Virus record (IMG/VR): IMGVR_UViG_3300034050_000451 | Span: 1-64,000 of that record | Length of the DNA stretch: 64,000 nucleotides | Direction: 5' to 3' (one strand) | Shown: positions 1 to 64,000 of the stretch, in pieces | How positions within the stretch are numbered: position 1 is the stretch's first letter | Layout: every line of letters begins with the position of its first letter | The notes under the pieces: model-generated | What the model saw: the letters and a program-made list of their open reading frames with translations, nothing else | The model's database searches: none | Told to the model about the DNA's origin: nothing | Position numbers and translations under genes: made by a program

Positions 1-157
1 AAAAGGTATTTACTCTAAGTGTTTTATCCACTTCTATAAAAAGTATAGAACGAGCTTTAAGTTTACATAACTTTAATCTTTTTGTTTTAGTTGCGGTTCC
101 TTGTGAAACCGTTACATCAAAAATCTGTCCAGCGGGTACTCTATCAAAATTTATCAT
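1..157 (-). CDS. hypothetical protein, truncated by the window edge (3' part missing)
   Basis: Not in the ORF track. ATG at 157 reads open to the edge (MINFDRVPAGQIFDVTVSQGTATKTKRLKLCKLKARS...). Lies just downstream of a Bacteroidota-type promoter. Confidence 0.6.
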   Translation of the reverse strand, partial: MINFDRVPAGQIFDVTVSQGTATKTKRLKLCKLKARSILFIEVDKTLRVNTF

Positions 158-183
158 ATCTTTTAGGGTTTTAAGTTATAACT

Positions 184-215
184 CAAATATACAACAAATA
201 TTTGATAATTCCAAA
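184..215 (-). promoter_or_regulatory. Bacteroidota primary-sigma promoter (-33 TTTG / -7 TAnnTTTG)
   Basis: Minus strand reads TTTG-GAATTATCAAATATTTGTTG-TATATTTG, a 20-nt spacer matching the Bacteroidota consensus. Confidence 0.8.
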
Positions 216-216
216 T

Positions 217-245
217 AAAAAAGGGAAAACTTTCGCTTTCCCTTT
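217..245 (-). terminator. rho-independent terminator
   Basis: Minus strand AAAGGGAAAGC-GAAA-GTTTTCCCTTT: 11-bp stem with one GU pair, GNRA loop, then a T run, 25 nt after the stop of 270..869. Confidence 0.8.
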
Positions 246-269
246 AAATTATTGATATTCAATGTGTTA

Positions 270-869
270 TTAAACAATATCTTTCGATTCTATTAATGTA
301 TATGTAAACGATTTACCATGTATTGCACCTGATTTTCTCGTAATAACCATAAATTCTTCAAAATCAGCTGCTTTTTTGAATACTTGACATCCTTCAGACC
401 AATTTTCAACATAAGTTGAATCTGCTCCAGCTTTGTGGATGTTGATACCAAAGATACCTTCTTGGATTTTGGTTTCATCATAGTTCATATCTCTATTAGC
501 ATCTCTATAAACCTTAACCGGCTTTTGTTGTTTAAGTGCTTCGTATTTACCTTGATGTAATCCCAATGTATGTGAACCTCTATATTGACCCGGAACTAAA
601 CGAGCAACTCCAGCTGCATTATGATATTCTTTAACTCCCTTTGTACCAGGGTCGGTTGTGTTTACCCATTCTTTGTAAATCCAATTACCACCATCTTTAT
701 ATGATACTGAAATTGCATCATCAAATACGTTAGTAACCTTTGTACCGGTTGATGAATTTCTGATACCTACGATGTTTAAATCAAATCCTTTGTTAGAAGC
801 ATCTTCAAACCAAACGTATCCTTTTGATTTAACTGCTTTTTCAATTTGTTCTTTTGTGTACTTTGCCAT
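270..869 (-). CDS. L,D-transpeptidase (YkuD)-like cysteine peptidoglycan enzyme
   Basis: GINIHKAGADSTYVENWSEGCQVF fits the H...S-x-G-C catalytic signature of the YkuD fold. No signal peptide. Confidence 0.6.
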   Translation of the reverse strand: MAKYTKEQIEKAVKSKGYVWFEDASNKGFDLNIVGIRNSSTGTKVTNVFDDAISVSYKDGGNWIYKEWVNTTDPGTKGVKEYHNAAGVARLVPGQYRGSHTLGLHQGKYEALKQQKPVKVYRDANRDMNYDETKIQEGIFGINIHKAGADSTYVENWSEGCQVFKKAADFEEFMVITRKSGAIHGKSFTYTLIESKDIV

Positions 870-888
870 AATTTTTTTATTCTGTTTT

Positions 889-897
889 TATAAATAT
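889..897 (-). promoter_or_regulatory. late motif ATATTTATA
   Basis: Exact 9-mer 19 nt upstream of the ATG at 869; the same motif precedes many late genes. Confidence 0.6.
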
Positions 898-901
898 AAC
901 A

Positions 902-2575
902 TTAGTACGAAATTGTTGTACTATTAGAATAACCGGTATTAATTAAGTAGTAATTTGAACTTCCACCACTTGTTGGATTATTTATTATAATTGAGGATGT
1001 TCCTATATAGGTAGGGCGTAAATCAGTAGTTGATGAATTTATTATATTATATTGTGATTGGGTAAATAATCTAACATTTGGTAAAGAATTTTCCCATATA
1101 GATTTCATCCCAACTTTTTTCATATGAATATAATAAACATCAGATACAGTTACTTCACCATCATTATTTACATCGTACTTATAATAATCTAATCCATTAA
1201 ATGAATTACTAATAACTTTGTACATTATAGAATTAATATCACTGGTACTTAGTTGTGTTGTAGGTGTTGGAATATCATATTGAATATACCATTCGGTTGC
1301 TGGATTGGTTGATTGAGAAAATGAATAATATCCAGAAGAGTTAGTATAAACTGTTTGATGTAAAACCCATGGAGTAAAATCGTTAATATAATCAAATTCT
1401 ATAACATAAGGTAAAGATGTATTTCCTAAATCATTCCATTTACCACCTGTAACAAATTGTGTATAATCTTCACTGGGTGAGTTATTAGGTTCTCCGGAAT
1501 TCCAATTTGTGTATTGATTTAATTTATATCGATATGCATATAAGTTATATGTTCTATCAATTTCATCGGCTGTTATAGCTCTATTGAATATTTGATAATC
1601 ACCTAATCTAAAATTACCATAAGCTCCAGAACCCATATTAGTAACATCACTTAATCCAAATGCGAAATATTGTCCGTTTCCCGAATACACATACGGAACA
1701 TCTCTAGTAAAATTAGTACTTCCAAAATTTACATTATTTAAATATCCTTTCATTGATGCCCCATCATAAGTAATAGAAACCAAATGCCAAGCGTTTAATG
1801 TAATAGATGTACTTAATTGAGTAATTCCACTACCATTCCAAAATCCAACTCTAAGGGTATTACTTCCAGTGATTTCCATTATTGATTCATGCCAACCTGA
1901 TGTAGGACTACCAACACCTAATTCCGATGATATAACTCCATTTCCGGTTGGATATATCCAAGCCATTATAGTTATTTTATTATTCGAAAATTTGGATGCT
2001 AAATTATTTGTTATTGCGTATTGATTAGTTCCATTGAATGTTAAATATTTCCCACCAGTACTTGAGTATGATGGTGTATTGTATAATGTAGAATTAATAC
2101 CAGATACAATATCAGTTAGTGTGGTTCCTGATGTATAAGAAGAAACATCATAATCAGCAACCAATCCATCAGTTACTTTAGTTTCTGTCCAACGAAATCC
2201 ACCAGCTGCTTCCGAATAAGTATATCCAGAAACTCTATCTTGATAATATCCAATCCAACCAGATGGCCATGTATTAAATAAGAAATTGTTCTCAGCTGAA
2301 TTAGATACGGTAGCTAAGTGACCTCCCATATTTTCACAAGCAACCTTTGCATTAGTCCAAGTCATTGAACCAGTAGAACGATAGTAAGAGTGTCCGTTAT
2401 AATTGGTTTGTGATGTAAACCCAGTAAGAGTTGGTGTAGTACGTTTATATAATTTTACAGCAACATTTTGAGCTGGTAATCCACCCGCATTATACATATA
2501 ACCCGAATATGTAAATGTTTGAGCAAATACAATATTGGATATTATTAATAATAACAGGGTGAGATATCTTCTCAT
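902..2575 (-). CDS. secreted dockerin-bearing lectin: Ig-like domain interrupted by a C-type lectin, itself interrupted by a LamG/ConA-like domain
   Basis: Signal peptide MRRYL...IVFA|Q; the start at 2575 abuts the upstream stop. CTLD halves HSYY..TWTNAKVACENMGGHLATV..WIG and YTNWNSGEPNN..WND. LamG core ITIMAWIYP..WHLVSITYDG..YQIFNRAITADEI. Dockerin YDVNNDGEVTVSD. Confidence 0.75.
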   Translation of the reverse strand: MRRYLTLLLLIISNIVFAQTFTYSGYMYNAGGLPAQNVAVKLYKRTTPTLTGFTSQTNYNGHSYYRSTGSMTWTNAKVACENMGGHLATVSNSAENNFLFNTWPSGWIGYYQDRVSGYTYSEAAGGFRWTETKVTDGLVADYDVSSYTSGTTLTDIVSGINSTLYNTPSYSSTGGKYLTFNGTNQYAITNNLASKFSNNKITIMAWIYPTGNGVISSELGVGSPTSGWHESIMEITGSNTLRVGFWNGSGITQLSTSITLNAWHLVSITYDGASMKGYLNNVNFGSTNFTRDVPYVYSGNGQYFAFGLSDVTNMGSGAYGNFRLGDYQIFNRAITADEIDRTYNLYAYRYKLNQYTNWNSGEPNNSPSEDYTQFVTGGKWNDLGNTSLPYVIEFDYINDFTPWVLHQTVYTNSSGYYSFSQSTNPATEWYIQYDIPTPTTQLSTSDINSIMYKVISNSFNGLDYYKYDVNNDGEVTVSDVYYIHMKKVGMKSIWENSLPNVRLFTQSQYNIINSSTTDLRPTYIGTSSIIINNPTSGGSSNYYLINTGYSNSTTISY

Positions 2576-2576
2576 A

Positions 2577-3026
2577 TTACATTTGGTTAATAGCACTTAT
2601 TAATGATTTTTTTAATGCAGCTGAAAACGCTGATTTTTCAAATGGAATATTTTCATCTTGCAATTCAATAAATGTAGATTTTACATCAGTCTTACTTTCA
2701 CCAATTCCAGTATATACTTTACCATTAATAATTAAATCAACAGTCACAATAGTAACTTTTCTTTTCTTTTCAAATGGTCCAATTGAAATACTTGTTGTAG
2801 GTGCCTCAATACTCTTAACAACAACCATTACTGATTCACCATCTTCACATATACTATATTTTTCAGATAGAATTTCTTCAGTTATTTGTTTAACACCTAA
2901 TGTAAATCTTTTAGGATTTATATTTTCAATTTTAGCAAGACTCTCTACATTTTTAACAGTGTAGCATTTTTGTCCATAAGTTAATGATGTGATTAACATC
3001 AAAGATAGTAATAATAATTTTTTCAT
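2577..3026 (-). CDS. secreted compact CsgG-like protein (paralog of 4603..5322)
   Basis: Signal peptide MKKLLLL..LTYG|Q; likely start 3026. Shares LGV..I..E.L, TG.GE..T.K and F..S...A.KK.L with the CsgG-like gene. Confidence 0.55.
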   Translation of the reverse strand: MKKLLLLSLMLITSLTYGQKCYTVKNVESLAKIENINPKRFTLGVKQITEEILSEKYSICEDGESVMVVVKSIEAPTTSISIGPFEKKRKVTIVTVDLIINGKVYTGIGESKTDVKSTFIELQDENIPFEKSAFSAALKKSLISAINQM

Positions 3027-3027
3027 T

Positions 3028-4245
3028 TTATAAAAGTGCTTTAGCACCAAGTAATACTTGGTAGTTTATAGCATCACTCTTAAATTGTTGAACACCACTA
3101 AAACTGATGTTCATTTTAAATTTCTGAGTTAGCTTGTAATCAATTGCAACAAATGGAACTGCTAATAGTCCCGATTGATACCACATGCCTTCATAATAAT
3201 ATACAAATGGTGAATATACTGTAACAAACATCAATGTAGTACTCATTTTTTTTCCTACATCGAAATTACCAACAACTCCGCCTAAAGTTGATAAACTTTG
3301 GAATTTGGATTCACCAATATTACCAGTAGTATAATTTACTCCCAACGTTGCTGTTATTTTTTTTATTTTATACGATTCCATTATCGATGTTGTATTAAAA
3401 TAATCCTTTTCAAAATTCAACATAGATGAATTTGCAACTATTGATGTTAAGTTTTTACGTCTCCAAGCTGCAAATAGTGTTATACAAGAATTATCAATTG
3501 CAGTAGTATAATTTACCAAAGCCCCTTTAGCAAATGTATTCTCAGTATTTGATGTGATAAAACTCATATTAATTTTAAGTTGTTGTGGTTCATTACCAGA
3601 AGCACTTGATATAGTAACAATATCACCAGTCATCATAATATTACCACGTTTAACAGCTGCTACTTTAGCTTTAACCTGAGATGAATTAGATGATGAAGAT
3701 GATACAGCCTCTTCAGCTTTTTCTTCACCTGTTTTTTCTTCCGATTCTCCTTTTGATTTAGTTGATTGCGATGAACTACCAGATGTACCATTTTTATCAT
3801 CTGATTTATTGCCGTTAGATGCGACTTTTTCATTACTCTGAACTGTACCTTGTATTGCTGAACCAGCTGCTCCACTTATAGATGAAAGTGATGACATGGT
3901 TGACATAACGCTTGTTAACACTGCTATATTATTAGCTGCAACCGTTACATTTAAATTGGTACTTTGTGCTATACCAACACCACCACAAGGGCCGGAACCT
4001 TGCGGATTACTCGCATTAACTTGATTAATCCAACTTTCTAATGCACCGGATTGTAATTGTGTTTGAGTAAAACTTTGAATTTGCCCAGAATATATTAATG
4101 ATACGCTACCATTTGGGCTATTAATAAAAATATCTTTGGATTTTAAGGTACATGGGTCTGTAAATGTATATGAGAACCCTTGTCCTAACACCACCATAGT
4201 AGAGAACAAAAAACTTATTGTTATTAAAAGTTTTTTAATTTTCAT
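3028..4245 (-). CDS. secreted protein with probable C-terminal outer-membrane beta-barrel
   Basis: Signal peptide MKIKK..VVLG|Q; likely start 4245. N-domain with two Cys, Ser/Lys/Glu-rich linker, then about 200 aa of alternating amphipathic strands ending INYQVLLGAKALL. Confidence 0.55.
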   Translation of the reverse strand: MKIKKLLITISFLFSTMVVLGQGFSYTFTDPCTLKSKDIFINSPNGSVSLIYSGQIQSFTQTQLQSGALESWINQVNASNPQGSGPCGGVGIAQSTNLNVTVAANNIAVLTSVMSTMSSLSSISGAAGSAIQGTVQSNEKVASNGNKSDDKNGTSGSSSQSTKSKGESEEKTGEEKAEEAVSSSSSNSSQVKAKVAAVKRGNIMMTGDIVTISSASGNEPQQLKINMSFITSNTENTFAKGALVNYTTAIDNSCITLFAAWRRKNLTSIVANSSMLNFEKDYFNTTSIMESYKIKKITATLGVNYTTGNIGESKFQSLSTLGGVVGNFDVGKKMSTTLMFVTVYSPFVYYYEGMWYQSGLLAVPFVAIDYKLTQKFKMNISFSGVQQFKSDAINYQVLLGAKALL

Positions 4246-4597
4246 CTTGCGAATCCAATGTATTAGATAAAGATACGCCATCCTCTTCATCTACCTTTTG
4301 GATTAACATTTTGTCTCTATCTTCAGAGTTGAACCAATAATCTATAACTTTATTTAAGTTACCAACAAAGGCACCTAATAAAATTAATAACATTTCTTTC
4401 CAGTCTTGTCCAATTTCTACACCAAAAAATACACCAGAGTTGATTCCAACAATAATTAAGGTAAATAACCCTAATATAATTGCGGTAATTCTCCAACGAT
4501 TATTTTGCATTTGTTGCAACATAAAATAGAAACGATTTTTATCATCTACTTTAACATAATCAGATTTACCACCGAAAAATTCACTTATTTTGCCCAT
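4235..4597 (-). CDS. two-TM membrane protein, holin-like
   Basis: Two hydrophobic helices (ITAIILGLFTLIIVGINSGVFFG; MLLILLGAFVG), then IDYWFNS and an acidic tail. Confidence 0.5.
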   Translation of the reverse strand: MGKISEFFGGKSDYVKVDDKNRFYFMLQQMQNNRWRITAIILGLFTLIIVGINSGVFFGVEIGQDWKEMLLILLGAFVGNLNKVIDYWFNSEDRDKMLIQKVDEEDGVSLSNTLDSQDEN

Positions 4598-4602
4598 TAT
4601 AT

Positions 4603-5322
4603 TTAACTTTTAAATATTCCCTTTTTAATCATTTTTGAAACAACTCTAGATGCTCCAGTTTCAAGAGCTTTCTTAGTTGATATACCAATAGTTGATTGGT
4701 TAAATTTAATGTCATCAACACCATCTAATAATGATGCAGTTTTAACTGTACTTGCTTCACCCAAACCACTACCGGTAATAATTTCACCAGTTTCAGCATC
4801 AACGAATCTAACCTGTAAACCCAAACGAGTTGTTTGAGTTGTTTTTGAACCATCAGTCATTTTGATTTGTTCATCTTCGGATACTGAAAAGTCATATACC
4901 TCAATATAAACGAAGTATTTTGCTAAAATAACATTACCCTTCACTTCTATCTTATTACTTGATATACCCTTATCAGATGCCTTATCCTGTGCAATCATTT
5001 TTTGTTTAATCTCCTCACGGTCCTCAGTAAACTTAAATCTATCTGTTGACTCTAAGAATTCTAAAACAATATTAGCAACACCAAGCCCAACTCTCTTATC
5101 CTTTAACTCAGGATACATTTCGTAAAGTTCTTCGTTAATACCAATTTTTAAAACTTGAATTGGTAAAACGATATCACCATCATAGTCACCTACAACTGCA
5201 ATAGATTGTTTTTTTTCAAAATCAGCTTTATATTCTTCGGTTTTAATAGTTCCAATTGTTTGTGCATTACTAACAATAGAAAATAATAAAATTGAAGAAA
5301 TTATTAATATTAATTTTTTCAT
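4603..5322 (-). CDS. CsgG/HfaB-like secretion-channel fold protein
   Basis: Signal peptide ..VSNA|Q. LGVANIVLEFLESTDRFKFTEDRE, AKYFVYIEVYDF, LGLQVRFVDAETGEII and KKALETGASRVV follow the CsgG family layout. No lipobox Cys. Confidence 0.7.
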   Translation of the reverse strand: MKKLILIISSILLFSIVSNAQTIGTIKTEEYKADFEKKQSIAVVGDYDGDIVLPIQVLKIGINEELYEMYPELKDKRVGLGVANIVLEFLESTDRFKFTEDREEIKQKMIAQDKASDKGISSNKIEVKGNVILAKYFVYIEVYDFSVSEDEQIKMTDGSKTTQTTRLGLQVRFVDAETGEIITGSGLGEASTVKTASLLDGVDDIKFNQSTIGISTKKALETGASRVVSKMIKKGIFKS

Positions 5323-5323
5323 A

Positions 5324-5647
5324 TTACCAAGAATCCTCTTCTTTTGGTTTAGCAGGTGCTGCAGCTGGTGCAGGTTTTTCTACAATTGTTTTTTCTTTAA
5401 TAATTGTATTTGTACCACCCGATTGTTTTTGTTGATTAGTGTTATTATTTTGTAGATTGATAATTACAGGTGCAGCTGGAGCAGCTTGTTCTGTTTTAGT
5501 TTCTTCTTTATCATCTCCACCATTAAATAGAGTTGTTGTAACCCAAGTTCCACCTGCTAATACAGCAGTTGATAGAGTTCCAATAATTGTTTTCTTTAAA
5601 CCTGACCAAGTTCCTTCTGATTCGGGTGCGTTTGTTTCTTCTGACAT
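5324..5647 (-). CDS. single-pass membrane protein with Pro/Ala/Asn-rich tail
   Basis: One hydrophobic segment (IIGTLSTAVLAGGTWVTTTLF) followed by a low-complexity tail; 1 nt from the next gene. Confidence 0.6.
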   Translation of the reverse strand: MSEETNAPESEGTWSGLKKTIIGTLSTAVLAGGTWVTTTLFNGGDDKEETKTEQAAPAAPVIINLQNNNTNQQKQSGGTNTIIKEKTIVEKPAPAAAPAKPKEEDSW

Positions 5648-5692
5648 AGTATTGTTTTTTTGTTTAATTTGTTTTGAGTTGATTATAACAAT

Positions 5693-5718
5693 TATGAGGT
5701 CACATTTGTAACCTCATA
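5693..5718 (-). other. intergenic RNA hairpin without a U-tract
   Basis: Minus strand TATGAGGTTAC-AAAT-GTGACCTCATA: 11 bp with one GU pair, immediately after the stop of 5722..7626. Confidence 0.55.
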
Positions 5719-5721
5719 TTA

Positions 5722-7626
5722 TTATCTTAATATAATTTTTTTCGATAGGTTATTGGTAGTTTTTCTAAGAACTGCAACATAAACACCTGGAATTAAGTTA
5801 CCTAAACTAACTTGGTATTGGTAATTACCTTCAGGCATATTATCATTTACTACTACCCTATATTCAATACCATTAAGACCATATACTGATAACCTAACCG
5901 GTCCAAATTCTTTAACTTCAAATTTTACGTTAACATAATCATCAGTTGGGTTAGGGAATATTTGCATACCCTCTATTTCATCAATAGTAACATTTGCCAT
6001 TCTAAATACCTGTATAATACCATTTGTAGGTGTGATACTTAAATCAACACATTGATTGTTACCAGCGTATTTGTTAGTAGTCCAAAGAGGACTTGTACTC
6101 CATTGGTCTTGAGGTCTTTTTGCAATAAATTTTAAAGTTACAACATCATCACCATCTCTTAATGGTTTTATATGTGTACCACTAATATCATATCCACCCC
6201 AAGAAATTTCATTATTATTAGTATTCAAATATGTTAACCAACTTGAAGTAGCTGATTTCGATTCAATTCCTTTAAATTCCAATAGAGTATCGTTGTATTT
6301 TAATCCAAATTGTAATGAACCAACCTCAGTACCATTTGTTAATACCTTTACAGGTATATTAACTAAATTACCTTCCTGAACTGATAATGTTGGAACATTT
6401 ACTTCAATTGAAGTTGTTGGAAAATCATATTCTACCCTAGCATCAATTACATTGTAAATTTGAGATGGAACGCCAGGTTGTGGTCCTACTAAAACCTCAA
6501 TTGGAGTAATACGTGCCATACGATATCCCGTTCCATTTGCATCACCCGGTACTAATACATAGAATGTAACCGAATCAGGTTGTCCAGCAACAATATTAAA
6601 CGTAAAGTTAGTTACACCAGGAATTGTTGATGTATAATTGGTTGTTGAGCCATTAATAGTAGTATATTCAGATTGTGTAAAGAATTTTACATTTTGAACA
6701 CTATTAGGCCATGCGGTGAATCTACCAGAAATTCTACCAAATATACCATATGCATCCGATATACTTAAACCATTATCACCATTAACATCCGATGCGTAAA
6801 AATCAAATCCAGTTGGTGCTTGTGTACCTAATACATAATCTTGTACTCTTTGTGCATCTGCCGTAGATATTACATTACCAACTGATAACGTATCTCCCTG
6901 TATTTTTAATCTAACATCATAACCAGTTGTATCAATTGCAATTGCATTAAATGCAAAGTCACCATTTATATCAGTCATATCAGTTGTAACCTGAGTCCAA
7001 GCTCCACTTGGTCTAAGTTTCTTTTCTAAAGCTACAGTTAAATTCTTAGCAGCTGTTCCAGTTACGTTCTTAAATTTACCATGATAAGACATTGTTTGAG
7101 GTATAATATTACCACCAAAGTTTTGTAATGTAAGTGCGTTATCCATACCATTTTGCTTTGATGCAATTGCTGGATAAGTTACCGCTCCAAATGACATATC
7201 AGCAATAGTTGATAATGATGCAAATCCAGCTACGTGAGTTAATTTCAACTGAACAATTGGTCCATTTGGAATTTCAAAAGTAGATGAACTACCAGTATAA
7301 GTCATTGTGACAGTTACATAACCAGCAGCCGGATTATCAACATATTTTAGGTTCTGAGAAAATGTTGTATTCAATGTAGTAAGTGTGTCTACCCCAGTGA
7401 AAGCTTGTGTATCATAATAAACTCTAAACTGAAATGCTGTTATATCAGTTGTTGTATTGTTGTAAAAACATAGTCCTACATTAGTATAACCTTCAGCTAC
7501 CGTACCAGCTAAATAATTTGAATCAAGTGTTATAAAAACACCAGAAGTTGTTGGCGTTGGGCAAGTTTGTGAATACCCAAAGATTGGTACTAATGATACC
7601 AGCAGTAAAAATAATAGTTTTTTCAT
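5722..7626 (-). CDS. T9SS-cargo scaffold: cohesin - Ig - dockerin - cohesin - Por secretion C-terminal sorting domain
   Basis: Signal peptide ..FGYS|Q. Cohesin-like ITAFQFRVYYD and VNIPVKV..VGSLQFGLKYNDTLLEF..ISWGG. Dockerin ISTADA..ASDVNGDNGLSISDA. Type-A CTD IFPNPT..VYGLNG..LIPGVYVAVL..SKKIILR. Confidence 0.8.
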   Translation of the reverse strand: MKKLLFLLLVSLVPIFGYSQTCPTPTTSGVFITLDSNYLAGTVAEGYTNVGLCFYNNTTTDITAFQFRVYYDTQAFTGVDTLTTLNTTFSQNLKYVDNPAAGYVTVTMTYTGSSSTFEIPNGPIVQLKLTHVAGFASLSTIADMSFGAVTYPAIASKQNGMDNALTLQNFGGNIIPQTMSYHGKFKNVTGTAAKNLTVALEKKLRPSGAWTQVTTDMTDINGDFAFNAIAIDTTGYDVRLKIQGDTLSVGNVISTADAQRVQDYVLGTQAPTGFDFYASDVNGDNGLSISDAYGIFGRISGRFTAWPNSVQNVKFFTQSEYTTINGSTTNYTSTIPGVTNFTFNIVAGQPDSVTFYVLVPGDANGTGYRMARITPIEVLVGPQPGVPSQIYNVIDARVEYDFPTTSIEVNVPTLSVQEGNLVNIPVKVLTNGTEVGSLQFGLKYNDTLLEFKGIESKSATSSWLTYLNTNNNEISWGGYDISGTHIKPLRDGDDVVTLKFIAKRPQDQWSTSPLWTTNKYAGNNQCVDLSITPTNGIIQVFRMANVTIDEIEGMQIFPNPTDDYVNVKFEVKEFGPVRLSVYGLNGIEYRVVVNDNMPEGNYQYQVSLGNLIPGVYVAVLRKTTNNLSKKIILR

Positions 7627-7646
7627 CCGTTTTATATAATGTTTCC

Positions 7647-7655
7647 TATAAATAT
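7647..7655 (-). promoter_or_regulatory. late motif ATATTTATA for the secretion operon
   Basis: 20 nt upstream of the ATG at 7626. Confidence 0.6.
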
Positions 7656-7687
7656 GTAGCGATTACAATTTTATCTAACTTTTTTAA

Positions 7688-7696
7688 ATATTTATT
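7688..7696 (+). promoter_or_regulatory. late motif variant ATATTTATT on the plus strand
   Basis: 8 nt upstream of the only plus-strand gene, in that gene's own orientation. Confidence 0.5.
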
Positions 7697-7704
7697 GATA
7701 AAAT

Positions 7705-8160
7705 ATGAAACTGATTCTACTTTTAATTAATTTTTTATTTGTGTTTGATTGTTACTCACAAATTAAAATCGATGATGTTGGTGATAATTGGAAAGCAAAG
7801 GTAGCTACTTCATTATCACTAATAAAACAAGTTGACCCTAATAAATATGAATTAATTAATGATGTATGTAAACATATCACCTATTGGGATGGTGATTTTT
7901 CAACAACAGAAGATTCAGTTACCATAATGATATCCCAAAAAGATATGAGGTTTAATTCAATAAATAACATAGCAGCTATATTAGTGCATGAATCTAAACA
8001 TTTATTTTATTTAAAGCATAACATAAAATTACCTCCGAATTATGAGGAAATATTAGCATATCATTATGAATTGGAATTCCTATCAAAAATACCTAATGTA
8101 GAACCTTGGTTGGTTAACAACGCACTTAAGAATATAGAATATTATGGTTTAGTTAAATAA
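7705..8160 (+). CDS. secreted zincin metallopeptidase-like protein
   Basis: Signal peptide ..DCYS|Q; AAILVHESKH (HExxH) followed by EEILAY, a possible third ligand Glu. Confidence 0.65.
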   Translation: MKLILLLINFLFVFDCYSQIKIDDVGDNWKAKVATSLSLIKQVDPNKYELINDVCKHITYWDGDFSTTEDSVTIMISQKDMRFNSINNIAAILVHESKHLFYLKHNIKLPPNYEEILAYHYELEFLSKIPNVEPWLVNNALKNIEYYGLVK

Positions 8161-8173
8161 ACCAACCCCCATA

Positions 8174-8995
8174 TTACTTTAATAAGTTATAGTATTCTTT
8201 GAAGTGTTTGATTCTATCAGCTAATCCAATAGTACCACCATTTACTCTTTTAGTTACCGATGTTACAGTAGCATCATCAAAACCTTTATCACAAATAGAC
8301 CAAAGTTTATTTGAATCAAAGAAAAATGCAGCAGAAGCTAATGGATATTTAGTTGCTACCAAATCAGGATTTGCAACAGTATCTTCACCAATGAATTTAG
8401 CGAAGTTAGTATAGTTAGATTTACCAGTTAATTGAATATAACCACGTCCACGAAATTTAAATCCGTCTTTAGATGCTTCATCACCATTACCCATTCTTGA
8501 TGCGTAAACTTTAGATGCAATCTTTTCAGGGTTTCTAGCATATGCAGCTGCAGTTGTTGAATTAAAGTATTTTCCGAAGATTTTTACTAATCCATCTGCT
8601 GAATAGTTAACATTCTCAGTAACGGCTTTGAATCCACCACTTTCGTGTCCACATTGTGCTAAGAAATGAGCTAATCTTAGAGGAGTTGTAATATTGAATT
8701 TAGAAGCAGTGTCTGGAATTTGAGCAATTACAGAATCAGGAACGTGTCCTTTAAGAGCTGCCAATTTAAATGAAGATGCTGGTACAGCAACAGAAGGAGT
8801 TGGAGTACTTGCACCCAATCCCATCTTTTCCCAAGTAGCATCACCAACGATACCATCAGCAGTTAATCCATTTTTTGTTTGCCAAGCTTTTACAGCTGAT
8901 TCAGTACCAGCACCAAAAACTCCATCAGCGGTTAAACCTAATTTTGCTTGTAATTTTTTTACATTTTCGTTATTATCACCTTTTTTAACTAACAT
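8174..8995 (-). CDS. endolysin: N-terminal peptidoglycan-binding domain plus glycoside hydrolase family 19
   Basis: VKAWQTKNGLTADGIVGDATW (PG_binding_1); RLAHFLAQCGHESGGF, FRGRGYIQLTGKSNY and TKRVNGG (GH19). Confidence 0.9.
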   Translation of the reverse strand: MLVKKGDNNENVKKLQAKLGLTADGVFGAGTESAVKAWQTKNGLTADGIVGDATWEKMGLGASTPTPSVAVPASSFKLAALKGHVPDSVIAQIPDTASKFNITTPLRLAHFLAQCGHESGGFKAVTENVNYSADGLVKIFGKYFNSTTAAAYARNPEKIASKVYASRMGNGDEASKDGFKFRGRGYIQLTGKSNYTNFAKFIGEDTVANPDLVATKYPLASAAFFFDSNKLWSICDKGFDDATVTSVTKRVNGGTIGLADRIKHFKEYYNLLK

Positions 8996-9017
8996 AGTAT
9001 ATTATTTTATTTAATTG

Positions 9018-9413
9018 TTATTTTTTAAAATGACCGGAATCTATAATTTTAAAGTCATTTCCATTTCTATCTATCATTTGGTAGTGAGCTTCTATCAACC
9101 CAAACCATTCATCTATATGATTTAATACTTGAGTTGCAGTAAAATCTGAACAACTATATAAATCAAATTGGAACATTGGTGGATTATCATTATCCCAAAC
9201 GTGAATACTAGCATGCGATGTTGCTAATGTTACTGTTCCCGTTATTCCTTCGTTGCCCGGTTCGTTAACATAAACCGATGTAGGACCGGCAACTACTTTC
9301 ATTCCTACTTTATTAACTAATTCACTAAACCAAACGTTTAGTATTTTTTCCGTTTGAGGTGGAGTTTTAATGCTTCCCTTTACAAGTAAATGTAAATGAT
9401 TTGGTATAAACAT
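9018..9413 (-). CDS. speD: S-adenosylmethionine decarboxylase proenzyme family (pyruvoyl-dependent)
   Basis: HLHLLVKG; GITGTVTLATSHASIHVW..FQFDLYSCSDF. The self-cleavage site reads T-SH rather than E-SH. Confidence 0.85.
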   Translation of the reverse strand: MFIPNHLHLLVKGSIKTPPQTEKILNVWFSELVNKVGMKVVAGPTSVYVNEPGNEGITGTVTLATSHASIHVWDNDNPPMFQFDLYSCSDFTATQVLNHIDEWFGLIEAHYQMIDRNGNDFKIIDSGHFKK

Positions 9414-9439
9414 TTTAGATATTCCTTATTGTTTTTTTG

Positions 9440-9835
9440 TTATTTAAATTCTATAACCTCAAATACTCTAGTTTGTATTCGTTTTGTACCATCTGTATTG
9501 GTAAGTATTATTGAGTTCTTAAATTTGGCCCAATCCAACATAAATTTGTTATCCAATACTCCATTATTTTCTTCTTTCACCAATTGGTTTAAAGCATTAA
9601 TTGTGTATAAGGTATTTGATTCTTTTTTTCTATGAATAAGAATTGTATCCTCTAATGGATATGTTGGTTTATATTCGGTATTGATATTGTACGTTATGTA
9701 CAATTCGGATAAATCAGTTTTGTTCTGTAAAATATAAATATAATTATAGACAATAACGTATGTCTCTCTTATATTTTGTAGAGTTTGTTGTAATCCATCT
9801 TTCGTTGTAAATGTACACAATAATTGTGTTTTCAT
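9440..9835 (-). CDS. hypothetical protein
   Basis: Clean 131-aa ORF with its own late motif at 9873-9881; no recognisable domain. Confidence 0.7.
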   Translation of the reverse strand: MKTQLLCTFTTKDGLQQTLQNIRETYVIVYNYIYILQNKTDLSELYITYNINTEYKPTYPLEDTILIHRKKESNTLYTINALNQLVKEENNGVLDNKFMLDWAKFKNSIILTNTDGTKRIQTRVFEVIEFK

Positions 9836-9904
9836 ATATTAGTTTTTATTATAAAGGGGGTTATTAATCCCATATAAATATAAAATTAAATTTCAAAGGT
9901 TATT

Positions 9905-11914
9905 TTATGATTTGTAAACTTCATCATTTGCTGTTTTCAATACTTTAGCAAATCGTTTATCCAATGTCATTTCAAATTTAATCTGTCCACCATACCCAAC
10001 ACCATCTTCTCTAACTTTAATTTCAGCCAATGGAATTATCTTTCCACCCACTTCAGCTTGATATCCTAAAAATGGAGGAGGACCTGTTTCAGCACTCAAC
10101 TTTTCTTTTATCATATCGTAATCAGATGTTCCAAATATGTTTTTCATAATAGCTTTATCTAATGAATTTGAACCAATTGCCATAGATTCTTCACCATCAG
10201 AAACAGCTTTGAGTGGAAATTCAGAACGAATCTCATTTAACATACCTTCTTTCATTTTTGGATTTTCCGTAATTGCCTTTATTGCATTTGATTGGAATTC
10301 TTTATGGATTTTATCATTTTCCATAATATATTGTTTAGCTATATCATTTCCACCATCTGCTAATGTTTTAATACTTGCTAATATCACTTTAGATTTAGCT
10401 CTACTTCCTTTACCTTTAATAAGGTCATTTAATGCATCTGCAAATGTAGTTCCCTTTTCATCAAATATAGTTTTTAACTTTACAGACTCATCTGAACCAC
10501 TAGCTAATAATTTTTCAATTTCTGATTTTAGGTTTGTACCAGTTTCACTTAATCTAGCTCTTTGATTTTCTTTATAAACATTTTGGTTTATGTTATCTGG
10601 TAAATCAGAATCCCATTCCATAAATTTACCAGCACCAGAATTTAAAAAGTTTACTTCAGTTGATTTTTTCAAAGAAACCTCATCTAATATCTCATCACCA
10701 TTTTCAGTTTTTATCTTAATATACATATCAGTTGAGAATCCTTTGTTTTTACCATAATCTGATAATCCCAATGATTCAACATCATCTTTAGTATCCCAAG
10801 CAGTTGCAACTATTTTTGAGTTTGGGTATTCTTTTGTAATTCTATTTAAAATAGCCTGTCTATTATTTCTAGCGGATTGAATCCAACTCTTTGTTATAAT
10901 ACGACTTCCTTCAGTTTTTAATTTTGGATTGTTTTTTATTAACTCAGCCTCATGCGTTGATAATGAATCAGTAAATTCATTAAATTCATCAGCATTCATA
11001 GATGTACCCATCATCGTCATTAACTCACCGGCCTGTGCAGATATTTGGCCTTGTCCTCCAGGTAAATCACTATAATGTGTCCATTTTGTACCATCTCCAG
11101 TTGGTTTTGTATTCATCATTCTTTCCAATGCAGTTAAATACTTTTTAGGAAATTTAGGATTTTCAATTAATGATGCTGGTAACTTATATGGTTGAGGTGG
11201 AATCGGATTTGCTATTTTTTTATTTTTAATATCAAATTCCTCATCGCTTGGTTGAATACTTTTATTAAACTCCTCACTTTCAATTGAATTTATTTTAGTA
11301 AGTGTTTTATCTTTACCAGCTATTTCTCTCTTAGGAGATGCCATTTCTTTTTCAGCAGTATCCTTAGTTGGTTGATACGCAGGGTCATTAGGTGATAACC
11401 CAGCTCTATATGAATCACCACCCTGTCCAGCAAATACAGCAGGTTGTGGTGGTTCCGCTTCAGCAGGTGCTTCGCCAGCCTTTCCAGCTTCAACATCAGC
11501 TTTATCTTCCTTTTCTTTTTCTATATTTCTATTAGGTTGTCCTTCACCACCTAATTCATTATTTATTTTTTCTCTTTCAGGTGTTCCATCAGCAGGTAAT
11601 GCTCTTTCAGCCGCTTCTCTACCAGGTTGGTCTTTAGCTAATCTAAGTAATGAACCAACTAAACCTTCTTTATCCTTACCATCTCTATCTTTGTATTTAA
11701 CGGTCTTATTAAGTGCGGGTGATGAATAGTGTTTCTCTTCACTAGCTTCAGTAAGATTTTGAATAAGTTCATTTTTTATATGAGTATATCCCCACTCATC
11801 TAATATCTCAGATATAAGATAAATGTGTGATTGTTTACTCAATATAGGATAACCTTCATCGGAACGATAGGCTAACTCATGCAATAAGTCTAAAAGGAAG
11901 TCGTTTTTCTCCAT
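9905..11914 (-). CDS. large late protein with possible PD-(D/E)xK nuclease-like C-terminal domain
   Basis: Start probably MEKNDF at 11914, since the track start overlaps the polymerase gene and a late motif sits at 11944-11952. Acidic Pro/Ala linker; AQAGELM...STDMYI...DEVSLKK. Confidence 0.5.
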   Translation of the reverse strand: MEKNDFLLDLLHELAYRSDEGYPILSKQSHIYLISEILDEWGYTHIKNELIQNLTEASEEKHYSSPALNKTVKYKDRDGKDKEGLVGSLLRLAKDQPGREAAERALPADGTPEREKINNELGGEGQPNRNIEKEKEDKADVEAGKAGEAPAEAEPPQPAVFAGQGGDSYRAGLSPNDPAYQPTKDTAEKEMASPKREIAGKDKTLTKINSIESEEFNKSIQPSDEEFDIKNKKIANPIPPQPYKLPASLIENPKFPKKYLTALERMMNTKPTGDGTKWTHYSDLPGGQGQISAQAGELMTMMGTSMNADEFNEFTDSLSTHEAELIKNNPKLKTEGSRIITKSWIQSARNNRQAILNRITKEYPNSKIVATAWDTKDDVESLGLSDYGKNKGFSTDMYIKIKTENGDEILDEVSLKKSTEVNFLNSGAGKFMEWDSDLPDNINQNVYKENQRARLSETGTNLKSEIEKLLASGSDESVKLKTIFDEKGTTFADALNDLIKGKGSRAKSKVILASIKTLADGGNDIAKQYIMENDKIHKEFQSNAIKAITENPKMKEGMLNEIRSEFPLKAVSDGEESMAIGSNSLDKAIMKNIFGTSDYDMIKEKLSAETGPPPFLGYQAEVGGKIIPLAEIKVREDGVGYGGQIKFEMTLDKRFAKVLKTANDEVYKS

Positions 11915-11951
11915 AATTTCTGATTCTCTGAAACAATATTTTATATAAATA

Positions 11952-13217
11952 TTAAAGTTTCGAGTAATCAGTTCCCCAGCTAGCATTAATGGGGAATCCA
12001 CCACCTTCAGCTATCTCTTTTAACTTTTTAGCTTGAGATACATCGGAATTAGCAGGATATGAAAATAAGAATGAATCGTATGTGTATAGGGAAAGTTCTA
12101 TATCGGTATCTTTGATAAATTCCAATATTTTAGCTACCCTTTCCATATTTAATTCGGTTTCGGTCGCTTGAAGTAGGTAGTTGAACAATTTTTGCGGATT
12201 GTTTCCTTCAATCCAATCTAAGGGGATTCTCCTATGTTGTGTTTGAAGATATCCAGCTTTGGTACTCTTATCCCACAACTTCTCAATGAACTCCTTAACA
12301 CCCTTATAATAAGGTATTTGCTCAAACTCCTCAGGTATACCACCATATAGTAATTGGAACGTAATTCCTTTACCCTCACCATACTCACAACCATATTGGT
12401 CAGCTAACCATTGGTGTACGGATGTTTTGGGTAATTCGTAACCAATCAACTTACCAATAATACGTGGATGATACGCATCATAATCCATTTGTAGGAATAT
12501 GTGGTTTGGTTTTGGGATAAACACCTCTCTCGTACCATCGGATTTGTTTAGGGCAGAGAAGTTGATTCCACCAAATCGGTTGGATGGACGGGATGTAATG
12601 GTGTATGGGTTGTATTGGGTGTAAACGATATCGTTGTGTAAATGTTTAGAAGCTTGAGGCCATCTATCAAGAAATTTTTCCCTATCGACCCGAACACCAA
12701 AATGTTCTATATCTGAAAGAAGGGGAATCATCGAATCTCCAACCCAATCATTCTCTATACCAATAGTAAAAGTAGAAGATATCACTCTAAGATACTCACC
12801 CCATTTCATAATAGGTGCTATCTTGCCCAAATTATCTCGTATACCTCTTCGGGTATAGTGAGTTATAAATGGTTGGTCCTCAAAACCTATCGGATATAAT
12901 TTATTGTGTTGAAAAAATGCATCAGATTGTAAATCATTTAGGTTTTGTAAACCCAAATTACATTGAAGTAATCCCTTTTTGTTGATTACCCATTTTGCTT
13001 CCTTAGAAGTAGTCAAATCAATCGTAGGAGTCTTACAATCAATATGGTTAAATGGTACAATAAAGTCCTTATCATCAAATCTAACATATAGAAATGATAA
13101 TTTGTTATGTATAGGATGCTTTTCCAAATCAGACCATATTGGAATGATTATGGATGTCTTAGTATTCCATAAATTTAAAAACTCCGTTACTTCAGTTTGT
13201 GACTCTACTATAACCAT
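11952..13217 (-). CDS. compact, divergent family A DNA polymerase-like protein
   Basis: TITSRPSNRFGGINF; motif A QMDYDAYHPRII; motif B KGITFQLLYG; motif C LYTYDSFLF; C-terminal FPINASWGTDY. Confidence 0.8.
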   Translation of the reverse strand: MVIVESQTEVTEFLNLWNTKTSIIIPIWSDLEKHPIHNKLSFLYVRFDDKDFIVPFNHIDCKTPTIDLTTSKEAKWVINKKGLLQCNLGLQNLNDLQSDAFFQHNKLYPIGFEDQPFITHYTRRGIRDNLGKIAPIMKWGEYLRVISSTFTIGIENDWVGDSMIPLLSDIEHFGVRVDREKFLDRWPQASKHLHNDIVYTQYNPYTITSRPSNRFGGINFSALNKSDGTREVFIPKPNHIFLQMDYDAYHPRIIGKLIGYELPKTSVHQWLADQYGCEYGEGKGITFQLLYGGIPEEFEQIPYYKGVKEFIEKLWDKSTKAGYLQTQHRRIPLDWIEGNNPQKLFNYLLQATETELNMERVAKILEFIKDTDIELSLYTYDSFLFSYPANSDVSQAKKLKEIAEGGGFPINASWGTDYSKL

Positions 13218-13221
13218 CCTA

Positions 13222-13253
13222 CAAATATACGAAAATTATTTGAATTTACCAAA
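13222..13253 (-). promoter_or_regulatory. Bacteroidota-type promoter for the polymerase-like gene
   Basis: TTTG-GTAAATTCAAATAATTTTCG-TATATTTG, 20-nt spacer. Confidence 0.75.
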
Positions 13254-14213
13254 TTTATTAGATATTTGTTTTATTTTAAAGATATAATTTGAAAAATAGT
13301 GCTGATGTGCTGATGTTATACTACCTTCATTAAAATTTCCATCTAATTTAGGTAGATATATGTTGGATTGAAATCCTTCAGTTCTTAAATAGTCAACTTT
13401 ATCTCTGATATGGAATATATCGTTCCACAAATCAGTTCCATTTACTTTTAAACCAGTATCAGTTACCCTACCTTCATTATGTACTCTAGCATAAGTCAAA
13501 ATTCGTTTTATTGAAGTGTGTGCTAATCCTAAATAATCTAAACTACCCATAACTTCCAAATCATCAACGAAATTAGAAGTTACATCAAATTTATCGATTA
13601 CTTTTAGTAAAGATGAGGTTCTCATTACATATGTGTGATAAATGCACATAATATTTGCTTTACTACAATGAATTATAGATGTAAAATGCTTTGGTTCATC
13701 ATAATAGTTAGTTGTCCAACTCCAAGGATGAGTCCAAGGGTGATTATTAGGAATTGTATATGCTGTCCATAAATCTCTTGTCTTTGGGGCCTCTAATGGA
13801 GTTTGAGTTTGATTTATTTGTTGTAATGTAGTATTCTCAAAGAATACAGCTGAACCATATGAGAAATCTAACTCAGTATGTTGTGTATATGTGTTTGATA
13901 AGTACTCTAATGTATCTTCTGCCAATAAATCATCATCATCCAATCGTACAATCAATTCACCATTAGCAAGTTTTACTCCAATTTTCCAAGAATTCTTAAA
14001 TAAATCGTATGGAGTATTTGATGTGTGGTATAAAACATCATTTTTAGGATTTTGTGATTTAAAATCTTTATAAATGTTAAAATTAACATCAGATGCTGAA
14101 TCATCAAAAATAATAACCTCCCAATTCGTATGAGATTGAAGTTGGACAGATGCCAATGCTTCTTTTAATAAATCAGGTCGGTTGTATGTACGAACTATAA
14201 CACTTATTTTCAC
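13236..14213 (-). CDS. family 2 (GT-A) glycosyltransferase
   Basis: KISVIVRTYNRPDLLKEALASV..WEVIIFDDSASD..GELIVRLDDDD; GTG start. Confidence 0.9.
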   Translation of the reverse strand: MKISVIVRTYNRPDLLKEALASVQLQSHTNWEVIIFDDSASDVNFNIYKDFKSQNPKNDVLYHTSNTPYDLFKNSWKIGVKLANGELIVRLDDDDLLAEDTLEYLSNTYTQHTELDFSYGSAVFFENTTLQQINQTQTPLEAPKTRDLWTAYTIPNNHPWTHPWSWTTNYYDEPKHFTSIIHCSKANIMCIYHTYVMRTSSLLKVIDKFDVTSNFVDDLEVMGSLDYLGLAHTSIKRILTYARVHNEGRVTDTGLKVNGTDLWNDIFHIRDKVDYLRTEGFQSNIYLPKLDGNFNEGSITSAHQHYFSNYIFKIKQISNKFGKFK

Positions 14214-14232
14214 TATTGCACAATTTTATATA

Positions 14233-14264
14233 CAAATATATGAAATTATTTTGAATTATCCAAA
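14233..14264 (-). promoter_or_regulatory. Bacteroidota-type promoter for the glycosyltransferase
   Basis: TTTG-GATAATTCAAAATAATTTCA-TATATTTG, 20-nt spacer. Confidence 0.75.
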
Positions 14265-14617
14265 TTATATTTAATAAATTGTATAAGATTTGGTAAATAT
14301 AGTGCTATCTTTGGTAATTTAAGTGATGTTAATTTAAGTGATGATGAATTTGAAGCTTTAATCTCTTCTTTAGTTCCTGTTAATCTCCAATCTAATGAAG
14401 CAACAGTATAAAAACTATTAGAAGCGTATTTCATCATAGCACTTTGTTTAACTTCATATATAGGTGAATCAAAATCATTTGCCTTTTGTAAAAAGTATCT
14501 GGTTATATACCCTTTTTTATAATCAAAATCACTTGGTTCCGGTAAATGCGTAACTACCCTTACCGGCCTATACTCTAATGGTAATTTAATTATATTTTTA
14601 TATCTATCCAAATTCAT
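14246..14617 (-). CDS. hypothetical protein at the end of the baseplate operon
   Basis: Clean ORF 3 nt after the 731-aa gene. Confidence 0.65.
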   Translation of the reverse strand: MNLDRYKNIIKLPLEYRPVRVVTHLPEPSDFDYKKGYITRYFLQKANDFDSPIYEVKQSAMMKYASNSFYTVASLDWRLTGTKEEIKASNSSSLKLTSLKLPKIALYLPNLIQFIKYNLDNSK

Positions 14618-14620
14618 ATT

Positions 14621-16816
14621 TTATCGCTTTGGTCTATATCCACCAGTAACTTCAGTTGTCCATACCATACCTTCGATTGTATGCTTTACAGATAACACTT
14701 GGAAAAATCCACTATTATATGCAGATGGAATTCCATTTACTTTAAATTTATCACCCCTCTTAATACCACTTATACCATGTATTGAAAATGAAAAATTAAT
14801 CGGCATTAATGGAGCTGTTCCCTTTTCTTCGGTATTTTTTCCAGTTTTAAATGCTGAAAATATGGATGAGTCATTAAATGCACCTAAATAACATATATCA
14901 TATAAATCCAATCCATCTAATGTACTTTGCTCAGTATGTTCAACTTTAGGATAAAATGATAATTTACCTAATATTAAATTTAAATTAGCTTCTTTAGCAT
15001 CTTCCGTATCCATTGTTGGAATTTTAGGAGGTGGGTCTTTCTTTTTCATTTTAACCTTTATCATATCCGTTTTACTACTAAATAAAGCTTTTGGTATATG
15101 TTTAGTATCCCCATTTAAACTCTGACCTAGTCTACTTCCTATAATTTGGTTCATTTTTGCTCCACTAATATCCAAATCAAGACTAGCTTCCATAAAAATA
15201 GAATCAGGACCAGTTAATTGAAATGTATATGGGGTAGATGGTGTACTATTTGTTATACAATTAGTTTCAAATACTCTTAATTCTGTAGTTGTTTCATTTA
15301 CAGCATGCTCTACTAATTGGAAATCCCACATACCATTTACAGCAGATGATATTCCATTTAAAATTTGATAAAGTGCATCTTTAATAAAAAAGTTTTTAGT
15401 ATCCATTACACCTTTTGCAAAATCAAAATTTATATACAAATCATGCAAATATCCCCACTCTTCTGGGTTTTTAGTAATAGTATCTGCACCATTTGTTTGT
15501 TTTTGATTTAATGGACCTGAGTTTGGAAATTCTACTACTCCACCAACCCTATTATCAGTAACAGTTGCAGCGCTGATTAATGCATTTATATTAGGTAATA
15601 CATCTGAAATTCCTGCTAATTTCATAGCTGGTGTACTTTTATTTGGTATAAATAATTTAGTAGAATCAATACTATACATATGTTTAAATGCAGAACATGC
15701 AGTATCTTTTGTATTTAATATAAACGAAATTATTTTAGAATCTTCACCATTTAAAGTATATCCCTCTACACCAATTGCATTAAATATTTCCATTAATGCA
15801 CTAAATCTTATAAATTTTTGCTCAGATACAATTTTAGTTCCTTTTGGAAATGAAACTTTTTCACCACCAACAAGTAGTTTACTTTCAGCAAATGTAATAC
15901 CAAATAAACTTTTACCATCAGTTGAATCATTAACCATCCCAGATACCTCTTCATCAAATCCTATAAAATTATTTACATCAGATAAAGAATCTTGCAAAGC
16001 TTTTACATGAGCTGTTTGTCTTGTACCAGGAAGTGAATTATAACACTTCATCCATCTTTGTTTACCAAGAGCAGCTTCACCAGCAGTTTCTATATCATTT
16101 TCACCATAAATAGGTTCGCTTGCTAATGTACCTTCATCACCATCCTTTTGAACACCAGTTTCAGATGTAACTAAATACGATGGTAACTCTGTATATCCCG
16201 TACATTTGCCACTAATAATCCATTTATCACCATCTATACTAATACTTCCACCAGTATTAAATCCTAAGTAGTTATCGTATTCATAACCTCCCGTTTTTCT
16301 TTGTGCATCAGTTTTTTGAAATGATTGAAATGATGATACAGTTGCCGCATTTAATCCAACCAATCCACCAACTCCAGCAGCAGTGTTCCAACCCCATTCA
16401 ATGAATATGGAATAACCCGGTTCTAAGAAATATTTAGATAATTCCTCCATTTGCGATTTACTAAAACAAGTAATTGAAAATGTTGCTTTTCTAGAAAGAT
16501 TTCCTGCACCTTCATCAATTTCTAATGAAGTTACAATAGCAGCAGGTCTTTGAGGTCCACTACTACCACCACCAACAGCAGATTTACCATCCCAACGAGT
16601 TCCAATAATACCAGATGAATTAGAGCTACCATAAATACCAGCAGCATCAAATAGTTTTACATTTGGATTTGAATACATTGTTAAACCCGGACTTGCTCCA
16701 GATGTTAATCTAACCCACGCGTTTAAACCTGATACTTTAAATGAATTACCCTTTCTACCATCTAACTTGGATGTAATTCCACTTTTTATTTGAGAGAAAT
16801 TTGGAAATGTTGACAT
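14621..16816 (-). CDS. baseplate hub / late-control-D-like protein (putative)
   Basis: Position after the LysM/wedge gene; FIEWGW, LSRKATFSITCF, and C-terminal GIKRGDKFKVNGIP..FFQVLSVKHTI..WTTEV typical of hub proteins. Confidence 0.55.
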   Translation of the reverse strand: MSTFPNFSQIKSGITSKLDGRKGNSFKVSGLNAWVRLTSGASPGLTMYSNPNVKLFDAAGIYGSSNSSGIIGTRWDGKSAVGGGSSGPQRPAAIVTSLEIDEGAGNLSRKATFSITCFSKSQMEELSKYFLEPGYSIFIEWGWNTAAGVGGLVGLNAATVSSFQSFQKTDAQRKTGGYEYDNYLGFNTGGSISIDGDKWIISGKCTGYTELPSYLVTSETGVQKDGDEGTLASEPIYGENDIETAGEAALGKQRWMKCYNSLPGTRQTAHVKALQDSLSDVNNFIGFDEEVSGMVNDSTDGKSLFGITFAESKLLVGGEKVSFPKGTKIVSEQKFIRFSALMEIFNAIGVEGYTLNGEDSKIISFILNTKDTACSAFKHMYSIDSTKLFIPNKSTPAMKLAGISDVLPNINALISAATVTDNRVGGVVEFPNSGPLNQKQTNGADTITKNPEEWGYLHDLYINFDFAKGVMDTKNFFIKDALYQILNGISSAVNGMWDFQLVEHAVNETTTELRVFETNCITNSTPSTPYTFQLTGPDSIFMEASLDLDISGAKMNQIIGSRLGQSLNGDTKHIPKALFSSKTDMIKVKMKKKDPPPKIPTMDTEDAKEANLNLILGKLSFYPKVEHTEQSTLDGLDLYDICYLGAFNDSSIFSAFKTGKNTEEKGTAPLMPINFSFSIHGISGIKRGDKFKVNGIPSAYNSGFFQVLSVKHTIEGMVWTTEVTGGYRPKR

Positions 16817-16819
16817 AAC

Positions 16820-17110
16820 TTATTGATTAAAATTGTTGCTTATCTCTATATAATTTGTAGGTATTCTTAATACAGTTCCATCTTGAATTCCAAATGGTGC
16901 ATCATGTATATTATTAGCAGATGCAATTATCCACCAAAGTGATGCATCTTCATAGTATTGATATGCTAGAGTATCAAATCTATCATCTGATTCAGTAACT
17001 ACATAGATATCAGTATCACTTAATGGAATATCAGGGTATATCTTTGAACGATATACTCGTCTACCATCATTAGTATTTCTGATTTCTGTATTTTCGTATC
17101 TACTTGCCAT
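16820..17110 (-). CDS. LysM-like baseplate wedge protein (T4 gp53 / P2 gpX-like)
   Basis: DRFDTLAYQYYEDASLWWIIASANNI..GTVLRIP. Confidence 0.8.
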   Translation of the reverse strand: MASRYENTEIRNTNDGRRVYRSKIYPDIPLSDTDIYVVTESDDRFDTLAYQYYEDASLWWIIASANNIHDAPFGIQDGTVLRIPTNYIEISNNFNQ

Positions 17111-17121
17111 ATACTTTTATT

Positions 17122-18696
17122 TTATTTATATGCATATTTTGATTTGTTATAAGTTGTTGATTTACTTTCAATTAGTGTCATACTAATAGCAACATCAACT
17201 ATCATTGGCAATACCATACCTTTTTTAATTTCCCAAGGATAATTATCATCAATTGTATATGATAATGAATCTATAAATGCCTCTTTACCTTTATATAAGT
17301 TACCCACTGTAAAATACATTAAAGGTGGTGTAACAGATAACCCAGAATATGCAGTTGGATAAGTCATACCAGTCAACGCATCTAATTTTTTCCAAGCAAT
17401 TGTATGTTCAGCTTCATTTAAAGAAAATACTTTAAAATTAAAACTAACACTACGTTCAATTCCAGTATATGTATAATAATTAAATGGTGAACCTATAAAT
17501 TTATTAGAATCCCAACTTGGTGACATTGTTTCAGTTAATGCGGTAATTGTACCTCTAAATTGAACAAGCTTTTTATCAGCTACTGATTGAAATCTTAAAG
17601 CAACAAAATCAGCATCTTCATTTTTTGCATTTACATCCAATTCATTTATTATATCCCTATTGGTGTACATACCACGCTTATCAGTTTCTAAAAATGTAGT
17701 CTTATCCCACTTAGATTGTTTTTTAGATTCTGAGAATTTTTTTATTTTATCAGGTTCTTTTGAGAATATAATTGGTTTGAATTCTAATTCCTGCTTATAT
17801 GATAAATCATTTCTATCTTTAGGTGTATCTCCTTCTGGAAATATTGTTTTAGTATAAGATGCACCTTTTGCATCAAGCTGTCCATTTTCAGGTTTAGTTG
17901 ATGGAGTTGCATCTTTATCAAATCCATAATTAGTTGAAACAACTCCAAAAAAATCAGTACTGGTTTTAGTAAATCCAGTAACACTACCCTTTACAATTAC
18001 AGTTCCTTCTGTTTTTAATCCAGTACGTTCCGAACCTCCAAATAGTTTATTTCTAAGCGCATCTTTACCAAGTTTTATAGCGGCTCCTAATGCTTGTTTA
18101 CCAATAGTTTTTAAATTACCACCACCTAAACCTTTTAGTAACTTACCTAATAATGAACCTTCGGCTGATTTTTTAATTGCAGCTAAATCATTCATTCTAT
18201 CTTGAACCAATCCTAAATTTATTTTTTCAGTACCAAGCGTTCCACCTGCCATCAATTTACCAACTACATAAGTTGGAGTTGCTCCTATTGGAATACCTAA
18301 TTTAGAATTTACACTATCTCTTAATTTTGAAACCTTTCCACCAATCTTACCGCTATCACTCAATTCACCCGATGTAGCTGATTTCATAGCATCCAACATT
18401 GGTGTAGTTCTTAGTGTAATTCTCGTTAGTTCATTACCATATATTACAGGTGTTGATAATCCTCTGATTATACGAACTCCTGTCAACTCTTCTTCTAATA
18501 AAGTTTCACTTCTTCTTACACCAATTACTTTTCTTAATAATCTTGCAGCTGCAAATCCAGTATTATTTACTAATAAATCAGTAGTAGATATCCTAATATC
18601 TTTACTATTTCGTACATCATAAGCAACGGCAGCAGTTTTACCATCCTGAGATGCTAATTGTTTACTTTTAAATAATTCTTCTAATGTTTGTGCCAT
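17122..18696 (-). CDS. tail tube initiator / baseplate cap-like protein (putative)
   Basis: Follows the tape measure gene; C-terminal tube-like domain FRGTITALTETMSPSW..YTGIERSVSFNFKV..PPLMYFTVGNLY..IDSLSYTI. Confidence 0.55.
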   Translation of the reverse strand: MAQTLEELFKSKQLASQDGKTAAVAYDVRNSKDIRISTTDLLVNNTGFAAARLLRKVIGVRRSETLLEEELTGVRIIRGLSTPVIYGNELTRITLRTTPMLDAMKSATSGELSDSGKIGGKVSKLRDSVNSKLGIPIGATPTYVVGKLMAGGTLGTEKINLGLVQDRMNDLAAIKKSAEGSLLGKLLKGLGGGNLKTIGKQALGAAIKLGKDALRNKLFGGSERTGLKTEGTVIVKGSVTGFTKTSTDFFGVVSTNYGFDKDATPSTKPENGQLDAKGASYTKTIFPEGDTPKDRNDLSYKQELEFKPIIFSKEPDKIKKFSESKKQSKWDKTTFLETDKRGMYTNRDIINELDVNAKNEDADFVALRFQSVADKKLVQFRGTITALTETMSPSWDSNKFIGSPFNYYTYTGIERSVSFNFKVFSLNEAEHTIAWKKLDALTGMTYPTAYSGLSVTPPLMYFTVGNLYKGKEAFIDSLSYTIDDNYPWEIKKGMVLPMIVDVAISMTLIESKSTTYNKSKYAYK

Positions 18697-18697
18697 A

Positions 18698-21600
18698 TTA
18701 TATTGCGTATGAATTACTTCCTACCTTATTTACCACTCTACCAATTGCGGCTGATACTTTTGTTCCATCCATATAAACACCAACCTTACCAGAACTAAGG
18801 TCAGCTCTTAAACCTTTAATTTCATCTAATAATGCGGTATCACCACCTTCAGCACCGGCTCCTTCTCCACCACCCATTCCTAACATTGAACCAACACCAA
18901 CTGCTATTGCTCCAACAGCAGCTACAGCCATTAAACCAGGCAATGCAGCTATACCAGCTACACCTACTAAAGTCAATGCTCCAGCTAATCCTACTAACGC
19001 AAGAGATAGAGCGGCTATTGGTGCAATGTATTGGAACATTTCTCCAATAACACTACCAACCGTTGACATTGCCGTTATAACACTTGTCAATCCACCACCT
19101 AATGTAGCTAGTGAAGTAGTTATTAAACTTAATCCAGTACCAACCAACATTATACCAGCTCCCACAAGAAGTAAACCAGGTGCGGCAATTAAACCGGCTA
19201 ATCCGAATCCCATCAATGCTAACGATAATGTACCTAATGAAAGTGATAACATAGCAATCGGTCCAGCATATTCAAACATTCCACTCAATACACTTCCTAT
19301 TTGTGGAAGTATTCCTAACACACTTCCTAATCCACCACTTAATGTAGTAAGTGCAGTTGATATTAGTGTTAATCCAGCACCAACCATCATTATACCAGCT
19401 CCCACAAGAAGTAAACCAGGTGCGGCTATTAAACCAGCCATACCAAATCCTATCAATGCGAATGATAGTACCCCCAATGAAAGTGATAACATAGCCATTG
19501 GTCCTACAAATGCGAATATACCAGCCAATACATCTCCGATTTGTGATATTGATGATATTACACTTCCCATAGAACCACCAATTGCGTTAAATCCAGCTGC
19601 GGCAACTAATAAACCAGCACCCAATGTCATCATTGCAATTCCTAATCCAGCTAATGCTAATAAACCAGCTCCAAATATAAATGCTCCTGCACCAGTCATC
19701 ATTAATGAACCTAATGCGAATGCAGCTGCTCCAAATATTACTAAACCAGCTCCAGCTGCTATTACTGAACCAATGTCCAATCCACTTATTAAACTCATTG
19801 CGTATGCAAATGGTACTAATGCTAATCCTAATATTGCTACTGCCAATGCTCCTTTTATCATATCACCTTGTGCTTTTCCTAATACATAAGCAATTGCGGC
19901 CAAACCAGCTACCCCAACTAAACCCTTTCCAACATCTTCCCACTTAACAGTTGCAAATTCTTGGAATGCTTTAGCTGCTACATATAATGCGGCTGCCATA
20001 ATTAACATAGCTGCGGCTCCTTTAATTAAATCATTTGCCTTAATACCCTTACCCATTTTACCCATCTTATCCCCAGCATCGGTATCCGGTGTTTTTATAC
20101 TTTTTGCTTTATCACCAACACCAGCTAAAAGTTTATCTTTAGCTCCACCAGCAACAGCATCAGTAGCACCCCCACCAAATAAACCAGCTACTTTTTGTGC
20201 ACCCATCTTAACTAAGTTCTTTAAGAAATCAGCTGATTTAGTAACTATACCACCCATATCGATGCCCAATGATTTAAACCCTTGGCCAAGTTGACCACTC
20301 ATTGTAATCATCCCACCAAGCCCCTCTAATCCAGTACCTAAATATTTATTTAATCCCATGTTAAGGGTTTCCCCCATAGCACTAAACGTTTCATTTACAG
20401 CAGCACCCATTGTATTGGCATTCTCTTGGTTTGTAGCCATTTTTTCCAATTCTGCAACCGAAACTCCTAATAAATCAGCGGATGCTTTCTTTTGGAAGTA
20501 ATCCATTTTGTTGAATGCTTCAATACCACCTAATGCACTTAAGGTTTCATTCATTGCACCTTGCATATCACCTTCATATGCTAATGCTCTAGCTCTATCT
20601 AAGTTGATATCTTTACCAAGCATTGCACCTAATTCTAATTCCTTAGTAATAGATGATTCGAAATCCAATAGGTTATCAGCAACACCACTAATGGTACTCA
20701 TATTTACACCTAATTTCTTAGCGTATCCTGCTGCTTGTAATATATTTTTACCACCATCTTTTCCAAATAATGCAAACTCTTCAGCTGAACCAGCTAAATC
20801 TGCCATTAAATCGGCAGGTATAATTCCATTTTGGTTTGCAAACTCCTGAGTGGTTTTAATCATATTTGCTGCTATTTCGGTTGAACCACCATTCAACCTT
20901 GCAAATGAACCCATTAATCCAACTGCTTCGGTATTTGTTATACCCATATTAGCAGCTATTAACCCAACATTAGCTTGTGTTTGGAATGTTGCAGCAGATA
21001 CATCTCCGAATTCAGATGCTAATGATTTTACAGTACTAGCAGTATCTTCAAATATAAATCCTAATGCAGTTGCGGATGTAGTTGAAGAGTTCAATCCTTG
21101 TGAGAATGATTGCCCCAACTCTTTATTCATATCACCAAATTTATTGGCGAACGCACCAGTTGCAATTACTAATGCTCCAATAGCTGCTTGAGGTCTTAGT
21201 AAAAATGTTGTTAAGGTTGAACCTAATGCTCCTATTTTTTTCTTTATAGCATCAAACGCAGTTGCCTGTTCTTCTAATATATCTTTTTGTTCTTGTGTTA
21301 GAGATGCCATATCCCTTGCAGCTACAACCTGAGATTCAATGGATGCTTCTATTTGCCCTTGAATACTTAGAAATTGTTTAGCTACATTAGTTCTCTTATC
21401 CAATGCATTAACTTGCTCTTGAATTTGGTCACTAATTGAATTTAATTTATCTTCTAATTCAGCTTTTTGAACAATATCATCAGCGGTTAGTTGAGCTAAC
21501 TCTTTTGCTATCGATGATTGTTCGTTATATTGTGATAATATATCAGTTACAATATCAGATGATGTTTTATTTCTTTCAGAAATTTCACTACCTCTTGCTA

Positions 21601-21907
21601 ATTGGTCTGATACACTAGTTGCTATATCTCTTTGTAATATCGCTTGAGTTCGCATTTCATTAGAAACAGCTGAGTATATTGTACCCAACGATTTAGCTTC
21701 TTGCTCTAATGTAACAGCACCCTGTACTGTTTTATTTTGATTATCAACAAATGTCTTTAAAGTACCTACTATTCCCTCTAATCTACTTTTTAATTTAATA
21801 TAAGTTTCATCCAACTTAGCGGCATCTTTTCCCTGCTCAAGCTGAATTTGCTTAATTTGTTTTAGTATCTCAACTCTTTCTTTAAGTAGACTGTTGCTAT
21901 CTGCCAT
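18698..21907 (-). CDS. tape measure protein
   Basis: 1069 aa, N-terminal coiled coil, Ala/Gly-rich amphipathic and hydrophobic helical repeats; position between tail chaperone and baseplate. Confidence 0.85.
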   Translation of the reverse strand: MADSNSLLKERVEILKQIKQIQLEQGKDAAKLDETYIKLKSRLEGIVGTLKTFVDNQNKTVQGAVTLEQEAKSLGTIYSAVSNEMRTQAILQRDIATSVSDQLARGSEISERNKTSSDIVTDILSQYNEQSSIAKELAQLTADDIVQKAELEDKLNSISDQIQEQVNALDKRTNVAKQFLSIQGQIEASIESQVVAARDMASLTQEQKDILEEQATAFDAIKKKIGALGSTLTTFLLRPQAAIGALVIATGAFANKFGDMNKELGQSFSQGLNSSTTSATALGFIFEDTASTVKSLASEFGDVSAATFQTQANVGLIAANMGITNTEAVGLMGSFARLNGGSTEIAANMIKTTQEFANQNGIIPADLMADLAGSAEEFALFGKDGGKNILQAAGYAKKLGVNMSTISGVADNLLDFESSITKELELGAMLGKDINLDRARALAYEGDMQGAMNETLSALGGIEAFNKMDYFQKKASADLLGVSVAELEKMATNQENANTMGAAVNETFSAMGETLNMGLNKYLGTGLEGLGGMITMSGQLGQGFKSLGIDMGGIVTKSADFLKNLVKMGAQKVAGLFGGGATDAVAGGAKDKLLAGVGDKAKSIKTPDTDAGDKMGKMGKGIKANDLIKGAAAMLIMAAALYVAAKAFQEFATVKWEDVGKGLVGVAGLAAIAYVLGKAQGDMIKGALAVAILGLALVPFAYAMSLISGLDIGSVIAAGAGLVIFGAAAFALGSLMMTGAGAFIFGAGLLALAGLGIAMMTLGAGLLVAAAGFNAIGGSMGSVISSISQIGDVLAGIFAFVGPMAMLSLSLGVLSFALIGFGMAGLIAAPGLLLVGAGIMMVGAGLTLISTALTTLSGGLGSVLGILPQIGSVLSGMFEYAGPIAMLSLSLGTLSLALMGFGLAGLIAAPGLLLVGAGIMLVGTGLSLITTSLATLGGGLTSVITAMSTVGSVIGEMFQYIAPIAALSLALVGLAGALTLVGVAGIAALPGLMAVAAVGAIAVGVGSMLGMGGGEGAGAEGGDTALLDEIKGLRADLSSGKVGVYMDGTKVSAAIGRVVNKVGSNSYAI
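18950..19560 (-). repeat. 240-bp (80-aa) tandem repeat within the tape measure gene
   Basis: attataccagctcccacaagaagtaaaccaggtgcggc recurs exactly 240 nt apart (about 19149 and 19389); protein unit GLIAAPGLLLVGAGIM... Confidence 0.8.
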
Positions 21908-21913
21908 AATTTA

Positions 21914-22108
21914 TTATAAATCCTTAAGAATTTTCTCTAACTCTTTGATTTCTTTTTCAATGGTTGTTAATCTGGCAGTAACGTGAGTAGGAACTCCTTT
22001 CTTTTTGGCTTGTTGTATAAACCTGTCTTGAGTACCCTTTTGAAGGTCATCTAAAAAACGATTTATGAATCCAACAATTGAACCTTCGTTTAAATTTTTC
22101 TTTCCCAT
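21914..22108 (-). CDS. small hypothetical protein
   Basis: 64-aa ORF with a late motif at 22133-22141. Confidence 0.65.
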   Translation of the reverse strand: MGKKNLNEGSIVGFINRFLDDLQKGTQDRFIQQAKKKGVPTHVTARLTTIEKEIKELEKILKDL

Positions 22109-22147
22109 AATAATTTATGTTATTCGTACTCCTATAAATATAAAGAT

Positions 22148-22183
22148 AAAAAAAAGTGAGGATTATCTTTTAATCCTCACTTT
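22148..22183 (-). terminator. rho-independent terminator overlapping the stop of the chaperone extension
   Basis: Perfect 13-bp stem AAAGTGAGGATTA / TAATCCTCACTTT, 5-nt loop, followed by a T run on the minus strand. Confidence 0.85.
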
Positions 22184-22378
22184 CGATTGTTGTTGTGCTT
22201 TTTTATGTTCTTCGGATTCTTTCTTTTTTAACTCAATTAATTTGTTAAAATAGAATTTTCTCCATTGTGATGGCATGAAATACACATCATTCCAGCTGAA
22301 TCCATTACCATAATTAACCAACTCCCAAATTTGAGTATGGAGTTGAATACTATAATCACTCGGTAGGGTAAAAAAAGT
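22163..22378 (-). CDS. unannotated +1-frame extension of the tail assembly chaperone (GT-like product)
   Basis: 71 sense codons (TFFTLPSDYSIQLHTQIWELVNYGNGFSWNDVYFMPSQWRKFYFNKLIELKKKESEEHKKAQQQSKVRIKR) starting right after an in-frame TAA, at the U7 run near the end of 22356..23129. Confidence 0.7.
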   Translation of the reverse strand, partial: TFFTLPSDYSIQLHTQIWELVNYGNGFSWNDVYFMPSQWRKFYFNKLIELKKKESEEHKKAQQQSKVRIKR

Positions 22379-23129
22379 TTATCCCAAATGGGATATCTAG
22401 CGCCTCCGTTTCGCCTGTTACATCTGATGTGAAATCAAATTTTAAATCCATATCCGGACTTAACTCCTTAACATATTTTCTAAATGCCTTAGTATCCAAT
22501 GCAAGGAATCCATTTTGAATCCAGCTTGTAACAAACCCTTTATCTTCATTTCCATCAACAGATTGTATCATATATTTCAAACGAGTAGTAACATCAAATG
22601 TTTTTTCTCCCTTTCCTTTATATAATCTTTCTAATGCTTGAATTTCTTTTGTAATTTCAGTTTCATCACCGTGTGTTAGTAATTTAAATACCAACTCTTT
22701 ACCTGATTTTGGTAATTTGAATTTATATCTATTTTCACCATTTAATAGAGATTCATTAACATCTTTAGTTTTCACCTTAGATAAATCAATTGTTACTGAT
22801 TGTTTTTCCAATGTAAATGGGTCAGTAATTTCAACAGTATAATCAGCCCCATAACCTAATACTCTTGTTGCCATTAAAATTGCGTTTTTATCTCCAATAA
22901 ATACATCGTTGATATTAACACCTTCTTCAACAACAATAGATTCGAATAATTTATCCAATACCACACCTTTTTTAATTAAAGTTTGTGATGCAAGGATATC
23001 TTCTTCTCTAGCTGTCATGTATTTGATTTCAATGTTACCCTTTCTTAATGGGTGTTTTTCGGGATACACTAACCCCTTTGATGGTAAATCAATAATTTCC
23101 GTTGGGAAATCGAATTTAGTATTGCTCAT
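22356..23129 (-). CDS. tail assembly chaperone / T4 gp26-like baseplate hub assembly protein
   Basis: IDLPSKGLVYP..IEIKYMTAREEDIL..GDKNAILMATRVLGYG; lies between tube and tape measure; ends IPFGINFF. Confidence 0.75.
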   Translation of the reverse strand: MSNTKFDFPTEIIDLPSKGLVYPEKHPLRKGNIEIKYMTAREEDILASQTLIKKGVVLDKLFESIVVEEGVNINDVFIGDKNAILMATRVLGYGADYTVEITDPFTLEKQSVTIDLSKVKTKDVNESLLNGENRYKFKLPKSGKELVFKLLTHGDETEITKEIQALERLYKGKGEKTFDVTTRLKYMIQSVDGNEDKGFVTSWIQNGFLALDTKAFRKYVKELSPDMDLKFDFTSDVTGETEALDIPFGINFFYPTE

Positions 23130-23177
23130 AATTAACCTTTATTTGTTTGTATATAAATATATACTTTTTGAAAAATT

Positions 23178-23214
23178 AAAAAAAAAGAGAGATTCTTAAT
23201 AAAAGAACCTCTCT
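23178..23214 (-). terminator. rho-independent terminator after the tail tube gene
   Basis: Minus strand AGAGAGGTTCTT-TTATT-AAGAATCTCTCT followed by a T run. Confidence 0.75.
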
Positions 23215-23240
23215 AATTAATGTAATTATTGATTTTTATT

Positions 23241-23729
23241 TTAGAATTCTAAAATTGCGTAATCATAAGCCAATGTCAATTCGATATCAGCTGCATCGTT
23301 TGAATCAAATGATAAATCTCCGAAGTTAGCAGATACAATAAATGCTCCTTTTAACTTCCATTGTTCGATTTTATCACCAACAGGCCCTAGCATATAGAAA
23401 TCGATGTCCTTTTTATAGAAATCGGCGTAACCTTTTCTACCAGTTAACGATTCATATCCTAAACGAACCCATTCCATTACTTGTTGTGCTCCAGATGGAA
23501 CGATTGGGTCATACAATGTTATTGTAATGTCCTGCCATTCTCCCTTACCTTGCAATTTGCGATAAGTGTTGATATGGTCTAGTTTAACCGGTTCGAAAGT
23601 GATAGATGGTCTAGCCGCTGATTTTATTAAGTAAGATTGAATTCCGTCAATCTCCATAATATAGCGGTTCTTCATCTTCGGTTCGAAGTTGGTAAACATC
23701 ATTTGTGAAAATTCTAATACTTCTGCCAT
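23241..23729 (-). CDS. gp19: tail tube protein (T4 gp19-like)
   Basis: FEPKMKNRYIMEI..SAARPSI..WQDITITLYD..VMEW..EQWKLKGAF..ANFGDLSF..IELTLAYD. Confidence 0.9.
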   Translation of the reverse strand: MAEVLEFSQMMFTNFEPKMKNRYIMEIDGIQSYLIKSAARPSITFEPVKLDHINTYRKLQGKGEWQDITITLYDPIVPSGAQQVMEWVRLGYESLTGRKGYADFYKKDIDFYMLGPVGDKIEQWKLKGAFIVSANFGDLSFDSNDAADIELTLAYDYAILEF

Positions 23730-23749
23730 GTTTTATCTCCTATTATACT

Positions 23750-23758
23750 AATAAATAT
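23750..23758 (-). promoter_or_regulatory. late motif variant ATATTTATT before the tail tube gene
   Basis: 20 nt upstream of ATG; exact ATATTTATA copies also lie at 23152-23160 (chaperone) and at 26167-26175 and 26234-26242 (sheath). Confidence 0.55.
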
Positions 23759-23781
23759 TAGTTATTTTTTTATTTGTTAAT

Positions 23782-26118
23782 TTATGCTGAGAAACTTGCT
23801 CCAGTAGGTAAGATATTGAAATCAATTACAATAAATTCAGCAGTTTTTGCTGGTTGTAAGAATATCTGTCCTGCTAAAATGTTTCTATCTACTACATCAG
23901 GTGTGTTGTTAGATTCATCCATAACTACTTTGAATGCGTATAAACCTTGTCTTTGTTGAATTCCTTCTAAGTAAGGTTGTACAGTGTTGATAAATCTACC
24001 ACGAGTTGCTGCGGTATTTTGTTCGAACACTAAGAATCTAGAAGTAGATGCGATATACTTTTTAACGGTAATCAATAATCTTCTTACGTTGATTCTATCC
24101 AATGCTGATGCTTTATCTTGCAACGTTTTTTGTCCAAATGCTACAATACCTTGCCCAGGGAAAGAAGCGATTGGGTTTACTTTGTTTTCATATAAAGTAT
24201 CTCTTTCAGAATGTGTTAATCTATTAAGAACTGAAACAGCTCCTACGATTCCTCCTCTATTCAAACCAGCAGGTGCGAACCATTCAGCCGCAATAGCGTC
24301 ATTTGATGCGTACACAGCAGGTAACAATACTGATGGTGGAACACTTATTAATTTGTTAGTGTTTGAATCAACCATCTTAACCCAAGGGTAGTAAGTACCA
24401 GCGTAGTTTGAATCAACTGCTGCTGCCTGAGTAGTAGCTTGTGCTATTGTATCAGGTGCTGCGTTAAAATCAGCGATGTAGAAACAATCTTGTCTAGCTT
24501 CAACCATATCAATTACTTTAGTAGTAACCGGAGTGTGTAATCTTCTAATAACACCCGGAGTTACAACCATATTGATATCATATTCATCAGCGTTTGAAAT
24601 TGCGTTGATTGCTTTAGAGTATGCCTCATATCCACTAGCTACAGAAGTTGATAAATCAAATCCCTGTGAGTTAGCTGCTGATATTGCCGTTCCTAAGTTA
24701 ATTGGAGTTGCCGGAGATTGTCCGTTAAATCCACCTTGGAAACCTAATATAAATTGTCTCTTAGCCATATCAGTTGAATCAGAACCACTCATTACATAAG
24801 TAAGTTGAGAATCAAATCCGAAATCTACGTTTGCTCCAATTTTAGTAGTTGGTAATGGTGCCAAATAATTAGCGTTATCTAATTTAATACCAATTGTTTC
24901 GAAATCAAAACCAGCAAAATAAATTGGTGAACCAGCAGTATTATCTACTGAACCAGTTTGGAAAACAACAGCAGGTATCCATTCGGCCTGTGTTGTTGTT
25001 GTTGTTTCAATTGGATTAGTATAAGCTCCATGTCCAAATGGTGCTGCTGATACAGGGTATGAACCTTGCTCTTTAACTTCTACTCTAATATATTTTGAGT
25101 TATTCAACCAATCACCATATTCAGTAATTTTACCAGTTGAATCAATTGTCATAAATCTATCACCAATTACTCTAGCTATAAAGTTAGGAGATGCAGGGTC
25201 TAAGTTTACGTTGTTAAATGTTTCTAATACTGATTTTCTCTTATCAGTATCATTGTATGCTCTTACAGATACAGAGAATGTAGAGTAATCAGTTGCTCCA
25301 TCTTCACCAGCTGCTTTCACATTAGAAATACCGATTTTAAATCTTGTGTTTTCGTTGTTACCATATCCTAATGTATGGAAACGGAATAATTCATATCTCT
25401 CACCAGAAATAAGTTGTGATTTTACATAAGGAGTTTGTGCAGGAGATGCTCCAGCTTGCGAAGGTGCTCCTAATCCTAAATCAGTACCACCAAATACTTG
25501 AGATGGTAATGCAATTGCTACAACTGCTCCAGCAGGATTGCTTGTATTGTAATTAAATGCAGATGCTTCATTTTCAAAGTATGAATAAACATATCCATCT
25601 TTTGAACCAAATGGTGATTCACCAAATACATCACTTACATCATTAGTTGCCGATGGAACTAAAGATGATGATACAAAACCAATACCAGAACCAGAAACTA
25701 CAAATGAACCAGATATAGTTAATGATGGTGTTACAGTAAATGGACCAAATCCTACTTCAGCATCACCATTGTTGGTTGAGTGAATAGTAGAGATTAATTT
25801 CTTACCAGCAGAACCACTAGCAACTAAACCAATTGGTGTAGCTTGTGTATATCCTCCGGTATCCATTACCCTTACAACAGTCACAGTACCTGCTTCTCTT
25901 AAATAGTTTTGAACCGCATACTCTGTGTAGTATGTTCCATCAGGTGTTCCGAAAATGTTTTCGAATTCTGATTGTGTTCTTACGATTGTGGGAACAAACG
26001 CAGGTCCTTGTTTGAAAGGTCCTATAAACGCTGCTCCAATTTCTCCGATACCCTGAGCCAAGAACGATAAATCGTTTTCTCTTGTGAATACTCCGGGTGA
26101 TACAATTCTTTCTGCCAT
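23782..26118 (-). CDS. gp18: tail sheath protein (T4 gp18-like)
   Basis: SPGVFTRENDLS..GAAFIGPFKQGP; C-terminal WFAPAGLNRG, LYENKVNPI, FGQKTL..SALDRINVRRL, QPAKTAEFIVIDF. Confidence 0.95.
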   Translation of the reverse strand: MAERIVSPGVFTRENDLSFLAQGIGEIGAAFIGPFKQGPAFVPTIVRTQSEFENIFGTPDGTYYTEYAVQNYLREAGTVTVVRVMDTGGYTQATPIGLVASGSAGKKLISTIHSTNNGDAEVGFGPFTVTPSLTISGSFVVSGSGIGFVSSSLVPSATNDVSDVFGESPFGSKDGYVYSYFENEASAFNYNTSNPAGAVVAIALPSQVFGGTDLGLGAPSQAGASPAQTPYVKSQLISGERYELFRFHTLGYGNNENTRFKIGISNVKAAGEDGATDYSTFSVSVRAYNDTDKRKSVLETFNNVNLDPASPNFIARVIGDRFMTIDSTGKITEYGDWLNNSKYIRVEVKEQGSYPVSAAPFGHGAYTNPIETTTTTQAEWIPAVVFQTGSVDNTAGSPIYFAGFDFETIGIKLDNANYLAPLPTTKIGANVDFGFDSQLTYVMSGSDSTDMAKRQFILGFQGGFNGQSPATPINLGTAISAANSQGFDLSTSVASGYEAYSKAINAISNADEYDINMVVTPGVIRRLHTPVTTKVIDMVEARQDCFYIADFNAAPDTIAQATTQAAAVDSNYAGTYYPWVKMVDSNTNKLISVPPSVLLPAVYASNDAIAAEWFAPAGLNRGGIVGAVSVLNRLTHSERDTLYENKVNPIASFPGQGIVAFGQKTLQDKASALDRINVRRLLITVKKYIASTSRFLVFEQNTAATRGRFINTVQPYLEGIQQRQGLYAFKVVMDESNNTPDVVDRNILAGQIFLQPAKTAEFIVIDFNILPTGASFSA

Positions 26119-26245
26119 ATTTTATTTCTCCAATAAGTTTAGTTTGATTATAATATCAAATACACATATAAATATAAAGAAAAATCCCAAAACATAAATT
26201 TTGGTTGTATGATTGGGAGTTTTTCTTCTTTTATATAAATATCAA

Positions 26246-29200
26246 TTATTTTATCAAAGATTTAATCATTTCTTTTAATTCATCAATTTGTTTTTGCTGA
26301 GAATTGATTATTTCGGTTTGTTCTTTAATACCTTCAACTAAAAGAGGAACTACTTTAGCGTAGTTTACAGTTAAGTAATCTTCTCCAGATTTGGAACCTA
26401 CAATATTATTATTTTTATCAGTTTCCGTATCAAATGGTGCTAATGTCACAATTTCAGGTAAAACTTCTTGTACTTCTTGTGCTGATAAACCTAATTGTCT
26501 TTTTTCGTTTTTGTATCCGAATGATTTTGCTAAATCATTTTCAACATAATAGAATCCATTCAATTTAGAGATTTTATCTAAAGCGTTTTCAATAGAACCA
26601 ACTTTAGTTTTTAATCTTTCATCAGAGTAGTATGCAATAACATCACCCTGTGCGTAAACCCAGTTATAAGAATAAACATAATCATAGTTTGTTCTATTCA
26701 ATCTGGAAGTACCATTCGGAGCCAAATAATATGCAGTATCACTGTTGTGGTAATATACGTTACCATATACTCTATTATTGAAATATGCAATAGGGTTACC
26801 ACTCTCTCGTCCGATATATGCTACGGAAACTGACTGGCCAGTAGTATTATCATGTATTCTTACATATGAGTTTGCATTATTATCATTTGAATCTAATCTT
26901 AAGTTGATATCATTAAATGAGTTAATACTCATCGAATCACTAAACGAACCATTTAAATCAGTAGATGCGATACCATGATTTGAATAAGTGTCATAATTCG
27001 CGTTCCAGTCAAATGACATGTATGCCGTTTTATGGAATGAATTTGACCAAGTACCATATCCCTGTGCTCTACCTTTATTAGTATCTGAACCGAAGTATGT
27101 TGTATCAGTTATGGTTGTATTGAAACGAGATGTTGATGCAAAATCACCATAGTATCCAGAGTTATTACCATCGTAATATATACCACCATAAACTGTACCT
27201 GTTCCGAAATTTGAATAACCAGAATAGTTGTTTGAATTTAGATATCTAACCCATCCGCTGAAACTTCCTCCGGTAATATTTCTTTGATAAATTTCATTTG
27301 CATTATCTTCCCATCCATATGCCAATTGAGTTCCCCAATAGTTACTTGAGTTTGCATGTCTCATATTTACCTGGAACCACCAAGTTCCAGATGGACCACC
27401 ATTATATTTATCTTCACCAAACGTAAATGAACTTATTGGAGTTCGATTGAAATCTGAAACCCAGTTTCCTTCTCCATAACCACTCATATCATTATGAGCT
27501 TTTAATGCAGTCTTAGTTATATTTAAACGAGATGTTGATGCTGGGTCTGCATAATATGCACTATCAGCCGAATCATAATAAATTCCAGCATACATTGCTC
27601 CACTATTTCCATCATTCACATCAAGCATAGGTACAGTTCTCCAAGTACCAGCATTTGGCCAAGATTGACGGAATCGTAAATTTCCAATTGGACCACCTAC
27701 CAACTGCCAACCATATGCACTATTGTATGCATTGGTGTAGTGATATGCTTGAGTACCTACCCAATGTGAAGTACCAGATGGTTGATTTGATGGGTTTGAC
27801 CAAGAATCAATGAATCCACTACCCCATGTCATCATAGTGTTGAAGTCAGTTGTACCCCAACCCATACTTCCAACCCAATAATTAGAGTCGCCCGTATGAA
27901 TAAATCTTGGGATATTGTATTTCCATGTTCCTTTGGTTCCTTCTACTGTTCTTGCGGTAAATCCATTAACGCTGGTGCTTCTATCACCTGCATAATTACC
28001 ATAGTATCCAGTATCATCATTATCATAGAATATAGGTGCCTGAACTGAAGTTCTGAACCAACCACGTGATGATATTGCCGCAAAAGTTGTACCATAGTTC
28101 ATTACCAATAAACCGTGGTCATTTAAGAATCCAGCTTGTCCTCCAGCATTAGGATGTGACCAAGATAATCCATATAAGTTACCAGTACCAGTACCATCAA
28201 TTGCTAATTTATATGCATTACCCATTGCAAATATACCCTGATATCTAACAGATGTATAAACACCTACAATTGATTGTCCATAGTTGTTATCTAAGTAAAG
28301 GTTTTCATTTCCATCAATTCGGATACCACCATTTGCTACTACATATGATAATCTAGCAGTTCCATTAGGGTCTAAATAATATGCAGTATTTGCATAATCA
28401 TAGTAAAGATTAGCTCTTAAATTTTTATTACCACCACCAGGTCCAATGTAAACATCACCACCATCATAATAGTTTAATTCTAACGGGTCACTACCTCTAC
28501 CATTTACAGTATCAGCATATACGTTTCTACCAATGAAACCATAACTCGTATCTCCCGCCCAATATAAATTATCATAATTAATAGCGTTTATACGAGATGT
28601 TGATGCAAAATCACCATAGTATCCCGTATTATCCGAATCATAAAATATTGGTGCTCTTAATGAGTTACCACCCGTAGCGTAGTTGTTAAATAATACGGTA
28701 TTATTTGGATACATTTCCATATTAGTAACTCTAGTACCAGATGTATTTGTATTATAGAAATACAAATCACCACCATCACTAAATCTCATATATGCCTGTC
28801 CGTGTGCGGTATTTATTCTACCAAATCCGTTTGGTGAACCATTATTATTAGTTACGTTATATCCAAATCCACCCCAGTTCCACGTTACACCAGGTTCAGA
28901 TACCCACATTCTTAAATTAATTTCACCTGCACCAGCACCATTGTTTCCAGACAATAATCTAACTCCAATTTGAGAATCCCCATGTCCACCATTTACTTGA
29001 AATGTACCATATAAGTAAGTGTTACTATTGGGGTTCATATAATATGTAGTATCATCTATATCATAGAATATAGTAGCTCTTGATGAACCATATGCGTAAT
29101 GATTACCAGCAGTATCATATCCACCAACTGTTCTACCGGCAGTTTCAGAATACATATGGAATGCATCAGTACTACCTAACAATTGAGTTGATGTACGTTT

Positions 29201-32200
29201 ACCAACATACCAACTACTACCACTACCACCAATATAACGAACCATTGCTTCCCATCCGTTACCAGGGTTTATAGTAAGGTAGGTATGTTTAGCTCCAGTT
29301 AAATTTAAATTATAAAAATTAGATGTTGATGCAGGGTCTGCATAATATCCTGAATCATTTCTATCATAATATATAGTACCATAAATTGGACCTGCTCCAT
29401 CTAATGTGCCACCATTCATATTGATACCACCATACAACCAGTTATAACCAGCTGAATAGATACCAGATGGATGCCAAGATGCGTTTCCAGTTCCACCTAC
29501 GTTACCATTACCTTGATATGAATAAGTTTGTAGAGTATTTAGGTTTGATGCACCATCACCATTTATATAATACGCAGTGTTGGTATCATAATAAATTGGT
29601 GCCCTCATATCCGTATCAGCTCTAAATGTAGGAGCGTATGTATTAGATAATCTAATTTCAGGCGTTATTGCAGTTTGGACTGTACCAAATGATGTTACTA
29701 CTGCTATATTCCAATTTCTAGATTGTGAATCAGCGTTTGAACTTCTAAATCCAGATGTAAAATCAATAACACTAACTACCGGATAACTCCATCCAGTATT
29801 TGTTTCACCTATCCAAACACAATCAACTCCGTCCTGATTACCAAATCTTACAGTATGTGCAGTTGCACTTGCTCCACCTATAAAAGTAGCAGATGAGTTA
29901 TAACCACCTTGGTCATAAGCATAATTACCTAATAGATATTCTGATGTTTGGTTAGTAGAGTAATTATAAATTCGAACCTTCATAGTCCACATAGGGTTAT
30001 TTCCCCTAAATGGTAATTTAATTCTAATAGCTCCAGTAGAACCATCTGATGAAAATGCTGCTCCTTGTGGTGCAGTTATTCGTGTCACAACGTTTGGTGA
30101 TGATGATGAATAACCATCACTACTAAATGCTCCACCTGAATGAACAGTTCCACCTATTCTTAAAGAAATTCCAGTTGTATTAGGGTCTAAATAATACCCA
30201 CTATCATTGTAATCTCTAAATAATGTACCTCTTACTTCTTCAGATGCCACAATTCTAGATGAAATTGCTGCTCTAAATGTACCATTATTGATAATCAATA
30301 AACCGTGGTCATTAAGATTATTAGCTCCACCTAATCCACCTGCGTTTGGATGTGACCAACCAATACCATACATATTTGCCGTTGATGTACCTGCCGTATT
30401 TGGTTTGTATGAATCACCCATAGCAAATACCAATTGTAATCTCTCTGCTGAATAGTTACCAACTATACCTTTTCCGAAATCATCAAATACAATATTTCTA
30501 GCATATGTAATTCTAGTAGTATCTCTCGTATCATGGTAGTGAATTAGGGAATCAGTTCCAGCGAATCTACTATATCTATAAACATTATATCCAGAATCCC
30601 AATACCAATGGTCACCATACCAAGATGATGAATCTTCTCCAAAATAGAAATGAGAATCACCACTATCGGTTGCACCAACTCTTAAAGTATCATTAATATG
30701 AGTTTCATCAGCGTTACCATTTCCTAAATAAGTGTATCCATTTACATATAAATTATTAGTTACCCTAACATGTGCATCACCAGTACCAATTGAGAATATA
30801 AGCGTACCTAAATCTTCAGTATCATAAAAACGAATACCACCATATCCAGGTTGTGCACCCATACGGATACCAGTATGCCATCTTAAATCTAATTTAGTAT
30901 ATGAACCACCATAACCTTCTATATTAGTACCTATGTAATAGTTATCATTTGCATCAGAGTTACCTCCTCCAAAATGTAATCTAGCAGAACCTACTGAATT
31001 GTATGCGTTATTACTAAAGTTACCACCAATTACAACTCTTCCCGCAGTTTGTAAATCATTTAGGTTTGATGTTGATGCTCCATCTATATAATAATTAGTA
31101 TTATTTGCATCATAATAAATTGCTGCAAATAAGTTACCACTACCTCTATTATATCCAAATGCGGGTACAAGGTTTCCATTTAGATAAAGGTCATTTACGT
31201 TCATATAGAAATTACCTCTATCCGTATAGATATGAGCATATGAACTATTTGCAGGTCCTATTTGTATGTATCCAACGTCTGTAGTAAATCTAACACCCCA
31301 ATCACCAGCTCCAGATAATGTAGAATTATTTGCAGATGTACCCAATCTAATTGCGTTTAGTACAGAAGTAGATGCAGGGTCTAAGTAATATCCAGTATTA
31401 TTTTCATCATAGAATGCATATGCGTACATATTGTTAGCAACCAAATTTTCATATGATGTACCCGGATTATTTCTTATTGAAATTCTACCACTTGCTTCCA
31501 TTGTAATATTGGATGCAACTACACCACTCCAATGGAAACCAATTGATGGTGCGTATGCAATGGCCGAACCATTTGCACCACTAGCACCTGCTTCTCTAAT
31601 TTGAAAATGTTGTTGATATGATGTTCCAGCGGTTACACTATATACAGGCGATGCTGCATCAAATGCAATTCCATTCATACGAGATGTTCCTGCTGGATTT
31701 GTATAATACCCAGTATTATCAGAATCGTAGAATATAGGTGAACGCATGTTCCCAGTTGCAGTCAATTCACCACTTTGGTTACCATAAATTACGTTACTAC
31801 CACCTGAATTTCTCCAAATCCAGTCTCCAGCAGCTTGGAAATACCAATTATTAGAATGATATTGAATCTTACCACTAAATTCACCATCCCATGTAGATGA
31901 ATCACTTCTCCAACTACCAACAGTTCTTAACGATGTTGTTGATGTAGGGTCTAAATAATATGATGTATTATTCGAATCATAGAATATAGGTGCTCTAAAA
32001 CTTGCTGCTGCAGTAGCAACACCACTATCATTTACACTAAACTCAACAGTAGTCCAAGCATTATCTACTACTTCTAAATATCTACCTGCACCACCACCTA
32101 ATTGTACAGTTAATACACCGGCTGCTCTATCAGATGCTCTACCAATCCAAGCCTCACCAGTATTAGTTTGAGAATTATTAAATGTACCAACTTGAATTCT

Positions 32201-35200
32201 ACCCTGTAAATTAGCAGAAATTCCATTTGCTCCATTAGATGGGTCTATATAATATGATGTATTATCCGAATCGTAGAATGTTGGTGCAGCAATACCGAAT
32301 TGACCTGAAGTTGGATATACAATACTATCTGCCGTAAAATCGGAAATGTTAGTTGCAGAAGGTGATGTGTTAATATAAACCGCACCAATTGCACTATTTG
32401 TATTGGTAGTAATACTTCGTGTAGTTCTAATAAGAGCATCAACTGATGAGTAATATCTAACATCAACATATACAGGAATGTATCTATGGTCACCACTTAC
32501 AACTACTTCAGAACCAATAGTTACTTGGAAGTGATTTGAACCTATACCATTTGCTTCAACTAATTGAACTGATGCTGCAGAAACATATCCATAAGAAACT
32601 ATATATCTTTTTCTTAAACCTTTATCGTAGTAATTTTCCGAAAGTTCAACTTCAAATAAACCAACAGAGTTCCAATCATTAAAATCAATACCAATTCGTG
32701 CAACTTCAAATCTTCTAGCTTGAGTTGCAGATGCACCTAAGTTATTGATTCCAAAATATTTATAATCACCGATTTGGAAATCATTACCTAAATTTATTGT
32801 ACCATTTACAGTAAGAGTTCCAGCAATATTTAAGTTATTAAGAACAGATGTACTATTTCCATCAATTCTATATGTTGTATCATCCGAATCATAGAAAATT
32901 GGAGAACGCATATCACCTGTTGTTGATATGGTAGTATCCCCACTATGCCACAATCTTCTACCAGTACCCCAAGTTGCAGAATCAAATGCTTGTCTTGAGA
33001 ACCATAGGTTATCACCATACTTATCTCCAACAATTGCGTAACTTTGTTTAACATCACCACCATTATAAGTTGACATCCATAGAACATCATTCCAACTTCC
33101 ACCAAATCCAAGGTTTCCGTTACTAAGCATGGCTACCTTTAACTTACCAGCTCCGAATGTAGCTGAGTTAGGTTTTTCAGTTCCCCCAGATGAATAATGT
33201 CCTCCTAAAAAAGAACCAGCAATATTTCCAGTAGAAGTATATATTCTATGGTCATAATATGTCCCTTGTTGACCATCTAATAAATCTGCATCTAATCCAG
33301 AACCAGCACCATCTGTACTACCTGTCCAAACTTTTTCATTTTCCCAATAAAGAATACCATCAGTACGCATTTCCAAATACTTACCAACAACACCACTAAT
33401 GTGAAAAGCAATACCAGTGGTTGTAGTGCTATATGATTCAGTCCATAAAGCAGCGGTAGTATAATTGTTGTTTGTTTGTGCTTTTCTAAACTGCCCTCTT
33501 ACTGATACTATTTCATTTATATTTGAAGTACTAGCTGCATCTAAATAGTATGCGGTATTATCTGAATCATAAAATATTGGTGTTCTCATGCTTTCAGCTG
33601 AGAAGAATCTACCATTTGTAAACATTGAGTGTCTTATACTCCAAGAAGTACTATCAACGCCAGATGCAAAATAATGTTGTATATCACCACTACCATCCAT
33701 ATGTCTTAACCACATATTATTGGATATAGTATTTCTAAATGTCATAGATGGATACTGTCCTCTAATATTTATTGCACCATCATTAGGAGTAGTGTTAGCC
33801 CAGTTATTTACTAATTGGATATGGCTAAGTACAGAAAGTCCAGCAGGATTTGTATAATATGCAGTATTATCCGTATCATAGAATATAGGTGCCCTCATAT
33901 CTACTTCAGATGCAATCCTTACATTAGAATACCAACCACCATTTGTTAAATTAAGATAAAAATTATTTTCACCTAAGTAATACGCGTTTGATGCTCTAAA
34001 ATTAGTACCTCTTATCGTAGAAAAAGTAACATCATCCGTTGTACGAATGTTTTGGTTCATTAAATGAACTTCAGTTGAACCTTGTCCAGTATCTATCGAT
34101 GTACCACTTATTGTACCATCTGCTATAAAATTACCAGTTCTTAATGTTGGAGTTTTAGTGGATGTTACAGTACCAAATGATGTTGTTTCAAATGATAGAG
34201 CCCAATCACCATCCCATTGAGATACAGCGAAGTTTGAATGTCCACCAATAAACTCAGTAACAACTATTTTAGGGTATGACCAAGTTGTTGCTAATTCACC
34301 GATGAATATTGTACAATAAGTACCATCATGTGCAAATCTAACAGTATATGCAGGTGCCCCAGCTGCCCCAGCAACACTTGCATTTGTATTAATCCAAGAT
34401 GTTGATGGTGAATAATTATATCCACCCATTGAGTATTCCCAATAAGTATCTCCACTATAATTGTAAATACGAACTTTTAACTCCATCATAGTGTTTGTCC
34501 ACGATTGAGGAAGTCGTATCTTTATTGCTCCAGTTACGGATGATGTACTATTATTTAATGTACCTCCATTTGGATATGTTATTTTTAATACACTACCTTG
34601 CTCTTGTGCGAAAGCATTAGCATTTATATAATTTAATCGAGATATATCATTATTAATAAAATATGTAGTGCCACCACCTACATAAATTGTATTACCAGTT
34701 ATATTTGCAAAAGTTACACTATCAGTAGTTCTAACATTTTGGTTCATCAAATGAACTTCGGTTAATCCTTGCCCAGTATTAACTTGAGCTGCTACTAAAT
34801 TACCAGCTAATGTTAATGAGTTTAAGTTTGAAGTACCGGTGTTTAAATAATAAGTTGTATCGAATAAATACATTGTATCAATTCTATCCAACAATAAGTT
34901 ACCAGTTTGTGCTGAGTTTGCTGTAAAAACATTACCCCCTACACCCAATACAATTCTCTTAGATGCGTTTATGAATTTTAATCCTGCCCAACTATTATAA
35001 TCCCAATCATTATTATCAGTAAAACGTAAAGATGATAAGTTTCTCCAAATGGTTTCACCAGTTGAGATACTTGTCATTGTCAATCCATTTGCTGCAAAAT
35101 AATAATCATTACCTGTTGTTGTAAGATTTAGTCTAGCAAATGTTATAGTATCAGATGTACGAACGTTTTGGTTCATCAAATGAACTTCAGTTAATCCTTG

Positions 35201-38029
35201 CCCAGTATCTATTTGAGTACCATATAAATTACCAGCAGATTGTAAATCAGAATCAGCGTACCATCTATCAGTTGATTCGTTCCAATAAAATTGTTTTGTT
35301 GCTGCGTTTCCTCTCTTAACTTCTATACCAGCATTTTCAGTTGGTGCAGTTGCTGCTCCAATATCTGCATTTAATGTAATGATATTATCACCTACATTAA
35401 GAGTTGTTGTATTAATATATGTTGTTGTACCACTTACAGTAAGGTCACCACTAATTGTAGCGTTACCAGTTACTGCTAATGTAGTACCATCGAATCTTAA
35501 ATTACTTTCAACGGTTGCGTTTGGTGCAGTTCCGTTTAATGTGATTACACCATTATCAGTTGTACCAGTTAATGCTAATACACCAGATGAACCAGATGTT
35601 CCACTACTACCAGATGTTCCACTCGTTCCAGAAGTTCCACTCGTTCCAGAAGTTCCACTTGAACCAGACGAACCAGAAGTTCCACTACTTCCAGATGTTC
35701 CACTACTTCCACTAGTCCCAGATGAACCACCACTACCAGCAGTACCCCTTGTTCCAGAAGTTCCACTACTTCCACTTGTCCCAGAAGTTCCACTACTTCC
35801 ACTTGTCCCAGAAGTTCCACTACTTCCAGAAGAACCAGATGTTCCACTCGTTCCAGATGTTCCACTACTTCCAGAAGAACCACTTGAACCACCACTACCA
35901 GCAGTACCTCTTGTTCCAGAAGTTCCGCTTGTACCAGATGTTCCAGAAGTTCCGCTTGTGCCAGATGTTCCAGACGAACCACTACTTCCAGATGTACCAC
36001 CAGTTCCAGCAGTTCCACCTGTACCACTACTTCCTATTAATCCATTTATTCCACTCGTTCCAGATGTTCCAGATGTTCCACTACTTCCAGAAGAACCAGA
36101 TGTTCCAGAAGAACCACTACTTCCACTTGTCCCAGAAGAACCTGAAGTTCCACTCGTTCCACTTGTACCAGATGAACCACTACTTCCAGATGAACCAGAC
36201 GTTCCACCCGTACCAGCCGTTGAATTTGTACCTGATGAACCGCTAGTTCCAGAGGTTCCAGAAGAACCACTACTTCCAGAGGTTCCGCTACTACCGCTAC
36301 TCCCAGACGAACCTGATGTACCACCATCTCCAACAACTCCATCTATACCACTCGTTCCAGAAGTACCACGAGTACCACTTGTTCCAGAAGTTCCCGAGCT
36401 TCCACTTGAACCACTACTACCACTTGAACCAGATATTCCAGATGTTCCAGATGTTCCAGAAGAACCAGAAGAACCAGACGAACCAGATATCCCACTAGTC
36501 CCAGAAGTTCCTGAAGTTCCCGAAGTTCCTCTTGTTCCAGAAGTACCACTCGTTCCCGATGAACCAGATGAACCAGATGTTCCACTACTTCCACTTGAAC
36601 CACTACTTCCGCTTGTTGCGGATGTACCACCACTTCCGCTTGTTGCTGATGTTCCAGACGAACCACTTATTCCAGAAGAACCCGATGTTCCAGATGAACC
36701 AGAGGTTCCAGAAGAACCAGAGGTACCACGTGTACCACTTGTACCAGATGTTCCACCACTTCCAGATGTTCCGCTTGAACCGAATCCACTTGAACCAGAT
36801 GAACCTGAAGTTCCACTTGTTCCAGAAGTTCCAGATGTACCGCTACTTCCACTACTTCCACTACTTCCGCTTGTACCAGATGTCCCAGAAGTTCCAGATG
36901 AACCACTAGTTCCTCTCGTACCACTACTTCCGCTTGTACCAGATGAACCACCACTACCAGATGTTCCACCACTACCAGATGTTCCACTTGTCCCAGATGT
37001 TCCACTACTTCCACTTGAACCACTACTTCCACTTGAACCACTAGCTCCAGAAGAACCACTACTACCACTTGTCCCAGAAGTACCACTTGTCCCAGACGTA
37101 CCTGAAGTACCTGAAGTACCACTCGTACCTGATGTACCAGCCGTACCAGCCGCAGGTTCCCATATCAATCCAGTCCAACGATATATGTTAGTATCTGAAG
37201 TGTTATAATATATTTCACCAACTTTACCAGATACTGGGTTTGATGTATATGATGGTATTTGTATTGTATCTTTAACTCTTAACGAACCAGTAAATTCATG
37301 CGTATCCGAAGATTGGTCACCAAATTTATTGGAACCAGATGAAAATATTATTGATGAAGATATGTATGTTGTTTTTAATTCAGTTGCGGTAATTGTACCT
37401 GCTACATTTAAACTTTTTAAAGTTGTTGTACCATCTACATTTAAATTACCAGCTATTTGAGCAGAACCACTAACTCCTAAATATTTTTCAGTTACGATTC
37501 CTACATTTACTTCTAATCCTTTATTAGGAGAAATGGTTGCGGTTGCTGAACCTGATTTTAATCGATTAATATCACCAATCGATGCCGCTGATATATTTGT
37601 TATGTTTGAACCATCTCCAGCTAAGAAAGATGCCGATACCGTTCCAGTAGTTAATAAAGAACCGGTTATATCAGTATTAACATTTATAGAAAGTTTATTA
37701 TTTGATATTCTAGCTGTCCCATCTCCACTTTGAATTTTAGATTGTGCATCTGCGGTTAATCCTTCAAATGGAATTTTGGTTAAATTTGAACCATCACCAC
37801 TAAATGAACCAGAGAATGAGCCGGAAAATTGAGAACCAACAAATTTACTACCACTAAAAGCAGAACCAGTATATGATGATGCCAAAACACCATTAGTAAC
37901 TGATAATTTAGTGTTGATATCTAACGATGCCGTTGATACCGTTAATTGCTGTACTCCGTTTACATCAACCGATAGTAAACTTTGACTGACCTGATTAATA
38001 CCATTTGGATTCTTACCTGCGTACTTCAT
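26246..38029 (-). CDS. giant tail fibre (3927 aa): Gly-X-Y stalk, multi-knob shaft, C-terminal peptidase S74-type intramolecular chaperone
   Basis: About 520 aa of GTS/GSS; about 18 FYDSDNxxYYxDPxSTS linkers; C-terminal SDERLK..ALDKISKLNG..GLSAQEV..PEIV..VNYAKVVPLLVEGIKE coiled coil. Confidence 0.85.
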   Translation of the reverse strand: MKYAGKNPNGINQVSQSLLSVDVNGVQQLTVSTASLDINTKLSVTNGVLASSYTGSAFSGSKFVGSQFSGSFSGSFSGDGSNLTKIPFEGLTADAQSKIQSGDGTARISNNKLSINVNTDITGSLLTTGTVSASFLAGDGSNITNISAASIGDINRLKSGSATATISPNKGLEVNVGIVTEKYLGVSGSAQIAGNLNVDGTTTLKSLNVAGTITATELKTTYISSSIIFSSGSNKFGDQSSDTHEFTGSLRVKDTIQIPSYTSNPVSGKVGEIYYNTSDTNIYRWTGLIWEPAAGTAGTSGTSGTSGTSGTSGTSGTSGTSGSSGSSGASGSSGSSGSSGSSGTSGTSGTSGSGGTSGSGGSSGTSGSSGTRGTSGSSGTSGTSGTSGSSGSSGSSGTSGTSGTSGTSGSSGSSGFGSSGTSGSGGTSGTSGTRGTSGSSGTSGSSGTSGSSGISGSSGTSATSGSGGTSATSGSSGSSGSSGTSGSSGSSGTSGTSGTRGTSGTSGTSGTSGISGSSGSSGSSGTSGTSGISGSSGSSGSSGSSGTSGTSGTRGTSGTSGIDGVVGDGGTSGSSGSSGSSGTSGSSGSSGTSGTSGSSGTNSTAGTGGTSGSSGSSGSSGTSGTSGTSGSSGTSGSSGSSGTSGSSGSSGTSGTSGTSGINGLIGSSGTGGTAGTGGTSGSSGSSGTSGTSGTSGTSGTSGTSGTRGTAGSGGSSGSSGSSGTSGTSGTSGSSGSSGTSGTSGSSGTSGTSGSSGTSGTRGTAGSGGSSGTSGSSGTSGSSGTSGSSGSSGTSGTSGTSGTSGTSGSSGTSGSSGVLALTGTTDNGVITLNGTAPNATVESNLRFDGTTLAVTGNATISGDLTVSGTTTYINTTTLNVGDNIITLNADIGAATAPTENAGIEVKRGNAATKQFYWNESTDRWYADSDLQSAGNLYGTQIDTGQGLTEVHLMNQNVRTSDTITFARLNLTTTGNDYYFAANGLTMTSISTGETIWRNLSSLRFTDNNDWDYNSWAGLKFINASKRIVLGVGGNVFTANSAQTGNLLLDRIDTMYLFDTTYYLNTGTSNLNSLTLAGNLVAAQVNTGQGLTEVHLMNQNVRTTDSVTFANITGNTIYVGGGTTYFINNDISRLNYINANAFAQEQGSVLKITYPNGGTLNNSTSSVTGAIKIRLPQSWTNTMMELKVRIYNYSGDTYWEYSMGGYNYSPSTSWINTNASVAGAAGAPAYTVRFAHDGTYCTIFIGELATTWSYPKIVVTEFIGGHSNFAVSQWDGDWALSFETTSFGTVTSTKTPTLRTGNFIADGTISGTSIDTGQGSTEVHLMNQNIRTTDDVTFSTIRGTNFRASNAYYLGENNFYLNLTNGGWYSNVRIASEVDMRAPIFYDTDNTAYYTNPAGLSVLSHIQLVNNWANTTPNDGAINIRGQYPSMTFRNTISNNMWLRHMDGSGDIQHYFASGVDSTSWSIRHSMFTNGRFFSAESMRTPIFYDSDNTAYYLDAASTSNINEIVSVRGQFRKAQTNNNYTTAALWTESYSTTTTGIAFHISGVVGKYLEMRTDGILYWENEKVWTGSTDGAGSGLDADLLDGQQGTYYDHRIYTSTGNIAGSFLGGHYSSGGTEKPNSATFGAGKLKVAMLSNGNLGFGGSWNDVLWMSTYNGGDVKQSYAIVGDKYGDNLWFSRQAFDSATWGTGRRLWHSGDTTISTTGDMRSPIFYDSDDTTYRIDGNSTSVLNNLNIAGTLTVNGTINLGNDFQIGDYKYFGINNLGASATQARRFEVARIGIDFNDWNSVGLFEVELSENYYDKGLRKRYIVSYGYVSAASVQLVEANGIGSNHFQVTIGSEVVVSGDHRYIPVYVDVRYYSSVDALIRTTRSITTNTNSAIGAVYINTSPSATNISDFTADSIVYPTSGQFGIAAPTFYDSDNTSYYIDPSNGANGISANLQGRIQVGTFNNSQTNTGEAWIGRASDRAAGVLTVQLGGGAGRYLEVVDNAWTTVEFSVNDSGVATAAASFRAPIFYDSNNTSYYLDPTSTTSLRTVGSWRSDSSTWDGEFSGKIQYHSNNWYFQAAGDWIWRNSGGSNVIYGNQSGELTATGNMRSPIFYDSDNTGYYTNPAGTSRMNGIAFDAASPVYSVTAGTSYQQHFQIREAGASGANGSAIAYAPSIGFHWSGVVASNITMEASGRISIRNNPGTSYENLVANNMYAYAFYDENNTGYYLDPASTSVLNAIRLGTSANNSTLSGAGDWGVRFTTDVGYIQIGPANSSYAHIYTDRGNFYMNVNDLYLNGNLVPAFGYNRGSGNLFAAIYYDANNTNYYIDGASTSNLNDLQTAGRVVIGGNFSNNAYNSVGSARLHFGGGNSDANDNYYIGTNIEGYGGSYTKLDLRWHTGIRMGAQPGYGGIRFYDTEDLGTLIFSIGTGDAHVRVTNNLYVNGYTYLGNGNADETHINDTLRVGATDSGDSHFYFGEDSSSWYGDHWYWDSGYNVYRYSRFAGTDSLIHYHDTRDTTRITYARNIVFDDFGKGIVGNYSAERLQLVFAMGDSYKPNTAGTSTANMYGIGWSHPNAGGLGGANNLNDHGLLIINNGTFRAAISSRIVASEEVRGTLFRDYNDSGYYLDPNTTGISLRIGGTVHSGGAFSSDGYSSSSPNVVTRITAPQGAAFSSDGSTGAIRIKLPFRGNNPMWTMKVRIYNYSTNQTSEYLLGNYAYDQGGYNSSATFIGGASATAHTVRFGNQDGVDCVWIGETNTGWSYPVVSVIDFTSGFRSSNADSQSRNWNIAVVTSFGTVQTAITPEIRLSNTYAPTFRADTDMRAPIYYDTNTAYYINGDGASNLNTLQTYSYQGNGNVGGTGNASWHPSGIYSAGYNWLYGGINMNGGTLDGAGPIYGTIYYDRNDSGYYADPASTSNFYNLNLTGAKHTYLTINPGNGWEAMVRYIGGSGSSWYVGKRTSTQLLGSTDAFHMYSETAGRTVGGYDTAGNHYAYGSSRATIFYDIDDTTYYMNPNSNTYLYGTFQVNGGHGDSQIGVRLLSGNNGAGAGEINLRMWVSEPGVTWNWGGFGYNVTNNNGSPNGFGRINTAHGQAYMRFSDGGDLYFYNTNTSGTRVTNMEMYPNNTVLFNNYATGGNSLRAPIFYDSDNTGYYGDFASTSRINAINYDNLYWAGDTSYGFIGRNVYADTVNGRGSDPLELNYYDGGDVYIGPGGGNKNLRANLYYDYANTAYYLDPNGTARLSYVVANGGIRIDGNENLYLDNNYGQSIVGVYTSVRYQGIFAMGNAYKLAIDGTGTGNLYGLSWSHPNAGGQAGFLNDHGLLVMNYGTTFAAISSRGWFRTSVQAPIFYDNDDTGYYGNYAGDRSTSVNGFTARTVEGTKGTWKYNIPRFIHTGDSNYWVGSMGWGTTDFNTMMTWGSGFIDSWSNPSNQPSGTSHWVGTQAYHYTNAYNSAYGWQLVGGPIGNLRFRQSWPNAGTWRTVPMLDVNDGNSGAMYAGIYYDSADSAYYADPASTSRLNITKTALKAHNDMSGYGEGNWVSDFNRTPISSFTFGEDKYNGGPSGTWWFQVNMRHANSSNYWGTQLAYGWEDNANEIYQRNITGGSFSGWVRYLNSNNYSGYSNFGTGTVYGGIYYDGNNSGYYGDFASTSRFNTTITDTTYFGSDTNKGRAQGYGTWSNSFHKTAYMSFDWNANYDTYSNHGIASTDLNGSFSDSMSINSFNDINLRLDSNDNNANSYVRIHDNTTGQSVSVAYIGRESGNPIAYFNNRVYGNVYYHNSDTAYYLAPNGTSRLNRTNYDYVYSYNWVYAQGDVIAYYSDERLKTKVGSIENALDKISKLNGFYYVENDLAKSFGYKNEKRQLGLSAQEVQEVLPEIVTLAPFDTETDKNNNIVGSKSGEDYLTVNYAKVVPLLVEGIKEQTEIINSQQKQIDELKEMIKSLIK
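35582..37150 (-). repeat. Gly-Thr/Ser-Ser collagen-like tract
   Basis: Gly at every third residue for about 520 aa; GC-rich relative to the rest of the window. Confidence 0.95.
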
Positions 38030-38041
38030 TAATCTTTATAT

Positions 38042-38374
38042 TTATGTAATTTCTAATACTGATACTACAACATCAGCTGATGTGTTCACCGATGATGTTA
38101 CAGTAATAGAGTCATTTGCTTCTAATACTACTTTTTGGTCACCACCTACTAAAATAGTTGATGAACCTTGTGGAATTAATACTCCTTTAATTAAATATTT
38201 TGTTACCCCAGCTGAGTTATCAGTTATCTGAACATCAACGTTGATGTTTTGAGCAACAATATTTGCTACACTAACCCCAATTACCGTTGCAACAGCATTG
38301 GATGGAGTCGTATAAACACTTAAACCACCCGTTCCGGCTGGTCCTTTAACACTATTTTTAAATGTATTTGCCAT
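38042..38374 (-). CDS. small virion/fibre-associated beta protein (paralog of the outer halves of 52111..52971)
   Basis: MANTFKN..VYTTPS..YLIKGVLIP..KVVLE..DVVVSVLE. Confidence 0.65.
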   Translation of the reverse strand: MANTFKNSVKGPAGTGGLSVYTTPSNAVATVIGVSVANIVAQNINVDVQITDNSAGVTKYLIKGVLIPQGSSTILVGGDQKVVLEANDSITVTSSVNTSADVVVSVLEIT

Positions 38375-38385
38375 ATTTTATTTTT

Positions 38386-38706
38386 TTATCCCAATGCAAT
38401 CGCAAATGCTATCGCTGAATCCAATACATTTACACCATCCACATTAAATGAACCGCCTTGTAAATCTATCGAACCAGAAACCGCAATAGAGCCACTTGAT
38501 ACCAATACATATTGAGTAGTATTACCTTTATCATACCCTAATCGTAAACTATCTTTTACACTTAGGTTAGTAAATTCAGCAGTTGTTACTTCAATATCTC
38601 CCTTAAAGGAACCAGTAAAACTTCCAGTAAATGAACCACTTAGGGTTGCATATGCGGAAGGTGCTTGGTTAATTGAGCCCGAAAAACTTGGTGCATCTAT
38701 TCTCAT
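38386..38706 (-). CDS. short fibre-like protein with SGS/TGS motifs
   Basis: SGSFTGSFTGS; C-terminal SAIAFAIALG; late motif at 38733-38741. Confidence 0.6.
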   Translation of the reverse strand: MRIDAPSFSGSINQAPSAYATLSGSFTGSFTGSFKGDIEVTTAEFTNLSVKDSLRLGYDKGNTTQYVLVSSGSIAVSGSIDLQGGSFNVDGVNVLDSAIAFAIALG

Positions 38707-38757
38707 TTGCTATTTATTCCATTCTTTATAGGTATAAATATAAACAAATTTCTTTTA

Positions 38758-39210
38758 CTACATTGGTTTAGCCGGCCAGCTTAAATTATATGGATTTTGT
38801 TGAGATGTTACATCTCTTAAAGATTGTCTATATGTTTGCCACTCAACTAAAGTAGTACCACTTATAGGTGAGTCTTGAAATTGGGTCCAATCTGATTGTG
38901 CTAATAAAGCATCTCTCATAATTCTAATTTCTACCCATTTTTCTTCAAGTTTTACTGAAATTTCTGATTCAGTTGCATCGGTTATATTCCAAACTTGAAT
39001 ATATGATGAATCGGATAGGATTGGAGTACCTTCCTCTATGTTTTTTGTATAATCATCAGTATATTCAGTAGCTTCTACATAATATACATCAAATGATTCT
39101 AATACCTCATTAGTTAACACCGCAGGGAAACTTGTATTTGGATTTTCCAATTTAAGTTCACTAATTGTGTAAGGATATCTTATATTTCCGTTTTCTAATT
39201 TTAAATACAT
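38758..39210 (-). CDS. tail fibre assembly chaperone
   Basis: WVEIRIMRDALLAQSDWTQFQDSP..EWQTYRQSLRDVTSQ..WPAKP. Confidence 0.85.
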   Translation of the reverse strand: MYLKLENGNIRYPYTISELKLENPNTSFPAVLTNEVLESFDVYYVEATEYTDDYTKNIEEGTPILSDSSYIQVWNITDATESEISVKLEEKWVEIRIMRDALLAQSDWTQFQDSPISGTTLVEWQTYRQSLRDVTSQQNPYNLSWPAKPM

Positions 39211-39217
39211 ATCTTTA

Positions 39218-40096
39218 TTATTTCCAATTTACAGGTATTGATGCGTAATTTGTAATTCCAGTACAATTGTTAAATGCGTTTGTACCTAATGGTTCAGGTG
39301 ACCTAGACCAAAGTGCTTCAACAGTTCCCCAACTAGCTGAACCATTGGTTATGGAACTCATATTAAATATATTCGTAAATACCGTAACATTTGGATTATA
39401 TGAAAATGTTGGTATATTTGTTAACGCTCTATTATTTCTAAATGTAGATGAAAAGTTAATTACTTGTGTATTATATCTGAATAATTCATTTGGTACACTC
39501 ACTAATGATGTACATGCGTTAAAAGTTGAGTTAAATGATGTTACTAAAGTACATTCATCAAATAAATTGTTTGGAACTGATGTTATTCTTGTAAATGAAA
39601 ATGTATCTATAAAATCCAATACTATTGGAGAATAACTAAATAAATCAGATGGGATTGATGTTATACCAGTACCCCTAAATGTATTGTTAAATTGAGTTAT
39701 TCTACTTAAACCAATTGCACCACCAGGTATTGATGTTATATTTGTACATCCATAAAAGTTAATACTTCTTAATCCAACATTTCCCCAATCAAGTATCGCA
39801 GTATATAATACTCTATATGTACTATTATCAACCCTAAATCCAGGTAGTGAACCAATTACAGATACCGTATATGTACCAGCGGTTGCATATGTATGAAATC
39901 TATTAATATCAGTTACACTTTCTATAATAGGTGATGAATTACCATCACCCCATCCTACTTGAACTTTTGGTTGAGTACCACCAACAGTTACTAAAGGTAA
40001 TTCAAATAATTGCCCAGCACCAACTGTTAGTTGGAATTGAAATGGTAGTACCTCACTACCACCGGCTGCTGTTACTAATCTTCTTGCTATACTCAT
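39218..40096 (-). CDS. BspA/DUF285-like leucine-rich-repeat fibre tip or receptor-binding partner with PKD-like N-domain
   Basis: VQVGWGDGNS..HTYATAGTYTV; repeats FNNTFRGTGITSIPSDLF, FIDTFSFTRITSVPNNLF, FNSTFNACTSLVSVPNELF. Confidence 0.7.
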   Translation of the reverse strand: MSIARRLVTAAGGSEVLPFQFQLTVGAGQLFELPLVTVGGTQPKVQVGWGDGNSSPIIESVTDINRFHTYATAGTYTVSVIGSLPGFRVDNSTYRVLYTAILDWGNVGLRSINFYGCTNITSIPGGAIGLSRITQFNNTFRGTGITSIPSDLFSYSPIVLDFIDTFSFTRITSVPNNLFDECTLVTSFNSTFNACTSLVSVPNELFRYNTQVINFSSTFRNNRALTNIPTFSYNPNVTVFTNIFNMSSITNGSASWGTVEALWSRSPEPLGTNAFNNCTGITNYASIPVNWK

Positions 40097-40103
40097 AACT
40101 TTC

Positions 40104-43100
40104 TTAACTTAAATTTGCTGCGGATAAGAATCCATAATATGTTGTTCCACCATCATAAGTATAGAATACTAAAATATCAGTTCCATTTGCAGTTAACGCA
40201 GGTGCTATACCACCAGCCCAATCTACTGATGCCGGCCATGTTGTTGTAAAGTTACCACCATTCACATAAACCAACGTAAATCCAAATCCCTGAGGAGATG
40301 ATGGTGGGTTTGAGAATGTGTAAGTAACATTTGCATTAGCCGTATATCTAAAATTATTTGCAGTTGTTAAATTAATTGTTACACTTCCACCCGTACCTAA
40401 ATTAGAAAATAATTCTCTAAAGTTAGGTGTATAAACTGATGTATTTGCAGTTACATTATTTCCAGTTATATTACCTGATATAGTTGCGTTACCCGTTACA
40501 TCTAATAAAGTACCATCATAAGTAAGTCCACTTTCAGCTGTAATATTGGGTGATGACCCATTTAGTGTAAGAACTCCGTTATTAGTAGTTCCAGTAATTG
40601 TAGCCGATATCCCAGATGAACCAGATGTACCAGATGAACCACCATCACCAGTAATACCAGATGTACCACTTAAACCACTTGAACCACTTGAACCAGCCAT
40701 TCCAGATGTTCCAGATGAACCACTACTTCCAAATAAAGTTCCATCTAAACCAGATGTACCTGCGGTTCCAGATGAACCATTTGTACCCAATCCAGATGAA
40801 CCCGATGTACCAGATGTACCGGATGAACCAAATAAAGTTCCATCCTGCCCAGATGTTCCAGAAGTACCATTAGTACCTAATCCAGATGTACCATTAGTAC
40901 CTAATCCAGATGTACCAGAAGTACCACTACTTCCGAATAAAGTTCCATCTTGTCCACTTGTTCCAGATGAACCATTTGTTCCAATGCCAGATGTTCCATT
41001 ACTTCCACTTACTCCGCTTGTTCCAGAAGAACCACTACTTCCAAATAAAGTTCCATCTTGTCCACTTGTCCCAGATGTTCCAGCAGTACCCGTTATACCA
41101 GATGTACCATCAGTACCAATACCAGATGTTCCCGATGTTCCAGAAGAACCAAATAAAGTTCCATCCTGTCCAGATGTTCCCGAAGTACCAGCGGTGCCCG
41201 TTATACCAGAAGTACCAGATGAGCCACTTTCACCACTTGTACCAGAAGTACCTGATGAACCAAATAATGTTCCATCTTGTCCAGAAGTACCTGATGTTCC
41301 ATTCGTACCAACTCCAGATGTTCCAGAAGAACCACTTTCACCTGATGTTCCGCTTGTACCAGACGAACCAAATAAAGTTCCATCTTGTCCAGAAGTACCC
41401 GATGTTCCATTAGTTCCAACACCAGATGTTCCAGACGAACCACTTTCACCTGATGTACCAGATGTTCCAGATGAACCGAATAAAGTTCCATCTTGCCCAG
41501 AAGTACCTGATGTTCCATTTGTACCTAACCCAGAAGTACCAGATGAACCACTTTCACCTGATGTTCCAGATGTACCAGATGAACCGAATAACGTACCATC
41601 CTGTCCACTTGTTCCAGAAGTACCATTTGTACCTAACCCAGATGTTCCTGATGAACCACTTTCACCACTTGTACCAGATGTTCCAGACGAACCGAATAAA
41701 GTTCCATCTTGTCCAGAAGTACCTGATGTTCCATTTGTCCCAATACCACTTGTACCAGATGAACCACTTTCACCACTTGTCCCAGATGTTCCACTACTTC
41801 CAAATAAAGTTCCATCTTGTCCACTAGTCCCAGAGGTTCCGTTTGTACCTAAACCAGAAGTACCTGATGAACCACTTTGACCACTTGTTCCAGATGTTCC
41901 ACTACTTCCAAATAAAGTTCCATCTTGTCCGCTTGTTCCAGAGGTTCCGTTTGTACCTAAACCAGAAGTACCTGATGAACCACTTTGACCTGATGTACCA
42001 GATGTACCACTACTTCCAAATAAAGTTCCATCTTGTCCGCTTGTTCCAGACGTACCAGCAGTTCCACTACTTCCGCTTGTTCCAGATGAACCAGATGTAC
42101 CAGATGTACCAGCAGTTCCATTACTTCCAAAGAATGTTCCATCTTGTCCGCTTGTTCCAGAAGTTCCAGATGTACCACTTGAACCGGATGTACCATTAGT
42201 ACCAACACCAGATGTTCCAGAGGTTCCAGATGAACCAAAGAATGTTCCATCTTGTCCGCTTGTTCCAGAAGTTCCAGATGTACCGCTTGAACCACTCAAA
42301 CCACTTGTTCCACTACTTCCACTTGTACCAGAAGTACCCGATGAACCAGAAGAACCGAAGAATGTTCCATCAACTCCACTTGTTCCAGAAGTTCCACTAC
42401 TTCCCGATGTTCCAGTTGAACCAGAAGAACCCGAAGTACCACTACTTCCAAATAAAGTTCCATCTAAACCAGATGTACCTGCGGTTCCAGATGTTCCAGA
42501 TGTACCACTTGAACCAGATGTACCACTACTTCCACTACTTCCACTTGTCCCAGAAGTTCCACTAATTCCCGATGAACCAGACGTACCATTAGTACCAGAT
42601 GAACCAGATGAACCACTTGTACCAGACGAACCTGAAGTTCCATTTAAACCTGAAGTTCCAGATGTACCATTTGAACCAGATAAACCACTTGTTCCAGATG
42701 TACCATATGAACCAGATGTACCATCCGTTCCAGTTGAACCAGAAGTTCCACTACTTCCACTCGTTCCATCAACTCCACTTGTTCCAGATGAACCAGATGA
42801 ACCAGATGTACCATCCGTTCCCGTTGAACCACTTGAACCAGAAGTTCCACTACTTCCACTCGTTCCATTCGAACCACTTGTCCCACTTGTCCCAGAAGAA
42901 CCAGAAGTACCAGAAGTTCCACTACTACCAGTTGAACCAGAAGAACCAGAAGTACCACTACTTCCTGATGTACCATTCGAACCACTCGTACCACTTGTTC
43001 CAGAAGAACCACTTGTCCCATCCGTTCCCGTTGAACCACTTGTTCCAGATGTTCCACTACTTCCGCTTGTTCCATTTGAACCACTCGTACCACTTGTCCC

Positions 43101-46100
43101 AGAAGAACCACTACTTCCCGATGTACCATCAGTACCGGTTGAACCAGATGAACCAGAAGTACCACTACTTCCACTCGTTCCGTTTGTACCAGAGGTTCCA
43201 GATGTTGCACTTGTTCCAGATGTACCTGATGTTCCACTCGTTCCCGATGTTCCAGAAGAACCAGATGTTCCAGATGAACCATTCTCACCACTAGTTCCAG
43301 AAGTTCCAGAAGTTCCCGATGTACCACTTGTCCCAGATGTACCAGAAGTGCCAGAAGTTCCCGATGTACCAGATGTACCCGATGTTCCATCTAATCCGCT
43401 TGTTCCACTTGAACCAGAAGTACCATCAACTCCACTTGTCCCGCTTGAACCAGAAGTTCCAGATGAACCACTTTCACCGCTCGTACCACTCGTACCAGAA
43501 GAACCACTACTTCCACTCGTTCCACTCGTTCCAGACGAACCAGATGAACCAGATGAACCAGAAGAACCCGATGTCCCACTACTTCCACTACTTCCTGATG
43601 AACCCGATGTTCCACTACTTCCACTACTTCCACTTGAACCACTACTACCACTTGAACCAGAAGTTCCACTACTACCACTCGTTCCAGAGGTACCAGAAGT
43701 ACCACTACTTCCACTTGTTCCAGAAGAACCAGAGGTTCCACTTGTCCCAGAAGAACCTGAAGTTCCACTCGTACCAGATGTTCCACTACTACCAGAAGTA
43801 CCAGATGTACCAGAAGTTCCGTTTTTATCAACAATTTCAATAATTCCAATCATTGATGAATGAACTGCACATTGATAAACAATATTGTTTGGTGCATCTT
43901 CAGGTACTCTATATGCTATTAAATCAGTTGTTCCAGCTAATCCATTTAATGGGTCATTATTTATTGTACCATCTACAACTGAAGTATTACCGCTTGATAA
44001 TCTTAATGCAAATGGGTGTGATGCTGAAACTCCACTTACATCAAAGTAAAATAATTCACCTCTTACTAATGTTAAGGTTGGGAATGTAGCATCATCATAT
44101 CCATCAAATGCATAATTGAATCCATCATTAATTACTTCGAAAAGTCTACCACCTTCTCTACCAGATGTTCCAGAAGAACCAGAAGTGCCCGATGTTCCCG
44201 AAGAACCAGATGTACCAGTAGTACCACTTGAACCAGACGTTCCACTCGTACCACTACTTCCACTTGAACCACTTGTTCCAGATGAACCTGATGAACCAGA
44301 GGTTCCAGACGAACCTGATGTTCCTGAAGAACCACTACTTCCACTACTTCCACTCGTTCCGCTTGTTCCAGATGAACCAGACGAACCTGATGAACCAGAG
44401 GTTCCACTACTTCCACTACTTCCGCTTGAACCACTACTTCCGCTTGAACCAGATGTTCCAGATGAACCACTACTACCACTTGAACCACTTGAACCAGATG
44501 TTCCAGAAGAACCACTTGAACCAGATGTTCCAGAAGAACCACTACTTCCAGAAGAACCAGATGTTCCACTACTTCCAGATGTTGCTGAAGTACCAGACGT
44601 TCCAGATGTTCCACTTGTCCCACTTGTTCCAGATGAACCACTACTTCCACTACTTCCAGAAGTACCAGACGTTCCAGATGTTCCAGATGTTGCTGAAGTA
44701 CCAGACGTTCCAGATGTTCCACTTGTTCCACTTGTCCCAGATGAACCAGACGTACCATTTGTTCCAGATGTACCTGATGTTCCAGATGTACCTGATGTTC
44801 CACTCGTACCAGAAGTTCCACTACTTCCACTCGTTCCACTCGTTCCGCTTGTTCCAGATGTACCACCAGTTCCAGATGTACCACCAGTTCCAGATGTACC
44901 ATCTACTCCACTCGTACCAACAGCTGCATCGATTGATTGTTGTTCTAATCTTCCAGTTGTTGGGTTATAGGTAACCACTAAATTTGTTGAACCTAATGGT
45001 AAATTTTGTATGAATGTACTACCAGTTACAATTAAACTACCCGATACATTTAAACTTCCCGTTAGTGCAGCATAACCTTCAAATGGGAAACCAGTACCAC
45101 TTCCACCACCAACTGCGTTTAATGCGTATTCGGCTATTGATGCAAATGATGATGAGAACACATACATTGATGCGGTTTGAGATGATAGTAAATCACCATC
45201 ACCAGTACCACCGCCACCTAAGATAGTTACTAATATACCATCAGAACCAGAATCAATTACACTTACACCAGAACCAGTAAAGTTAATTTTTCCAGTTTCA
45301 GTTTGTACTAACGAACTTGTATAGTAAATGAATAAATCAGTTCCACCACTACCAGCTTCACCAGCATTTAATGCGTAAGATGCAGTAAGAGCGAAAGATG
45401 AACTCAACACCGTCATAGATGATGTTTGTTCGTTTCTTACAAAGTTTTGTAAATCGTTTAATAATGCAAGAGATGCCGAATCAATACCAGCTACATTTAA
45501 TGCAGTATCAGCAGTTTCTGCTGAAATTGCTCTAGACGCTGATGGTACAATTCCAATTACGTTGTTACCACTAATTGCTCCACTTATTTTTGAACCACCA
45601 CTACCAACTACTACAACTCCAGAAGTTAAACCACTAAATACTACTCTAACTCTATCACTGTCCAATGGTATGATAGCTTGAGGTATAATCATTCCATTTG
45701 TACCAGCTTCATAAACTTGTACGATTGGATAATCAACATCAAAGTTGTGTACAACCGTTACTTCAGTTACATTTGTAAATGGTTCTGCGGTTGTTGGTGT
45801 ACTCTCAGGTACAGGTACATATTTAGAACGGGCCGCATCATAGATAAGAATATCTCTATCTTCAGCATCACCCTCTCCATAGTATCCACCATAGAATGAA
45901 CCGGTAATTTGTCCACCATAAATTACAGGTGCGTATATATTTTTTTCAACACTTAAGTTTCCACTAACTGATGCGGATGCGTTAACAACTAATCCAAAGT
46001 TTGGTGAAAGTACCGTTGTAAATGAACCACTTTGTAAAAGTGAAGTTTCAAATGATAAGTTAGCTATATTGATGTTAGTCAATCCACTACCATCTCCAAC

Positions 46101-49100
46101 AAATGATGAACCAGAAGATAAAATAACACTTCCACCAGTTACAAATAATCCACCACTTACACTAAGTGAACCAGATATAGATGTTTTTGTACCAACCTCA
46201 AATCCTTTATCAGGTGAAATTACCGCCTGAGTTGAACCAGATATAATTCTATCTAATTGAAGGTCTTGTAATGCGTTTGCAGGAATGTTAAATAATCCAC
46301 TACCATCTCCATCAAATCGAGATGCTGTTATTGGAACGTTTACATCTAATTTTAATGGGTCAATAATTGCTATACCAGAGCCAGAGTTAATTTTTACTAA
46401 TTGTAAATCTTCAAGTGCTTCTAATGGAATATTGAATAACCCACTACCATCACCACTAAATAAAGATGCCGATATTGAACCACTAATATCAACTGAACCC
46501 GTAAACTCAGAACCACTTCGTGCGGATTCTACTTTAAATCCAAAATTAGGTGAAACTGAAGCCGTTACTGAACCAGATGAAATTCTTGGAGATGCTGCAG
46601 CGGTTACGTTTGTGATAAAAGTACCATCACCAAATATAAATTTGTTTACATATATTGATTCAGATACATAAACTGAACCACTAAATTCGGATTTAATTGC
46701 TCTTAATGTAGTACCATCTAAAACTCTAAAGTGGCCATCAGTAGATACCGAAGCAGTAACGGAACCAGTGTAAATTCTAGAAGTATCAATTGCCAAATTA
46801 GCAATATCAATATTTGTCAATCCACTACCATCTCCAGTATAAATACCATCAATAGTTATTGAACCAGATACATCAATTGAACCAGTAAATTTAGAACCAC
46901 TATCCAAAGATTCAACTTTGAATCCTTCAGTTGGTGTTACGGATGCCGTAACTGAACCACTCACTAAACGATATACATCAAATGATAAGTTAGCAAGTGA
47001 AATATTAGTTAATCCACCACCATCTCCAAAGAATGAACCAGAGAATGAACCAGATAATTCATTTGCTTTTACAATACTTGAACTTATAGTTTGGGTTACA
47101 TATAAACTTCCACTTACATCAACTGAACCAGTAAATTCAGAACCACTTTCAGCTGATACTACTACAAATCCAAAATCAGGTGTTACTGATGCGGTTACAC
47201 TACCACTTTTAATTTCAGTTGAAATAAGTGCTTCAATTGCTTCAGTAGAAAGTGCGGTTAGTGGGATATTAAATAAGTTTTCACCACTACCACTAAATGA
47301 TGAACCACTAACAACCTCAATATTACCACTTACAAAAAGTGAACCACTAAATGTAGAACCACTTTCGATTGAAGTTACAACAAATCCGTTATCAGGTGTT
47401 ACTGATGCGGTAACTGAACCACTTGCGATTAAGTTTGATAAAAGTGCATCAGGCGTTAATGCTGCTCTTGGTATATCGAACAATCTAGCACCACTACCAC
47501 TAAACGATGAACCACTACTTAATTCTACTCCACCACTTACAAATAATGAACCTGTAAATTGTGAACCACTATCAATTGATTCTACTTTAAATCCAAACTC
47601 ATTCGAAACTGATGCCGTTACACTACCACTAGCCAATATTCCACTTTGGATTGCCAATAGTGAATTAATTGCATCTTGTGCATCAGGTGAAAATGCTGAT
47701 ATTGGGATATTGAATAAATCAGCTCCACTACCACTAAATGTTGAACCACTATTTATAGAAACACCACCACTTACAAAAAGTGAACCACTAAATGTAGAAC
47801 CACTTTCGATTGAAGTTACAACAAATCCGTTATTAGGGTTAACCGATGCCGTTACACTTCCACTAGCAATTAATGTTGCTGCTTCAGTAAGTGCTGATTG
47901 TGGGATATTAAATAATCCACTACCATCACCAGTGATTACACCATCAACAGTCAAAGAACCAGTTATTTTAACCGAACCAGTCATTTGTTGTATATCTGTC
48001 AATGAATCACCAAATATATTTGAACCAGAAGAATAAATTACTTCCGAATTTATAAACGTTACATTTATTTCTGTTGCGTTGATTGCCCCAGCTACATTTA
48101 AATCACCATCAATAGATGCGGATGTATTAACAACTAATCCTAAATTTGGTGAAATAGATGCAGTAGCAGAACCACTAGCAATTCTATTTGAATCTCCAGT
48201 TAAATTAGAAAAAGGAATATCGAATAAATTTCTACCACTACCACTAAATGAACCAGTTACTAATTCTATATTACCAAAGAATTTTGAACCACTTTCAATT
48301 GATGTTACAACAAATCCAGTATTTGGTGCTACTGATGCGGTAACTGAACCAGATGTAATAGTTGTACTAATAAGTGCATCAGGTGTTAGTGCTGTTCTTG
48401 GTATGTTAAATAATTTTGCACCACTACCAGAGAAAGAACCAGTTACCAATTGAACATCACCAAAGAAAGTTGAACCACTTACAACTGATGTTACAATAAA
48501 TCCATTTTGAGGGTGAGTTGATGCGGTAACCGAACCACTAAATATTTTAGAAGTATCTAAATCAGAAATTGCTGATTTTGGTATATCAAATAATCTTGCA
48601 CCACTACCAGAGAAAGAACCAGTTGCTAATTGAATATCACCAAAGAAAGTTGAACCACTTTGATATGATATAACAACAAACCCAGTATTTGGTGCTACCG
48701 ATGCAGTTACACTTCCACTTACAATGAATGATGAAAGTAACGCATCTTCAGTTAATGCTGAACGGGGGATATTTGTTAACCCCTCACCACTACCACTAAA
48801 GTATCCACTACCAGATAGAATTTTTACTTGCCCTAATACTTTAACAGAACCAGTAAATTGTGAACCACTATCCAATGATTCTACTTTGAATCCAAAATTA
48901 GGAGATACTGATGCAGTAACAGACCCACTTTGGATACGAGTTGATGCAATTACCTCTTCAGCAAATGCAGATAAAGGAATATTAGTTAATCCAGCTCCAC
49001 TACCACTAAAGAATGAACCAATATTAGCTTGTATGTTTCCATTTGCTATGATATCATCATTAGATACAATACCATTATTTGCTATTATATTACCATAGAA

Positions 49101-52088
49101 AGTTGAACCACTTTTGAAAGAATCAACTACAAAACCATTCTCATTTGAAACAGATGCAGTTATTTCACCATCTTGGATAATAGATATTTGAATATTAGTA
49201 ATTTGAGAACCATCTCCTGCAAAATTACCTCTAAATTCAGATGCAGTTACAAATGTATTAACTCTAACAGAACCAGTAAATTGTGAACCATATGCCTGAG
49301 ATGTAACTATAAATCCATTAGAATCATCAACTGAGGCAGTTACATTACCATCGGTAATTACAGGTATAGTTATATTTGTTAATCCACTACCATCACCTCT
49401 AAATAAAGATGCTGATACCGAACCAGATACATCTATTGAACCAGTAAATTCCGAACCACTTTGAGCCGAATTTACTACAAATCCAATATTAGGAGATACC
49501 GATGCCGTTACTGAACCTGATTTTATTTCAGTTGAAATAAGTGCATCTTCAGTTAATGCCGAACGAGGTATGTTTAATAACCCCTGCCCACTACCACTAA
49601 AGAATGAACCAGTTAATGCTTGAATAATACCACCACCACTTACAAATAATGAACCACTTACATTTACAGACCCAGTAACATAAACTGAACCTTTAAATGT
49701 AGAACCACTTAATGGTGATGTTACTACAAATCCATTTATATTATCAACAGATGCAGTTACTTGCCCATCTGCTATGAAATTTCTATTAATTACCTCTTCA
49801 GATAATGCTGATAATGGAATATTAAATAATCCCTCACCACTACCAGAGTAAAATGAACCAGATTTAAGAGTTACACTACCACTTACATCAATTGAACCAG
49901 TAAATTCAGAACCAAATTGTGCAGATTCTACTTTAAATCCAAAATTACTTCCAACAGAAGCCGTTACTGAACCGGTTGCTATCCTAGTAGCTTGAGCTAC
50001 TTGTTCAGCTAATGCAGATAATGGAATATTAAATAAACCAGCACCACTACCACTAAACATTGATGCAGTTACAGTTCCCCTTACATTAAGGTTATCTCTA
50101 AGTCTAACCGAACCTGTAAATTCCGAACCACTTGCAACTGAAATTACTTGAAATCCATTTTGTGGAGTTACCGATGCGGTAACTGAACCACTTGCTATTA
50201 TATTTGATAATTGTGCATCCGGTGTTAATGCTGCTCTTGGTATATTGAATAAACCAGCACCACTACCAGTAAACATCGATGCGGTTACATTACCAGCTAC
50301 TATAAGATTATCTCTAAATCTAACTGAACCACTAAATTGTGAACCACTTTGGATTGAAGTTACTACAAATCCAGCTTTAGGGTCAACGGATGCCGTTACA
50401 CTTCCACTTGTTATTAAATTTGATAATAATGCATCCGGTGTTAATGCTGCCCTAGGAATATCAAATAAACCAGCACCACTACCACTAAACATTGATGCGG
50501 ATACGTTTCCACTAACATCAACTGAACCTGTAAACTCAGAACCACTTTGTTGTGATTCAACTCTGAATCCAAAGTTTGGAGAAACAGACGCTGTTACTGA
50601 ACCCGATGATATAAATGTACTCAATAATGCATCAGGTGTTAATGCTGCTCTCGGAATATTAAATAAACCAGCACCACTACCACTAAAAATTGAACCACTA
50701 TTTATAGAAATACCACCACTTACAAATAATGAACCTGTAAATTGTGAACCGCTTTCGATTGAAGTTACAACAAATCCAGACTTAGGGTCAACCGATGCGG
50801 TTACACTTCCACTACTAATTAATGGTGATACAAGTGCATCAGGCGTTAAAGCTGCTCTCGGAATATTAAATAAACCAGCACCACTACCACTAAACATTGA
50901 TGCAGTTACATTACCATCTACATATACCGATGAGCTAAACTCTGCTCTATTGGTACCCTCTAATCTAAATCCATAATTTGGATTAACCGATGCCGTTACA
51001 CTTCCACTACCAATTAATGGAGAAACCAATGCATCCGGTGTTAATGCTGCCCTTGGAATATCGAATAAACCAGCACCACTACCAGTAAACATCGATGCGG
51101 TTACATTACCAGCTACAAATAGTGAAGAACTAAATTCTGCTCTATTGGTACCTTCTAATCGAAACCCATAATTTGGATTAACCGATGCGGTGACCGAACC
51201 TGATGTAATAAATGCCGACAGAAGAGCGTCAGGCGTTAAAGCTGCCCTCGGAATATCAAATAAGTTAGCACCACTACCACTAAATGATGAACCACTAACA
51301 ATTTCTATGTTTCCACTCACAAAAAGTGAAGAACTGAACTCTGCTCTTGTAGTTCCTTCTAATCTAAACCCATAAGATTCATTAACGGATGCCGTAACAG
51401 CCCCATCAACGATTCTTGGTGATTCTGCTGCCGCAGGAAGGTTAAATAACTTACTACCATCACCCTCAAAGAAGGATGCTGAAGCTGTATTTGATATGTA
51501 AACGTTATTACTGAATCTACCCTCACCATTTACATCAAATGAACCTGTAACTGATACAGAACCAGTGAATTCTTGTAAATCTACTAATGAATTTCCAAAT
51601 CGGTTTGACCCAGATGAAAAAATAATTGAAGATGATATGATTTGAACCAATATTTCTCTTGCAACTATCCTATTATTAACATATAAGTCACCAGTAACCC
51701 TAACATCACCATTTATATCCATATCACCATCAAAAGATGATGATACATTTACTAAAAATCCGGTTTGTGGTGAAATTGATGCCGATGCTGAACCAGAAAT
51801 TAATCTAGAAGCATCTTTTACTAAGGGTAAATTGGTTAATCGTGAACCATCTCCTTGAAATGAACCACTAAATGAACCACTATACTCAGGAAATTGTAAT
51901 TTTGTTACAAATAAACGATTACCAAACTCATCAGATGCTAATAAAGCAACTGAACCGCTCGATAAACTACCACTAATAGGTACCCCTAAATTAGGTTCTG
52001 CTTCATTCAGTTGAAGAAACTCATATCTATCTTCAGAAACATTCTGAGGAAGCGTTACTTTTACCTTACCACTTAATAATTGACTCAT
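40104..52088 (-). CDS. giant fibre protein (3994 aa): about 28 SGSVTASV shaft repeats, Gly-X-Y stalks, cupredoxin-like insert, C-terminal fibre domain
   Basis: Repeats as described; C-terminal TINLTTANNFRYT..TWPASVDWAGGIAPALT..DILVFYTYDGGTTYYG, followed by an LRR partner and a chaperone gene. Confidence 0.85.
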   Translation of the reverse strand: MSQLLSGKVKVTLPQNVSEDRYEFLQLNEAEPNLGVPISGSLSSGSVALLASDEFGNRLFVTKLQFPEYSGSFSGSFQGDGSRLTNLPLVKDASRLISGSASASISPQTGFLVNVSSSFDGDMDINGDVRVTGDLYVNNRIVAREILVQIISSSIIFSSGSNRFGNSLVDLQEFTGSVSVTGSFDVNGEGRFSNNVYISNTASASFFEGDGSKLFNLPAAAESPRIVDGAVTASVNESYGFRLEGTTRAEFSSSLFVSGNIEIVSGSSFSGSGANLFDIPRAALTPDALLSAFITSGSVTASVNPNYGFRLEGTNRAEFSSSLFVAGNVTASMFTGSGAGLFDIPRAALTPDALVSPLIGSGSVTASVNPNYGFRLEGTNRAEFSSSVYVDGNVTASMFSGSGAGLFNIPRAALTPDALVSPLISSGSVTASVDPKSGFVVTSIESGSQFTGSLFVSGGISINSGSIFSGSGAGLFNIPRAALTPDALLSTFISSGSVTASVSPNFGFRVESQQSGSEFTGSVDVSGNVSASMFSGSGAGLFDIPRAALTPDALLSNLITSGSVTASVDPKAGFVVTSIQSGSQFSGSVRFRDNLIVAGNVTASMFTGSGAGLFNIPRAALTPDAQLSNIIASGSVTASVTPQNGFQVISVASGSEFTGSVRLRDNLNVRGTVTASMFSGSGAGLFNIPLSALAEQVAQATRIATGSVTASVGSNFGFKVESAQFGSEFTGSIDVSGSVTLKSGSFYSGSGEGLFNIPLSALSEEVINRNFIADGQVTASVDNINGFVVTSPLSGSTFKGSVYVTGSVNVSGSLFVSGGGIIQALTGSFFSGSGQGLLNIPRSALTEDALISTEIKSGSVTASVSPNIGFVVNSAQSGSEFTGSIDVSGSVSASLFRGDGSGLTNITIPVITDGNVTASVDDSNGFIVTSQAYGSQFTGSVRVNTFVTASEFRGNFAGDGSQITNIQISIIQDGEITASVSNENGFVVDSFKSGSTFYGNIIANNGIVSNDDIIANGNIQANIGSFFSGSGAGLTNIPLSAFAEEVIASTRIQSGSVTASVSPNFGFKVESLDSGSQFTGSVKVLGQVKILSGSGYFSGSGEGLTNIPRSALTEDALLSSFIVSGSVTASVAPNTGFVVISYQSGSTFFGDIQLATGSFSGSGARLFDIPKSAISDLDTSKIFSGSVTASTHPQNGFIVTSVVSGSTFFGDVQLVTGSFSGSGAKLFNIPRTALTPDALISTTITSGSVTASVAPNTGFVVTSIESGSKFFGNIELVTGSFSGSGRNLFDIPFSNLTGDSNRIASGSATASISPNLGLVVNTSASIDGDLNVAGAINATEINVTFINSEVIYSSGSNIFGDSLTDIQQMTGSVKITGSLTVDGVITGDGSGLFNIPQSALTEAATLIASGSVTASVNPNNGFVVTSIESGSTFSGSLFVSGGVSINSGSTFSGSGADLFNIPISAFSPDAQDAINSLLAIQSGILASGSVTASVSNEFGFKVESIDSGSQFTGSLFVSGGVELSSGSSFSGSGARLFDIPRAALTPDALLSNLIASGSVTASVTPDNGFVVTSIESGSTFSGSLFVSGNIEVVSGSSFSGSGENLFNIPLTALSTEAIEALISTEIKSGSVTASVTPDFGFVVVSAESGSEFTGSVDVSGSLYVTQTISSSIVKANELSGSFSGSFFGDGGGLTNISLANLSFDVYRLVSGSVTASVTPTEGFKVESLDSGSKFTGSIDVSGSITIDGIYTGDGSGLTNIDIANLAIDTSRIYTGSVTASVSTDGHFRVLDGTTLRAIKSEFSGSVYVSESIYVNKFIFGDGTFITNVTAAASPRISSGSVTASVSPNFGFKVESARSGSEFTGSVDISGSISASLFSGDGSGLFNIPLEALEDLQLVKINSGSGIAIIDPLKLDVNVPITASRFDGDGSGLFNIPANALQDLQLDRIISGSTQAVISPDKGFEVGTKTSISGSLSVSGGLFVTGGSVILSSGSSFVGDGSGLTNINIANLSFETSLLQSGSFTTVLSPNFGLVVNASASVSGNLSVEKNIYAPVIYGGQITGSFYGGYYGEGDAEDRDILIYDAARSKYVPVPESTPTTAEPFTNVTEVTVVHNFDVDYPIVQVYEAGTNGMIIPQAIIPLDSDRVRVVFSGLTSGVVVVGSGGSKISGAISGNNVIGIVPSASRAISAETADTALNVAGIDSASLALLNDLQNFVRNEQTSSMTVLSSSFALTASYALNAGEAGSGGTDLFIYYTSSLVQTETGKINFTGSGVSVIDSGSDGILVTILGGGGTGDGDLLSSQTASMYVFSSSFASIAEYALNAVGGGSGTGFPFEGYAALTGSLNVSGSLIVTGSTFIQNLPLGSTNLVVTYNPTTGRLEQQSIDAAVGTSGVDGTSGTGGTSGTGGTSGTSGTSGTSGSSGTSGTSGTSGTSGTSGTSGTNGTSGSSGTSGTSGTSGTSGTSATSGTSGTSGTSGSSGSSGSSGTSGTSGTSGTSGTSATSGSSGTSGSSGSSGSSGTSGSSGSSGTSGSSGSSGSSGSSGTSGSSGSSGSSGSSGSSGTSGSSGSSGSSGTSGTSGSSGSSGSSGTSGSSGTSGSSGSSGTSGSSGSSGTSGTSGSSGTTGTSGSSGTSGTSGSSGTSGREGGRLFEVINDGFNYAFDGYDDATFPTLTLVRGELFYFDVSGVSASHPFALRLSSGNTSVVDGTINNDPLNGLAGTTDLIAYRVPEDAPNNIVYQCAVHSSMIGIIEIVDKNGTSGTSGTSGSSGTSGTSGTSGSSGTSGTSGSSGTSGSSGTSGTSGTSGSSGTSGSSGSSGSSGSSGSSGTSGSSGSSGSSGTSGSSGSSGSSGSSGTSGTSGSSGSSGTSGTSGESGSSGTSGSSGTSGVDGTSGSSGTSGLDGTSGTSGTSGTSGTSGTSGTSGTSGTSGTSGTSGENGSSGTSGSSGTSGTSGTSGTSGTSATSGTSGTNGTSGSSGTSGSSGSTGTDGTSGSSGSSGTSGTSGSNGTSGSSGTSGTSGSTGTDGTSGSSGTSGTSGSNGTSGSSGTSGSSGSTGSSGTSGTSGSSGTSGTSGSNGTSGSSGTSGSSGSTGTDGTSGSSGSSGTSGVDGTSGSSGTSGSTGTDGTSGSYGTSGTSGLSGSNGTSGTSGLNGTSGSSGTSGSSGSSGTNGTSGSSGISGTSGTSGSSGSSGTSGSSGTSGTSGTAGTSGLDGTLFGSSGTSGSSGSTGTSGSSGTSGTSGVDGTFFGSSGSSGTSGTSGSSGTSGLSGSSGTSGTSGTSGQDGTFFGSSGTSGTSGVGTNGTSGSSGTSGTSGTSGQDGTFFGSNGTAGTSGTSGSSGTSGSSGTAGTSGTSGQDGTLFGSSGTSGTSGQSGSSGTSGLGTNGTSGTSGQDGTLFGSSGTSGTSGQSGSSGTSGLGTNGTSGTSGQDGTLFGSSGTSGTSGESGSSGTSGIGTNGTSGTSGQDGTLFGSSGTSGTSGESGSSGTSGLGTNGTSGTSGQDGTLFGSSGTSGTSGESGSSGTSGLGTNGTSGTSGQDGTLFGSSGTSGTSGESGSSGTSGVGTNGTSGTSGQDGTLFGSSGTSGTSGESGSSGTSGVGTNGTSGTSGQDGTLFGSSGTSGTSGESGSSGTSGITGTAGTSGTSGQDGTLFGSSGTSGTSGIGTDGTSGITGTAGTSGTSGQDGTLFGSSGSSGTSGVSGSNGTSGIGTNGSSGTSGQDGTLFGSSGTSGTSGLGTNGTSGLGTNGTSGTSGQDGTLFGSSGTSGTSGSSGLGTNGSSGTAGTSGLDGTLFGSSGSSGTSGMAGSSGSSGLSGTSGITGDGGSSGTSGSSGISATITGTTNNGVLTLNGSSPNITAESGLTYDGTLLDVTGNATISGNITGNNVTANTSVYTPNFRELFSNLGTGGSVTINLTTANNFRYTANANVTYTFSNPPSSPQGFGFTLVYVNGGNFTTTWPASVDWAGGIAPALTANGTDILVFYTYDGGTTYYGFLSAANLS
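40610..43820 (-). repeat. Gly-X-Y collagen-like tract 2 (about 1070 aa), containing 17 x about 36-aa (108-bp) DGT(L/F)F units
   Basis: 17 DGTLF/DGTFF motifs between about 40730 and 42470; ccactacttccaaataaagttccatcttgtcc recurs 108 nt apart. Confidence 0.95.
44160..44920 (-). repeat. Gly-X-Y collagen-like tract 1 of the 3994-aa protein (about 250 aa)
   Basis: Uninterrupted GTS/GSS triplets. Confidence 0.95.
45900..51850 (-). repeat. about 28 tandem 55-75-aa shaft repeats (FxGxGxxLxxIP...SGSVTASV..GF.V.S..SGS.F.GS)
   Basis: Counted by eye in the translation; adjacent units near 50941 and 51136 are 195 nt apart and highly similar at DNA level. Confidence 0.9.
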
Positions 52089-52110
52089 TTATGTTTTTTC
52101 AACTTAATTA

Positions 52111-52971
52111 TTACTCATTTGCACTTTCAAGAAGTGATAAAACTATTTTCAAATCGGTAGAACCTGAGAATAGTAATCCAAACTCTTGCTCTAATACTAA
52201 TTTACCAGCCACTACGGGTGAAAATGAATCACTTTTTGGGATAGGATAGTTCCTTACTAACTCTACCGCCTCTTGCGTTTCTCTCACCGGGTCATAAATA
52301 GTATCCGATATAACAGTAAATAGTTGAGAAATAATTTCTTGTGACCCAGTTTCTGCAATTAAACCATAATTGAATGATTGGGTGAAAATTGTTTGATAAA
52401 TTCTATCCACATTAACCGAACCAGTGATGGATTGGTTAATTAAAATTTGTTTTACTAATGTATCTGTATAATTAATTGCTTCGTAAGATGCCGTTACCTG
52501 TCCAGTTGGAACTAACGTTTCACCATTTTTATTATAAAATGATAAAGCTGCTTTATTTGTTCGGATAGTACCCCCATTTTGAATATCATAAACTACCGCA
52601 TTTACTGCAGTATCCACATATGCTTCATATCTAGATTGTGAAAATCCAAATGGAACTTCTGCTAAGTTATTATTGAAGTTAGTATAAGCTGCTACTTCTT
52701 TTTTCAAAAATGTTAAATTTTGTTCTAAAAGCGCTGATGCGCTATACATACTTCCGGTGTTGATAATTCCAGCAACTTGTGGTACTGGTATTTCTCTATT
52801 CGAAGCTAATTTAATTGTTACTTCTTCAGTTTGATTACCATTATTGGTAACTTGAGTCGATAGTATAATAGTAGATACACCACTCGGAGTGGTGTATACT
52901 TGGTCTTCTTCACCGGTTAGTGTCGTTACTACCGATTTGAATGCGTTAAGTGGTACAAATACGTCTGCCAT
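52111..52971 (-). CDS. virion-associated protein: 38042..38374-like beta domain with an inserted helical (globin-like) unit
   Basis: VYTTPS..IILSTQVTN and ELVRNYPIP..KLVLE..IVLSLLE flank NLTFLKKEVAAY..AVVYDIQNGGT..AINYTDTLVKQIL. Confidence 0.6.
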   Translation of the reverse strand: MADVFVPLNAFKSVVTTLTGEEDQVYTTPSGVSTIILSTQVTNNGNQTEEVTIKLASNREIPVPQVAGIINTGSMYSASALLEQNLTFLKKEVAAYTNFNNNLAEVPFGFSQSRYEAYVDTAVNAVVYDIQNGGTIRTNKAALSFYNKNGETLVPTGQVTASYEAINYTDTLVKQILINQSITGSVNVDRIYQTIFTQSFNYGLIAETGSQEIISQLFTVISDTIYDPVRETQEAVELVRNYPIPKSDSFSPVVAGKLVLEQEFGLLFSGSTDLKIVLSLLESANE

Positions 52972-52981
52972 AATTTTATTT

Positions 52982-55900
52982 TTATCCTTCTAATGCTAAT
53001 GAGAATGGTGTTACTAATGAGAACAATGAACGAGAGAATGTTCTACCTTGCAATGTTCCGGTTGCTTGATTAATTATAAGCCCCGTACCAATTTTAAAGT
53101 CACCAAGCTCGTTACCAGATGTAAAGTAAACTCTACCTCCAGCCAATTCGGTAATTTCTTTCGTTGGGTCAGCAACTCCAGCTCCACCCTGGTTAAAAGG
53201 TAATGCCTTATAAGTTACTCCAGCTCCAGAATAAGAAAAGTCATGTCCAGTAGTAATTATCAAAGAACCAAATTCTTCAACAGGAGCATTTCTCACTATT
53301 CTTTGGAATTGTGTTCTTAAATATCTATTAGTTTCAGCTGTTTCTTTCTTTTGTTCGTTTACAACTACTGCTGCTGAACCATATACCCCAGTATAATATG
53401 ATGATGCTGCTCTAACACTTCTTAGATTTCCACCATATAATAAATCCGTTGCTATTGCATCTACAATAAATCCAGTATCTCTATAACACTTTTCTTCATT
53501 ATAAACAAAGTTAGGAAATGCTCCAGCGGTATATGATATTGCGATTGATTGTAATGTTTTTTTACTTCCCCTTAATAAATCAACCGATAATTTTGTTTGG
53601 AATGATGGTCTTACTAATTGTTCTTTCAAAATTACCTTTTCAGCCATTCCCTTAGCAAAATCAATACCATCAATTGTTTGTGGTTTTTGTTTAGTTGTTG
53701 CTTCCGATGGAATATAGTAATAAAACGTTCCAGCCTTAATACTTCTTTCATTTCCACCATAAACTAAATCCGTTCTAGCTGCATCTATAATATACCCAAT
53801 ATCACGAGAACAACTTGCTTCATTATAATAAAATTCACTCCAAGATGATGAAAGATATTGAATTACTTCAGTTTGGATGAATCTTTTATTTCCAATTAAT
53901 AAATCAGCACCTACTAATACTGAAGCCGATGGTTGTACAAATTCTACATTTTGAATTACTTTTTGTGATAATCCACTTGCGTATATTATACCATCAACAG
54001 TTGGGTCCAATTGAGAAGTTGTTGAAGGAACTCCATTTTGAGTAGCCGCAGATGGGAATAGATAATAGAATGAACCAGCGGTTACACTTCTCTCATTTCC
54101 ACCATAATAAAGGTCAGTTGCAGCTGCATCAATTAAATAACCAACATCTCTCTTACACTTATCTTCATTATAATAAACACCACTCCAAGAAGATGATACA
54201 TAAGCGATTACCTCATTTTGGATAAACTCCTTATTATCTCTTAATAAATGCCAAGATGCAGATACTTCGTTTGAAGCAGTTACGAATTGAATATTTTGTG
54301 CTATTTTATTACTTAAACTAGCTGCGTATTTGATTCCATCTAATGTTTGATATAGTTGTGAACCAGTTGCCGCTGATGGGTATTCAAAATAGTATTTAGC
54401 ATTTACTACTGATGCTGATACTGAACCAAATAGTAAATCTTCAATTGCCCCACTTACAATTAATCCCACATCTCTACTACAACTAGCTTCATTGTATGCG
54501 AATCCACTCCAAGAAGAACTAATATATGCAATTACCTCATTTTGGATAAATGGTATATTTGATTTTATTAATGAATATGCTTGTAAAGTTCCAGAATCTA
54601 TTAACGATGCAGTATATTGAGAAATGGCTGGGAGTGAACCCGTTCCATTTGTTATAGTATTCATTACTAATCCAAATGATGAACTTAATGCGTTTAATAC
54701 ATTAATATTAGATGTACCTGCTCCACTTATTTGATTACTATTAGTAAATTTAATATTATTATTAGTATTTGAAGTTACAGTTGGTACTTGTAATATATTA
54801 TTTTGAATTAATTTGTTTATAATTGTTTTAACATATGATATTGCTTCAGTAGTTTCATTTAACTGAATAGTTGTAGCTTCAGATGGATATCTATAATAGT
54901 AATCAGCTGCTACAATACTTCTTTCGTTACCACCCCATAGTAAATCGGTTGCTATTGCATCTACAATGTAACCAACATCTCTTCTACACTTAGTTCTATT
55001 GTAAGTAAAGTATGGATATACTGAATCTATATAATAAATTACGTTTGTTTGTATTAATCCTTTATTATCTAATATTACATCATAATTTGCAATAGTTTCA
55101 GCACTTGCGGTTACTAATAAAGTATTTCTAACTATTTTATCAGCCAAACCAAATGCATGATTTACACCGGTGATTGTTTGGTCGGATTGAACCGAAGTAG
55201 CTTGTGATGGATATAAGTAATAAAACTCACCAGCAGTTACACTTCTTTCATTTCCACCATATAATACATCGGTTGCTACTGCATCTACAATATATCCTAC
55301 ATCTCTCTTACATTTAGATTCAATATATTCAAATCCACTCCAAGAAGAACTCATAAATGAAATTACTTCGTTTTGGATTAATAATTTGTTATCTAATAAT
55401 AAGTCATATGTAGTTTGTCTTTCTAATGAAGCAGTTACTAATGTTATATTATTAATTATTTTGTTAGTCAATCTTTGTGCGTATGTTACACCATCAACCG
55501 TTGGGTATAATTGAGCATCAACGCTTGGGGATGAACTTCCACTAACAGTTGCTGCTGATGGGAATAGGTAATAGAATGTTCCAGCGGTAATACTTCTTTC
55601 ATTTCCACCATAGTAGAAATCAGTTGCTACTGCATCTAAGATATATCCAACATCTCTACTACAACTTGCTTCGTTATATTGAAAATTACTCCAAGATGAA
55701 GAAATATATGAAATTACTTCATTTTGAATTAATGGTTTGTTATCGATTATTAAATTTGTTACACCAATGGTTTGTAATGAAGCAGTTACAAAGATATTAT
55801 TTTGTAATAACTGATTTACCATTCCTTTAGCGTAATTAATACCACTTAAAGTTGAATCTAATTGATTATTTTCAGATGGAACACCACCATTTGTTGCTCT

Positions 55901-58900
55901 TGATGGGAATAGATAATAGAATTCACCAGCTACTGAACTACGTTCATTTCCACCATATAAGGTATCAGTTGCTACTGCATCTAAAATATATCCAATATCA
56001 CGAGAACAACTTATATCATTGTATAATACACCACTCCAAGAAGATGATACATAAGAAACAACTTCCGATTGAATTAATGATTTATTTTCAACGATTAAAT
56101 CATATGCGTTTGTTCTACTATCAGGTGCTAATGCAAATTGATTATTTACAACAATATTTTGAACTAATCGTCTAGCATAATTAATACCATCCAATGTTGG
56201 GTATAATTGTGCTGCGGTTGTTGGAGATACACTACCACTAACAGTTGCAGATGATGGATATTTGTAATAGAATTCACCAGCGGTGTTACTTCTTTCATTT
56301 CCACCATATAATAAATCCGTAGAAACTGCATCAATTATATGTCCGATATCTCTTCTACATAATGATTCGTTATAATCGAATGTACTCCAAGAAGATGATA
56401 AGTAAGCGATAGTTTCACTCTTAACAAATTCTCTATTTTTTCTAATCAAATTATAAGATGCCGAAACCTCCATTGATGCGGTTTCAAAAATTATATTTTG
56501 AATTAATTTTTGTGTTAATTTACTTGCGTACTCAATACCATCTAATGTTTGGTTTATTTGAGTAGTTTCTGCTGCCGATGGGTATTCTAAATAATACTTA
56601 CCATTCACAATTGATGATGAAATAGTATTATATAATAAATCCTCAGCTGCTCCACTTACAATCAATCCAATATCTCTACTACAACTTGCTTCATTATATG
56701 AAGCCGTACTCCAAGAAGAAGATAAGTAAGATAAAGTTTCTATTTGAATAAATGGAATATTTTGCTTAATAATTTGATAAGCTGCTAATGTAGATGGTTG
56801 GGTTGAGGCCGCTCCATATAAACTAGCCGTAATATACGAACCACTGCCATTTGTAATGATTGTAGAAACGATTGATATCGAATTGGATACAAAGGTTACA
56901 TCTTCTAAACTAGCGCTTAAAGAGGCTGTAAATTGCTCTGTGCTACTAAACTTAGTTAATCCATTTATATTACTAATTTCAACCGGAATTGAACCAGTAC
57001 CATTTTTAATAATATTAATTATATTAGCAAAAGATGAACTTACGTTGTTAACCTGAGTTATACTTCCAGATTGTAATCCAATTATTTGAGGTACCGAAGT
57101 TACTTTAATTAAATCGTTAGTATTTTCAATTAATGCTGGAACTGAGCCCGTACCATTTGTTACTATATTAGTTACAATATTAAATGATGAACTTATAGTA
57201 TTTCTTAATGCCGATGATACCGCAAATGATGATGTATATTGTGATAGTTCACGTTTCTTAATTAATCCACTTACATTTGTAATTGTAGTTGGTAAATTAC
57301 TCACACCATTAAATAAAATATCAATTGTAGTTGCGAATGATGAACTTACTGATAATGATTCTGATATAGAAGCAGTATATATTGATTGAATTTGTGGTAT
57401 GTTAGTAACTTTAATATTATTAATAGTATTTGCTACAACCTCAAAATCACCCAATGATGGTATTTCAATATATCTTTGCGTATCTGAAATTGGTAACTCA
57501 TCAACAATATTAATAATTCCACTTGCTTCAATATCTTTACCATTTACATAGTATAAAGTATCAGGTGCATCGAATGGTACAATAAATGTTAAAGTTCCAA
57601 AGGTAACACCATTATTAGTTACACCTTTTGTATATTGATTTCTAAGACCTGGTTTTATATCAGTTTTAATATAAAATGGTCTAAAATCTAATTCAGTTGC
57701 ATTTACAATATTTAGTGAATTTACAGAGAATGTATAAAGTTCACCTCTCTTTAATGTTAAAGTAGGGTCTATACTACCATCTTCGATAGATGCAGTTAAT
57801 ACGTTATCAAATTTATTTAATTGATTTTCATTAAATAAATAATTTGCAGATTCAAATGCAATTACTTCATAATAAGTTGAGTATTCAGATGAACCACTTA
57901 AACTCAAACTTCCACTAATACCATATTTGATAATATCAGTTACAATTGAAAATGATGATGATACTTTTTGTATTTCAGTAGCACTAGCAGATATAGATGA
58001 TGTGATTTGTAAGCCATTACCAAATTTAATACCAGCTGCAGTATTTTTAACCAATTGAATTTCAGCAGGAATAGTTGTTCCAATAACAGTTGTTATTAAA
58101 TTACTTCCATATGAATTTTTAGGAATACCAACCGTTGAAATCGGAGCCCCATTTCTATCAGTTCCAATTGTTTGTTCGGTTGTAACTGAACTACCACTTT
58201 CAATTATTTTAATAATTGTATTAACGTTGTTAGAAATACTTTGAGTATTTGCGTTTGCTAACGTTGATTGAATTTGTGTTATACCACTAACATTTATTGG
58301 ATTATTTATATTCCAAATATAATCGTTTGAATTACCAACTATTGCCGATGGTATATAATCAGTTCCATATCTAATAATATCCTCAATAATACCAAATGAT
58401 TGTGATACTAATGTAACTTCAGTATTACTTGCAGATATAGATGATGTTACCGAATTAAATGCCGTAACTTTTATGTTACTATCAATATTTAATCCAATTT
58501 TTGGAGTTGGTAATATTTCTGATATTAAAATTTTATCGGTTAACGCATTTACATATTGAAGTGCATTTATTGTTTCAGTTAATTGAGTAGTATTTGCTAC
58601 TGATGGAAATAAGAAATAATATAATCCAGCAGTTTCAGTTCTTTCATTACCACCATACAATAAATCAGTTGTAATATTATCAACAATGTATCCAACATCT
58701 CTTCTACATTTAGCTTGGTTATAATCTAAATTAGGATATTGAGTATTGATATATGTAATAGTTTCAGTTTGAATTAAACTACGATTTTTTCTCATTAAAT
58801 CAACAGCCCCAATTACAGAATTAGATGCCGTTACAAATGTATCGTTGTTTAATAATTTTTCAGTTAATCGTTTAGCATATCTAATAGCATCTAATGTTTG

Positions 58901-61300
58901 ATTTAACTGAGTAGTTGTTGCCTCCGATGGATATCTAAAGTAGAATTGTCCAGCAGTTACACTTCGGTCGTTACCTTCATATTTTAAATCAGTTCCTACT
59001 GCATCTAAAATATATCCAATATCACGTGAACAACTTACCTCATTATATTCGAATTCAGACCAAGATGATGAAATATATGCAATGGTTTCTGCTCTAACAA
59101 AATCTTTGTTATTAAAAATAATATTATATCCATTATTAATATTAGCGGATGATGTTATGTATTGATTTCCTTTTAAAATATTTTGTGCAACACCACTTGC
59201 GTATTTAACCGCAGTTAATGTTGGTTCTAATTGAGTTGTAGTAGCTTCAGATGGATATAAGTAATAAAATCTTGCACTCTTTATAGATTCTTCATTTCCA
59301 CCATAAAGAATATCATATGCAGCTCCACTTACAATATATGAAATATCTCTCTTACAAGTTGTTTCATTATATGAAAACTCACTCCAAGACGAACTCATAT
59401 ATGCAATAGTTTCAGATTGTATAAATGGTATATTATTTATAAGTAAATTATATGCGTTTTGTTTTTCACTTGATGTGCTAGCATTTGAACTACTTGGTAT
59501 AATTGTAGGTAAATCACCAGTCCCATATTCAATAGTATCATACACAATTGAAAATGATGATGATACCGAATTTATTGTTTGTAAAGATGATGTTGTACCT
59601 GTTTGATATTGGTTTACATTACTAAATTTAAAACTAGCAGATGTATTACTTACAATATTTGGAGCTATACCACCAGCTACAATAGACATAATTGTATCAA
59701 AACTATTATTAGTTGTAGTAATTGTAGGTGAATCTACAGCTGAGGTTTTGTATTGAACAATATCAGTTGCTTGAATTGAATGAGATACATTTGATATACG
59801 AACATATGATTCGGTTGCAGGATTTCCTCTTTCAATTATATCATATAATATATTAAAATTAGTATCAACACTTGCAATATTTTGTAATGATGCGGTTGTT
59901 GATGAAGTATATTGATTTTCACCAGAAATATTGTAAACAGATTGCGATGAATATCCATTTATACTACTTTTTGCAATTAAACTTGGTTTATTTACAATTC
60001 CATTGTCAATAATTGAACTTATTAATTTAAAATCAGCTTTAACTATATCAGACACTTCATTCGAAGAATCTTCCGATAAAAAGTATTGTGGTAAAACATT
60101 AGGGTCAGTTACTCTAATTCCGTTTTCAGTATTTGGTACCAATGCAGGAATCGTAGATAATCCACCTTCAATAGTATTAACAATAATTGAGTAATTATCT
60201 TGTACATTTAAGAACGCATCAAAGTTACCACCACTACCCGTAATAAAACGTGAACCAGATGCGTACATACCATAATCACCAAATGAGGTGTTAGAGTTAA
60301 GTAATACCGCATGTCCACCATCGATAACTTTTACTGAATATGCTGAGAAGTTTGTGAAGAATGATACCAACTGAATGAATCCCCTTCCAACAACTTGACA
60401 ACCCACACCATTTGGTGCAACCTGTGTATATGCATCCAATACCATAGAGGCTAATGGAGAATCAGGATGGATTCTATTTCCATCTACGTTCAATCCACCA
60501 CCTCCAGCAGGAATATCCTCATACAGCTCAAGGAATGAGTTCTCCTGATTTGAAATCATAGAACAGTTCTGAACGTATGGTGATGTTGTAATAAATGCGT
60601 TTGGTGCGAATGCAATTGCGAATCCACTTTGAGAATCATCAACCGATGGATATACTCTCAAACCAGCAAATGTCATCTCAGCAAGATAACAACCACTATT
60701 TACCCAAAATAAATCTTCGTTTTCGTTTTTAGCAATAATTTTAGTTACCCTTAATCCAGCTCCCCAAACAGTTGTGTTTCTTGGAAGTTCAATTGGGTTT
60801 TCTTCTAAATAAGTACCCGCATCAACAGTGATTCTAAATCCACTAAAAAGAGAACCAGTTGGTAAACCATATCTACCATCATCACCCGGAGTTGCTAATT
60901 GAGCAGCTTTCTTAATAGTTCTTAATGGAAATTGCGGTGAAGTACCACTATTATTATCATTACCATTTGTAGATGATACATAGATAGTTGAATCACTTTT
61001 TGCAAAATCCTCAACTAATATTCCACCAAATCTTTGTGTATCAACCGATATATCAGAAAAAGATGCAGTTGCATCCAATCTACTTGCCGCATTGGCAAAT
61101 GATAATGCACCATCAATTTGTAATGACCCAGTAATTTCAACCGAACCAGTTATTCTTTGCTTATCCGAAGTACGAGTACCAATATCAATACTTTGTGATA
61201 CTAATAAAGAGCCAGATATAAATACAGAGTTGCCTACGGATATACTATCCCTAAACTGATTTACTTCTTCTATTTGTTTCTGTGGTATTAATCTAGCCAT
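52982..61300 (-). CDS. giant virion structural protein (2772 aa): beta-helix (pectin-lyase-like) N-domain, 13 phycobiliprotein-like repeats, cupredoxin-like insert
   Basis: IYVSSTNGNDNNSG..PLRTIKKA..DAGTYLEENPIELP..TVWG; 13 x YNExxCxRDxGYxxDAxxxDLxYGGNERS; C-terminal GHDFSYSGAG..GGRVYFTSGNELGDFKIG. Confidence 0.8.
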   Translation of the reverse strand: MARLIPQKQIEEVNQFRDSISVGNSVFISGSLLVSQSIDIGTRTSDKQRITGSVEITGSLQIDGALSFANAASRLDATASFSDISVDTQRFGGILVEDFAKSDSTIYVSSTNGNDNNSGTSPQFPLRTIKKAAQLATPGDDGRYGLPTGSLFSGFRITVDAGTYLEENPIELPRNTTVWGAGLRVTKIIAKNENEDLFWVNSGCYLAEMTFAGLRVYPSVDDSQSGFAIAFAPNAFITTSPYVQNCSMISNQENSFLELYEDIPAGGGGLNVDGNRIHPDSPLASMVLDAYTQVAPNGVGCQVVGRGFIQLVSFFTNFSAYSVKVIDGGHAVLLNSNTSFGDYGMYASGSRFITGSGGNFDAFLNVQDNYSIIVNTIEGGLSTIPALVPNTENGIRVTDPNVLPQYFLSEDSSNEVSDIVKADFKLISSIIDNGIVNKPSLIAKSSINGYSSQSVYNISGENQYTSSTTASLQNIASVDTNFNILYDIIERGNPATESYVRISNVSHSIQATDIVQYKTSAVDSPTITTTNNSFDTIMSIVAGGIAPNIVSNTSASFKFSNVNQYQTGTTSSLQTINSVSSSFSIVYDTIEYGTGDLPTIIPSSSNASTSSEKQNAYNLLINNIPFIQSETIAYMSSSWSEFSYNETTCKRDISYIVSGAAYDILYGGNEESIKSARFYYLYPSEATTTQLEPTLTAVKYASGVAQNILKGNQYITSSANINNGYNIIFNNKDFVRAETIAYISSSWSEFEYNEVSCSRDIGYILDAVGTDLKYEGNDRSVTAGQFYFRYPSEATTTQLNQTLDAIRYAKRLTEKLLNNDTFVTASNSVIGAVDLMRKNRSLIQTETITYINTQYPNLDYNQAKCRRDVGYIVDNITTDLLYGGNERTETAGLYYFLFPSVANTTQLTETINALQYVNALTDKILISEILPTPKIGLNIDSNIKVTAFNSVTSSISASNTEVTLVSQSFGIIEDIIRYGTDYIPSAIVGNSNDYIWNINNPINVSGITQIQSTLANANTQSISNNVNTIIKIIESGSSVTTEQTIGTDRNGAPISTVGIPKNSYGSNLITTVIGTTIPAEIQLVKNTAAGIKFGNGLQITSSISASATEIQKVSSSFSIVTDIIKYGISGSLSLSGSSEYSTYYEVIAFESANYLFNENQLNKFDNVLTASIEDGSIDPTLTLKRGELYTFSVNSLNIVNATELDFRPFYIKTDIKPGLRNQYTKGVTNNGVTFGTLTFIVPFDAPDTLYYVNGKDIEASGIINIVDELPISDTQRYIEIPSLGDFEVVANTINNIKVTNIPQIQSIYTASISESLSVSSSFATTIDILFNGVSNLPTTITNVSGLIKKRELSQYTSSFAVSSALRNTISSSFNIVTNIVTNGTGSVPALIENTNDLIKVTSVPQIIGLQSGSITQVNNVSSSFANIINIIKNGTGSIPVEISNINGLTKFSSTEQFTASLSASLEDVTFVSNSISIVSTIITNGSGSYITASLYGAASTQPSTLAAYQIIKQNIPFIQIETLSYLSSSWSTASYNEASCSRDIGLIVSGAAEDLLYNTISSSIVNGKYYLEYPSAAETTQINQTLDGIEYASKLTQKLIQNIIFETASMEVSASYNLIRKNREFVKSETIAYLSSSWSTFDYNESLCRRDIGHIIDAVSTDLLYGGNERSNTAGEFYYKYPSSATVSGSVSPTTAAQLYPTLDGINYARRLVQNIVVNNQFALAPDSRTNAYDLIVENKSLIQSEVVSYVSSSWSGVLYNDISCSRDIGYILDAVATDTLYGGNERSSVAGEFYYLFPSRATNGGVPSENNQLDSTLSGINYAKGMVNQLLQNNIFVTASLQTIGVTNLIIDNKPLIQNEVISYISSSWSNFQYNEASCSRDVGYILDAVATDFYYGGNERSITAGTFYYLFPSAATVSGSSSPSVDAQLYPTVDGVTYAQRLTNKIINNITLVTASLERQTTYDLLLDNKLLIQNEVISFMSSSWSGFEYIESKCKRDVGYIVDAVATDVLYGGNERSVTAGEFYYLYPSQATSVQSDQTITGVNHAFGLADKIVRNTLLVTASAETIANYDVILDNKGLIQTNVIYYIDSVYPYFTYNRTKCRRDVGYIVDAIATDLLWGGNERSIVAADYYYRYPSEATTIQLNETTEAISYVKTIINKLIQNNILQVPTVTSNTNNNIKFTNSNQISGAGTSNINVLNALSSSFGLVMNTITNGTGSLPAISQYTASLIDSGTLQAYSLIKSNIPFIQNEVIAYISSSWSGFAYNEASCSRDVGLIVSGAIEDLLFGSVSASVVNAKYYFEYPSAATGSQLYQTLDGIKYAASLSNKIAQNIQFVTASNEVSASWHLLRDNKEFIQNEVIAYVSSSWSGVYYNEDKCKRDVGYLIDAAATDLYYGGNERSVTAGSFYYLFPSAATQNGVPSTTSQLDPTVDGIIYASGLSQKVIQNVEFVQPSASVLVGADLLIGNKRFIQTEVIQYLSSSWSEFYYNEASCSRDIGYIIDAARTDLVYGGNERSIKAGTFYYYIPSEATTKQKPQTIDGIDFAKGMAEKVILKEQLVRPSFQTKLSVDLLRGSKKTLQSIAISYTAGAFPNFVYNEEKCYRDTGFIVDAIATDLLYGGNLRSVRAASSYYTGVYGSAAVVVNEQKKETAETNRYLRTQFQRIVRNAPVEEFGSLIITTGHDFSYSGAGVTYKALPFNQGGAGVADPTKEITELAGGRVYFTSGNELGDFKIGTGLIINQATGTLQGRTFSRSLFSLVTPFSLALEG
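53300..59450 (-). repeat. 13 copies of an about 105-115-aa helical repeat with invariant C-x-R-D
   Basis: Cys (TGT) codons at + coordinates 59354, 59030, 58706, 56681, 56357, 56006, 55661, 55310, 54986, 54479, 54155, 53810 and 53486. Confidence 0.95.
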
Positions 61301-61680
61301 TATACTATTTGTGTAATTTTACCTTTAATTTCAAAATCAGTTCTAACTACGTCAGCCGGAACTCTTGTTATACTTTCAGTAAAGGTTATAGTTATAGAAG
61401 TATCATCAAATGTTACCGAATATCTATCGTTTGTTTGCTTCACTCCGTATAAATATACATCTAAATAATCCTTGGAATCTGCAACGATTAAATCTTCATA
61501 AACAAATCTAAAATCATCCAAATTTAAAGTAAATAGTTCACCATTTAAAGAAATTGATGTTGGAGTTGCCTCATAGATAAACGTATCTTTGATTACTTCC
61601 AACACAAAATTTTGAAAAGATTCTCTATCCCTCTTTGTAGTTATACTACCTATATCTATATTTGGTTTTAATCTAGCCAT
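61300..61680 (-). CDS. small beta-rich neck/collar-associated protein
   Basis: YLDVYLYG..FTESI..FEIKGKI; shares its pattern with the two neighbouring genes; overlaps both by 1 nt. Confidence 0.6.
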   Translation of the reverse strand: MARLKPNIDIGSITTKRDRESFQNFVLEVIKDTFIYEATPTSISLNGELFTLNLDDFRFVYEDLIVADSKDYLDVYLYGVKQTNDRYSVTFDDTSITITFTESITRVPADVVRTDFEIKGKITQIV

Positions 61681-62054
61681 TAATTAATATTTTCTAAATC
61701 ACCTTCTATTTTTACTTCATCATTAGATTCAAATGCCCAAGGTTGTCCATAATTTGGGTCATTTGTATTTTCAATTGTTGTTGGGAAATTTGTTCTTATA
61801 AATTTTATGTGAAAATCATTTCCAACTTGTTCAAATTGATAATCTCTTGCGGCAATAAATCCACCCCATACAAATACATCAAATCTAGCAGCAGTTCTTC
61901 TTTTATCAGCAACTCTACTATCTAATGTTTTTAATCTACAATTTGTAGCTTTCCATATCCAATATAATGAATGTACCAAATCAACGGGTTCCAAAATGAA
62001 TTCATTTGGTTCGTTAACTTCTTTCATTATATTTTTAAGAGTCTTTATGTTCAT
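61680..62054 (-). CDS. small beta-rich neck/collar-associated protein
   Basis: RFDVFVWG..DEVKIEGDL. Confidence 0.6.
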   Translation of the reverse strand: MNIKTLKNIMKEVNEPNEFILEPVDLVHSLYWIWKATNCRLKTLDSRVADKRRTAARFDVFVWGGFIAARDYQFEQVGNDFHIKFIRTNFPTTIENTNDPNYGQPWAFESNDEVKIEGDLENIN

Positions 62055-63133
62055 AGTTGTTCAAATTTTCCTACAATATCCACTTCATCATTTATATCAA
62101 TATCAAATCCTAATGTATTATTAAATGTAAAAACGATTTCATTTGTAGTTCCGTTAAAAGAATAACTATAAGTTGATGCTGGTTTAAATTCTGAATTAAC
62201 ATAAACTCTAAACCAATTTAAAGTATCAAACGAACCAATTAGTTCATTTGGTAATATTGGTTTTCTAACATTTGTTAATTTAACAACACCTCTATTTACC
62301 CCACCAGTTATACCTACAAATTGTGCTGCTTGAGAACCCCTTATAGCAACAAAATCTATAACAAACTGATATTCATTATATATGTTAGGATTGGTGAACA
62401 TAGTACCACTTAAATCCGTTTCTACACCCCATACAACTTTCTTTGGTGTGAATGATTTTTTAACAACTGGTGCCTCATCACGAGTTTCAGGAAGTAAATA
62501 TGCATTTACCACCATTGTGAATGTTGTTCTTATAATTCTTTCCGAACCCTCTCCAACTTCTTGTTGATTATCAAACGAATCAATACGAGTTCTAAATTTG
62601 AATCCATTTTCAGTTCCCCAATATCTATCAGTTGCGTATTGAAATTGTTCAACAATTTTATTCATATGCTCGGTGAATGATGACCACACCATTACCTCAT
62701 AAGTTACTGTTACATAGTCGGGTACCGAAACTTCATATTGTTCATATGCGGGTTTTGTACCACTTTGTAATGAAAATCGTTCGTATCTATTTGTTTTAGA
62801 GTATCTTACATAAGCAGGTAACGTATTAACATCTTTGAATTGAGCCATAGCGGCATCTCTTTCAATAGAGTTTCGTTTGAACATTACTAATGGTATTTGA
62901 ATCTTACCTCTAGCATCTCTCAAATACCCATCTACTCTAGCGTTTTTCCAACGTTCTGCATTACCATATATAAGTGGTACTTTAACCGCATTACCATTTT
63001 CTTCCACATCAGGAATAATGGTATCTACCATATACTCAGCTATGGTAGTATCTATATCAATAAGTTTTACACCTTTAGTGAACTCTTTAGATATCGAACG
63101 CTGTAAACCTCTATTTGTTTCTTTTTTATTCAT
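62051..63133 (-). CDS. tail terminator / sheath stabiliser (T4 gp15-like) with an extra C-terminal domain
   Basis: VKVPLIYGNAERW..KIQIPLVMF..VPDYVTVTYEVMVWSS..MNKIVEQF..IIRTTFTMVVNAYL. Confidence 0.7.
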   Translation of the reverse strand: MNKKETNRGLQRSISKEFTKGVKLIDIDTTIAEYMVDTIIPDVEENGNAVKVPLIYGNAERWKNARVDGYLRDARGKIQIPLVMFKRNSIERDAAMAQFKDVNTLPAYVRYSKTNRYERFSLQSGTKPAYEQYEVSVPDYVTVTYEVMVWSSFTEHMNKIVEQFQYATDRYWGTENGFKFRTRIDSFDNQQEVGEGSERIIRTTFTMVVNAYLLPETRDEAPVVKKSFTPKKVVWGVETDLSGTMFTNPNIYNEYQFVIDFVAIRGSQAAQFVGITGGVNRGVVKLTNVRKPILPNELIGSFDTLNWFRVYVNSEFKPASTYSYSFNGTTNEIVFTFNNTLGFDIDINDEVDIVGKFEQL

Positions 63134-63588
63134 TAGATATCTCTCATTTCAGTTTGTATAGAACTTCTACGTGTCATAAATGTAGAACATATAATTGAGA
63201 ATTTTTCTCCAGTCTGTCCACCAATTAATTGGTCCTCTCTTACATTATCAATTTCAAAGTATGCATTATTATGAGAAATAATATCTCCAATTTCTGGATA
63301 GAATCCCTTTCCCTCTAATGTGAAACGATTAAAACGGAATTGTACAGTCTGTCCACTATCTGGTCCAAATCCTTCATACGAAATACCAGTATCATCTCTC
63401 TCAATTACAGCAGTACATTGTGTTCCTTGAAAATACGATTTATTTAAAGATTCCCCATACAAATTTGTTTTCATATCAGAAATGACAAGTTTGTATAGAA
63501 CTACAGTTGTTTCAATAACTGCATCTACCAATTCTCTTGATATTCCTTCAAAAAATCGGATATCTCTATCTAATGCAAATCTTGGCAT
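63133..63588 (-). CDS. neck / head-closure protein (T4 gp14-like)
   Basis: NLYGES..FRFNR..YPEIGDIISHNNAYFEIDNV; position between gp13-like and gp15-like genes. Confidence 0.7.
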   Translation of the reverse strand: MPRFALDRDIRFFEGISRELVDAVIETTVVLYKLVISDMKTNLYGESLNKSYFQGTQCTAVIERDDTGISYEGFGPDSGQTVQFRFNRFTLEGKGFYPEIGDIISHNNAYFEIDNVREDQLIGGQTGEKFSIICSTFMTRRSSIQTEMRDI

Positions 63589-63589
63589 A

Positions 63590-64000
63590 TTATCCTACAT
63601 ATATTAGTAATGGAATTTTTTTCAACATCTCTTGCTGATGTTCTGATTCCTGAGCCTTAACTTCGAATTGGTTTTTTCTACTCAACTCCTCTAAGTTTTC
63701 TCTCAATTGTTCCATTAAATTATCCTTTTCAGTTTGAGCTTCAGCTCTTAGAGCAGCACCATCTAATGAAATTTCAGAACCTGGAATTGGAACTGAACTA
63801 TATTTTTCTCTAATTGCTCCTAATAATTCCTTAGCAAGAGCAAGTGTATATTTTCTAATCCATTGTCTACCAACATCATTTATACTTTCATATTGAATAA
63901 AACTATATCCAATATTAGCATAATCAGAAACTACATTTGGCTTTACCTTTGTAGAATTGGTTACAAATTCATCGGATACAAAATATTCAAAATATAATTT
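63590..64000 (-). CDS. neck / head-tail adaptor (T4 gp13-like), 5' truncated
   Basis: Not in the ORF track. Open from the edge: ..RQWIRKYTLALAKELLGAIREKYSSVPIPGSEISLDGAALRAEAQTEKDKL..IPLLIYVG*. Confidence 0.8.
   Translation of the reverse strand, partial: KLYFEYFVSDEFVTNSTKVKPNVVSDYANIGYSFIQYESINDVGRQWIRKYTLALAKELLGAIREKYSSVPIPGSEISLDGAALRAEAQTEKDNLMEQLRENLEELSRKNQFEVKAQESEHQQEMLKKIPLLIYVG

What the first reader, a model, noticed from the sequence alone, without database searches (positions are those of the whole stretch)
22163..22380. Tail-chaperone extension reachable only by a +1 frameshift at UUU-UUU-U
Seen: the chaperone ends ..AAC TTT TTT TAC CCT ACC GAG TGA. The +1 frame opens exactly there, with an in-frame TAA just upstream, and runs 71 codons of protein-like sequence (LHTQIWELV..GFSWNDVYFMP..RKFYF..KKKE) to a TAA inside a perfect 13-bp terminator. 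Its first ATG is codon 35. The -1 frame gives a shorter, non-conserved-looking peptide. Established: G/GT-type tail chaperones are usually made by -1 frameshifts (lambda), with -2 in Mu. Inference: P-site tRNA-Phe slips +1 on the U7 run while waiting on TAC. A -2 tandem slip is less favoured because the P-site would land on ACT.
Basis: partly seen in the sequence, partly recalled or inferred. Interest (0 to 1): 0.7.

Follow-up and report, generated by a model that had tools for sequence, protein, structure and literature searches.

The report
Conserved +1 frameshift in tail chaperone gene
A lake-water jumbo phage, and over a thousand related phage lineages, appear to make a longer version of a T4 gp26/gp51-type tail-assembly chaperone by letting the ribosome skip one base at a UUU-pyrimidine site, which may explain why phage T4 seemed to lack the usual tail-chaperone frameshift.

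Summary

- **The site.** On the minus strand, a 257-aa gene between tail tube and tape measure ends AAC TTT TTT TAC CCT ACC GAG TGA. The +1 frame opens at that point and runs 71 codons.
- **Not an assembly error.** About 80 independent metagenome assemblies, and contigs from three lake metagenomes, carry the same T7.
- **Conservation.** In 179 of 181 related loci the extension lies in the +1 frame. It does so too in isolated phages of Flavobacterium, Microcystis, Bacillus, Listeria, Streptococcus and probably Rhodothermus.
- **Coding signal.** Third-position variation switches from frame 0 to frame +1 at the site, upstream of any start codon.
- **No fusions.** No in-frame fusion turned up among the top hits of two very large protein databases.
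- **The conserved element.** It is not U7 but an in-frame UUU followed by U or C. This context is otherwise avoided in this genome. It is lost in the two IMG/VR loci where the extension has its own ATG.
- **Gene family.** The gene is not a lambda G-type chaperone. It belongs to PF12322, the family of T4 gp26 and gp51.
- **T4 link (tentative).** T4 gp51's C-terminal tail aligns with the extension (P about 0.01, matching helix pattern). T4 may therefore encode the short and long forms as two separate genes.

No protein or reporter evidence exists yet.

The parts
22356..23129 (-). Short form: 257-aa tail/hub assembly chaperone of the T4 gp26/gp51 family (frame 0, stop TGA 22358-22356).
   Evidence: ORF. 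PF12322 scores 27.1 bits against a cut-off of 24.5, and phrog_150 'baseplate hub' matches. Fold matches BFVD 'baseplate hub' proteins, TM up to 0.69/0.88. Sits between tube and tape measure, as in Immuto, Mel-JY01, SP-15, LIS04 and HSE3.
22370..22376 (-). Shift site: U7, read in frame 0 as UUU UUU U(AC). Proposed P-site tRNA-Phe slip from UUU to the overlapping UUU.
   Evidence: Invariant in 80 close loci while flanking codons vary. Every one of 179 loci with a +1 extension has an in-frame UUU-Y inside the permitted window; the 2 IMG/VR loci with an own start have none. UUU-Y is otherwise avoided in this genome (odds ratio 0.15, p 1e-10).
22163..22369 (-). +1-frame extension (68 aa after the shift, then TAA 22165-22163). 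Together with residues 1-253 it gives a 321-aa long form (P0001).
   Evidence: Translations. +1-frame codon periodicity runs from the frame-0 stop onward, including the stretch before the first possible start. The domain profile finds 1131 clusters at E<=1e-3, and the top 150 are all small ORFs with arbitrary starts. It is homologous to the extension in Firmicutes phages (hhalign E 4.7e-10). Predicted as three helices.
22379..22381 (-). TAA in the +1 frame. It closes that frame immediately 5' of the shift site and limits the shift window to 7 codons.
   Evidence: 20-nt window.
22380..22395 (-). Small hairpin TATCCC-ATTT-GGGATA ending 3 nt 5' of the U7 run. Candidate +1 stimulator and -1 attenuator (inferred).
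   Evidence: dG -7.6 kcal/mol, z -3.6, 1 of 200 shuffles as stable. A hairpin ends 0-4 nt before the first Phe codon in 53 of 73 unique loci, and different clades use different sequences. It is weak or absent in some clades (Immuto z +0.1). Published precedent: PMC6321510, PMC3639245.
22403..22407 (-). GGAGG tract 26 nt 5' of the U7 run. Role unknown.
   Evidence: Invariant in 32 unique clade sequences, including two third-codon positions and the rare GAG codon. A purine-rich G tract occurs at this place in other clades with different amino acids. Only 8 of 31 genes in the window have an SD-like core upstream.
22152..22184 (-). Intrinsic-terminator-like hairpin (14 bp plus T8) overlapping the end of the extension ORF.
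   Evidence: dG -17.7 kcal/mol, z -4.97.
23241..23729 (-). Tail tube protein (T4 gp19 family), immediately upstream. This is the context that defines the chaperone position.
   Evidence: PF06841 and phrog_4542.
18698..21907 (-). Tape-measure-like protein (1069 aa), downstream.
   Evidence: ORF. The syntenic genes in Immuto, LIS04 and HSE3 are annotated as tape measure. No Pfam or PHROG hit of its own.

Best explanation
The gene between tail tube and tape measure encodes a tail/hub assembly chaperone of the T4 gp26/gp51 family, made in two forms.

- Most ribosomes stop at TGA and make the 257-aa short form.
- A fraction shift +1 when peptidyl-tRNA-Phe (anticodon GAA) sits on an in-frame UUU that is followed by a pyrimidine (here UUU UUU U). 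The tRNA re-pairs one base downstream.
- Translation then continues ACC CTA CCG... and gives a 321-aa long form (...GINFF-TLPSDY...) with a 68-aa three-helix C-terminal domain.
- A small hairpin abutting the E site may favour the forward slip and oppose a backward one.

By analogy with lambda G/GT and T4 gp26/gp51, the shared N-terminal domain and the extra C-terminal domain would act together, at a fixed ratio, in building the hub/tape-measure/tube initiation complex. Neither form would be part of the virion.

What is shown: the sequence is real, the +1 frame is coding from the site onward, and the frame offset and the UUU-Y motif are conserved.

What is inferred: the shift itself, its site to the codon, its efficiency, the role of the hairpin and the assembly function.
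For: Sequence and frames.

The sequence is real:
- 80 independent IMG/VR assemblies carry T7 and the +1 offset.
- Contigs of three independent lake metagenomes match with 0 differences and 0 gaps.

Conservation of the frame offset:
- 179 of 181 loci have the extension in the +1 frame.
- So do Immuto, Mel-JY01, SP-15, GXN1, LIS04, HSE3 and the huge phage LR756508. In these the -1 frame is closed where it was checked.
- In Rhodothermus RM378 the +1 frame is likewise open after TTT TTT T, but homology of that ORF to the extension was not tested on its own.

The +1 frame is coding:
- Third-position entropy switches from frame 0 (0.76) to frame +1 (0.71) at the site.
- It is 0.72 even in the stretch before the first possible start. 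That codon is not conserved: TTG 16, ATG 7, CTG 3, CTT 3.

The slip motif:
- UUU-Y lies inside the permitted window in 179 of 179 loci, and in 0 of the 2 IMG/VR loci with an own start.
- UUU-Y is avoided elsewhere: 22 of 162 TTT codons against 50 of 98 TTC codons precede a Y-initial codon, p 1e-10.

No alternative source of the long form:
- No in-frame fusion among proteins sharing words with the extension in 5.8 billion clusters.
- None among the top 150 of 1131 clusters matching the extension profile.
- The 270,865-bp genome holds only one PF12322 gene.

Family and context.

Hairpin. Published work shows that an upstream hairpin next to the E site stimulates +1 and attenuates -1 shifting on 70S ribosomes (PMC6321510).

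That UUU-pyrimidine sites are prone to +1 shifts in E. coli is my own recollection (Schwartz and Curran, NAR 1997).
Against: - No protein, ribosome-profiling or reporter data exist. The only RNA run found holds a relative and does not cover the site.
- No classical +1 stimulator is present. The frame-0 A-site codon is a sense codon (UAC or UGG). The GGAGG tract lies 26 nt upstream, not 3.
- No downstream structure is supported by covariation.
- The hairpin is weak or absent in some clades. It is partly explained by conserved Pro and Gly codons.
- In three lineages the extension domain is a separate gene with its own ATG. Covalent fusion is therefore not always required for function.
- +1 and -2 shifts, and loss of one U during transcription, give nearly the same product. 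Sequence alone cannot separate them.
Confidence: 0.8

Rival explanations
1. The extension is translated on its own. Initiation would be at the internal TTG (codon 20 of the +1 ORF) or at a non-canonical codon, perhaps helped by the upstream GGAGG plus hairpin acting as a split ribosome-binding site, as described for T4 genes 25 and 38 (own knowledge).
For: A GGAGG, a hairpin and then the start of the +1 ORF resemble a split SD. Three lineages do express the domain from its own ATG. Gene callers annotate small ORFs here.
Against: The +1 frame has no ATG, GTG, TTG, CTG or ATN codon between its opening TAA and codon 11. The TTG codon is CTT in some clade members. The 20 codons upstream of it are conserved with +1-frame periodicity and form the most conserved N-terminal part of the domain family. 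Called ORFs start at arbitrary places, 60 of 150 inside the domain. This genome hardly uses SD sequences.
Confidence: 0.07
2. RNA polymerase slips on the T7 run. A fraction of mRNAs lacks one U (or gains two), which puts the two ORFs in one frame. The ribosome reads normally.
For: A seven-base homopolymer is present and invariant in the window's clade. A hairpin followed by a U run resembles a pause or terminator signal.
Against: Related clades keep the +1 arrangement with runs of only 3-4 U (TTT CTT T, TTT CTA T, TTC TTT T). Slippage is not expected on these. Known productive slippage sites usually have 9 or more identical bases (own knowledge). No RNA reads cover the site.
Confidence: 0.05
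3. The shift is -2 rather than +1: P-site tRNA-Phe slips back two bases on the U run, as in phage Mu. This would give ...NFFF-TLP... with one extra Phe.
For: -2 reaches the same frame, and U7 allows perfect re-pairing two bases back. PRFect notes that -2 shifts on GUU_UUU present as +1 (PMC10885494).
Against: In the variants TTT CTT T, TTT CTA T and TTC TTT T, a -2 slip gives no acceptable re-pairing, while +1 from UUU to UUY always does. No downstream stimulatory structure is supported.
Confidence: 0.05
4. The frame break is an artefact (a homopolymer miscall) or a recent inactivating mutation. The real gene would be one continuous 321-aa ORF, or the tail would be a dead remnant.
For: Homopolymers are error-prone. 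T6 would fuse the frames.
Against: The same T7 and offset appear in about 80 independent assemblies and in three metagenome contig sets. The offset is conserved in 179 of 181 loci down to about 25% protein identity and in isolate genomes. No continuous ORF turned up in huge protein databases. The extension is under purifying selection.
Confidence: 0.01

Closest known systems
Lambda G/GT-type tail assembly chaperone frameshift (Levin 1993; Xu, Hendrix and Duda 2004; reviewed in PMC5009743)
   Same: Two overlapping ORFs lie between the tail tube gene and the tape-measure gene. A short form and a C-terminally extended long form come from one start. The slippery site sits just before the stop. The arrangement is conserved although the sequences diverge.
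   Different: The direction is +1 at UUU-Y, not -1 at G GGA AAG. The protein belongs to another family (PF12322), with no match to any lambda-type chaperone model. The short form is about 250 aa rather than about 140. Function, ratio and absence from virions are untested here.
+1 or -2 variants of the tail chaperone frameshift: Mu (-2), haloarchaeal myovirus HSTV-2 ('very likely +1', PMC5009743), 350 forward shifts annotated in SEA-PHAGES actinophages (PMC10885494)
   Same: The second ORF lies in the +1 frame relative to the first. The shift is inferred mostly from comparative genomics.
   Different: The protein family and host range differ: aquatic Bacteroidota and cyanobacterial phages, jumbo phages and Firmicutes myoviruses. 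The motif (UUU followed by a pyrimidine) is conserved across more than 1000 clusters. An upstream hairpin may take part.
T4 gp26 and gp51 ('hub assembly chaperones', PMC3004832)
   Same: Same Pfam family. T4 gp26 (208 aa) ends ...EFFELL, much as the short form ends ...NFFYPTE. T4 gp51 (249 aa) continues in frame with a tail of about 45 aa. That tail aligns with the +1 extension (hhalign P about 0.01; 2 of 300 column shuffles reach the score). It has the same long-short-long helix pattern after the same beta-hairpin. gp51 is needed for assembly but is absent from the particle.
   Different: T4 uses two separate paralogous genes, with no frameshift, in the hub gene cluster rather than between tube and tape measure. 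The tail homology is statistically weak. It was not detectable from the Firmicutes-type extension or by HMM search.
prfB (RF2) +1 frameshift, CUU UGA C
   Same: The P-site tRNA re-pairs one base downstream on a U-rich site. The variant TTT CTT T of this family even contains CUU-U. An upstream duplex next to the E site is a plausible stimulator (PMC6321510).
   Different: There is no stop codon in the A site. There is no SD 3 nt upstream (GGAGG is 26 nt away). The purpose is to make two products, not autoregulation.
Listeria phage PSA, A118 and A500 structural-gene +1 frameshifts (CCC_UGA; PMC5009743)
   Same: A programmed +1 shift in a phage structural module yields a C-terminally extended second product.
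   Different: Those shifts occur on a Pro codon next to a stop or pseudoknot, in capsid and tail-shaft genes whose products are in the virion.

Membership tests
Frameshift-coupled tail assembly chaperone pair (G/GT type, Xu et al. 2004) | Two overlapping ORFs located between the major tail/tube gene and the tape-measure gene | tested here: met
   Order is sheath, tube, 257-aa ORF, +1 ORF, (64-aa ORF), tape measure. The same order holds in Immuto, Mel-JY01, SP-15, LIS04 and HSE3.
Frameshift-coupled tail assembly chaperone pair (G/GT type, Xu et al. 2004) | A conserved slippery sequence in the overlap, and a second ORF without its own conserved start | tested here: met
   UUU-Y in 179 of 179 loci. 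No conserved start.
Frameshift-coupled tail assembly chaperone pair (G/GT type, Xu et al. 2004) | -1 direction on an X XXY YYZ heptamer (the usual case) | tested here: not met
   The extension is in the +1 frame. The -1 frame is closed in distant relatives.
Frameshift-coupled tail assembly chaperone pair (G/GT type, Xu et al. 2004) | Sequence or fold homology to lambda gpG or other described tail-chaperone families | tested here: not met
   Pfam and PHROGs give only PF12322 and 'baseplate hub'. No PDB or Swiss-Prot-AFDB fold match.
Frameshift-coupled tail assembly chaperone pair (G/GT type, Xu et al. 2004) | Both products made at a fixed ratio, needed for tail assembly and absent from virions | not testable with these tools
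   Needs proteomics and genetics.
PF12322 T4_baseplate (T4 gp26/gp51) | Score above Pfam's gathering cut-off | tested here: met
   27.1 bits against 24.5. 25.9 bits in the whole-genome scan. T4 gp26 scores 215.6 and gp51 177.5 bits.
PF12322 T4_baseplate (T4 gp26/gp51) | The same fold as other family members | tested here: met
   The AF2 model (pLDDT 88.6) matches 65 BFVD proteins at E<=1e-3. Those that carry a name are 'baseplate hub subunit/assembly protein'; several are unnamed or 'uncharacterized'. SP-15 gives TM 0.68/0.88.
gp51-type long form (PF12322 domain plus C-terminal tail) | The C-terminal tail is homologous to the gp51 tail | tested here: inconclusive
   hhalign P 0.011-0.014, at the expected position and collinear through the junction. 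Empirical null: 2 of 300. Matching helix pattern. However, HMM search is not significant and the Firmicutes-type extension gives no hit.
prfB-type +1 frameshift | Slow A-site codon (stop) and an SD 3 nt upstream of the slip codon | tested here: not met
   The A-site codon is UAC, UGG or CUU. GGAGG lies 26 nt upstream.

The most novel reading that the evidence does not exclude
PF12322 proteins are the tail/tape-measure assembly chaperones of the whole T4-like and jumbo myovirus radiation. Their short-form/long-form logic would be ancestral and realised in three interchangeable genetic ways:
- a UUU-Y +1 ribosomal frameshift (most lineages, more than 1000 clusters);
- a separate small gene for the extension domain (a few lineages);
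- two paralogous genes (T4 gp26 as the short form and gp51 as the long form).

This would explain why T4 is the textbook exception to the conserved tail-chaperone frameshift. It would also assign a concrete role to gp26 and gp51. A short hairpin abutting the E site would be a natural +1 stimulator in hosts that make little use of SD pairing.
Probability: 0.45. Interest if true: 0.78.

Novelty: new variant of a known kind. Interest (0 to 1): 0.62.

Why it matters
- **Annotation.** The long form is missing from every GenBank record inspected (Immuto, Mel-JY01, SP-15, LIS04, HSE3, RM378). It is also missing from the metagenomic protein catalogues, where more than 1000 clusters of meaningless small ORFs stand in for it.
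- **Recoding.** The family offers a large natural data set for a poorly documented type of bacterial +1 frameshift. It has a sense codon in the A site, a UUU-pyrimidine slip and possibly an upstream hairpin. Some of its hosts (Bacteroidota) make little use of SD pairing.
- **Phage assembly.** It ties the enigmatic T4 hub 'catalysts' gp26 and gp51 to the general short/long chaperone principle. It also suggests direct experiments in T4.

Tried and rejected
- **Structure search.** The long-form model found nothing in PDB or in Swiss-Prot AlphaFold models. Viral proteins are not in that AFDB library.
- **Downstream RNA structure.** RNAalifold on 32 clade sequences gave only invariant pairs and a covariation term of -1.26. 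No stimulator can be claimed there.
- **gp51 tail.** HMM search of the gp51 tail against three-frame translations was not significant (best E 0.085), although the top 21 hits were all in the +1 frame. The Firmicutes-type extension profile against gp51 gave no hit. BLASTP of the long form against gp51 gave nothing.
- **Binding test.** Complex prediction of the tail tube protein with the extension domain gave no verdict (score 0.00). It is not evidence either way.
- **Reads.** Only assembler contigs, not raw reads, were available for the DNA runs. The one metatranscriptome holds a relative and does not reach the site. Transcript-level slippage could therefore not be tested.
- **More Firmicutes loci.** The search for related loci with the SP-15 protein found only SP-15 itself.
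- **Literature.** Searches on gp26, gp51, frameshift, tail assembly chaperone and PF12322 found no description of this frameshift. Subscription journals are not covered.
Full report
**1. What is there.** All genes in this part of the window are on the minus strand. Reading that strand, the order is:
- tail sheath (23782-26118);
- tail tube (23241-23729, T4 gp19 family);
- a 257-aa ORF (22356-23129);
- a 64-aa ORF (21914-22108);
- a 1069-aa tape-measure-like protein (18698-21907).

The 257-aa ORF ends GGG ATA AAC TTT TTT TAC CCT ACC GAG TGA. In the +1 frame a TAA (22381-22379) lies just before the U run. The frame is then open for 71 codons, down to a TAA at 22165-22163. That stop lies inside a strong terminator-like hairpin (14 bp, dG -17.7 kcal/mol, z -5, then T8). 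The first ATG of the +1 ORF is codon 35, and the first possible start of any kind is a TTG at codon 20. The stem has 14 pairs, not 13. The -1 frame is also open here, for about 52 codons.

**2. Not an assembly error.**
- A scan of IMG/VR with the 257-aa protein returned 80 loci from different metagenomes with 79-100% identity. All have the extension one base forward of the chaperone frame.
- All have TTT TTT TAC CCT, while the codons before it (AAC, GGG, TCG, AGC, GGA) and after it (ACC, TCC, GCC) vary.
- Nineteen lake-water metagenome runs hold the stretch. Contigs from three of them were laid on it and show no difference and no gap at the site. These are assembler contigs, not raw reads.
- The window belongs to a 270,865-bp virus record rated complete, with a single gene of this family.

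**3. The +1 frame is translated from the site onward.**
- Among 36 unique sequences of the clade, variability sits at frame-0 third positions upstream of the site (entropy 0.25, 0.19, 0.76). It sits at +1-frame third positions downstream of the frame-0 stop (0.28, 0.15, 0.71 in +1-frame order).
- The same holds for the 31 nt between the frame-0 stop and the TTG codon (0.33, 0.14, 0.72). That codon is TTG, ATG, CTG or CTT in different members.
- So conserved protein is encoded upstream of any start codon.

**4. How far the arrangement reaches.**
- With the Flavobacterium phage Immuto protein and a huge-phage protein as further queries, I collected 181 loci in which the chaperone stop is present. 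In 179 the extension domain is in the +1 frame.
- A +1-frame ORF also follows the gene in isolated phages. Their GenBank records annotate nothing there, or only a truncated 'hypothetical protein': Immuto (Flavobacterium), Mel-JY01 (Microcystis), RM378 (Rhodothermus), SP-15 and HSE3 (Bacillus), LIS04 (Listeria) and GXN1 (Streptococcus). In these the -1 frame is closed within a few codons.
- The aquatic-type and Firmicutes-type extensions are homologous (hhalign E 4.7e-10, probability 96.7%). The RM378 ORF was included in that alignment, but its homology was not tested on its own.
- A profile of the extension finds 1131 clusters (50% identity) at E<=1e-3 among 1.84 billion representatives. The best 150 are all short ORFs. 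Their called starts are arbitrary: 90 begin upstream of the F-F-G-L junction in +1-frame 'junk', and 60 begin inside the domain.
- A search of 5.8 billion clusters for proteins of 176-560 aa sharing words with the extension found none.
- In-frame fusions therefore did not turn up among relatives of this family within reach of these searches.

**5. The conserved signal.** U7 is specific to the window's clade. Other clades have TTT TTT TGG, TTT CTT TGG, TTT CTA TGG, TTC TTT TGG, TTT CTA TTC, TTT TTT CAC, TTC TTT CGT or TTT TTT AGT.
- The common denominator is an in-frame UUU followed by U or C. It lies within the window bounded by the +1-frame stop upstream and the frame-0 stop downstream. That window can be as short as 20 nt.
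- The motif is present in 179 of 179 loci.
- tRNA-Phe (anticodon GAA) can re-pair perfectly one base downstream on UUU or UUC. A -2 slip would not re-pair in the interrupted variants.
- All variants give products of the same length, x-F-[F/Y]-[G/T/S]-L.
- Two IMG/VR loci (L173, L179) carry the extension in another frame, with its own ATG and a 25-aa leader. In both the UUU-Y motif has decayed (TTC TTG TAT; TTC CTT TGG). A third such case is the huge phage LR756511, where the ATG overlaps the chaperone stop (TAATG); it still has TTT TTC, but its +1 frame is closed.
- In this genome UUU-Y is avoided. In six structural genes, 22 of 162 TTT codons away from the site precede a Y-initial codon, against 50 of 98 TTC codons (odds ratio 0.15, p 1e-10). 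The only two UUU-Y in the chaperone gene are the two at the site.
- That UUU-pyrimidine is a +1-prone context in E. coli is established knowledge as I recall it (Schwartz and Curran 1997). I did not read that paper here.

**6. Possible stimulators.**
- No downstream structure is supported. There is no stop or obviously starved codon in the A site. UAC is the minor Tyr codon (22%), but ACC, the +1 codon, is also minor.
- Immediately upstream lies a small hairpin (22395-22380, TATCCC-ATTT-GGGATA, dG -7.6 kcal/mol, z -3.6). It ends 3 nt before the first UUU.
- Across 79 unique loci, the 30 nt upstream fold better than other windows of the same gene (mean -6.3 against -2.05 kcal/mol). In 53 of 73 the hairpin ends 0-4 nt before the first Phe codon. 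Different clades use different sequences and even different amino acids (I-P-F-G, I-P-I-T, P-L-D-A).
- Against dinucleotide shuffles the signal is strong in some clades (z -3.2 to -3.7) and absent in others (Immuto +0.1). It is a candidate, not a demonstrated element.
- Published work shows that a hairpin juxtaposed to the E site stimulates +1 and attenuates -1 frameshifting on 70S ribosomes, mimicking the prfB SD duplex (PMC6321510; PMC3639245).
- Further upstream (22407-22403) a GGAGG is invariant in the clade, including two third-codon positions and a rare GAG codon. A comparable G-rich tract occurs in other clades. At 26 nt it is too far for a prfB-like effect. Its role is unexplained.

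**7. What the protein is.**
- It is not related to lambda gpG. It matches PF12322 (27.1 bits, cut-off 24.5) and PHROG 150 'baseplate hub'.
- Its AF2 model (pLDDT 88.6) matches 65 BFVD proteins, among them many annotated 'baseplate hub subunit/assembly protein'.
- PF12322 is the family of both T4 gp26 (208 aa) and T4 gp51 (249 aa). The T4 tail review lists both as 'hub assembly chaperones'. gp51 is essential but absent from the particle (PMC3004832).
- The recoding review states that the G-T frameshift is conserved among long-tailed phages 'except T4' (PMC5009743).

**8. The T4 connection (hypothesis).**
- gp26 ends ...EFFELL right after the family domain, as the short form ends ...NFFYPTE. gp51 continues in frame for about 45 residues.
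- Profile-profile comparison aligns the extension (positions 3-46 or 3-53) with gp51 residues 204-244 or 205-252, with P 0.011-0.014.
- A full-length comparison is collinear through the junction.
- Only 2 of 300 column-shuffled extension profiles reach the observed score.
- The AF2 models show the same order of elements. The window long form has a beta-hairpin, a short helix, then helices 257-273, 279-284 and 287-320. The gp51 homologue has a beta-hairpin, helix 196-203, then helices 208-221, 226-230 and 234-249.
- Against this, an HMM search is not significant and the Firmicutes-type extension does not hit gp51.
- I put about 55-60% on the gp51 tail being homologous to the extension. If so, T4 encodes the short and long forms as two paralogous genes. 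My odds for the broader reading given in the section on the most novel reading, which adds further claims, are lower (0.45).

**9. Comparison with known systems and novelty.**
- The logic (short and long chaperone from one start, between tube and tape measure) is that of lambda G/GT.
- The +1 direction has precedents: HSTV-2, and many annotated actinophage cases (PMC5009743, PMC10885494).
- New here are the protein family, the conserved UUU-Y motif over a very large and diverse set of myoviruses and jumbo phages, the possible E-site-adjacent hairpin, and the link to T4 gp26/gp51.
- I found no description of any of this in the searchable literature. That literature excludes most subscription journals.
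- I class it as a new variant of a known kind.

**10. Limits.** There is no direct evidence that the long form is made, no efficiency estimate and no test of function. +1, -2 and transcriptional loss of one U cannot be separated without the junction peptide and RNA reads. The comparative data favour a ribosomal +1 slip.

Noticed in passing
window 22403-22407 (minus strand): GGAGG lies 26 nt upstream of the shift site. It is invariant in 32 unique clade sequences, including two third-codon positions. Only 8 of 31 genes in the window have any SD-like core. Similar G-rich tracts occur at the same place in other clades over different amino acids. Its function is unknown.
   Followed up: partly
window 22152-22184 and 23186-23214 (minus strand): Two strong terminator-like hairpins flank the chaperone gene. 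One lies between tube and chaperone, as annotated in Bacillus phage SP-15. The other overlaps the stop of the +1 extension, before the 64-aa ORF and the tape measure. They may set the relative dosage of tube, chaperone and tape measure transcripts.
   Followed up: partly
window 21914-22108 (minus strand): A 64-aa, probably helical ORF sits between the extension and the tape measure. Mel-JY01 has a 71-aa ORF in the same place. It has no significant family match, only weak prefoldin-like hits.
   Followed up: no
window 26246-38029 (minus strand): A giant 3927-aa ORF carries a long collagen-like G-[TS]-S-G repeat region near its N-terminus and many repeated modules. It is probably a fibre or decoration protein of this 271-kb phage.
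   Followed up: no
window 18698-21907 (minus strand): The C-terminal half of the tape-measure-like protein consists of repeated, very hydrophobic Gly/Ala/Leu-rich segments that look like multiple membrane-spanning stretches.
   Followed up: no
whole window, coding strand: Phe codon choice depends on the next base. TTT is rarely followed by a T/C-initial codon (22 of 162), while TTC often is (50 of 98; p 1e-10). This fits genome-wide avoidance of the frameshift-prone UUU-pyrimidine context.
   Followed up: yes
L173:2217-2552, L179:2214-2513, L193:2121-2393: In three lineages the extension domain is a stand-alone gene with its own ATG at or overlapping the chaperone stop. It carries an added N-terminal leader of about 25 aa in L173 and L179. 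The domain can therefore work without being fused.
   Followed up: partly
window 22206-22370 (minus strand, -1 frame): The -1 frame after the U run is open for about 52 codons in all 36 unique clade sequences, and encodes a hydrophobic Cys/Met-rich peptide. It shows no coding periodicity and is closed in other clades. It is probably a by-product of constraint on the +1 frame, but a minor -1 product is not excluded.
   Followed up: partly
window 22362-22391: In two of three metagenome runs the assembler's contigs break exactly here, and word depth doubles. The roughly 30-nt stretch around the shift site is shared by several co-occurring strains, which illustrates its nucleotide-level conservation.
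   Followed up: no
proteins P0124-P0215 (T4 gp51 homologues): The database annotates a second Pfam family, PF28602, on gp51 homologues. It is not in the local Pfam copy. It probably covers the gp51 C-terminal tail and should be scanned against the +1 extension.
   Followed up: no

What the first reader, a model, noticed from the sequence alone, without database searches (positions are those of the whole stretch)
35582..44920. About 1,800 residues of proline-free Gly-X-Y (GTS/GSS) stalk
Seen: tracts of about 520 aa (3927-aa protein) and about 250 + 1070 aa (3994-aa protein), with Gly every third residue and X/Y almost only Thr/Ser. Both proteins exit their stalk through the same adapter (GTT(D/N)NGV(I/L)TLNG..PN.T.ES.L..DGT.L.VTGNATISG). 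Established: collagen rises about 0.29 nm per residue; Gly-rich polyglycine-II bundles are an alternative fold for G-X-X. Inference: either 150-300-nm flexible tethers, stabilised without Pro (perhaps by glycosylation), or compact hydroxyl-faced PGII bundles. Unusual biomaterial either way.
Basis: partly seen in the sequence, partly recalled or inferred. Interest (0 to 1): 0.6.

Follow-up and report, generated by a model that had tools for sequence, protein, structure and literature searches.

The report
Proline-free collagen-like stalks in phage fibres
Two giant tail-fibre genes of an uncultured 271-kb lake-water phage carry about 1,850 residues of Gly-Thr-Ser/Gly-Ser-Ser collagen-type repeat with no proline and almost no charge, a known kind of phage fibre stalk in an extreme composition shared by dozens of related phages.

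Summary
P0001 (3927 aa, 26246-38029, minus strand) has a 524-aa Gly-X-Y tract. P0002 (3994 aa, 40104-52088, minus strand) has tracts of 258 and 1072 aa. There are 0 Pro in 1,854 residues. Both tracts end in the same about 48-aa module (31/45 identical).

One correction: the last 616 aa of the long tract is a 36-aa repeat with two register shifts per unit (G-L-G and G-T-L-F-G).

The genes lie in a T4-like tail module. P0001 ends in a Peptidase_S74 autochaperone. P0002 ends in a tail-fibre tip domain and is followed by a tail-fibre assembly chaperone.

The tracts are not assembly artefacts:
- Seven other contigs match at 100% identity with no gaps.
- The longest exact DNA repeat is 56 nt.
- Ser uses both codon families.

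About 65 distinct relatives keep the design over about 14,900 triplets, with 13 Pro in all. In-register Gly replacements are 49 Ala, 15 Ser and 1 Lys.

Best reading: homotrimeric collagen-like triple-helix stalks, about 150 nm and up to about 380 nm if fully helical. This is inferred; no fold was obtained. A PGII bundle is not supported, and glycosylation is untested. This is a new compositional variant of a known kind.

The parts
26246..38029 (-). P0001, 3927-aa fibre protein: N-terminal domain (aa 1-294), Gly-X-Y tract, exit module, about 3,000-aa distal region, C-terminal autochaperone
35576..37147 (-). P0001 Gly-X-Y tract, aa 295-818 (524 aa, 0 Pro; 1 register switch; 3 Gly positions replaced by Ala/Ser)
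   Evidence: Pfam Collagen E 6.6e-54
35432..35575 (-). P0001 exit module (aa 819-866) shared with P0002 and conserved across the family
26447..26626 (-). Peptidase_S74 intramolecular chaperone domain of P0001 (aa 3802-3861), beginning with an S-D-E-R-L-K motif
   Evidence: E 5.6e-13; sequence
38758..39210 (-). 150-aa tail-fibre assembly chaperone (Phage_tail_APC), downstream of P0002
   Evidence: PF16778 E 1.5e-17
39218..40096 (-). 292-aa ORF between P0002 and the chaperone; matches only phrog_9915 (unknown function)
40104..52088 (-). P0002, 3994-aa fibre protein: about 2,390-aa N-terminal region rich in 60-80-aa repeats, tract A, globular insert, tract B, exit module, small tip
44145..44918 (-). 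P0002 tract A, aa 2391-2648 (258 aa, 0 Pro, no register shift)
43821..44144 (-). 108-aa globular insert between the tracts (aa 2649-2756); all-beta, cupredoxin-like lead with His...Cys-x2-His-x2-Met
42453..43820 (-). P0002 tract B, first part, aa 2757-3212 (456 aa uninterrupted; one Gly replaced by Ala)
40605..42452 (-). P0002 tract B, second part, aa 3213-3828 (616 aa): 36-aa/108-nt repeat, about 13.7 copies, each with a one-residue deletion (G-L-G) and a one-residue insertion (G-T-L-F-G)
40461..40604 (-). P0002 exit module (aa 3829-3876)
40107..40460 (-). P0002 C-terminal tip (aa 3877-3994), homologous to C-termini of annotated tail fibres of Roseobacter, Synechococcus and Microcystis phages
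   Evidence: (phrog_19200)
23782..26118 (-). Tail sheath (context: the fibre genes sit directly upstream of sheath and tube)
   Evidence: 47% identity to Microcystis phage Mel-JY01 sheath
52982..61300 (-). Third giant fibre protein (2772 aa), no Gly-X-Y tract (context)
13236..14213 (-). GT2 glycosyltransferase, one of five in the 271-kb genome; possible but unproven link to fibre glycosylation

Best explanation
The tracts are collagen-like triple-helical stalks of two homotrimeric tail fibres of a T4-like jumbo phage from lake water.

Shown:
- Each chain offers Gly at every third residue, with Thr/Ser at X and Ser at Y.
- Each tract ends in a conserved exit module.
- P0001 carries a C-terminal Peptidase_S74 domain. 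P0002 is followed by a separate tail-fibre chaperone gene.

Inferred:
- Trimerisation starts at the C-terminal end, helped by these chaperones.
- The exit module sets the chain register, and the triple helix then zips toward the N-terminus, as the PfC domain does for prophage collagens (PMC3368898).
- Stability without Pro or charge would come from length, from end clamps, from hydration networks of Ser/Thr hydroxyls, possibly from O-glycans, and, in the distal part of P0002, from the periodic Leu/Phe-bearing register shifts.
- If fully helical at about 0.29 nm per residue, the stalks measure about 150 nm (P0001), and about 74 plus about 307 nm (P0002). These lengths would place a very large distal domain (P0001) or a small receptor-binding tip (P0002) far from the baseplate.
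For: - Pfam Collagen scores 180 and 393 bits against a cut-off of 27.2, and PHROG collagen-like tail-fibre families match.
- Gly is 33-35%, and X and Y differ in composition: family-wide X is T 58% / S 30% and Y is S 74%.
- Of 65 in-register Gly replacements across about 14,900 triplets, 49 are Ala, 15 Ser and 1 Lys. That is what a sterically buried position predicts.
- Constraint acts on the protein, not on a fresh DNA repeat. DNA units are only 60-80% alike, GTS is spelt by up to 26 different 9-mers, and Ser uses AGY and TCN about equally.
- The context is a fibre module: sheath, tube and gp15-like genes flank it, with Peptidase_S74, Phage_tail_APC and a tip homologous to annotated tail fibres.
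- The P0001-type tract has a median length of 489 aa over 31 diverged relatives. Close relatives differ by whole triplets: 474 vs 477 aa and 500 vs 530 aa.
- The exit module is conserved in both fibre types.
- Prophage collagen-like fibre proteins are proven trimers with a triple helix nucleated by a C-terminal domain (PMC3368898). Gly-X-Y repeats rich in P/S/T were noted in the P-SSM2 tail-fibre candidate orf028 (PMC1079782).
Against: - No structural evidence was obtained.
- Known stable bacterial and phage collagens rely on Pro at X, Thr at Y and/or charged pairs (PMC8968730, PMC3368898). These tracts have none, so stability is an open question.
- The last 616 aa has two register shifts per 36 aa, which is unusual for a continuous triple helix.
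- Pfam and PDB collagen matches are driven largely by the Gly periodicity.
- Trimer state is inferred from domain families, not measured.
Confidence: 0.65

Rival explanations
1. The tracts are intrinsically disordered Gly/Ser/Thr linkers, possibly O-glycosylated and mucin-like. They would act as entropic tethers between folded fibre domains, with no triple helix.
For: There is no Pro and almost no charge, so the usual triple-helix stabilisers are missing (PMC8968730, PMC3368898). The AF2 monomer model is unconfident. The genome has five GT2 genes.
Against: A disordered linker does not need Gly at strictly every third residue over 14,900 triplets. It also does not need Ala/Ser-only replacement at that position, distinct X and Y compositions, or a conserved exit module. 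The periodicity persists despite heavy synonymous and codon-family drift.
Confidence: 0.2
2. The tracts, or at least the interrupted 616-aa part, fold into compact polyglycine-II bundles or sandwiches, as in snow-flea antifreeze protein or the gp38 adhesin of T2/S16-type phages (own knowledge of those folds).
For: G-X-X periodicity fits. In aa 3213-3828 the segments of 16 and 20 residues separated by hydrophobic breaks could in principle be hairpin arms. PGII domains do occur in phage adhesins (own knowledge).
Against: Gly is only 33-35%, with bulky-enough Thr/Ser on the other two faces. Uninterrupted runs of 258, 402 and 456 aa contain no turn sites. The monomer fold of the interrupted part gave no confident compact structure (pLDDT 38.7). 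No PGII-type family or solved structure matched; only collagens did.
Confidence: 0.06
3. The tract lengths are an assembly artefact (repeat inflation or collapse).
For: Logan contigs break inside the tracts and none spans a tract. One IMG/VR contig ends inside the P0001 tract. No long reads were available.
Against: Seven other IMG/VR contigs from different metagenome ids match at 99.995-100% identity with no gaps, six of them over both genes. The longest exact repeat is 56 nt and no 75-mer is repeated. Pieces from four lake runs (2020-2025) tile the region with zero differences and no indels. Diverged relatives have similar lengths.
Confidence: 0.03

Closest known systems
Phage and prophage collagen-like tail-fibre proteins (Smith et al. 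1998 'Bacteriophage collagen', cited in PMC1079782; E. coli O157 prophage EPclA-D, PMC3368898; Prochlorococcus phage P-SSM2 orf028, PMC1079782)
   Same: A Gly-X-Y tract lies inside a tail-fibre gene. A C-terminal module follows the tract, and in EPclA that module trimerises and nucleates the helix. The stalk sits between globular domains. P-SSM2 orf028 is also from a T4-like aquatic phage and is rich in P/S/T.
   Different: EPclA stability is attributed to high Pro at X and many charged residues. Here Pro is 0 and charge is near 0. The tracts are far longer (524-1072 aa, against short Col domains). No PfN, PCoil or PfC domain was found by Pfam. Thr sits at X rather than Y.
Bacterial collagen-like proteins (Scl1/Scl2, BclA and others; review PMC8968730)
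   Same: Unhydroxylated Gly-X-Y. Thr-rich hydration networks are proposed as stabilisers. BclA-type Thr glycosylation is a precedent (own knowledge).
   Different: Those have 19-31% Pro at X and Thr mainly at Y (PMC8968730). This family has Thr at X, Ser at Y and no Pro.
Uncultured 735-kb phage LR756501/LR756503 (unannotated record)
   Same: A 2,816-aa ORF holds 2,334 aa of Gly-X-Y with 1 Pro, 808 Ser and 632 Thr. This is the same compositional class, with even longer tracts.
   Different: It has a different exit sequence and different flanking domains. Nothing is annotated or described for it in the record.
Peptidase_S74 (endosialidase-type) intramolecular-chaperone fibres
   Same: P0001 ends in this domain, with the S-D-x-R-x-K-type start. 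The family is known from trimeric fibres and spikes (own knowledge).
   Different: About 2,900 residues separate the collagen tract from this domain, so its role in nucleating the helix is indirect at best.
Polyglycine-II bundle proteins (snow-flea antifreeze protein; gp38 PGII sandwich)
   Same: Three-residue periodicity with Gly.
   Different: Those have about 45% Gly and short helices joined by turns (own knowledge). Here Gly is 33-35% and runs are continuous for hundreds of residues.

Membership tests
Collagen triple helix repeat (Pfam PF01391) | Score above the curated cut-off | tested here: met
   180 and 393 bits against a cut-off of 27.2; 33 of the 34 segment matches in the genome lie in these two ORFs
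Collagen triple helix repeat (Pfam PF01391) | Gly at every third residue over long runs, tolerating only the smallest residues at that position | tested here: met
   Runs of 258, 402 and 456 aa. Family-wide Gly replacements are 49 Ala, 15 Ser and 1 Lys
Collagen triple helix repeat (Pfam PF01391) | Substantial imino-acid content or charged pairs at X/Y as stabilisers | tested here: not met
   0 Pro in 1,854 aa. P0001's tract has 6 Arg and 2 Asp. There are 13 Pro in about 14,500 family triplets
Collagen triple helix repeat (Pfam PF01391) | Three chains wound in a triple helix (CD, melting, protease resistance, EM) | not testable with these tools
The monomer model was unconfident
Phage collagen-like tail fibre | Tract lies in a fibre gene of the tail module, with a fibre chaperone or autochaperone | tested here: met
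EPcl-type prophage collagens (PfN-PCoil-Col-PfC) | PfN, PCoil and PfC flanking domains | tested here: not met
   Pfam finds only Collagen, Peptidase_S74 and a spurious PCI match. Flanks scanned at E up to 10 gave nothing relevant
Polyglycine-II bundle or sandwich | High Gly (well above one in three) and short helices separated by turns | tested here: not met
   Gly is 33-35% and continuous runs reach 456 aa. Only aa 3213-3828 has 16- and 20-aa segments
Polyglycine-II bundle or sandwich | A single chain folds into a compact domain | tested here: inconclusive
   AF2 monomer of P0002:3358-3610 gave pLDDT 38.7
Peptidase_S74 intramolecular chaperone | C-terminal domain match with the conserved Ser-containing start motif | tested here: met
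   PF13884 E 5.6e-13 at aa 3802-3861; S-D-E-R-L-K
Cupredoxin (type-1 copper) domain, for the 108-aa insert | Significant match to PF00127 or a solved cupredoxin | tested here: not met
   No Pfam match at E up to 10. The best PDB match has E 1.5. The model has pLDDT 49. It remains a lead only

The most novel reading that the evidence does not exclude
These fibres contain a natural, unmodified collagen triple helix with no imino acids and essentially no charged residues. It would be hundreds of nanometres long and held together only by Ser/Thr hydroxyl hydration, by end modules, and by a conserved periodic pair of register shifts bearing Leu/Phe. That would be a stabilisation regime not covered by current triple-helix rules.
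Probability: 0.3. Interest if true: 0.75.

Novelty: new variant of a known kind. Interest (0 to 1): 0.5.

Why it matters
Current accounts of triple-helix stability rest on Pro/Hyp, charged pairs or glycosylated Thr. A conserved family supplies about 14,900 natural triplets with virtually none of these, and its selection signature points to a buried Gly position.

This family is therefore a ready-made test of how little sequence information a triple helix needs. It is also a source of very long, simple, hydroxyl-rich rod sequences for biomaterials work.

For phage biology, it implies fibres several times longer than those of T4 in abundant freshwater jumbo phages. That bears on how such phages reach cells through capsules, sheaths or mucilage.

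Tried and rejected
- **Trimer fold.** This gives no evidence either way.
- **Monomer fold.** It gave pLDDT 38.7 and is uninformative.
- **Insert fold.** AF2 on the 108-aa insert with a two-sequence alignment gave pLDDT 49, too low for a fold search.
- **Cupredoxin checks.** PF00127 against the genome found nothing. Pfam on the flanks at E up to 10 found nothing useful.
- **Tract against cultured phages.** tblastn of the tract found nothing, because the low-complexity filter masks it.
- **Exit module against cultured phages.** tblastn found only two weak matches (E 6e-3 and 1e-2) to its second half in fibres without collagen. No cultured phage with this design was found.
- **Word search.** It returned only unnamed metagenomic proteins.
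- **Genome collection.** It returned Bacteroidota and other MAG loci that share distal fibre domains but have no Gly-X-Y tract.
- **Closest cultured relative.** Microcystis phage Mel-JY01, the closest by sheath, has no such fibre genes in the 20 kb either side of the sheath.
- **PDB chain 8zxl/9ius.** It matched strongly, but the paper that cites these entries is a study of collagen assembly, not of phage.
- **Literature.** Searches for proline-free or GTS-type collagen gave nothing relevant.
- **Read joints.** The joints have sides of only 20-58 letters and were treated as repeat cross-matches, not as alternative lengths.
- **Not used.** The large representative-protein search was not run; the family scans and loci already answered the question.

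Full report
**What is there.** The window is the first 64 kb of a 270,865-bp IMG/VR virus record rated complete. It has about 31-35% G+C, and all but one of the long genes are on the minus strand. Two giant ORFs carry the tracts: P0001 (3927 aa, 26246-38029) and P0002 (3994 aa, 40104-52088).
- P0001 aa 295-818 is a 524-aa Gly-X-Y tract.
- P0002 has a 258-aa tract (aa 2391-2648), a 108-aa globular insert, and a 1072-aa tract (aa 2757-3828).
- The 1,854 tract residues contain no Pro. Gly is 33-35%. X is Thr or Ser, and Y is about 88% Ser.
- Three parts are essentially uninterrupted: P0001's tract, tract A, and the first 456 aa of tract B. Six Gly positions there are replaced, five by Ala and one by Ser.
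It is a 36-aa (108-nt) repeat of about 13.7 copies. Each unit has a one-residue deletion (G-L-G) and a one-residue insertion (G-T-L-F-G), giving 29 register shifts in all.
- The shared exit module is real, with 31 of 45 residues identical.

**Context.** The genes sit in a T4-like tail module. In transcription order it reads: a gp15-like sheath stabiliser, a 2772-aa fibre protein, a 286-aa ORF, P0002, a 292-aa ORF, a 150-aa Phage_tail_APC chaperone, P0001, tail sheath, tail tube and a baseplate-hub-like protein.
- P0001 ends in a Peptidase_S74 intramolecular chaperone (E 5.6e-13), starting at an S-D-E-R-L-K motif.
- P0002 ends about 165 residues after its tract. Its small tip is homologous to the C-termini of annotated tail fibres of Roseobacter, Synechococcus and Microcystis phages.
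- PHROG matches are to tail-fibre and 'collagen like minor tail' families.
- The closest cultured relative by sheath is Microcystis phage Mel-JY01 (47%), followed by Flavobacterium phages. It has no such fibre genes in the 20 kb either side of the sheath.
- Eighteen lake-water metagenome runs hold the P0001 tract region, so this is a freshwater phage. The host is unknown. Distal fibre domains recur in Bacteroidota MAGs, which is only a weak hint.

**Not an artefact.**
- Seven other IMG/VR contigs from different metagenome ids match at 99.995-100% identity without a gap, six of them across both genes.
- The longest exact DNA repeat in the tracts is 56 nt, and no 75-mer is repeated.
- Tandem units are only 60-80% alike.
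- Logan contigs of four lake runs from 2020-2025 tile 40400-45100 in pieces, with zero differences and no indels. None spans the whole tract, and no long reads were on offer. Long-range length therefore rests on the agreeing assemblies.
- The long plus-strand ORFs inside the tracts are a by-product of the codon repeat.

**Family-wide design.** Related loci from many metagenomes keep the same gene pair. The upstream fibre has 910-1270 aa of tract and only 150-200 residues after it. The downstream fibre has a tract near its N-terminus and 1,500-3,100 residues after it.
- Over 65 distinct ORFs and about 14,500-14,900 triplets there are 13 Pro in all. X is T 58% / S 30%, and Y is S 74%.
- The 65 in-register Gly replacements are 49 Ala, 15 Ser and 1 Lys.
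- The one-residue insertion is Phe in 281 of 283 cases.
- The P0001-type tract has a median of 489 aa across 31 relatives. Close relatives differ by whole triplets: 474 vs 477 aa and 500 vs 530 aa.
- The exit module is conserved in both fibre types.
- Some relatives interrupt the tract with a 114-aa globular domain, up to three times.
- The same compositional class occurs outside this family. The unannotated 735-kb uncultured phage LR756501 has a 2,816-aa ORF with 2,334 aa of Gly-X-Y and one Pro.

**What it most likely is.** Four features point to selection on a sterically buried Gly position in a regular structure rather than on a disordered linker:
- strict one-in-three Gly;
- Ala/Ser-only replacement at that position;
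- different X and Y preferences;
- persistence despite synonymous drift. GTS is spelt by up to 26 different 9-mers, and Ser uses AGY and TCN about equally.

Exactly one Gly per triplet, with hundreds of residues lacking any turn site, fits three chains packing their Gly faces on a common axis. It does not fit a PGII bundle, which needs more Gly and frequent chain reversals (own knowledge of those folds). The fibre context supplies the trimer logic through Peptidase_S74 and a tail-fibre chaperone.

Prophage collagen-like fibre proteins are experimentally trimeric. Their triple helix melts at 42 °C, and their C-terminal PfC domain re-nucleates it (PMC3368898). Gly-X-Y repeats with P/S/T were noted in a tail-fibre candidate of the T4-like cyanophage P-SSM2, citing 'Bacteriophage collagen' (PMC1079782).

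I therefore read the tracts as collagen-like stalks, with the conserved exit module as the likely registration site. At about 0.29 nm per residue they would measure about 150 nm (P0001), and about 74 plus about 307 nm (P0002). All of this is inference. No fold was obtained.

**What is unusual.** Described bacterial collagens have 19-31% Pro at X and Thr mainly at Y (PMC8968730). The stability of EPclA is attributed to Pro and charged residues (PMC3368898). This family has neither, and it places Thr at X and Ser at Y.

How such a helix would be stable is open. Candidates are:
- Ser/Thr hydration networks, as proposed for Scl2 (PMC8968730);
- sheer length and end clamps;
- low habitat temperature;
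- the periodic Leu/Phe register-shift module;
- O-glycosylation. Thr glycosylation is a recognised stabiliser (PMC3368898). The genome has five GT2 genes, one at 13236-14213, but nothing links them to the fibres.

**Limits.**
- The monomer model of the interrupted repeat (pLDDT 38.7) and the model of the insert (pLDDT 49) are too weak to use.
- Matches to solved collagens reflect periodicity, not homology.

**Verdict.** This is a new compositional and length variant of a known kind, phage collagen-like fibre stalks. It is widespread in uncultured freshwater phages and, in the paper searches run here, undescribed.

Noticed in passing
window 43821-44144 (P0002 aa 2649-2756); also L076:1384-1740 and L083 (Synechococcus phage Sf-CH5 tail fibre SfCH5_216, aa ~100-200): The 108-aa globular insert between the two collagen-like tracts has a conserved His...Cys-x2-His-x2-Met-x-Gly pattern like a type-1 copper (cupredoxin) site. 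The support is weak: an atlas hint to PF00127, a PDB match to a cupredoxin domain of Cu nitrite reductase at E 1.5, and an all-beta model at pLDDT 49. The same module occurs in a cultured cyanophage tail fibre.
   Followed up: partly
L026, L027, L044, L060, L067 (three copies), L068 (coordinates): Relatives of P0001 interrupt their Gly-X-Y tract with a different conserved 114-aa globular domain, giving a beads-on-a-stalk layout. Its function is unknown.
   Followed up: no
L085:5746-14193 (LR756501.1, 735-kb uncultured phage): A 2,816-aa ORF holds 2,334 aa of Gly-X-Y (808 Ser, 632 Thr, 1 Pro) in runs up to 1,272 aa. The neighbouring 1,903-aa ORF has 363 aa more. The record is unannotated.
   Followed up: partly
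window 26246-33900 approx. (P0001 aa ~1380-3630): At least 15 copies of an F-Y-D-x-D-N-T-x-Y-Y-type motif occur, spaced 80-400 aa apart. The huge distal part of P0001 is therefore itself built of repeated modules.
   Followed up: no
window 45800-51900 approx. (P0002 aa ~80-2000): The N-terminal about 2,000 aa of P0002 contains about 18-26 copies of motifs that recur mostly every 60-80 aa (S-G-S-V-T-A-S-V and G-x-G-x-x-L-F-N-I). The Pfam PCI match at aa 553-578 has no stretch passing on its own and looks spurious.
   Followed up: no
window 13236-14213 and G000 143969-144331, 235494-235814, 243160-243633, 244811-245221: The phage genome has five GT2-family glycosyltransferase genes. Their targets are unknown.
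   Followed up: partly
window 44168-44638: Word depth in lake runs rises to 440-4,500, against about 14-30 in the non-tract flanks. The 31-mers of this Gly-Ser-Ser-rich stretch are therefore shared with many other sequences in the same lakes.
   Followed up: no
window 35379-37208 (+), 40546-41880 (+) and other plus-strand ORFs inside the tracts: Long open frames on the opposite strand and in other frames come from the stop-free codon repeat. They are not genes.
   Followed up: yes
G000:C1:65998-66108 (just beyond the window): There is a weak sub-threshold Collagen match in a 650-aa ORF.
   Followed up: no
L086-L092 (Marinifilum, Bacteroidales, Flavobacteriaceae, Bacteroidia, Pseudobdellovibrionaceae and Thiotrichaceae assemblies): A domain of P0001 (about aa 1120-1330) recurs in large proteins of mostly Bacteroidota genomes and MAGs that have no Gly-X-Y tract. 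This is a weak host hint or a shared adhesin module.
   Followed up: partly

Follow-up and report, generated by a model that had tools for sequence, protein, structure and literature searches.

A giant fibre-type protein of 2772 residues, encoded by a phage that probably infects Bacteroidota, carries thirteen copies of a domain that is, as judged from sequence profiles, a real homologue of the phycobiliproteins (PBPs) and not a chance look-alike. The domain represents a previously unannotated family, a truncated homologue of the PBP/bilin-binding-globin fold. The open reading frame (ORF) list and translation place the whole repeat region within one ORF of the window (the full 64,000-nucleotide stretch that was analysed), where the initial annotation had noticed thirteen repeats, all with the motif Cys-x-Arg-Asp (C-x-R-D). 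The exact count in the translated protein is indeed 13, compared with 0.02 expected by chance from its composition and a maximum of 1 in 2000 shuffles, and the motif is found in none of the remaining ORFs of the window. The motif Cys residues (positions 649, 757, 865, 1540, 1648, 1765, 1880, 1997, 2105, 2274, 2382, 2497 and 2605) account for 13 of the 16 Cys of the entire protein.

The thirteen units, each of 108-117 residues and with their motifs in register, extend over window positions 53273-59476. They are 28-63% identical to one another, are constant at Y36, C41, R43, D44, D55, Y71, S76, A78, Q82 and T86, and are each matched by the family HMM with E values of 1e-33 to 1e-41. Since Tandem Repeats Finder detects no repeat at the DNA level in this region, the copies are old. 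They do not form the single tandem run first supposed; instead three arrays of 3, 6 and 4 units are separated by 563 and 57 residues of other sequence (Table 1). Sequence searches of the PDB with the N-terminal 600 residues, the spacer insert and the C-terminus returned nothing informative. The region at residues ~98-350, which probably forms a beta-helix-type domain for attachment or with enzymatic function, is covered by phrog_17885 (tail fiber; residues 103-349) and also matches phrog_29288, with only a weak match in the PDB and none in Pfam; the 563-residue spacer has no match in either. The C-terminal ~95 residues have no PDB match, and residues 2679-2771 align to positions 3876-3966 of the 3967 positions of the phrog_3442 profile.

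Table 1. Features of the giant fibre-type gene and its downstream neighbour, in window coordinates; Cys codons of R4-R13 are given by their first base.
Feature	Position	Cys codon	Strand	Basis
Fibre-type giant virion protein, 2772 aa, bearing all 13 C-x-R-D domains	52982..61300		-	phrog_4527, phrog_5342; gene context
N-terminal region, aa ~98-350, common to other phage tail-fibre proteins	60251..61009		-	phrog_17885, phrog_29288
Array 1, PBP-like repeats R1-R3	58493..59476		-	motif, register, family HMM
R1	59153-59476	59354-59356	-	
R2	58829-59152	59030-59032	-	
R3	58493-58828	58706-58708	-	
Spacer between arrays 1 and 2, 563 aa	56804..58492		-	several ~65-75-aa modules with terminal SSSF motif; also an insert that is not a repeat
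Array 2, PBP-like repeats R4-R9	54773..56803		-	motif, register, family HMM
R4	56480-56803	56681	-	
R5	56129-56479	56357	-	
R6	55784-56128	56006	-	
R7	55433-55783	55661	-	
R8	55109-55432	55310	-	
R9	54773-55108	54986	-	
Spacer between arrays 2 and 3, 57 aa, one SSSF-type linker module	54602..54772		-	motif listing
Array 3, PBP-like repeats R10-R13	53273..54601		-	motif, register, family HMM
R10	54278-54601	54479	-	
R11	53933-54277	54155	-	
R12	53609-53932	53810	-	
R13	53273-53608	53486	-	
C-terminal ~95 aa, common to C-termini of other giant phage proteins	52985..53272		-	phrog_3442
Downstream neighbour gene, 286 aa, with 14th PBP-like domain	52111..52971		-	deep HMM, E=1e-20

The relationship to PBPs was first suspected from an alignment of repeat 3 to the C-phycocyanin alpha chromophore helix with about 11 of 22 residues identical, and comparison with cpcA sequences taken from plasmids of cyanobacteria reproduces exactly 11/22, gap-free, around Cys84. 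The later helix TINALQYV, likewise noted at first as a match, lies at Cys+45, the same offset as cpcA residues 129-136. A profile built from the thirteen window repeats alone finds seven matches in the PDB, all of them alpha-phycocyanins and with Cys41 of the repeat placed on Cys84, in agreement with the original proposal that the repeat Cys is the bilin-site Cys. When the profile is deepened to 33 sequences (repeats of the window phage, S-PM2, P-HM2 and two metagenomic contigs) and run against all PDB sequences, the top 43 matches are all PBPs, six of them below 1e-3, the best being CpcA 8iml_A at E=6.2e-5. Alignment by hhalign to eight PBPs gains significance with query depth, from P=2.5e-5 with 13 sequences to 8e-7 with 33 and 1.3e-7 with 992 family copies; in the deepest alignment repeat positions 5-102 are set on phycocyanin alpha 37-143 with 94% probability, and the reversed-template control gives P=0.22.

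Repeat-to-PBP sequence identity is 12-20%, and a search with the Pfam family that the initial annotation had named did not succeed: PF00502 gives no match to the whole 2772-residue protein at E<=1 and matches one of the 13 single repeats at E=0.027, short of the gathering score. Pfam and NCBIfam together assign no usable family to the whole protein or to single repeats. The missed Pfam family, the low identity and Foldseek E-values above 0.1 would all fit a convergent or artefactual resemblance, in which a short helix matches by chance and AlphaFold is drawn to a memorised PBP fold. This explanation is nevertheless very improbable, given that significance grows with profile depth to E=6e-5 database-wide and P=1e-7 pairwise, that ~98 columns align well beyond the motif whereas the reversed control fails, that the register is gap-free from Cys84 through helix G, and that models in BFVD built from other alignments have the same fold.

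Structure prediction leads to the same family. Two AlphaFold models of repeat R8 (pLDDT 86.3 and 87.3; pTM 0.78 and 0.80) contain 5-6 helices in 108 residues, and in Foldseek searches of the PDB with the two models PBPs make up 50/50 and 48/50 of the top matches, with probabilities of 0.9-1.0 and query-normalised TM-scores (TMq) up to 0.80. The E-values of these matches are only 0.1-1, and the argument from Foldseek draws on their rank, their probability and the TM-scores; the target-normalised TM-score to PBPs is ~0.45-0.55. Models of cyanophage tail proteins in BFVD, which are independent of these two, match the repeat fold with TMq of 0.78-0.86. The predicted core is globin-like but truncated: the repeat keeps helices B, E, F and G and lacks both the X/Y hairpin and the H helix. 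Of the initial claim of globin/phycobilin-fold domains, then, the homology and the predicted core stand, but a full PBP is not present, as the missing X/Y and H elements and the failure of PF00502 make plain.

Set beside the PBPs, especially C-phycocyanin alpha (PF00502), the repeat shares the same predicted globin-like helical core, and the helix corresponding to helix E bears a C-x-R-D that aligns with Cys84/Arg86/Asp87. The repeat differs in being 108-117 residues long, compared with ~162-177 for a PBP, and in scoring under the Pfam threshold. It also lacks the alpha-beta interface residues D13, R93 and Y97, which are invariant in the PBP alignment and whose repeat equivalents are D50 or variable. 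The B-E loop, which in PBPs covers the bilin, is ~9 residues shorter in the repeat, a feature that counts against a bilin reading, as do the missing X/Y and H elements and the lack of conservation at R93 and Y97. Finally, the PBP is a soluble antenna subunit whereas the repeat is strung in tandem in a virion protein.

Conservation of the Cys-x-Arg-Asp site was followed in 992 full-length family copies from metagenomes, among which C is conserved at 95%, R at 96% and D at 99%. In copies that have the Cys, R43 is retained in 98.4%, D44 in 99.9%, Y71 in 99.8% and T86 in 93%; in the 46 copies without it these values fall to 54%, 72%, 67% and 41%, while D55 and N15 are still at 100%. Because Cys, Arg and Asp are lost jointly while fold residues persist, the conserved triad points to a ligand site. 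A natural example lies next door to the giant gene, where residues 74-186 of the 286-residue neighbour protein (window 52414-52749) form a 14th PBP-like domain; in its HMM alignment all three residues of the Cys/Arg/Asp triad have been substituted, but D55, the helices and the GG turn are retained. This protein also has a weak match to phrog_4527, in the part of the profile that the repeats match as well. Since the fold signature persists in the 14th copy and in the 46 family copies that have lost the triad, folding does not require the triad. Cys elsewhere in the family proteins is rare (0.33% outside the motif), and the conserved repeat positions include no equivalent of a proximal His.

That the repeats belong to a virion protein, as initially proposed, is borne out by both homology and location. 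Two tail-fibre families match the 2772-residue protein, phrog_4527 in 12 stretches (E=2e-113) and phrog_5342 in 14 stretches (E=7e-108), and so does phrog_17885; its cyanophage matches are annotated as tail fiber, gp7 or virion structural protein; the phage itself is uncultured and the "virion structural protein" label of its homologues is a database annotation. Its gene lies within a neck and tail module, with gp13- and gp15-like neck genes upstream and two more giant fibres, a tail-fibre assembly chaperone, sheath, tube and baseplate hub downstream. The host is probably a member of the Bacteroidota, as was also thought at first, to judge from a T9SS sorting domain, promoters of the TTTG-N20-TAnnTTTG type and a tail sheath like that of Flavobacterium phages. 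A cyanobacterial host was considered because the best tail-sheath match is a Microcystis phage, and was rejected since the T9SS sorting domain and promoter type favour Bacteroidota.

In GenBank the domain is found at 930 places in 353 of 50,697 phage records; among the matches listed the carriers are only T4-like cyanophages, and the carrier proteins are gp7, short tail fibres and virion structural proteins. The domain is present in tail proteins of most T4-like cyanophages, which bears out the initial annotation's mention of similar repeats in giant structural proteins of T4-like aquatic phages. The family as a whole comprises 1274 representative proteins with 1 to 36 copies per protein. A scan of genome contigs with a narrow pattern yielded only two loci, both on contigs of ~50 kb that resemble phage DNA and were binned with a Rhodobacteraceae MAG; given so narrow a pattern, the scan argues only weakly that cells lack the domain. 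The giant cyanophage proteins (phrog_4527, phrog_5342 and phrog_701; S-PM2 p091 and a 3779-residue fibre, P-HM2 gp7, S-CAM1 SXBG_00073) share with the window protein the same domain family, CXRD site, predicted fold and placement in the tail module, and none of them is annotated as PBP-like. However, these carriers infect cyanobacteria and many encode cpeT, ho1, pebS or pcyA, whereas the window phage is a freshwater phage of ~271 kb with a probable Bacteroidota host and with none of these bilin genes in ~163 kb.

In many Synechococcus phages a lyase-like gene, cpeT, closely precedes the domain. The genes of S-PM2 and S-CAM1 run gp5 ... cpeT, 2OG oxygenase, giant CXRD fibre, and among the matches listed cpeT lies 1.5-6.5 kb from the repeat match on the same strand in ~17 named Synechococcus phages. 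This synteny reflects shared ancestry among related phages and not independent events; in P-HM2 cpeT is ~35 kb away from the repeat-bearing gp7, and cpeT occurs in 113 GenBank phage records versus the 353 with the domain. S-PM2, P-HM1 and P-HM2 all bear the domain, and P-HM1 and P-HM2 encode ho1, pebS and cpeT (PMC3037559).

Whether the repeats bind a bilin is, on the sequence evidence, an evenly balanced question to which a positive answer is plausible. In PBPs and in BBAG-1/3, members of the bilin biosynthesis-associated globins (BBAGs) of heterotrophic bacteria, CXRD is established as the bilin motif, and BBAGs attach bilins, biliverdin included, without lyases (PMC10151467). The BBAGs are PBP paralogues outside photosynthesis, some with CXRD (Rockwell et al. 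2023, PMC10151467), and their lyase-free attachment is the mechanism that a Bacteroidota phage would need. The comparison with them is by description, together with a Foldseek match to 8u0f, "bacterial fluorescent protein"; BBAGs are single-domain and cytoplasmic, and their genes lie beside heme oxygenase and pre-PcyA, whereas the phage domain forms repeats within a virion protein, near which neither of these genes was found. The PBP fold is capable of autocatalysis, since smURFP, derived from allophycocyanin-alpha, self-attaches biliverdin, and it can photoswitch, as in the photochromic PBP subunit alpha-phycoerythrocyanin; for the phage domain both are functional analogies only.

In the mechanism proposed here the repeats, strung together, would make up the shaft of a giant virion protein that is a fibre or is associated with the baseplate, each domain binding a linear tetrapyrrole covalently through a thioether at its Cys. 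For the Bacteroidota phage the simplest ligand would be biliverdin from the host, and for cyanophages PEB or PCB, with attachment either autocatalytic as in BBAGs or, in cyanophages, assisted by CpeT from the adjacent gene. Virion fibres would then bear tens to hundreds of bilins. The most attractive role for such a pigment would be light-gated adsorption through light-dependent fibre behaviour, the alternatives being a structural cofactor or photoprotection; pigment function is the weakest step of the proposal. The initial idea that the array mimics phycobilisome surfaces finds nothing in the analysis to support it.

No bilin genes were found in the 64-kb window, just as originally reported, and extending the search did not uncover any: in ~163 kb (~60%) of the ~271-kb genome the precomputed Pfam hits include no family of heme oxygenases, ferredoxin-dependent bilin reductases or CpeT/CpeS-type lyases, and phmmer finds no CpeT in the same ~163 kb. 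The likely host makes no phycobilins. The lack of bilin genes in 60% of the genome would suit a pigment-free structural module, a PBP- or globin-derived rigid helical block that sets fibre length, with C-x-R-D, Y71 and T86 kept for inter-domain or inter-chain contact, a metal ion or hydrogen-bond network on the fibre axis being one option, comparable to the ion-binding motifs of T4 fibres. A copy number ranging from 1 to 36 would likewise befit a length-setting module. The loss of the X/Y and H helices and PBP interface residues also speaks for this reading, as does the occurrence of the domain far more commonly than cpeT. Such a module is a credible reading toward which we do not lean: the triad is dispensable for folding, as the 14th copy and the 46 family copies show; a pure scaffold would not usually keep a single Cys at 95% in extracellular proteins otherwise poor in Cys; and the residues conserved are exactly the triad that contacts the bilin in the homologous family (PMC10151467).

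A ligand site of another kind, for heme or another cofactor, for a host surface ligand in receptor-binding units, or for a Cys crosslink to a partner protein, is decidedly unlikely. The globin superfamily does bind heme, weak DosC globin-sensor matches appear low in the Foldseek list, and the protein is of fibre/adhesin type; however, a proximal-His equivalent is missing from the conserved positions, all significant sequence and structure matches are to bilin-binding PBPs and none to heme globins, and receptor-binding domains are usually variable and distal rather than conserved internal repeats.

Bilin binding by the repeats, if true, would mean phage particles with pigments of their own. To our knowledge this is known for no virus; the literature search found no report of pigmented phage particles and no paper linking phage fibres to the PBP fold. 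It would also offer a testable answer to why cyanophages and phages of heterotrophs encode bilin-synthesis and CpeT genes, whose purpose "remains a mystery" and is "unresolved" (Sullivan 2010, PMC3037559) or "still enigmatic" (2024 Nat Commun, PMC11480375), and to why some cyanomyoviruses adsorb only in light. Adsorption of S-PM2, P-HM1 and P-HM2 is light-dependent and independent of host photosynthesis. The full extension of the idea, that CXRD repeats are biliproteins on the baseplate and fibres of T4-like aquatic phages, the true clients of phage ho1/pebS/pcyA/pcyX/cpeT and a light sensor explaining adsorption of these three phages, is speculative and on balance unlikely. Even without a pigment, the repeats define a large unannotated domain family of 1274 representative proteins, in which the PBP fold has been recruited into virion architecture and which reaches beyond the cyanophages to a probable Bacteroidota phage.

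The repeats lie in a single gene, encoding a fibre-type protein that carries 13 C-x-R-D motifs, the number given in the initial annotation. These account for 13 of its 16 cysteines, against a chance expectation from composition of 0.02 and a maximum of one in 2000 shuffles of the 2772-aa protein, and the motif is absent from all other ORFs of the window. The units are in register and 28-63% identical pairwise, with Y36, C41, R43, D44, D55, Y71, S76, A78, Q82 and T86 invariant (C41/R43/D44 align to Cys84/Arg86/Asp87 of C-phycocyanin alpha); rather than the single tandem run first described, they form three arrays (R1-R3, R4-R9 and R10-R13) separated by 563 and 57 aa. DNA-level repetition was not detected in the gene, and the 13 copies are therefore old. 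A fourteenth copy in the adjacent downstream gene has the Cys, Arg and Asp all substituted and keeps D55, the GG turn and the helices in the family HMM alignment. The 2772-aa protein also contains a second repeat type (IKF/IKV ... SSSF ... NGTGS-P), without database match, one or more modules of which precede every phycobiliprotein-like array, the preceding module ending in an SSSF motif. An ORF antisense to the gene is without support and probably spurious.

Features of the window (positions are those of the window)
Feature	Position	Strand	Size	Basis or remark
Repeat-bearing ORF	52982-61300	minus	2772 aa	ORF call and translation
Thirteen repeat units (R1-R13)	53273-59476		108-117 aa each	motifs in register
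SSSF modules	54602-54772, 56804-58492, about 59474-59698	minus	~65-75 aa each	motif listing
Antisense ORF	55852-56175	plus	107 aa
Gene with fourteenth copy	52111-52971			copy at aa 74-186; family HMM, E=1e-20
Giant fibre	26246-38029	minus	3927 aa	collagen-like/tail-fibre PHROG repeats
Giant fibre	40104-52088	minus	3994 aa	collagen-like/tail-fibre PHROG repeats
Cohesin and Por_Secre_tail protein	5722-7626	minus	634 aa	type IX secretion C-terminal sorting, PF18962
S-adenosylmethionine decarboxylase match	9440-9835	minus	131 aa	PF02675
Genes with TTTG-N20-TAnnTTTG promoters upstream	11952-13217, 13236-14213
ORFs with upstream A/T motif	ending 869, 7626, 9835, 23129, 23729, 26118, 38706

Homology of the repeats to phycobiliproteins is well supported and very probable, a claim carried by sequence statistics. 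Real cpcA/B, cpeA/B and apc genes from cyanobacterial plasmids served for comparison. The proposed identity of R3 to the chromophore helix (about 11/22) holds, with 11 of 22 residues agreeing without gaps in the Cys84 region of two real cpcA sequences, and the later helix also proposed as a match lies at Cys+45 in repeat and cpcA alike. Support grows with profile depth. Against all PDB sequences, a profile of the 13 repeats gives seven matches at E<=10, all alpha-phycocyanins (E 0.4-1) that place Cys41 on Cys84, and one of 33 repeats, including copies from the cyanophages S-PM2 and P-HM2 and two metagenomic contigs, has phycobiliproteins as its top 43 matches, now at database-wide significance (CpcA best, E=6.2e-5; six below 1e-3). 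Profile-profile comparison with eight real phycobiliproteins yields P=2.5e-5 with 13 sequences, 8e-7 with 33 and 1.3e-7 (probability 94%) with 992 copies, the last alignment spanning repeat residues 5-102 and phycocyanin alpha residues 37-143; the reversed-template control gives P=0.22.

Two AlphaFold models of repeat R8 from different alignments (pLDDT 86.3 and 87.3, pTM 0.78 and 0.80) have five or six helices, and in Foldseek searches of the PDB, the check suggested initially, phycobiliproteins are 50/50 and 48/50 of the top matches, with probability about 0.9-1.0 and query-normalised TM-score up to 0.80; since the E-values are only 0.1-1, rank and TM-score are the basis for the fold. In BFVD, confident matches are limited to tail and structural proteins of cyanophages (TMq 0.78-0.86), whose models are independent predictions of the fold predicted for R8. 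The repeat shares helices B, E, F and G with phycobiliproteins, but has neither X/Y hairpin nor H helix; its B-E loop is ~9 residues shorter and interface residues D13, R93 and Y97 are not retained. NCBIfam has no model for the domain, and the Pfam PF00502 threshold is not reached. The domain falls outside the phycobiliprotein family proper and represents a new family in the bilin-binding-globin superfamily, truncated and repeated in tandem.

When 1.84 billion representative proteins were searched with a profile, 1274 matched at E<=1e-3, 518 of them at E<=1e-30; the best 150 of the 1274 are mostly giant, with up to 36 copies each, and the cluster members sampled are all "hypothetical protein" or unnamed. 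No prior description of the family was found in the literature searched. Among 50,697 GenBank phage records the window repeats match 101, and a P-HM2 repeat matches 353 (930 places), a majority of the roughly 450 cyanomyovirus records matched by the tail sheath, in keeping with the similar repeats in T4-like aquatic phages mentioned in the initial annotation. The matches listed are exclusively Synechococcus or Prochlorococcus myoviruses or unnamed marine viruses, and those annotated are gp7 baseplate wedge initiator, short tail fibre, tail fibre-like or virion structural protein. In a species-genome collection, a scan with a narrow pattern gave only two loci, both on phage-like contigs of ~50 kb (FZLS01000013.1 and FZLS01000012.1) that are binned as "Rhodobacteraceae bacterium Water_Bin34". 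Each contig encodes a protein of ~3,700 aa carrying 11 or more CXRD repeats, and a collagen/Peptidase_S74 fibre gene comes next. The two probably represent phage sequence mis-binned into a MAG, or a prophage.

Metagenome contigs of 242.9 to 270.8 kb, present in several JGI samples and in one NCBI assembly, carry the same genes as the window. The genome is T4-like (gp23, portal, gp13, gp15, sheath, tube, gp32, UvsX-like and RNR genes), and the repeat protein is flanked by neck genes on one side and on the other by two ~3,900-4,000-aa fibres with many collagen-like repeats. In the genes of these two fibres the local GC rises to 0.41-0.45, the GC skew is strongly negative and there are long antisense ORFs, which are spurious. 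The host is likely a member of the Bacteroidota because of a T9SS sorting domain, the best clue, which suggests phage use of the host T9SS, together with the promoter type, the GC content (about 29-35% outside fibre genes) and Flavobacterium phages among the best tail-sheath matches. A recurring TATATTTATA-like A/T motif lies 20-50 nt ahead of several structural genes and may be a phage late promoter; it differs from the TTTG-N20-TATATTTG promoters of host type. The decarboxylase match looks like a speD-type auxiliary gene, also listed among sporadic cyanophage genes in a paper on cyanophages. Glycosyltransferase, sugar-nucleotide, methyltransferase and APS-kinase genes form a large block in the genome flanks, which also contain two Mom-like genes, a DruA-family gene, a ribosomal protein S21 gene and a 1490-aa cytidylyltransferase-domain protein.

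In S-PM2 and S-CAM1 the order is gp5, tRNAs, cpeT, 2OG-Fe(II) oxygenase and then a 3,700-3,800-aa fibre with CXRD repeats in its N-terminal part. In about 17 named Synechococcus phages, coordinate comparison of the matches listed places cpeT 1.5-6.5 kb from the repeat match and on its strand, an adjacency kept down to 36% CpeT identity; this synteny is inherited and does not reflect independent events. It is absent from P-HM1, P-HM2 and MED4-213, whose repeats are located in gp7. In the S-PM2 record (NC_006820.1, 165928-177267), 16 tRNA features are annotated within the CDS of the 3779-aa fibre; these coordinates look misplaced, as ARAGORN finds no tRNA there, the ORF is intact and the real tRNAs lie upstream, flanking cpeT. 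One paper describes the role of phage cpeT as "unresolved" and the role of pebS/pcyA as "a mystery" (PMC3037559); for hemO together with pcyA/X in heterotroph phages, the word used is "enigmatic" (PMC11480375). P-HM1 and P-HM2, which also carry ho1, pebS and cpeT, do not adsorb in the dark, and light-dependent adsorption of S-PM2 is independent of host photosynthesis; the domain is present in all three. Both cyanophage leads, gene order and light adsorption, are correlations from a handful of phages.

Over 992 full-length copies, C41 (95%), R43 (96%), D44 (99%), D55 (100%) and Y71 (98%) are conserved, and Cys outside the motif makes up only 0.33% of residues. In the 46 copies without the Cys, R43 falls from 98.4% to 54%, D44 from 99.9% to 72%, Y71 from 99.8% to 67% and T86 from 93% to 41% (Fisher p 1e-17 to 1e-21), and D55 and N15 (99.8% and 87% in copies with Cys) are at 100%. 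The Cys/Arg/Asp site with Y71 and T86 thus behaves as a unit. The fold does not require the triad, since these 46 copies and the fourteenth copy keep the fold residues; the triad is under selection as a functional site. The main rival, that the repeats are a structural module without pigment, is less probable than bilin binding. Heme oxygenase, bilin reductase and lyase genes were sought and none found in the window, as noted initially, or in the ~163 kb covered of the ~271-kb genome. In homologous families the triad is the bilin site, the Cys forming a thioether and the Arg and Asp holding the chromophore, and triad-carrying BBAG-1/3, bilin biosynthesis-associated globins of heterotrophic bacteria, attach bilin without lyases (PMC10151467). 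From homology and site conservation, the best-supported reading, with about an even chance of being right, is that a bilin would be covalently bound at the conserved Cys of each repeat.
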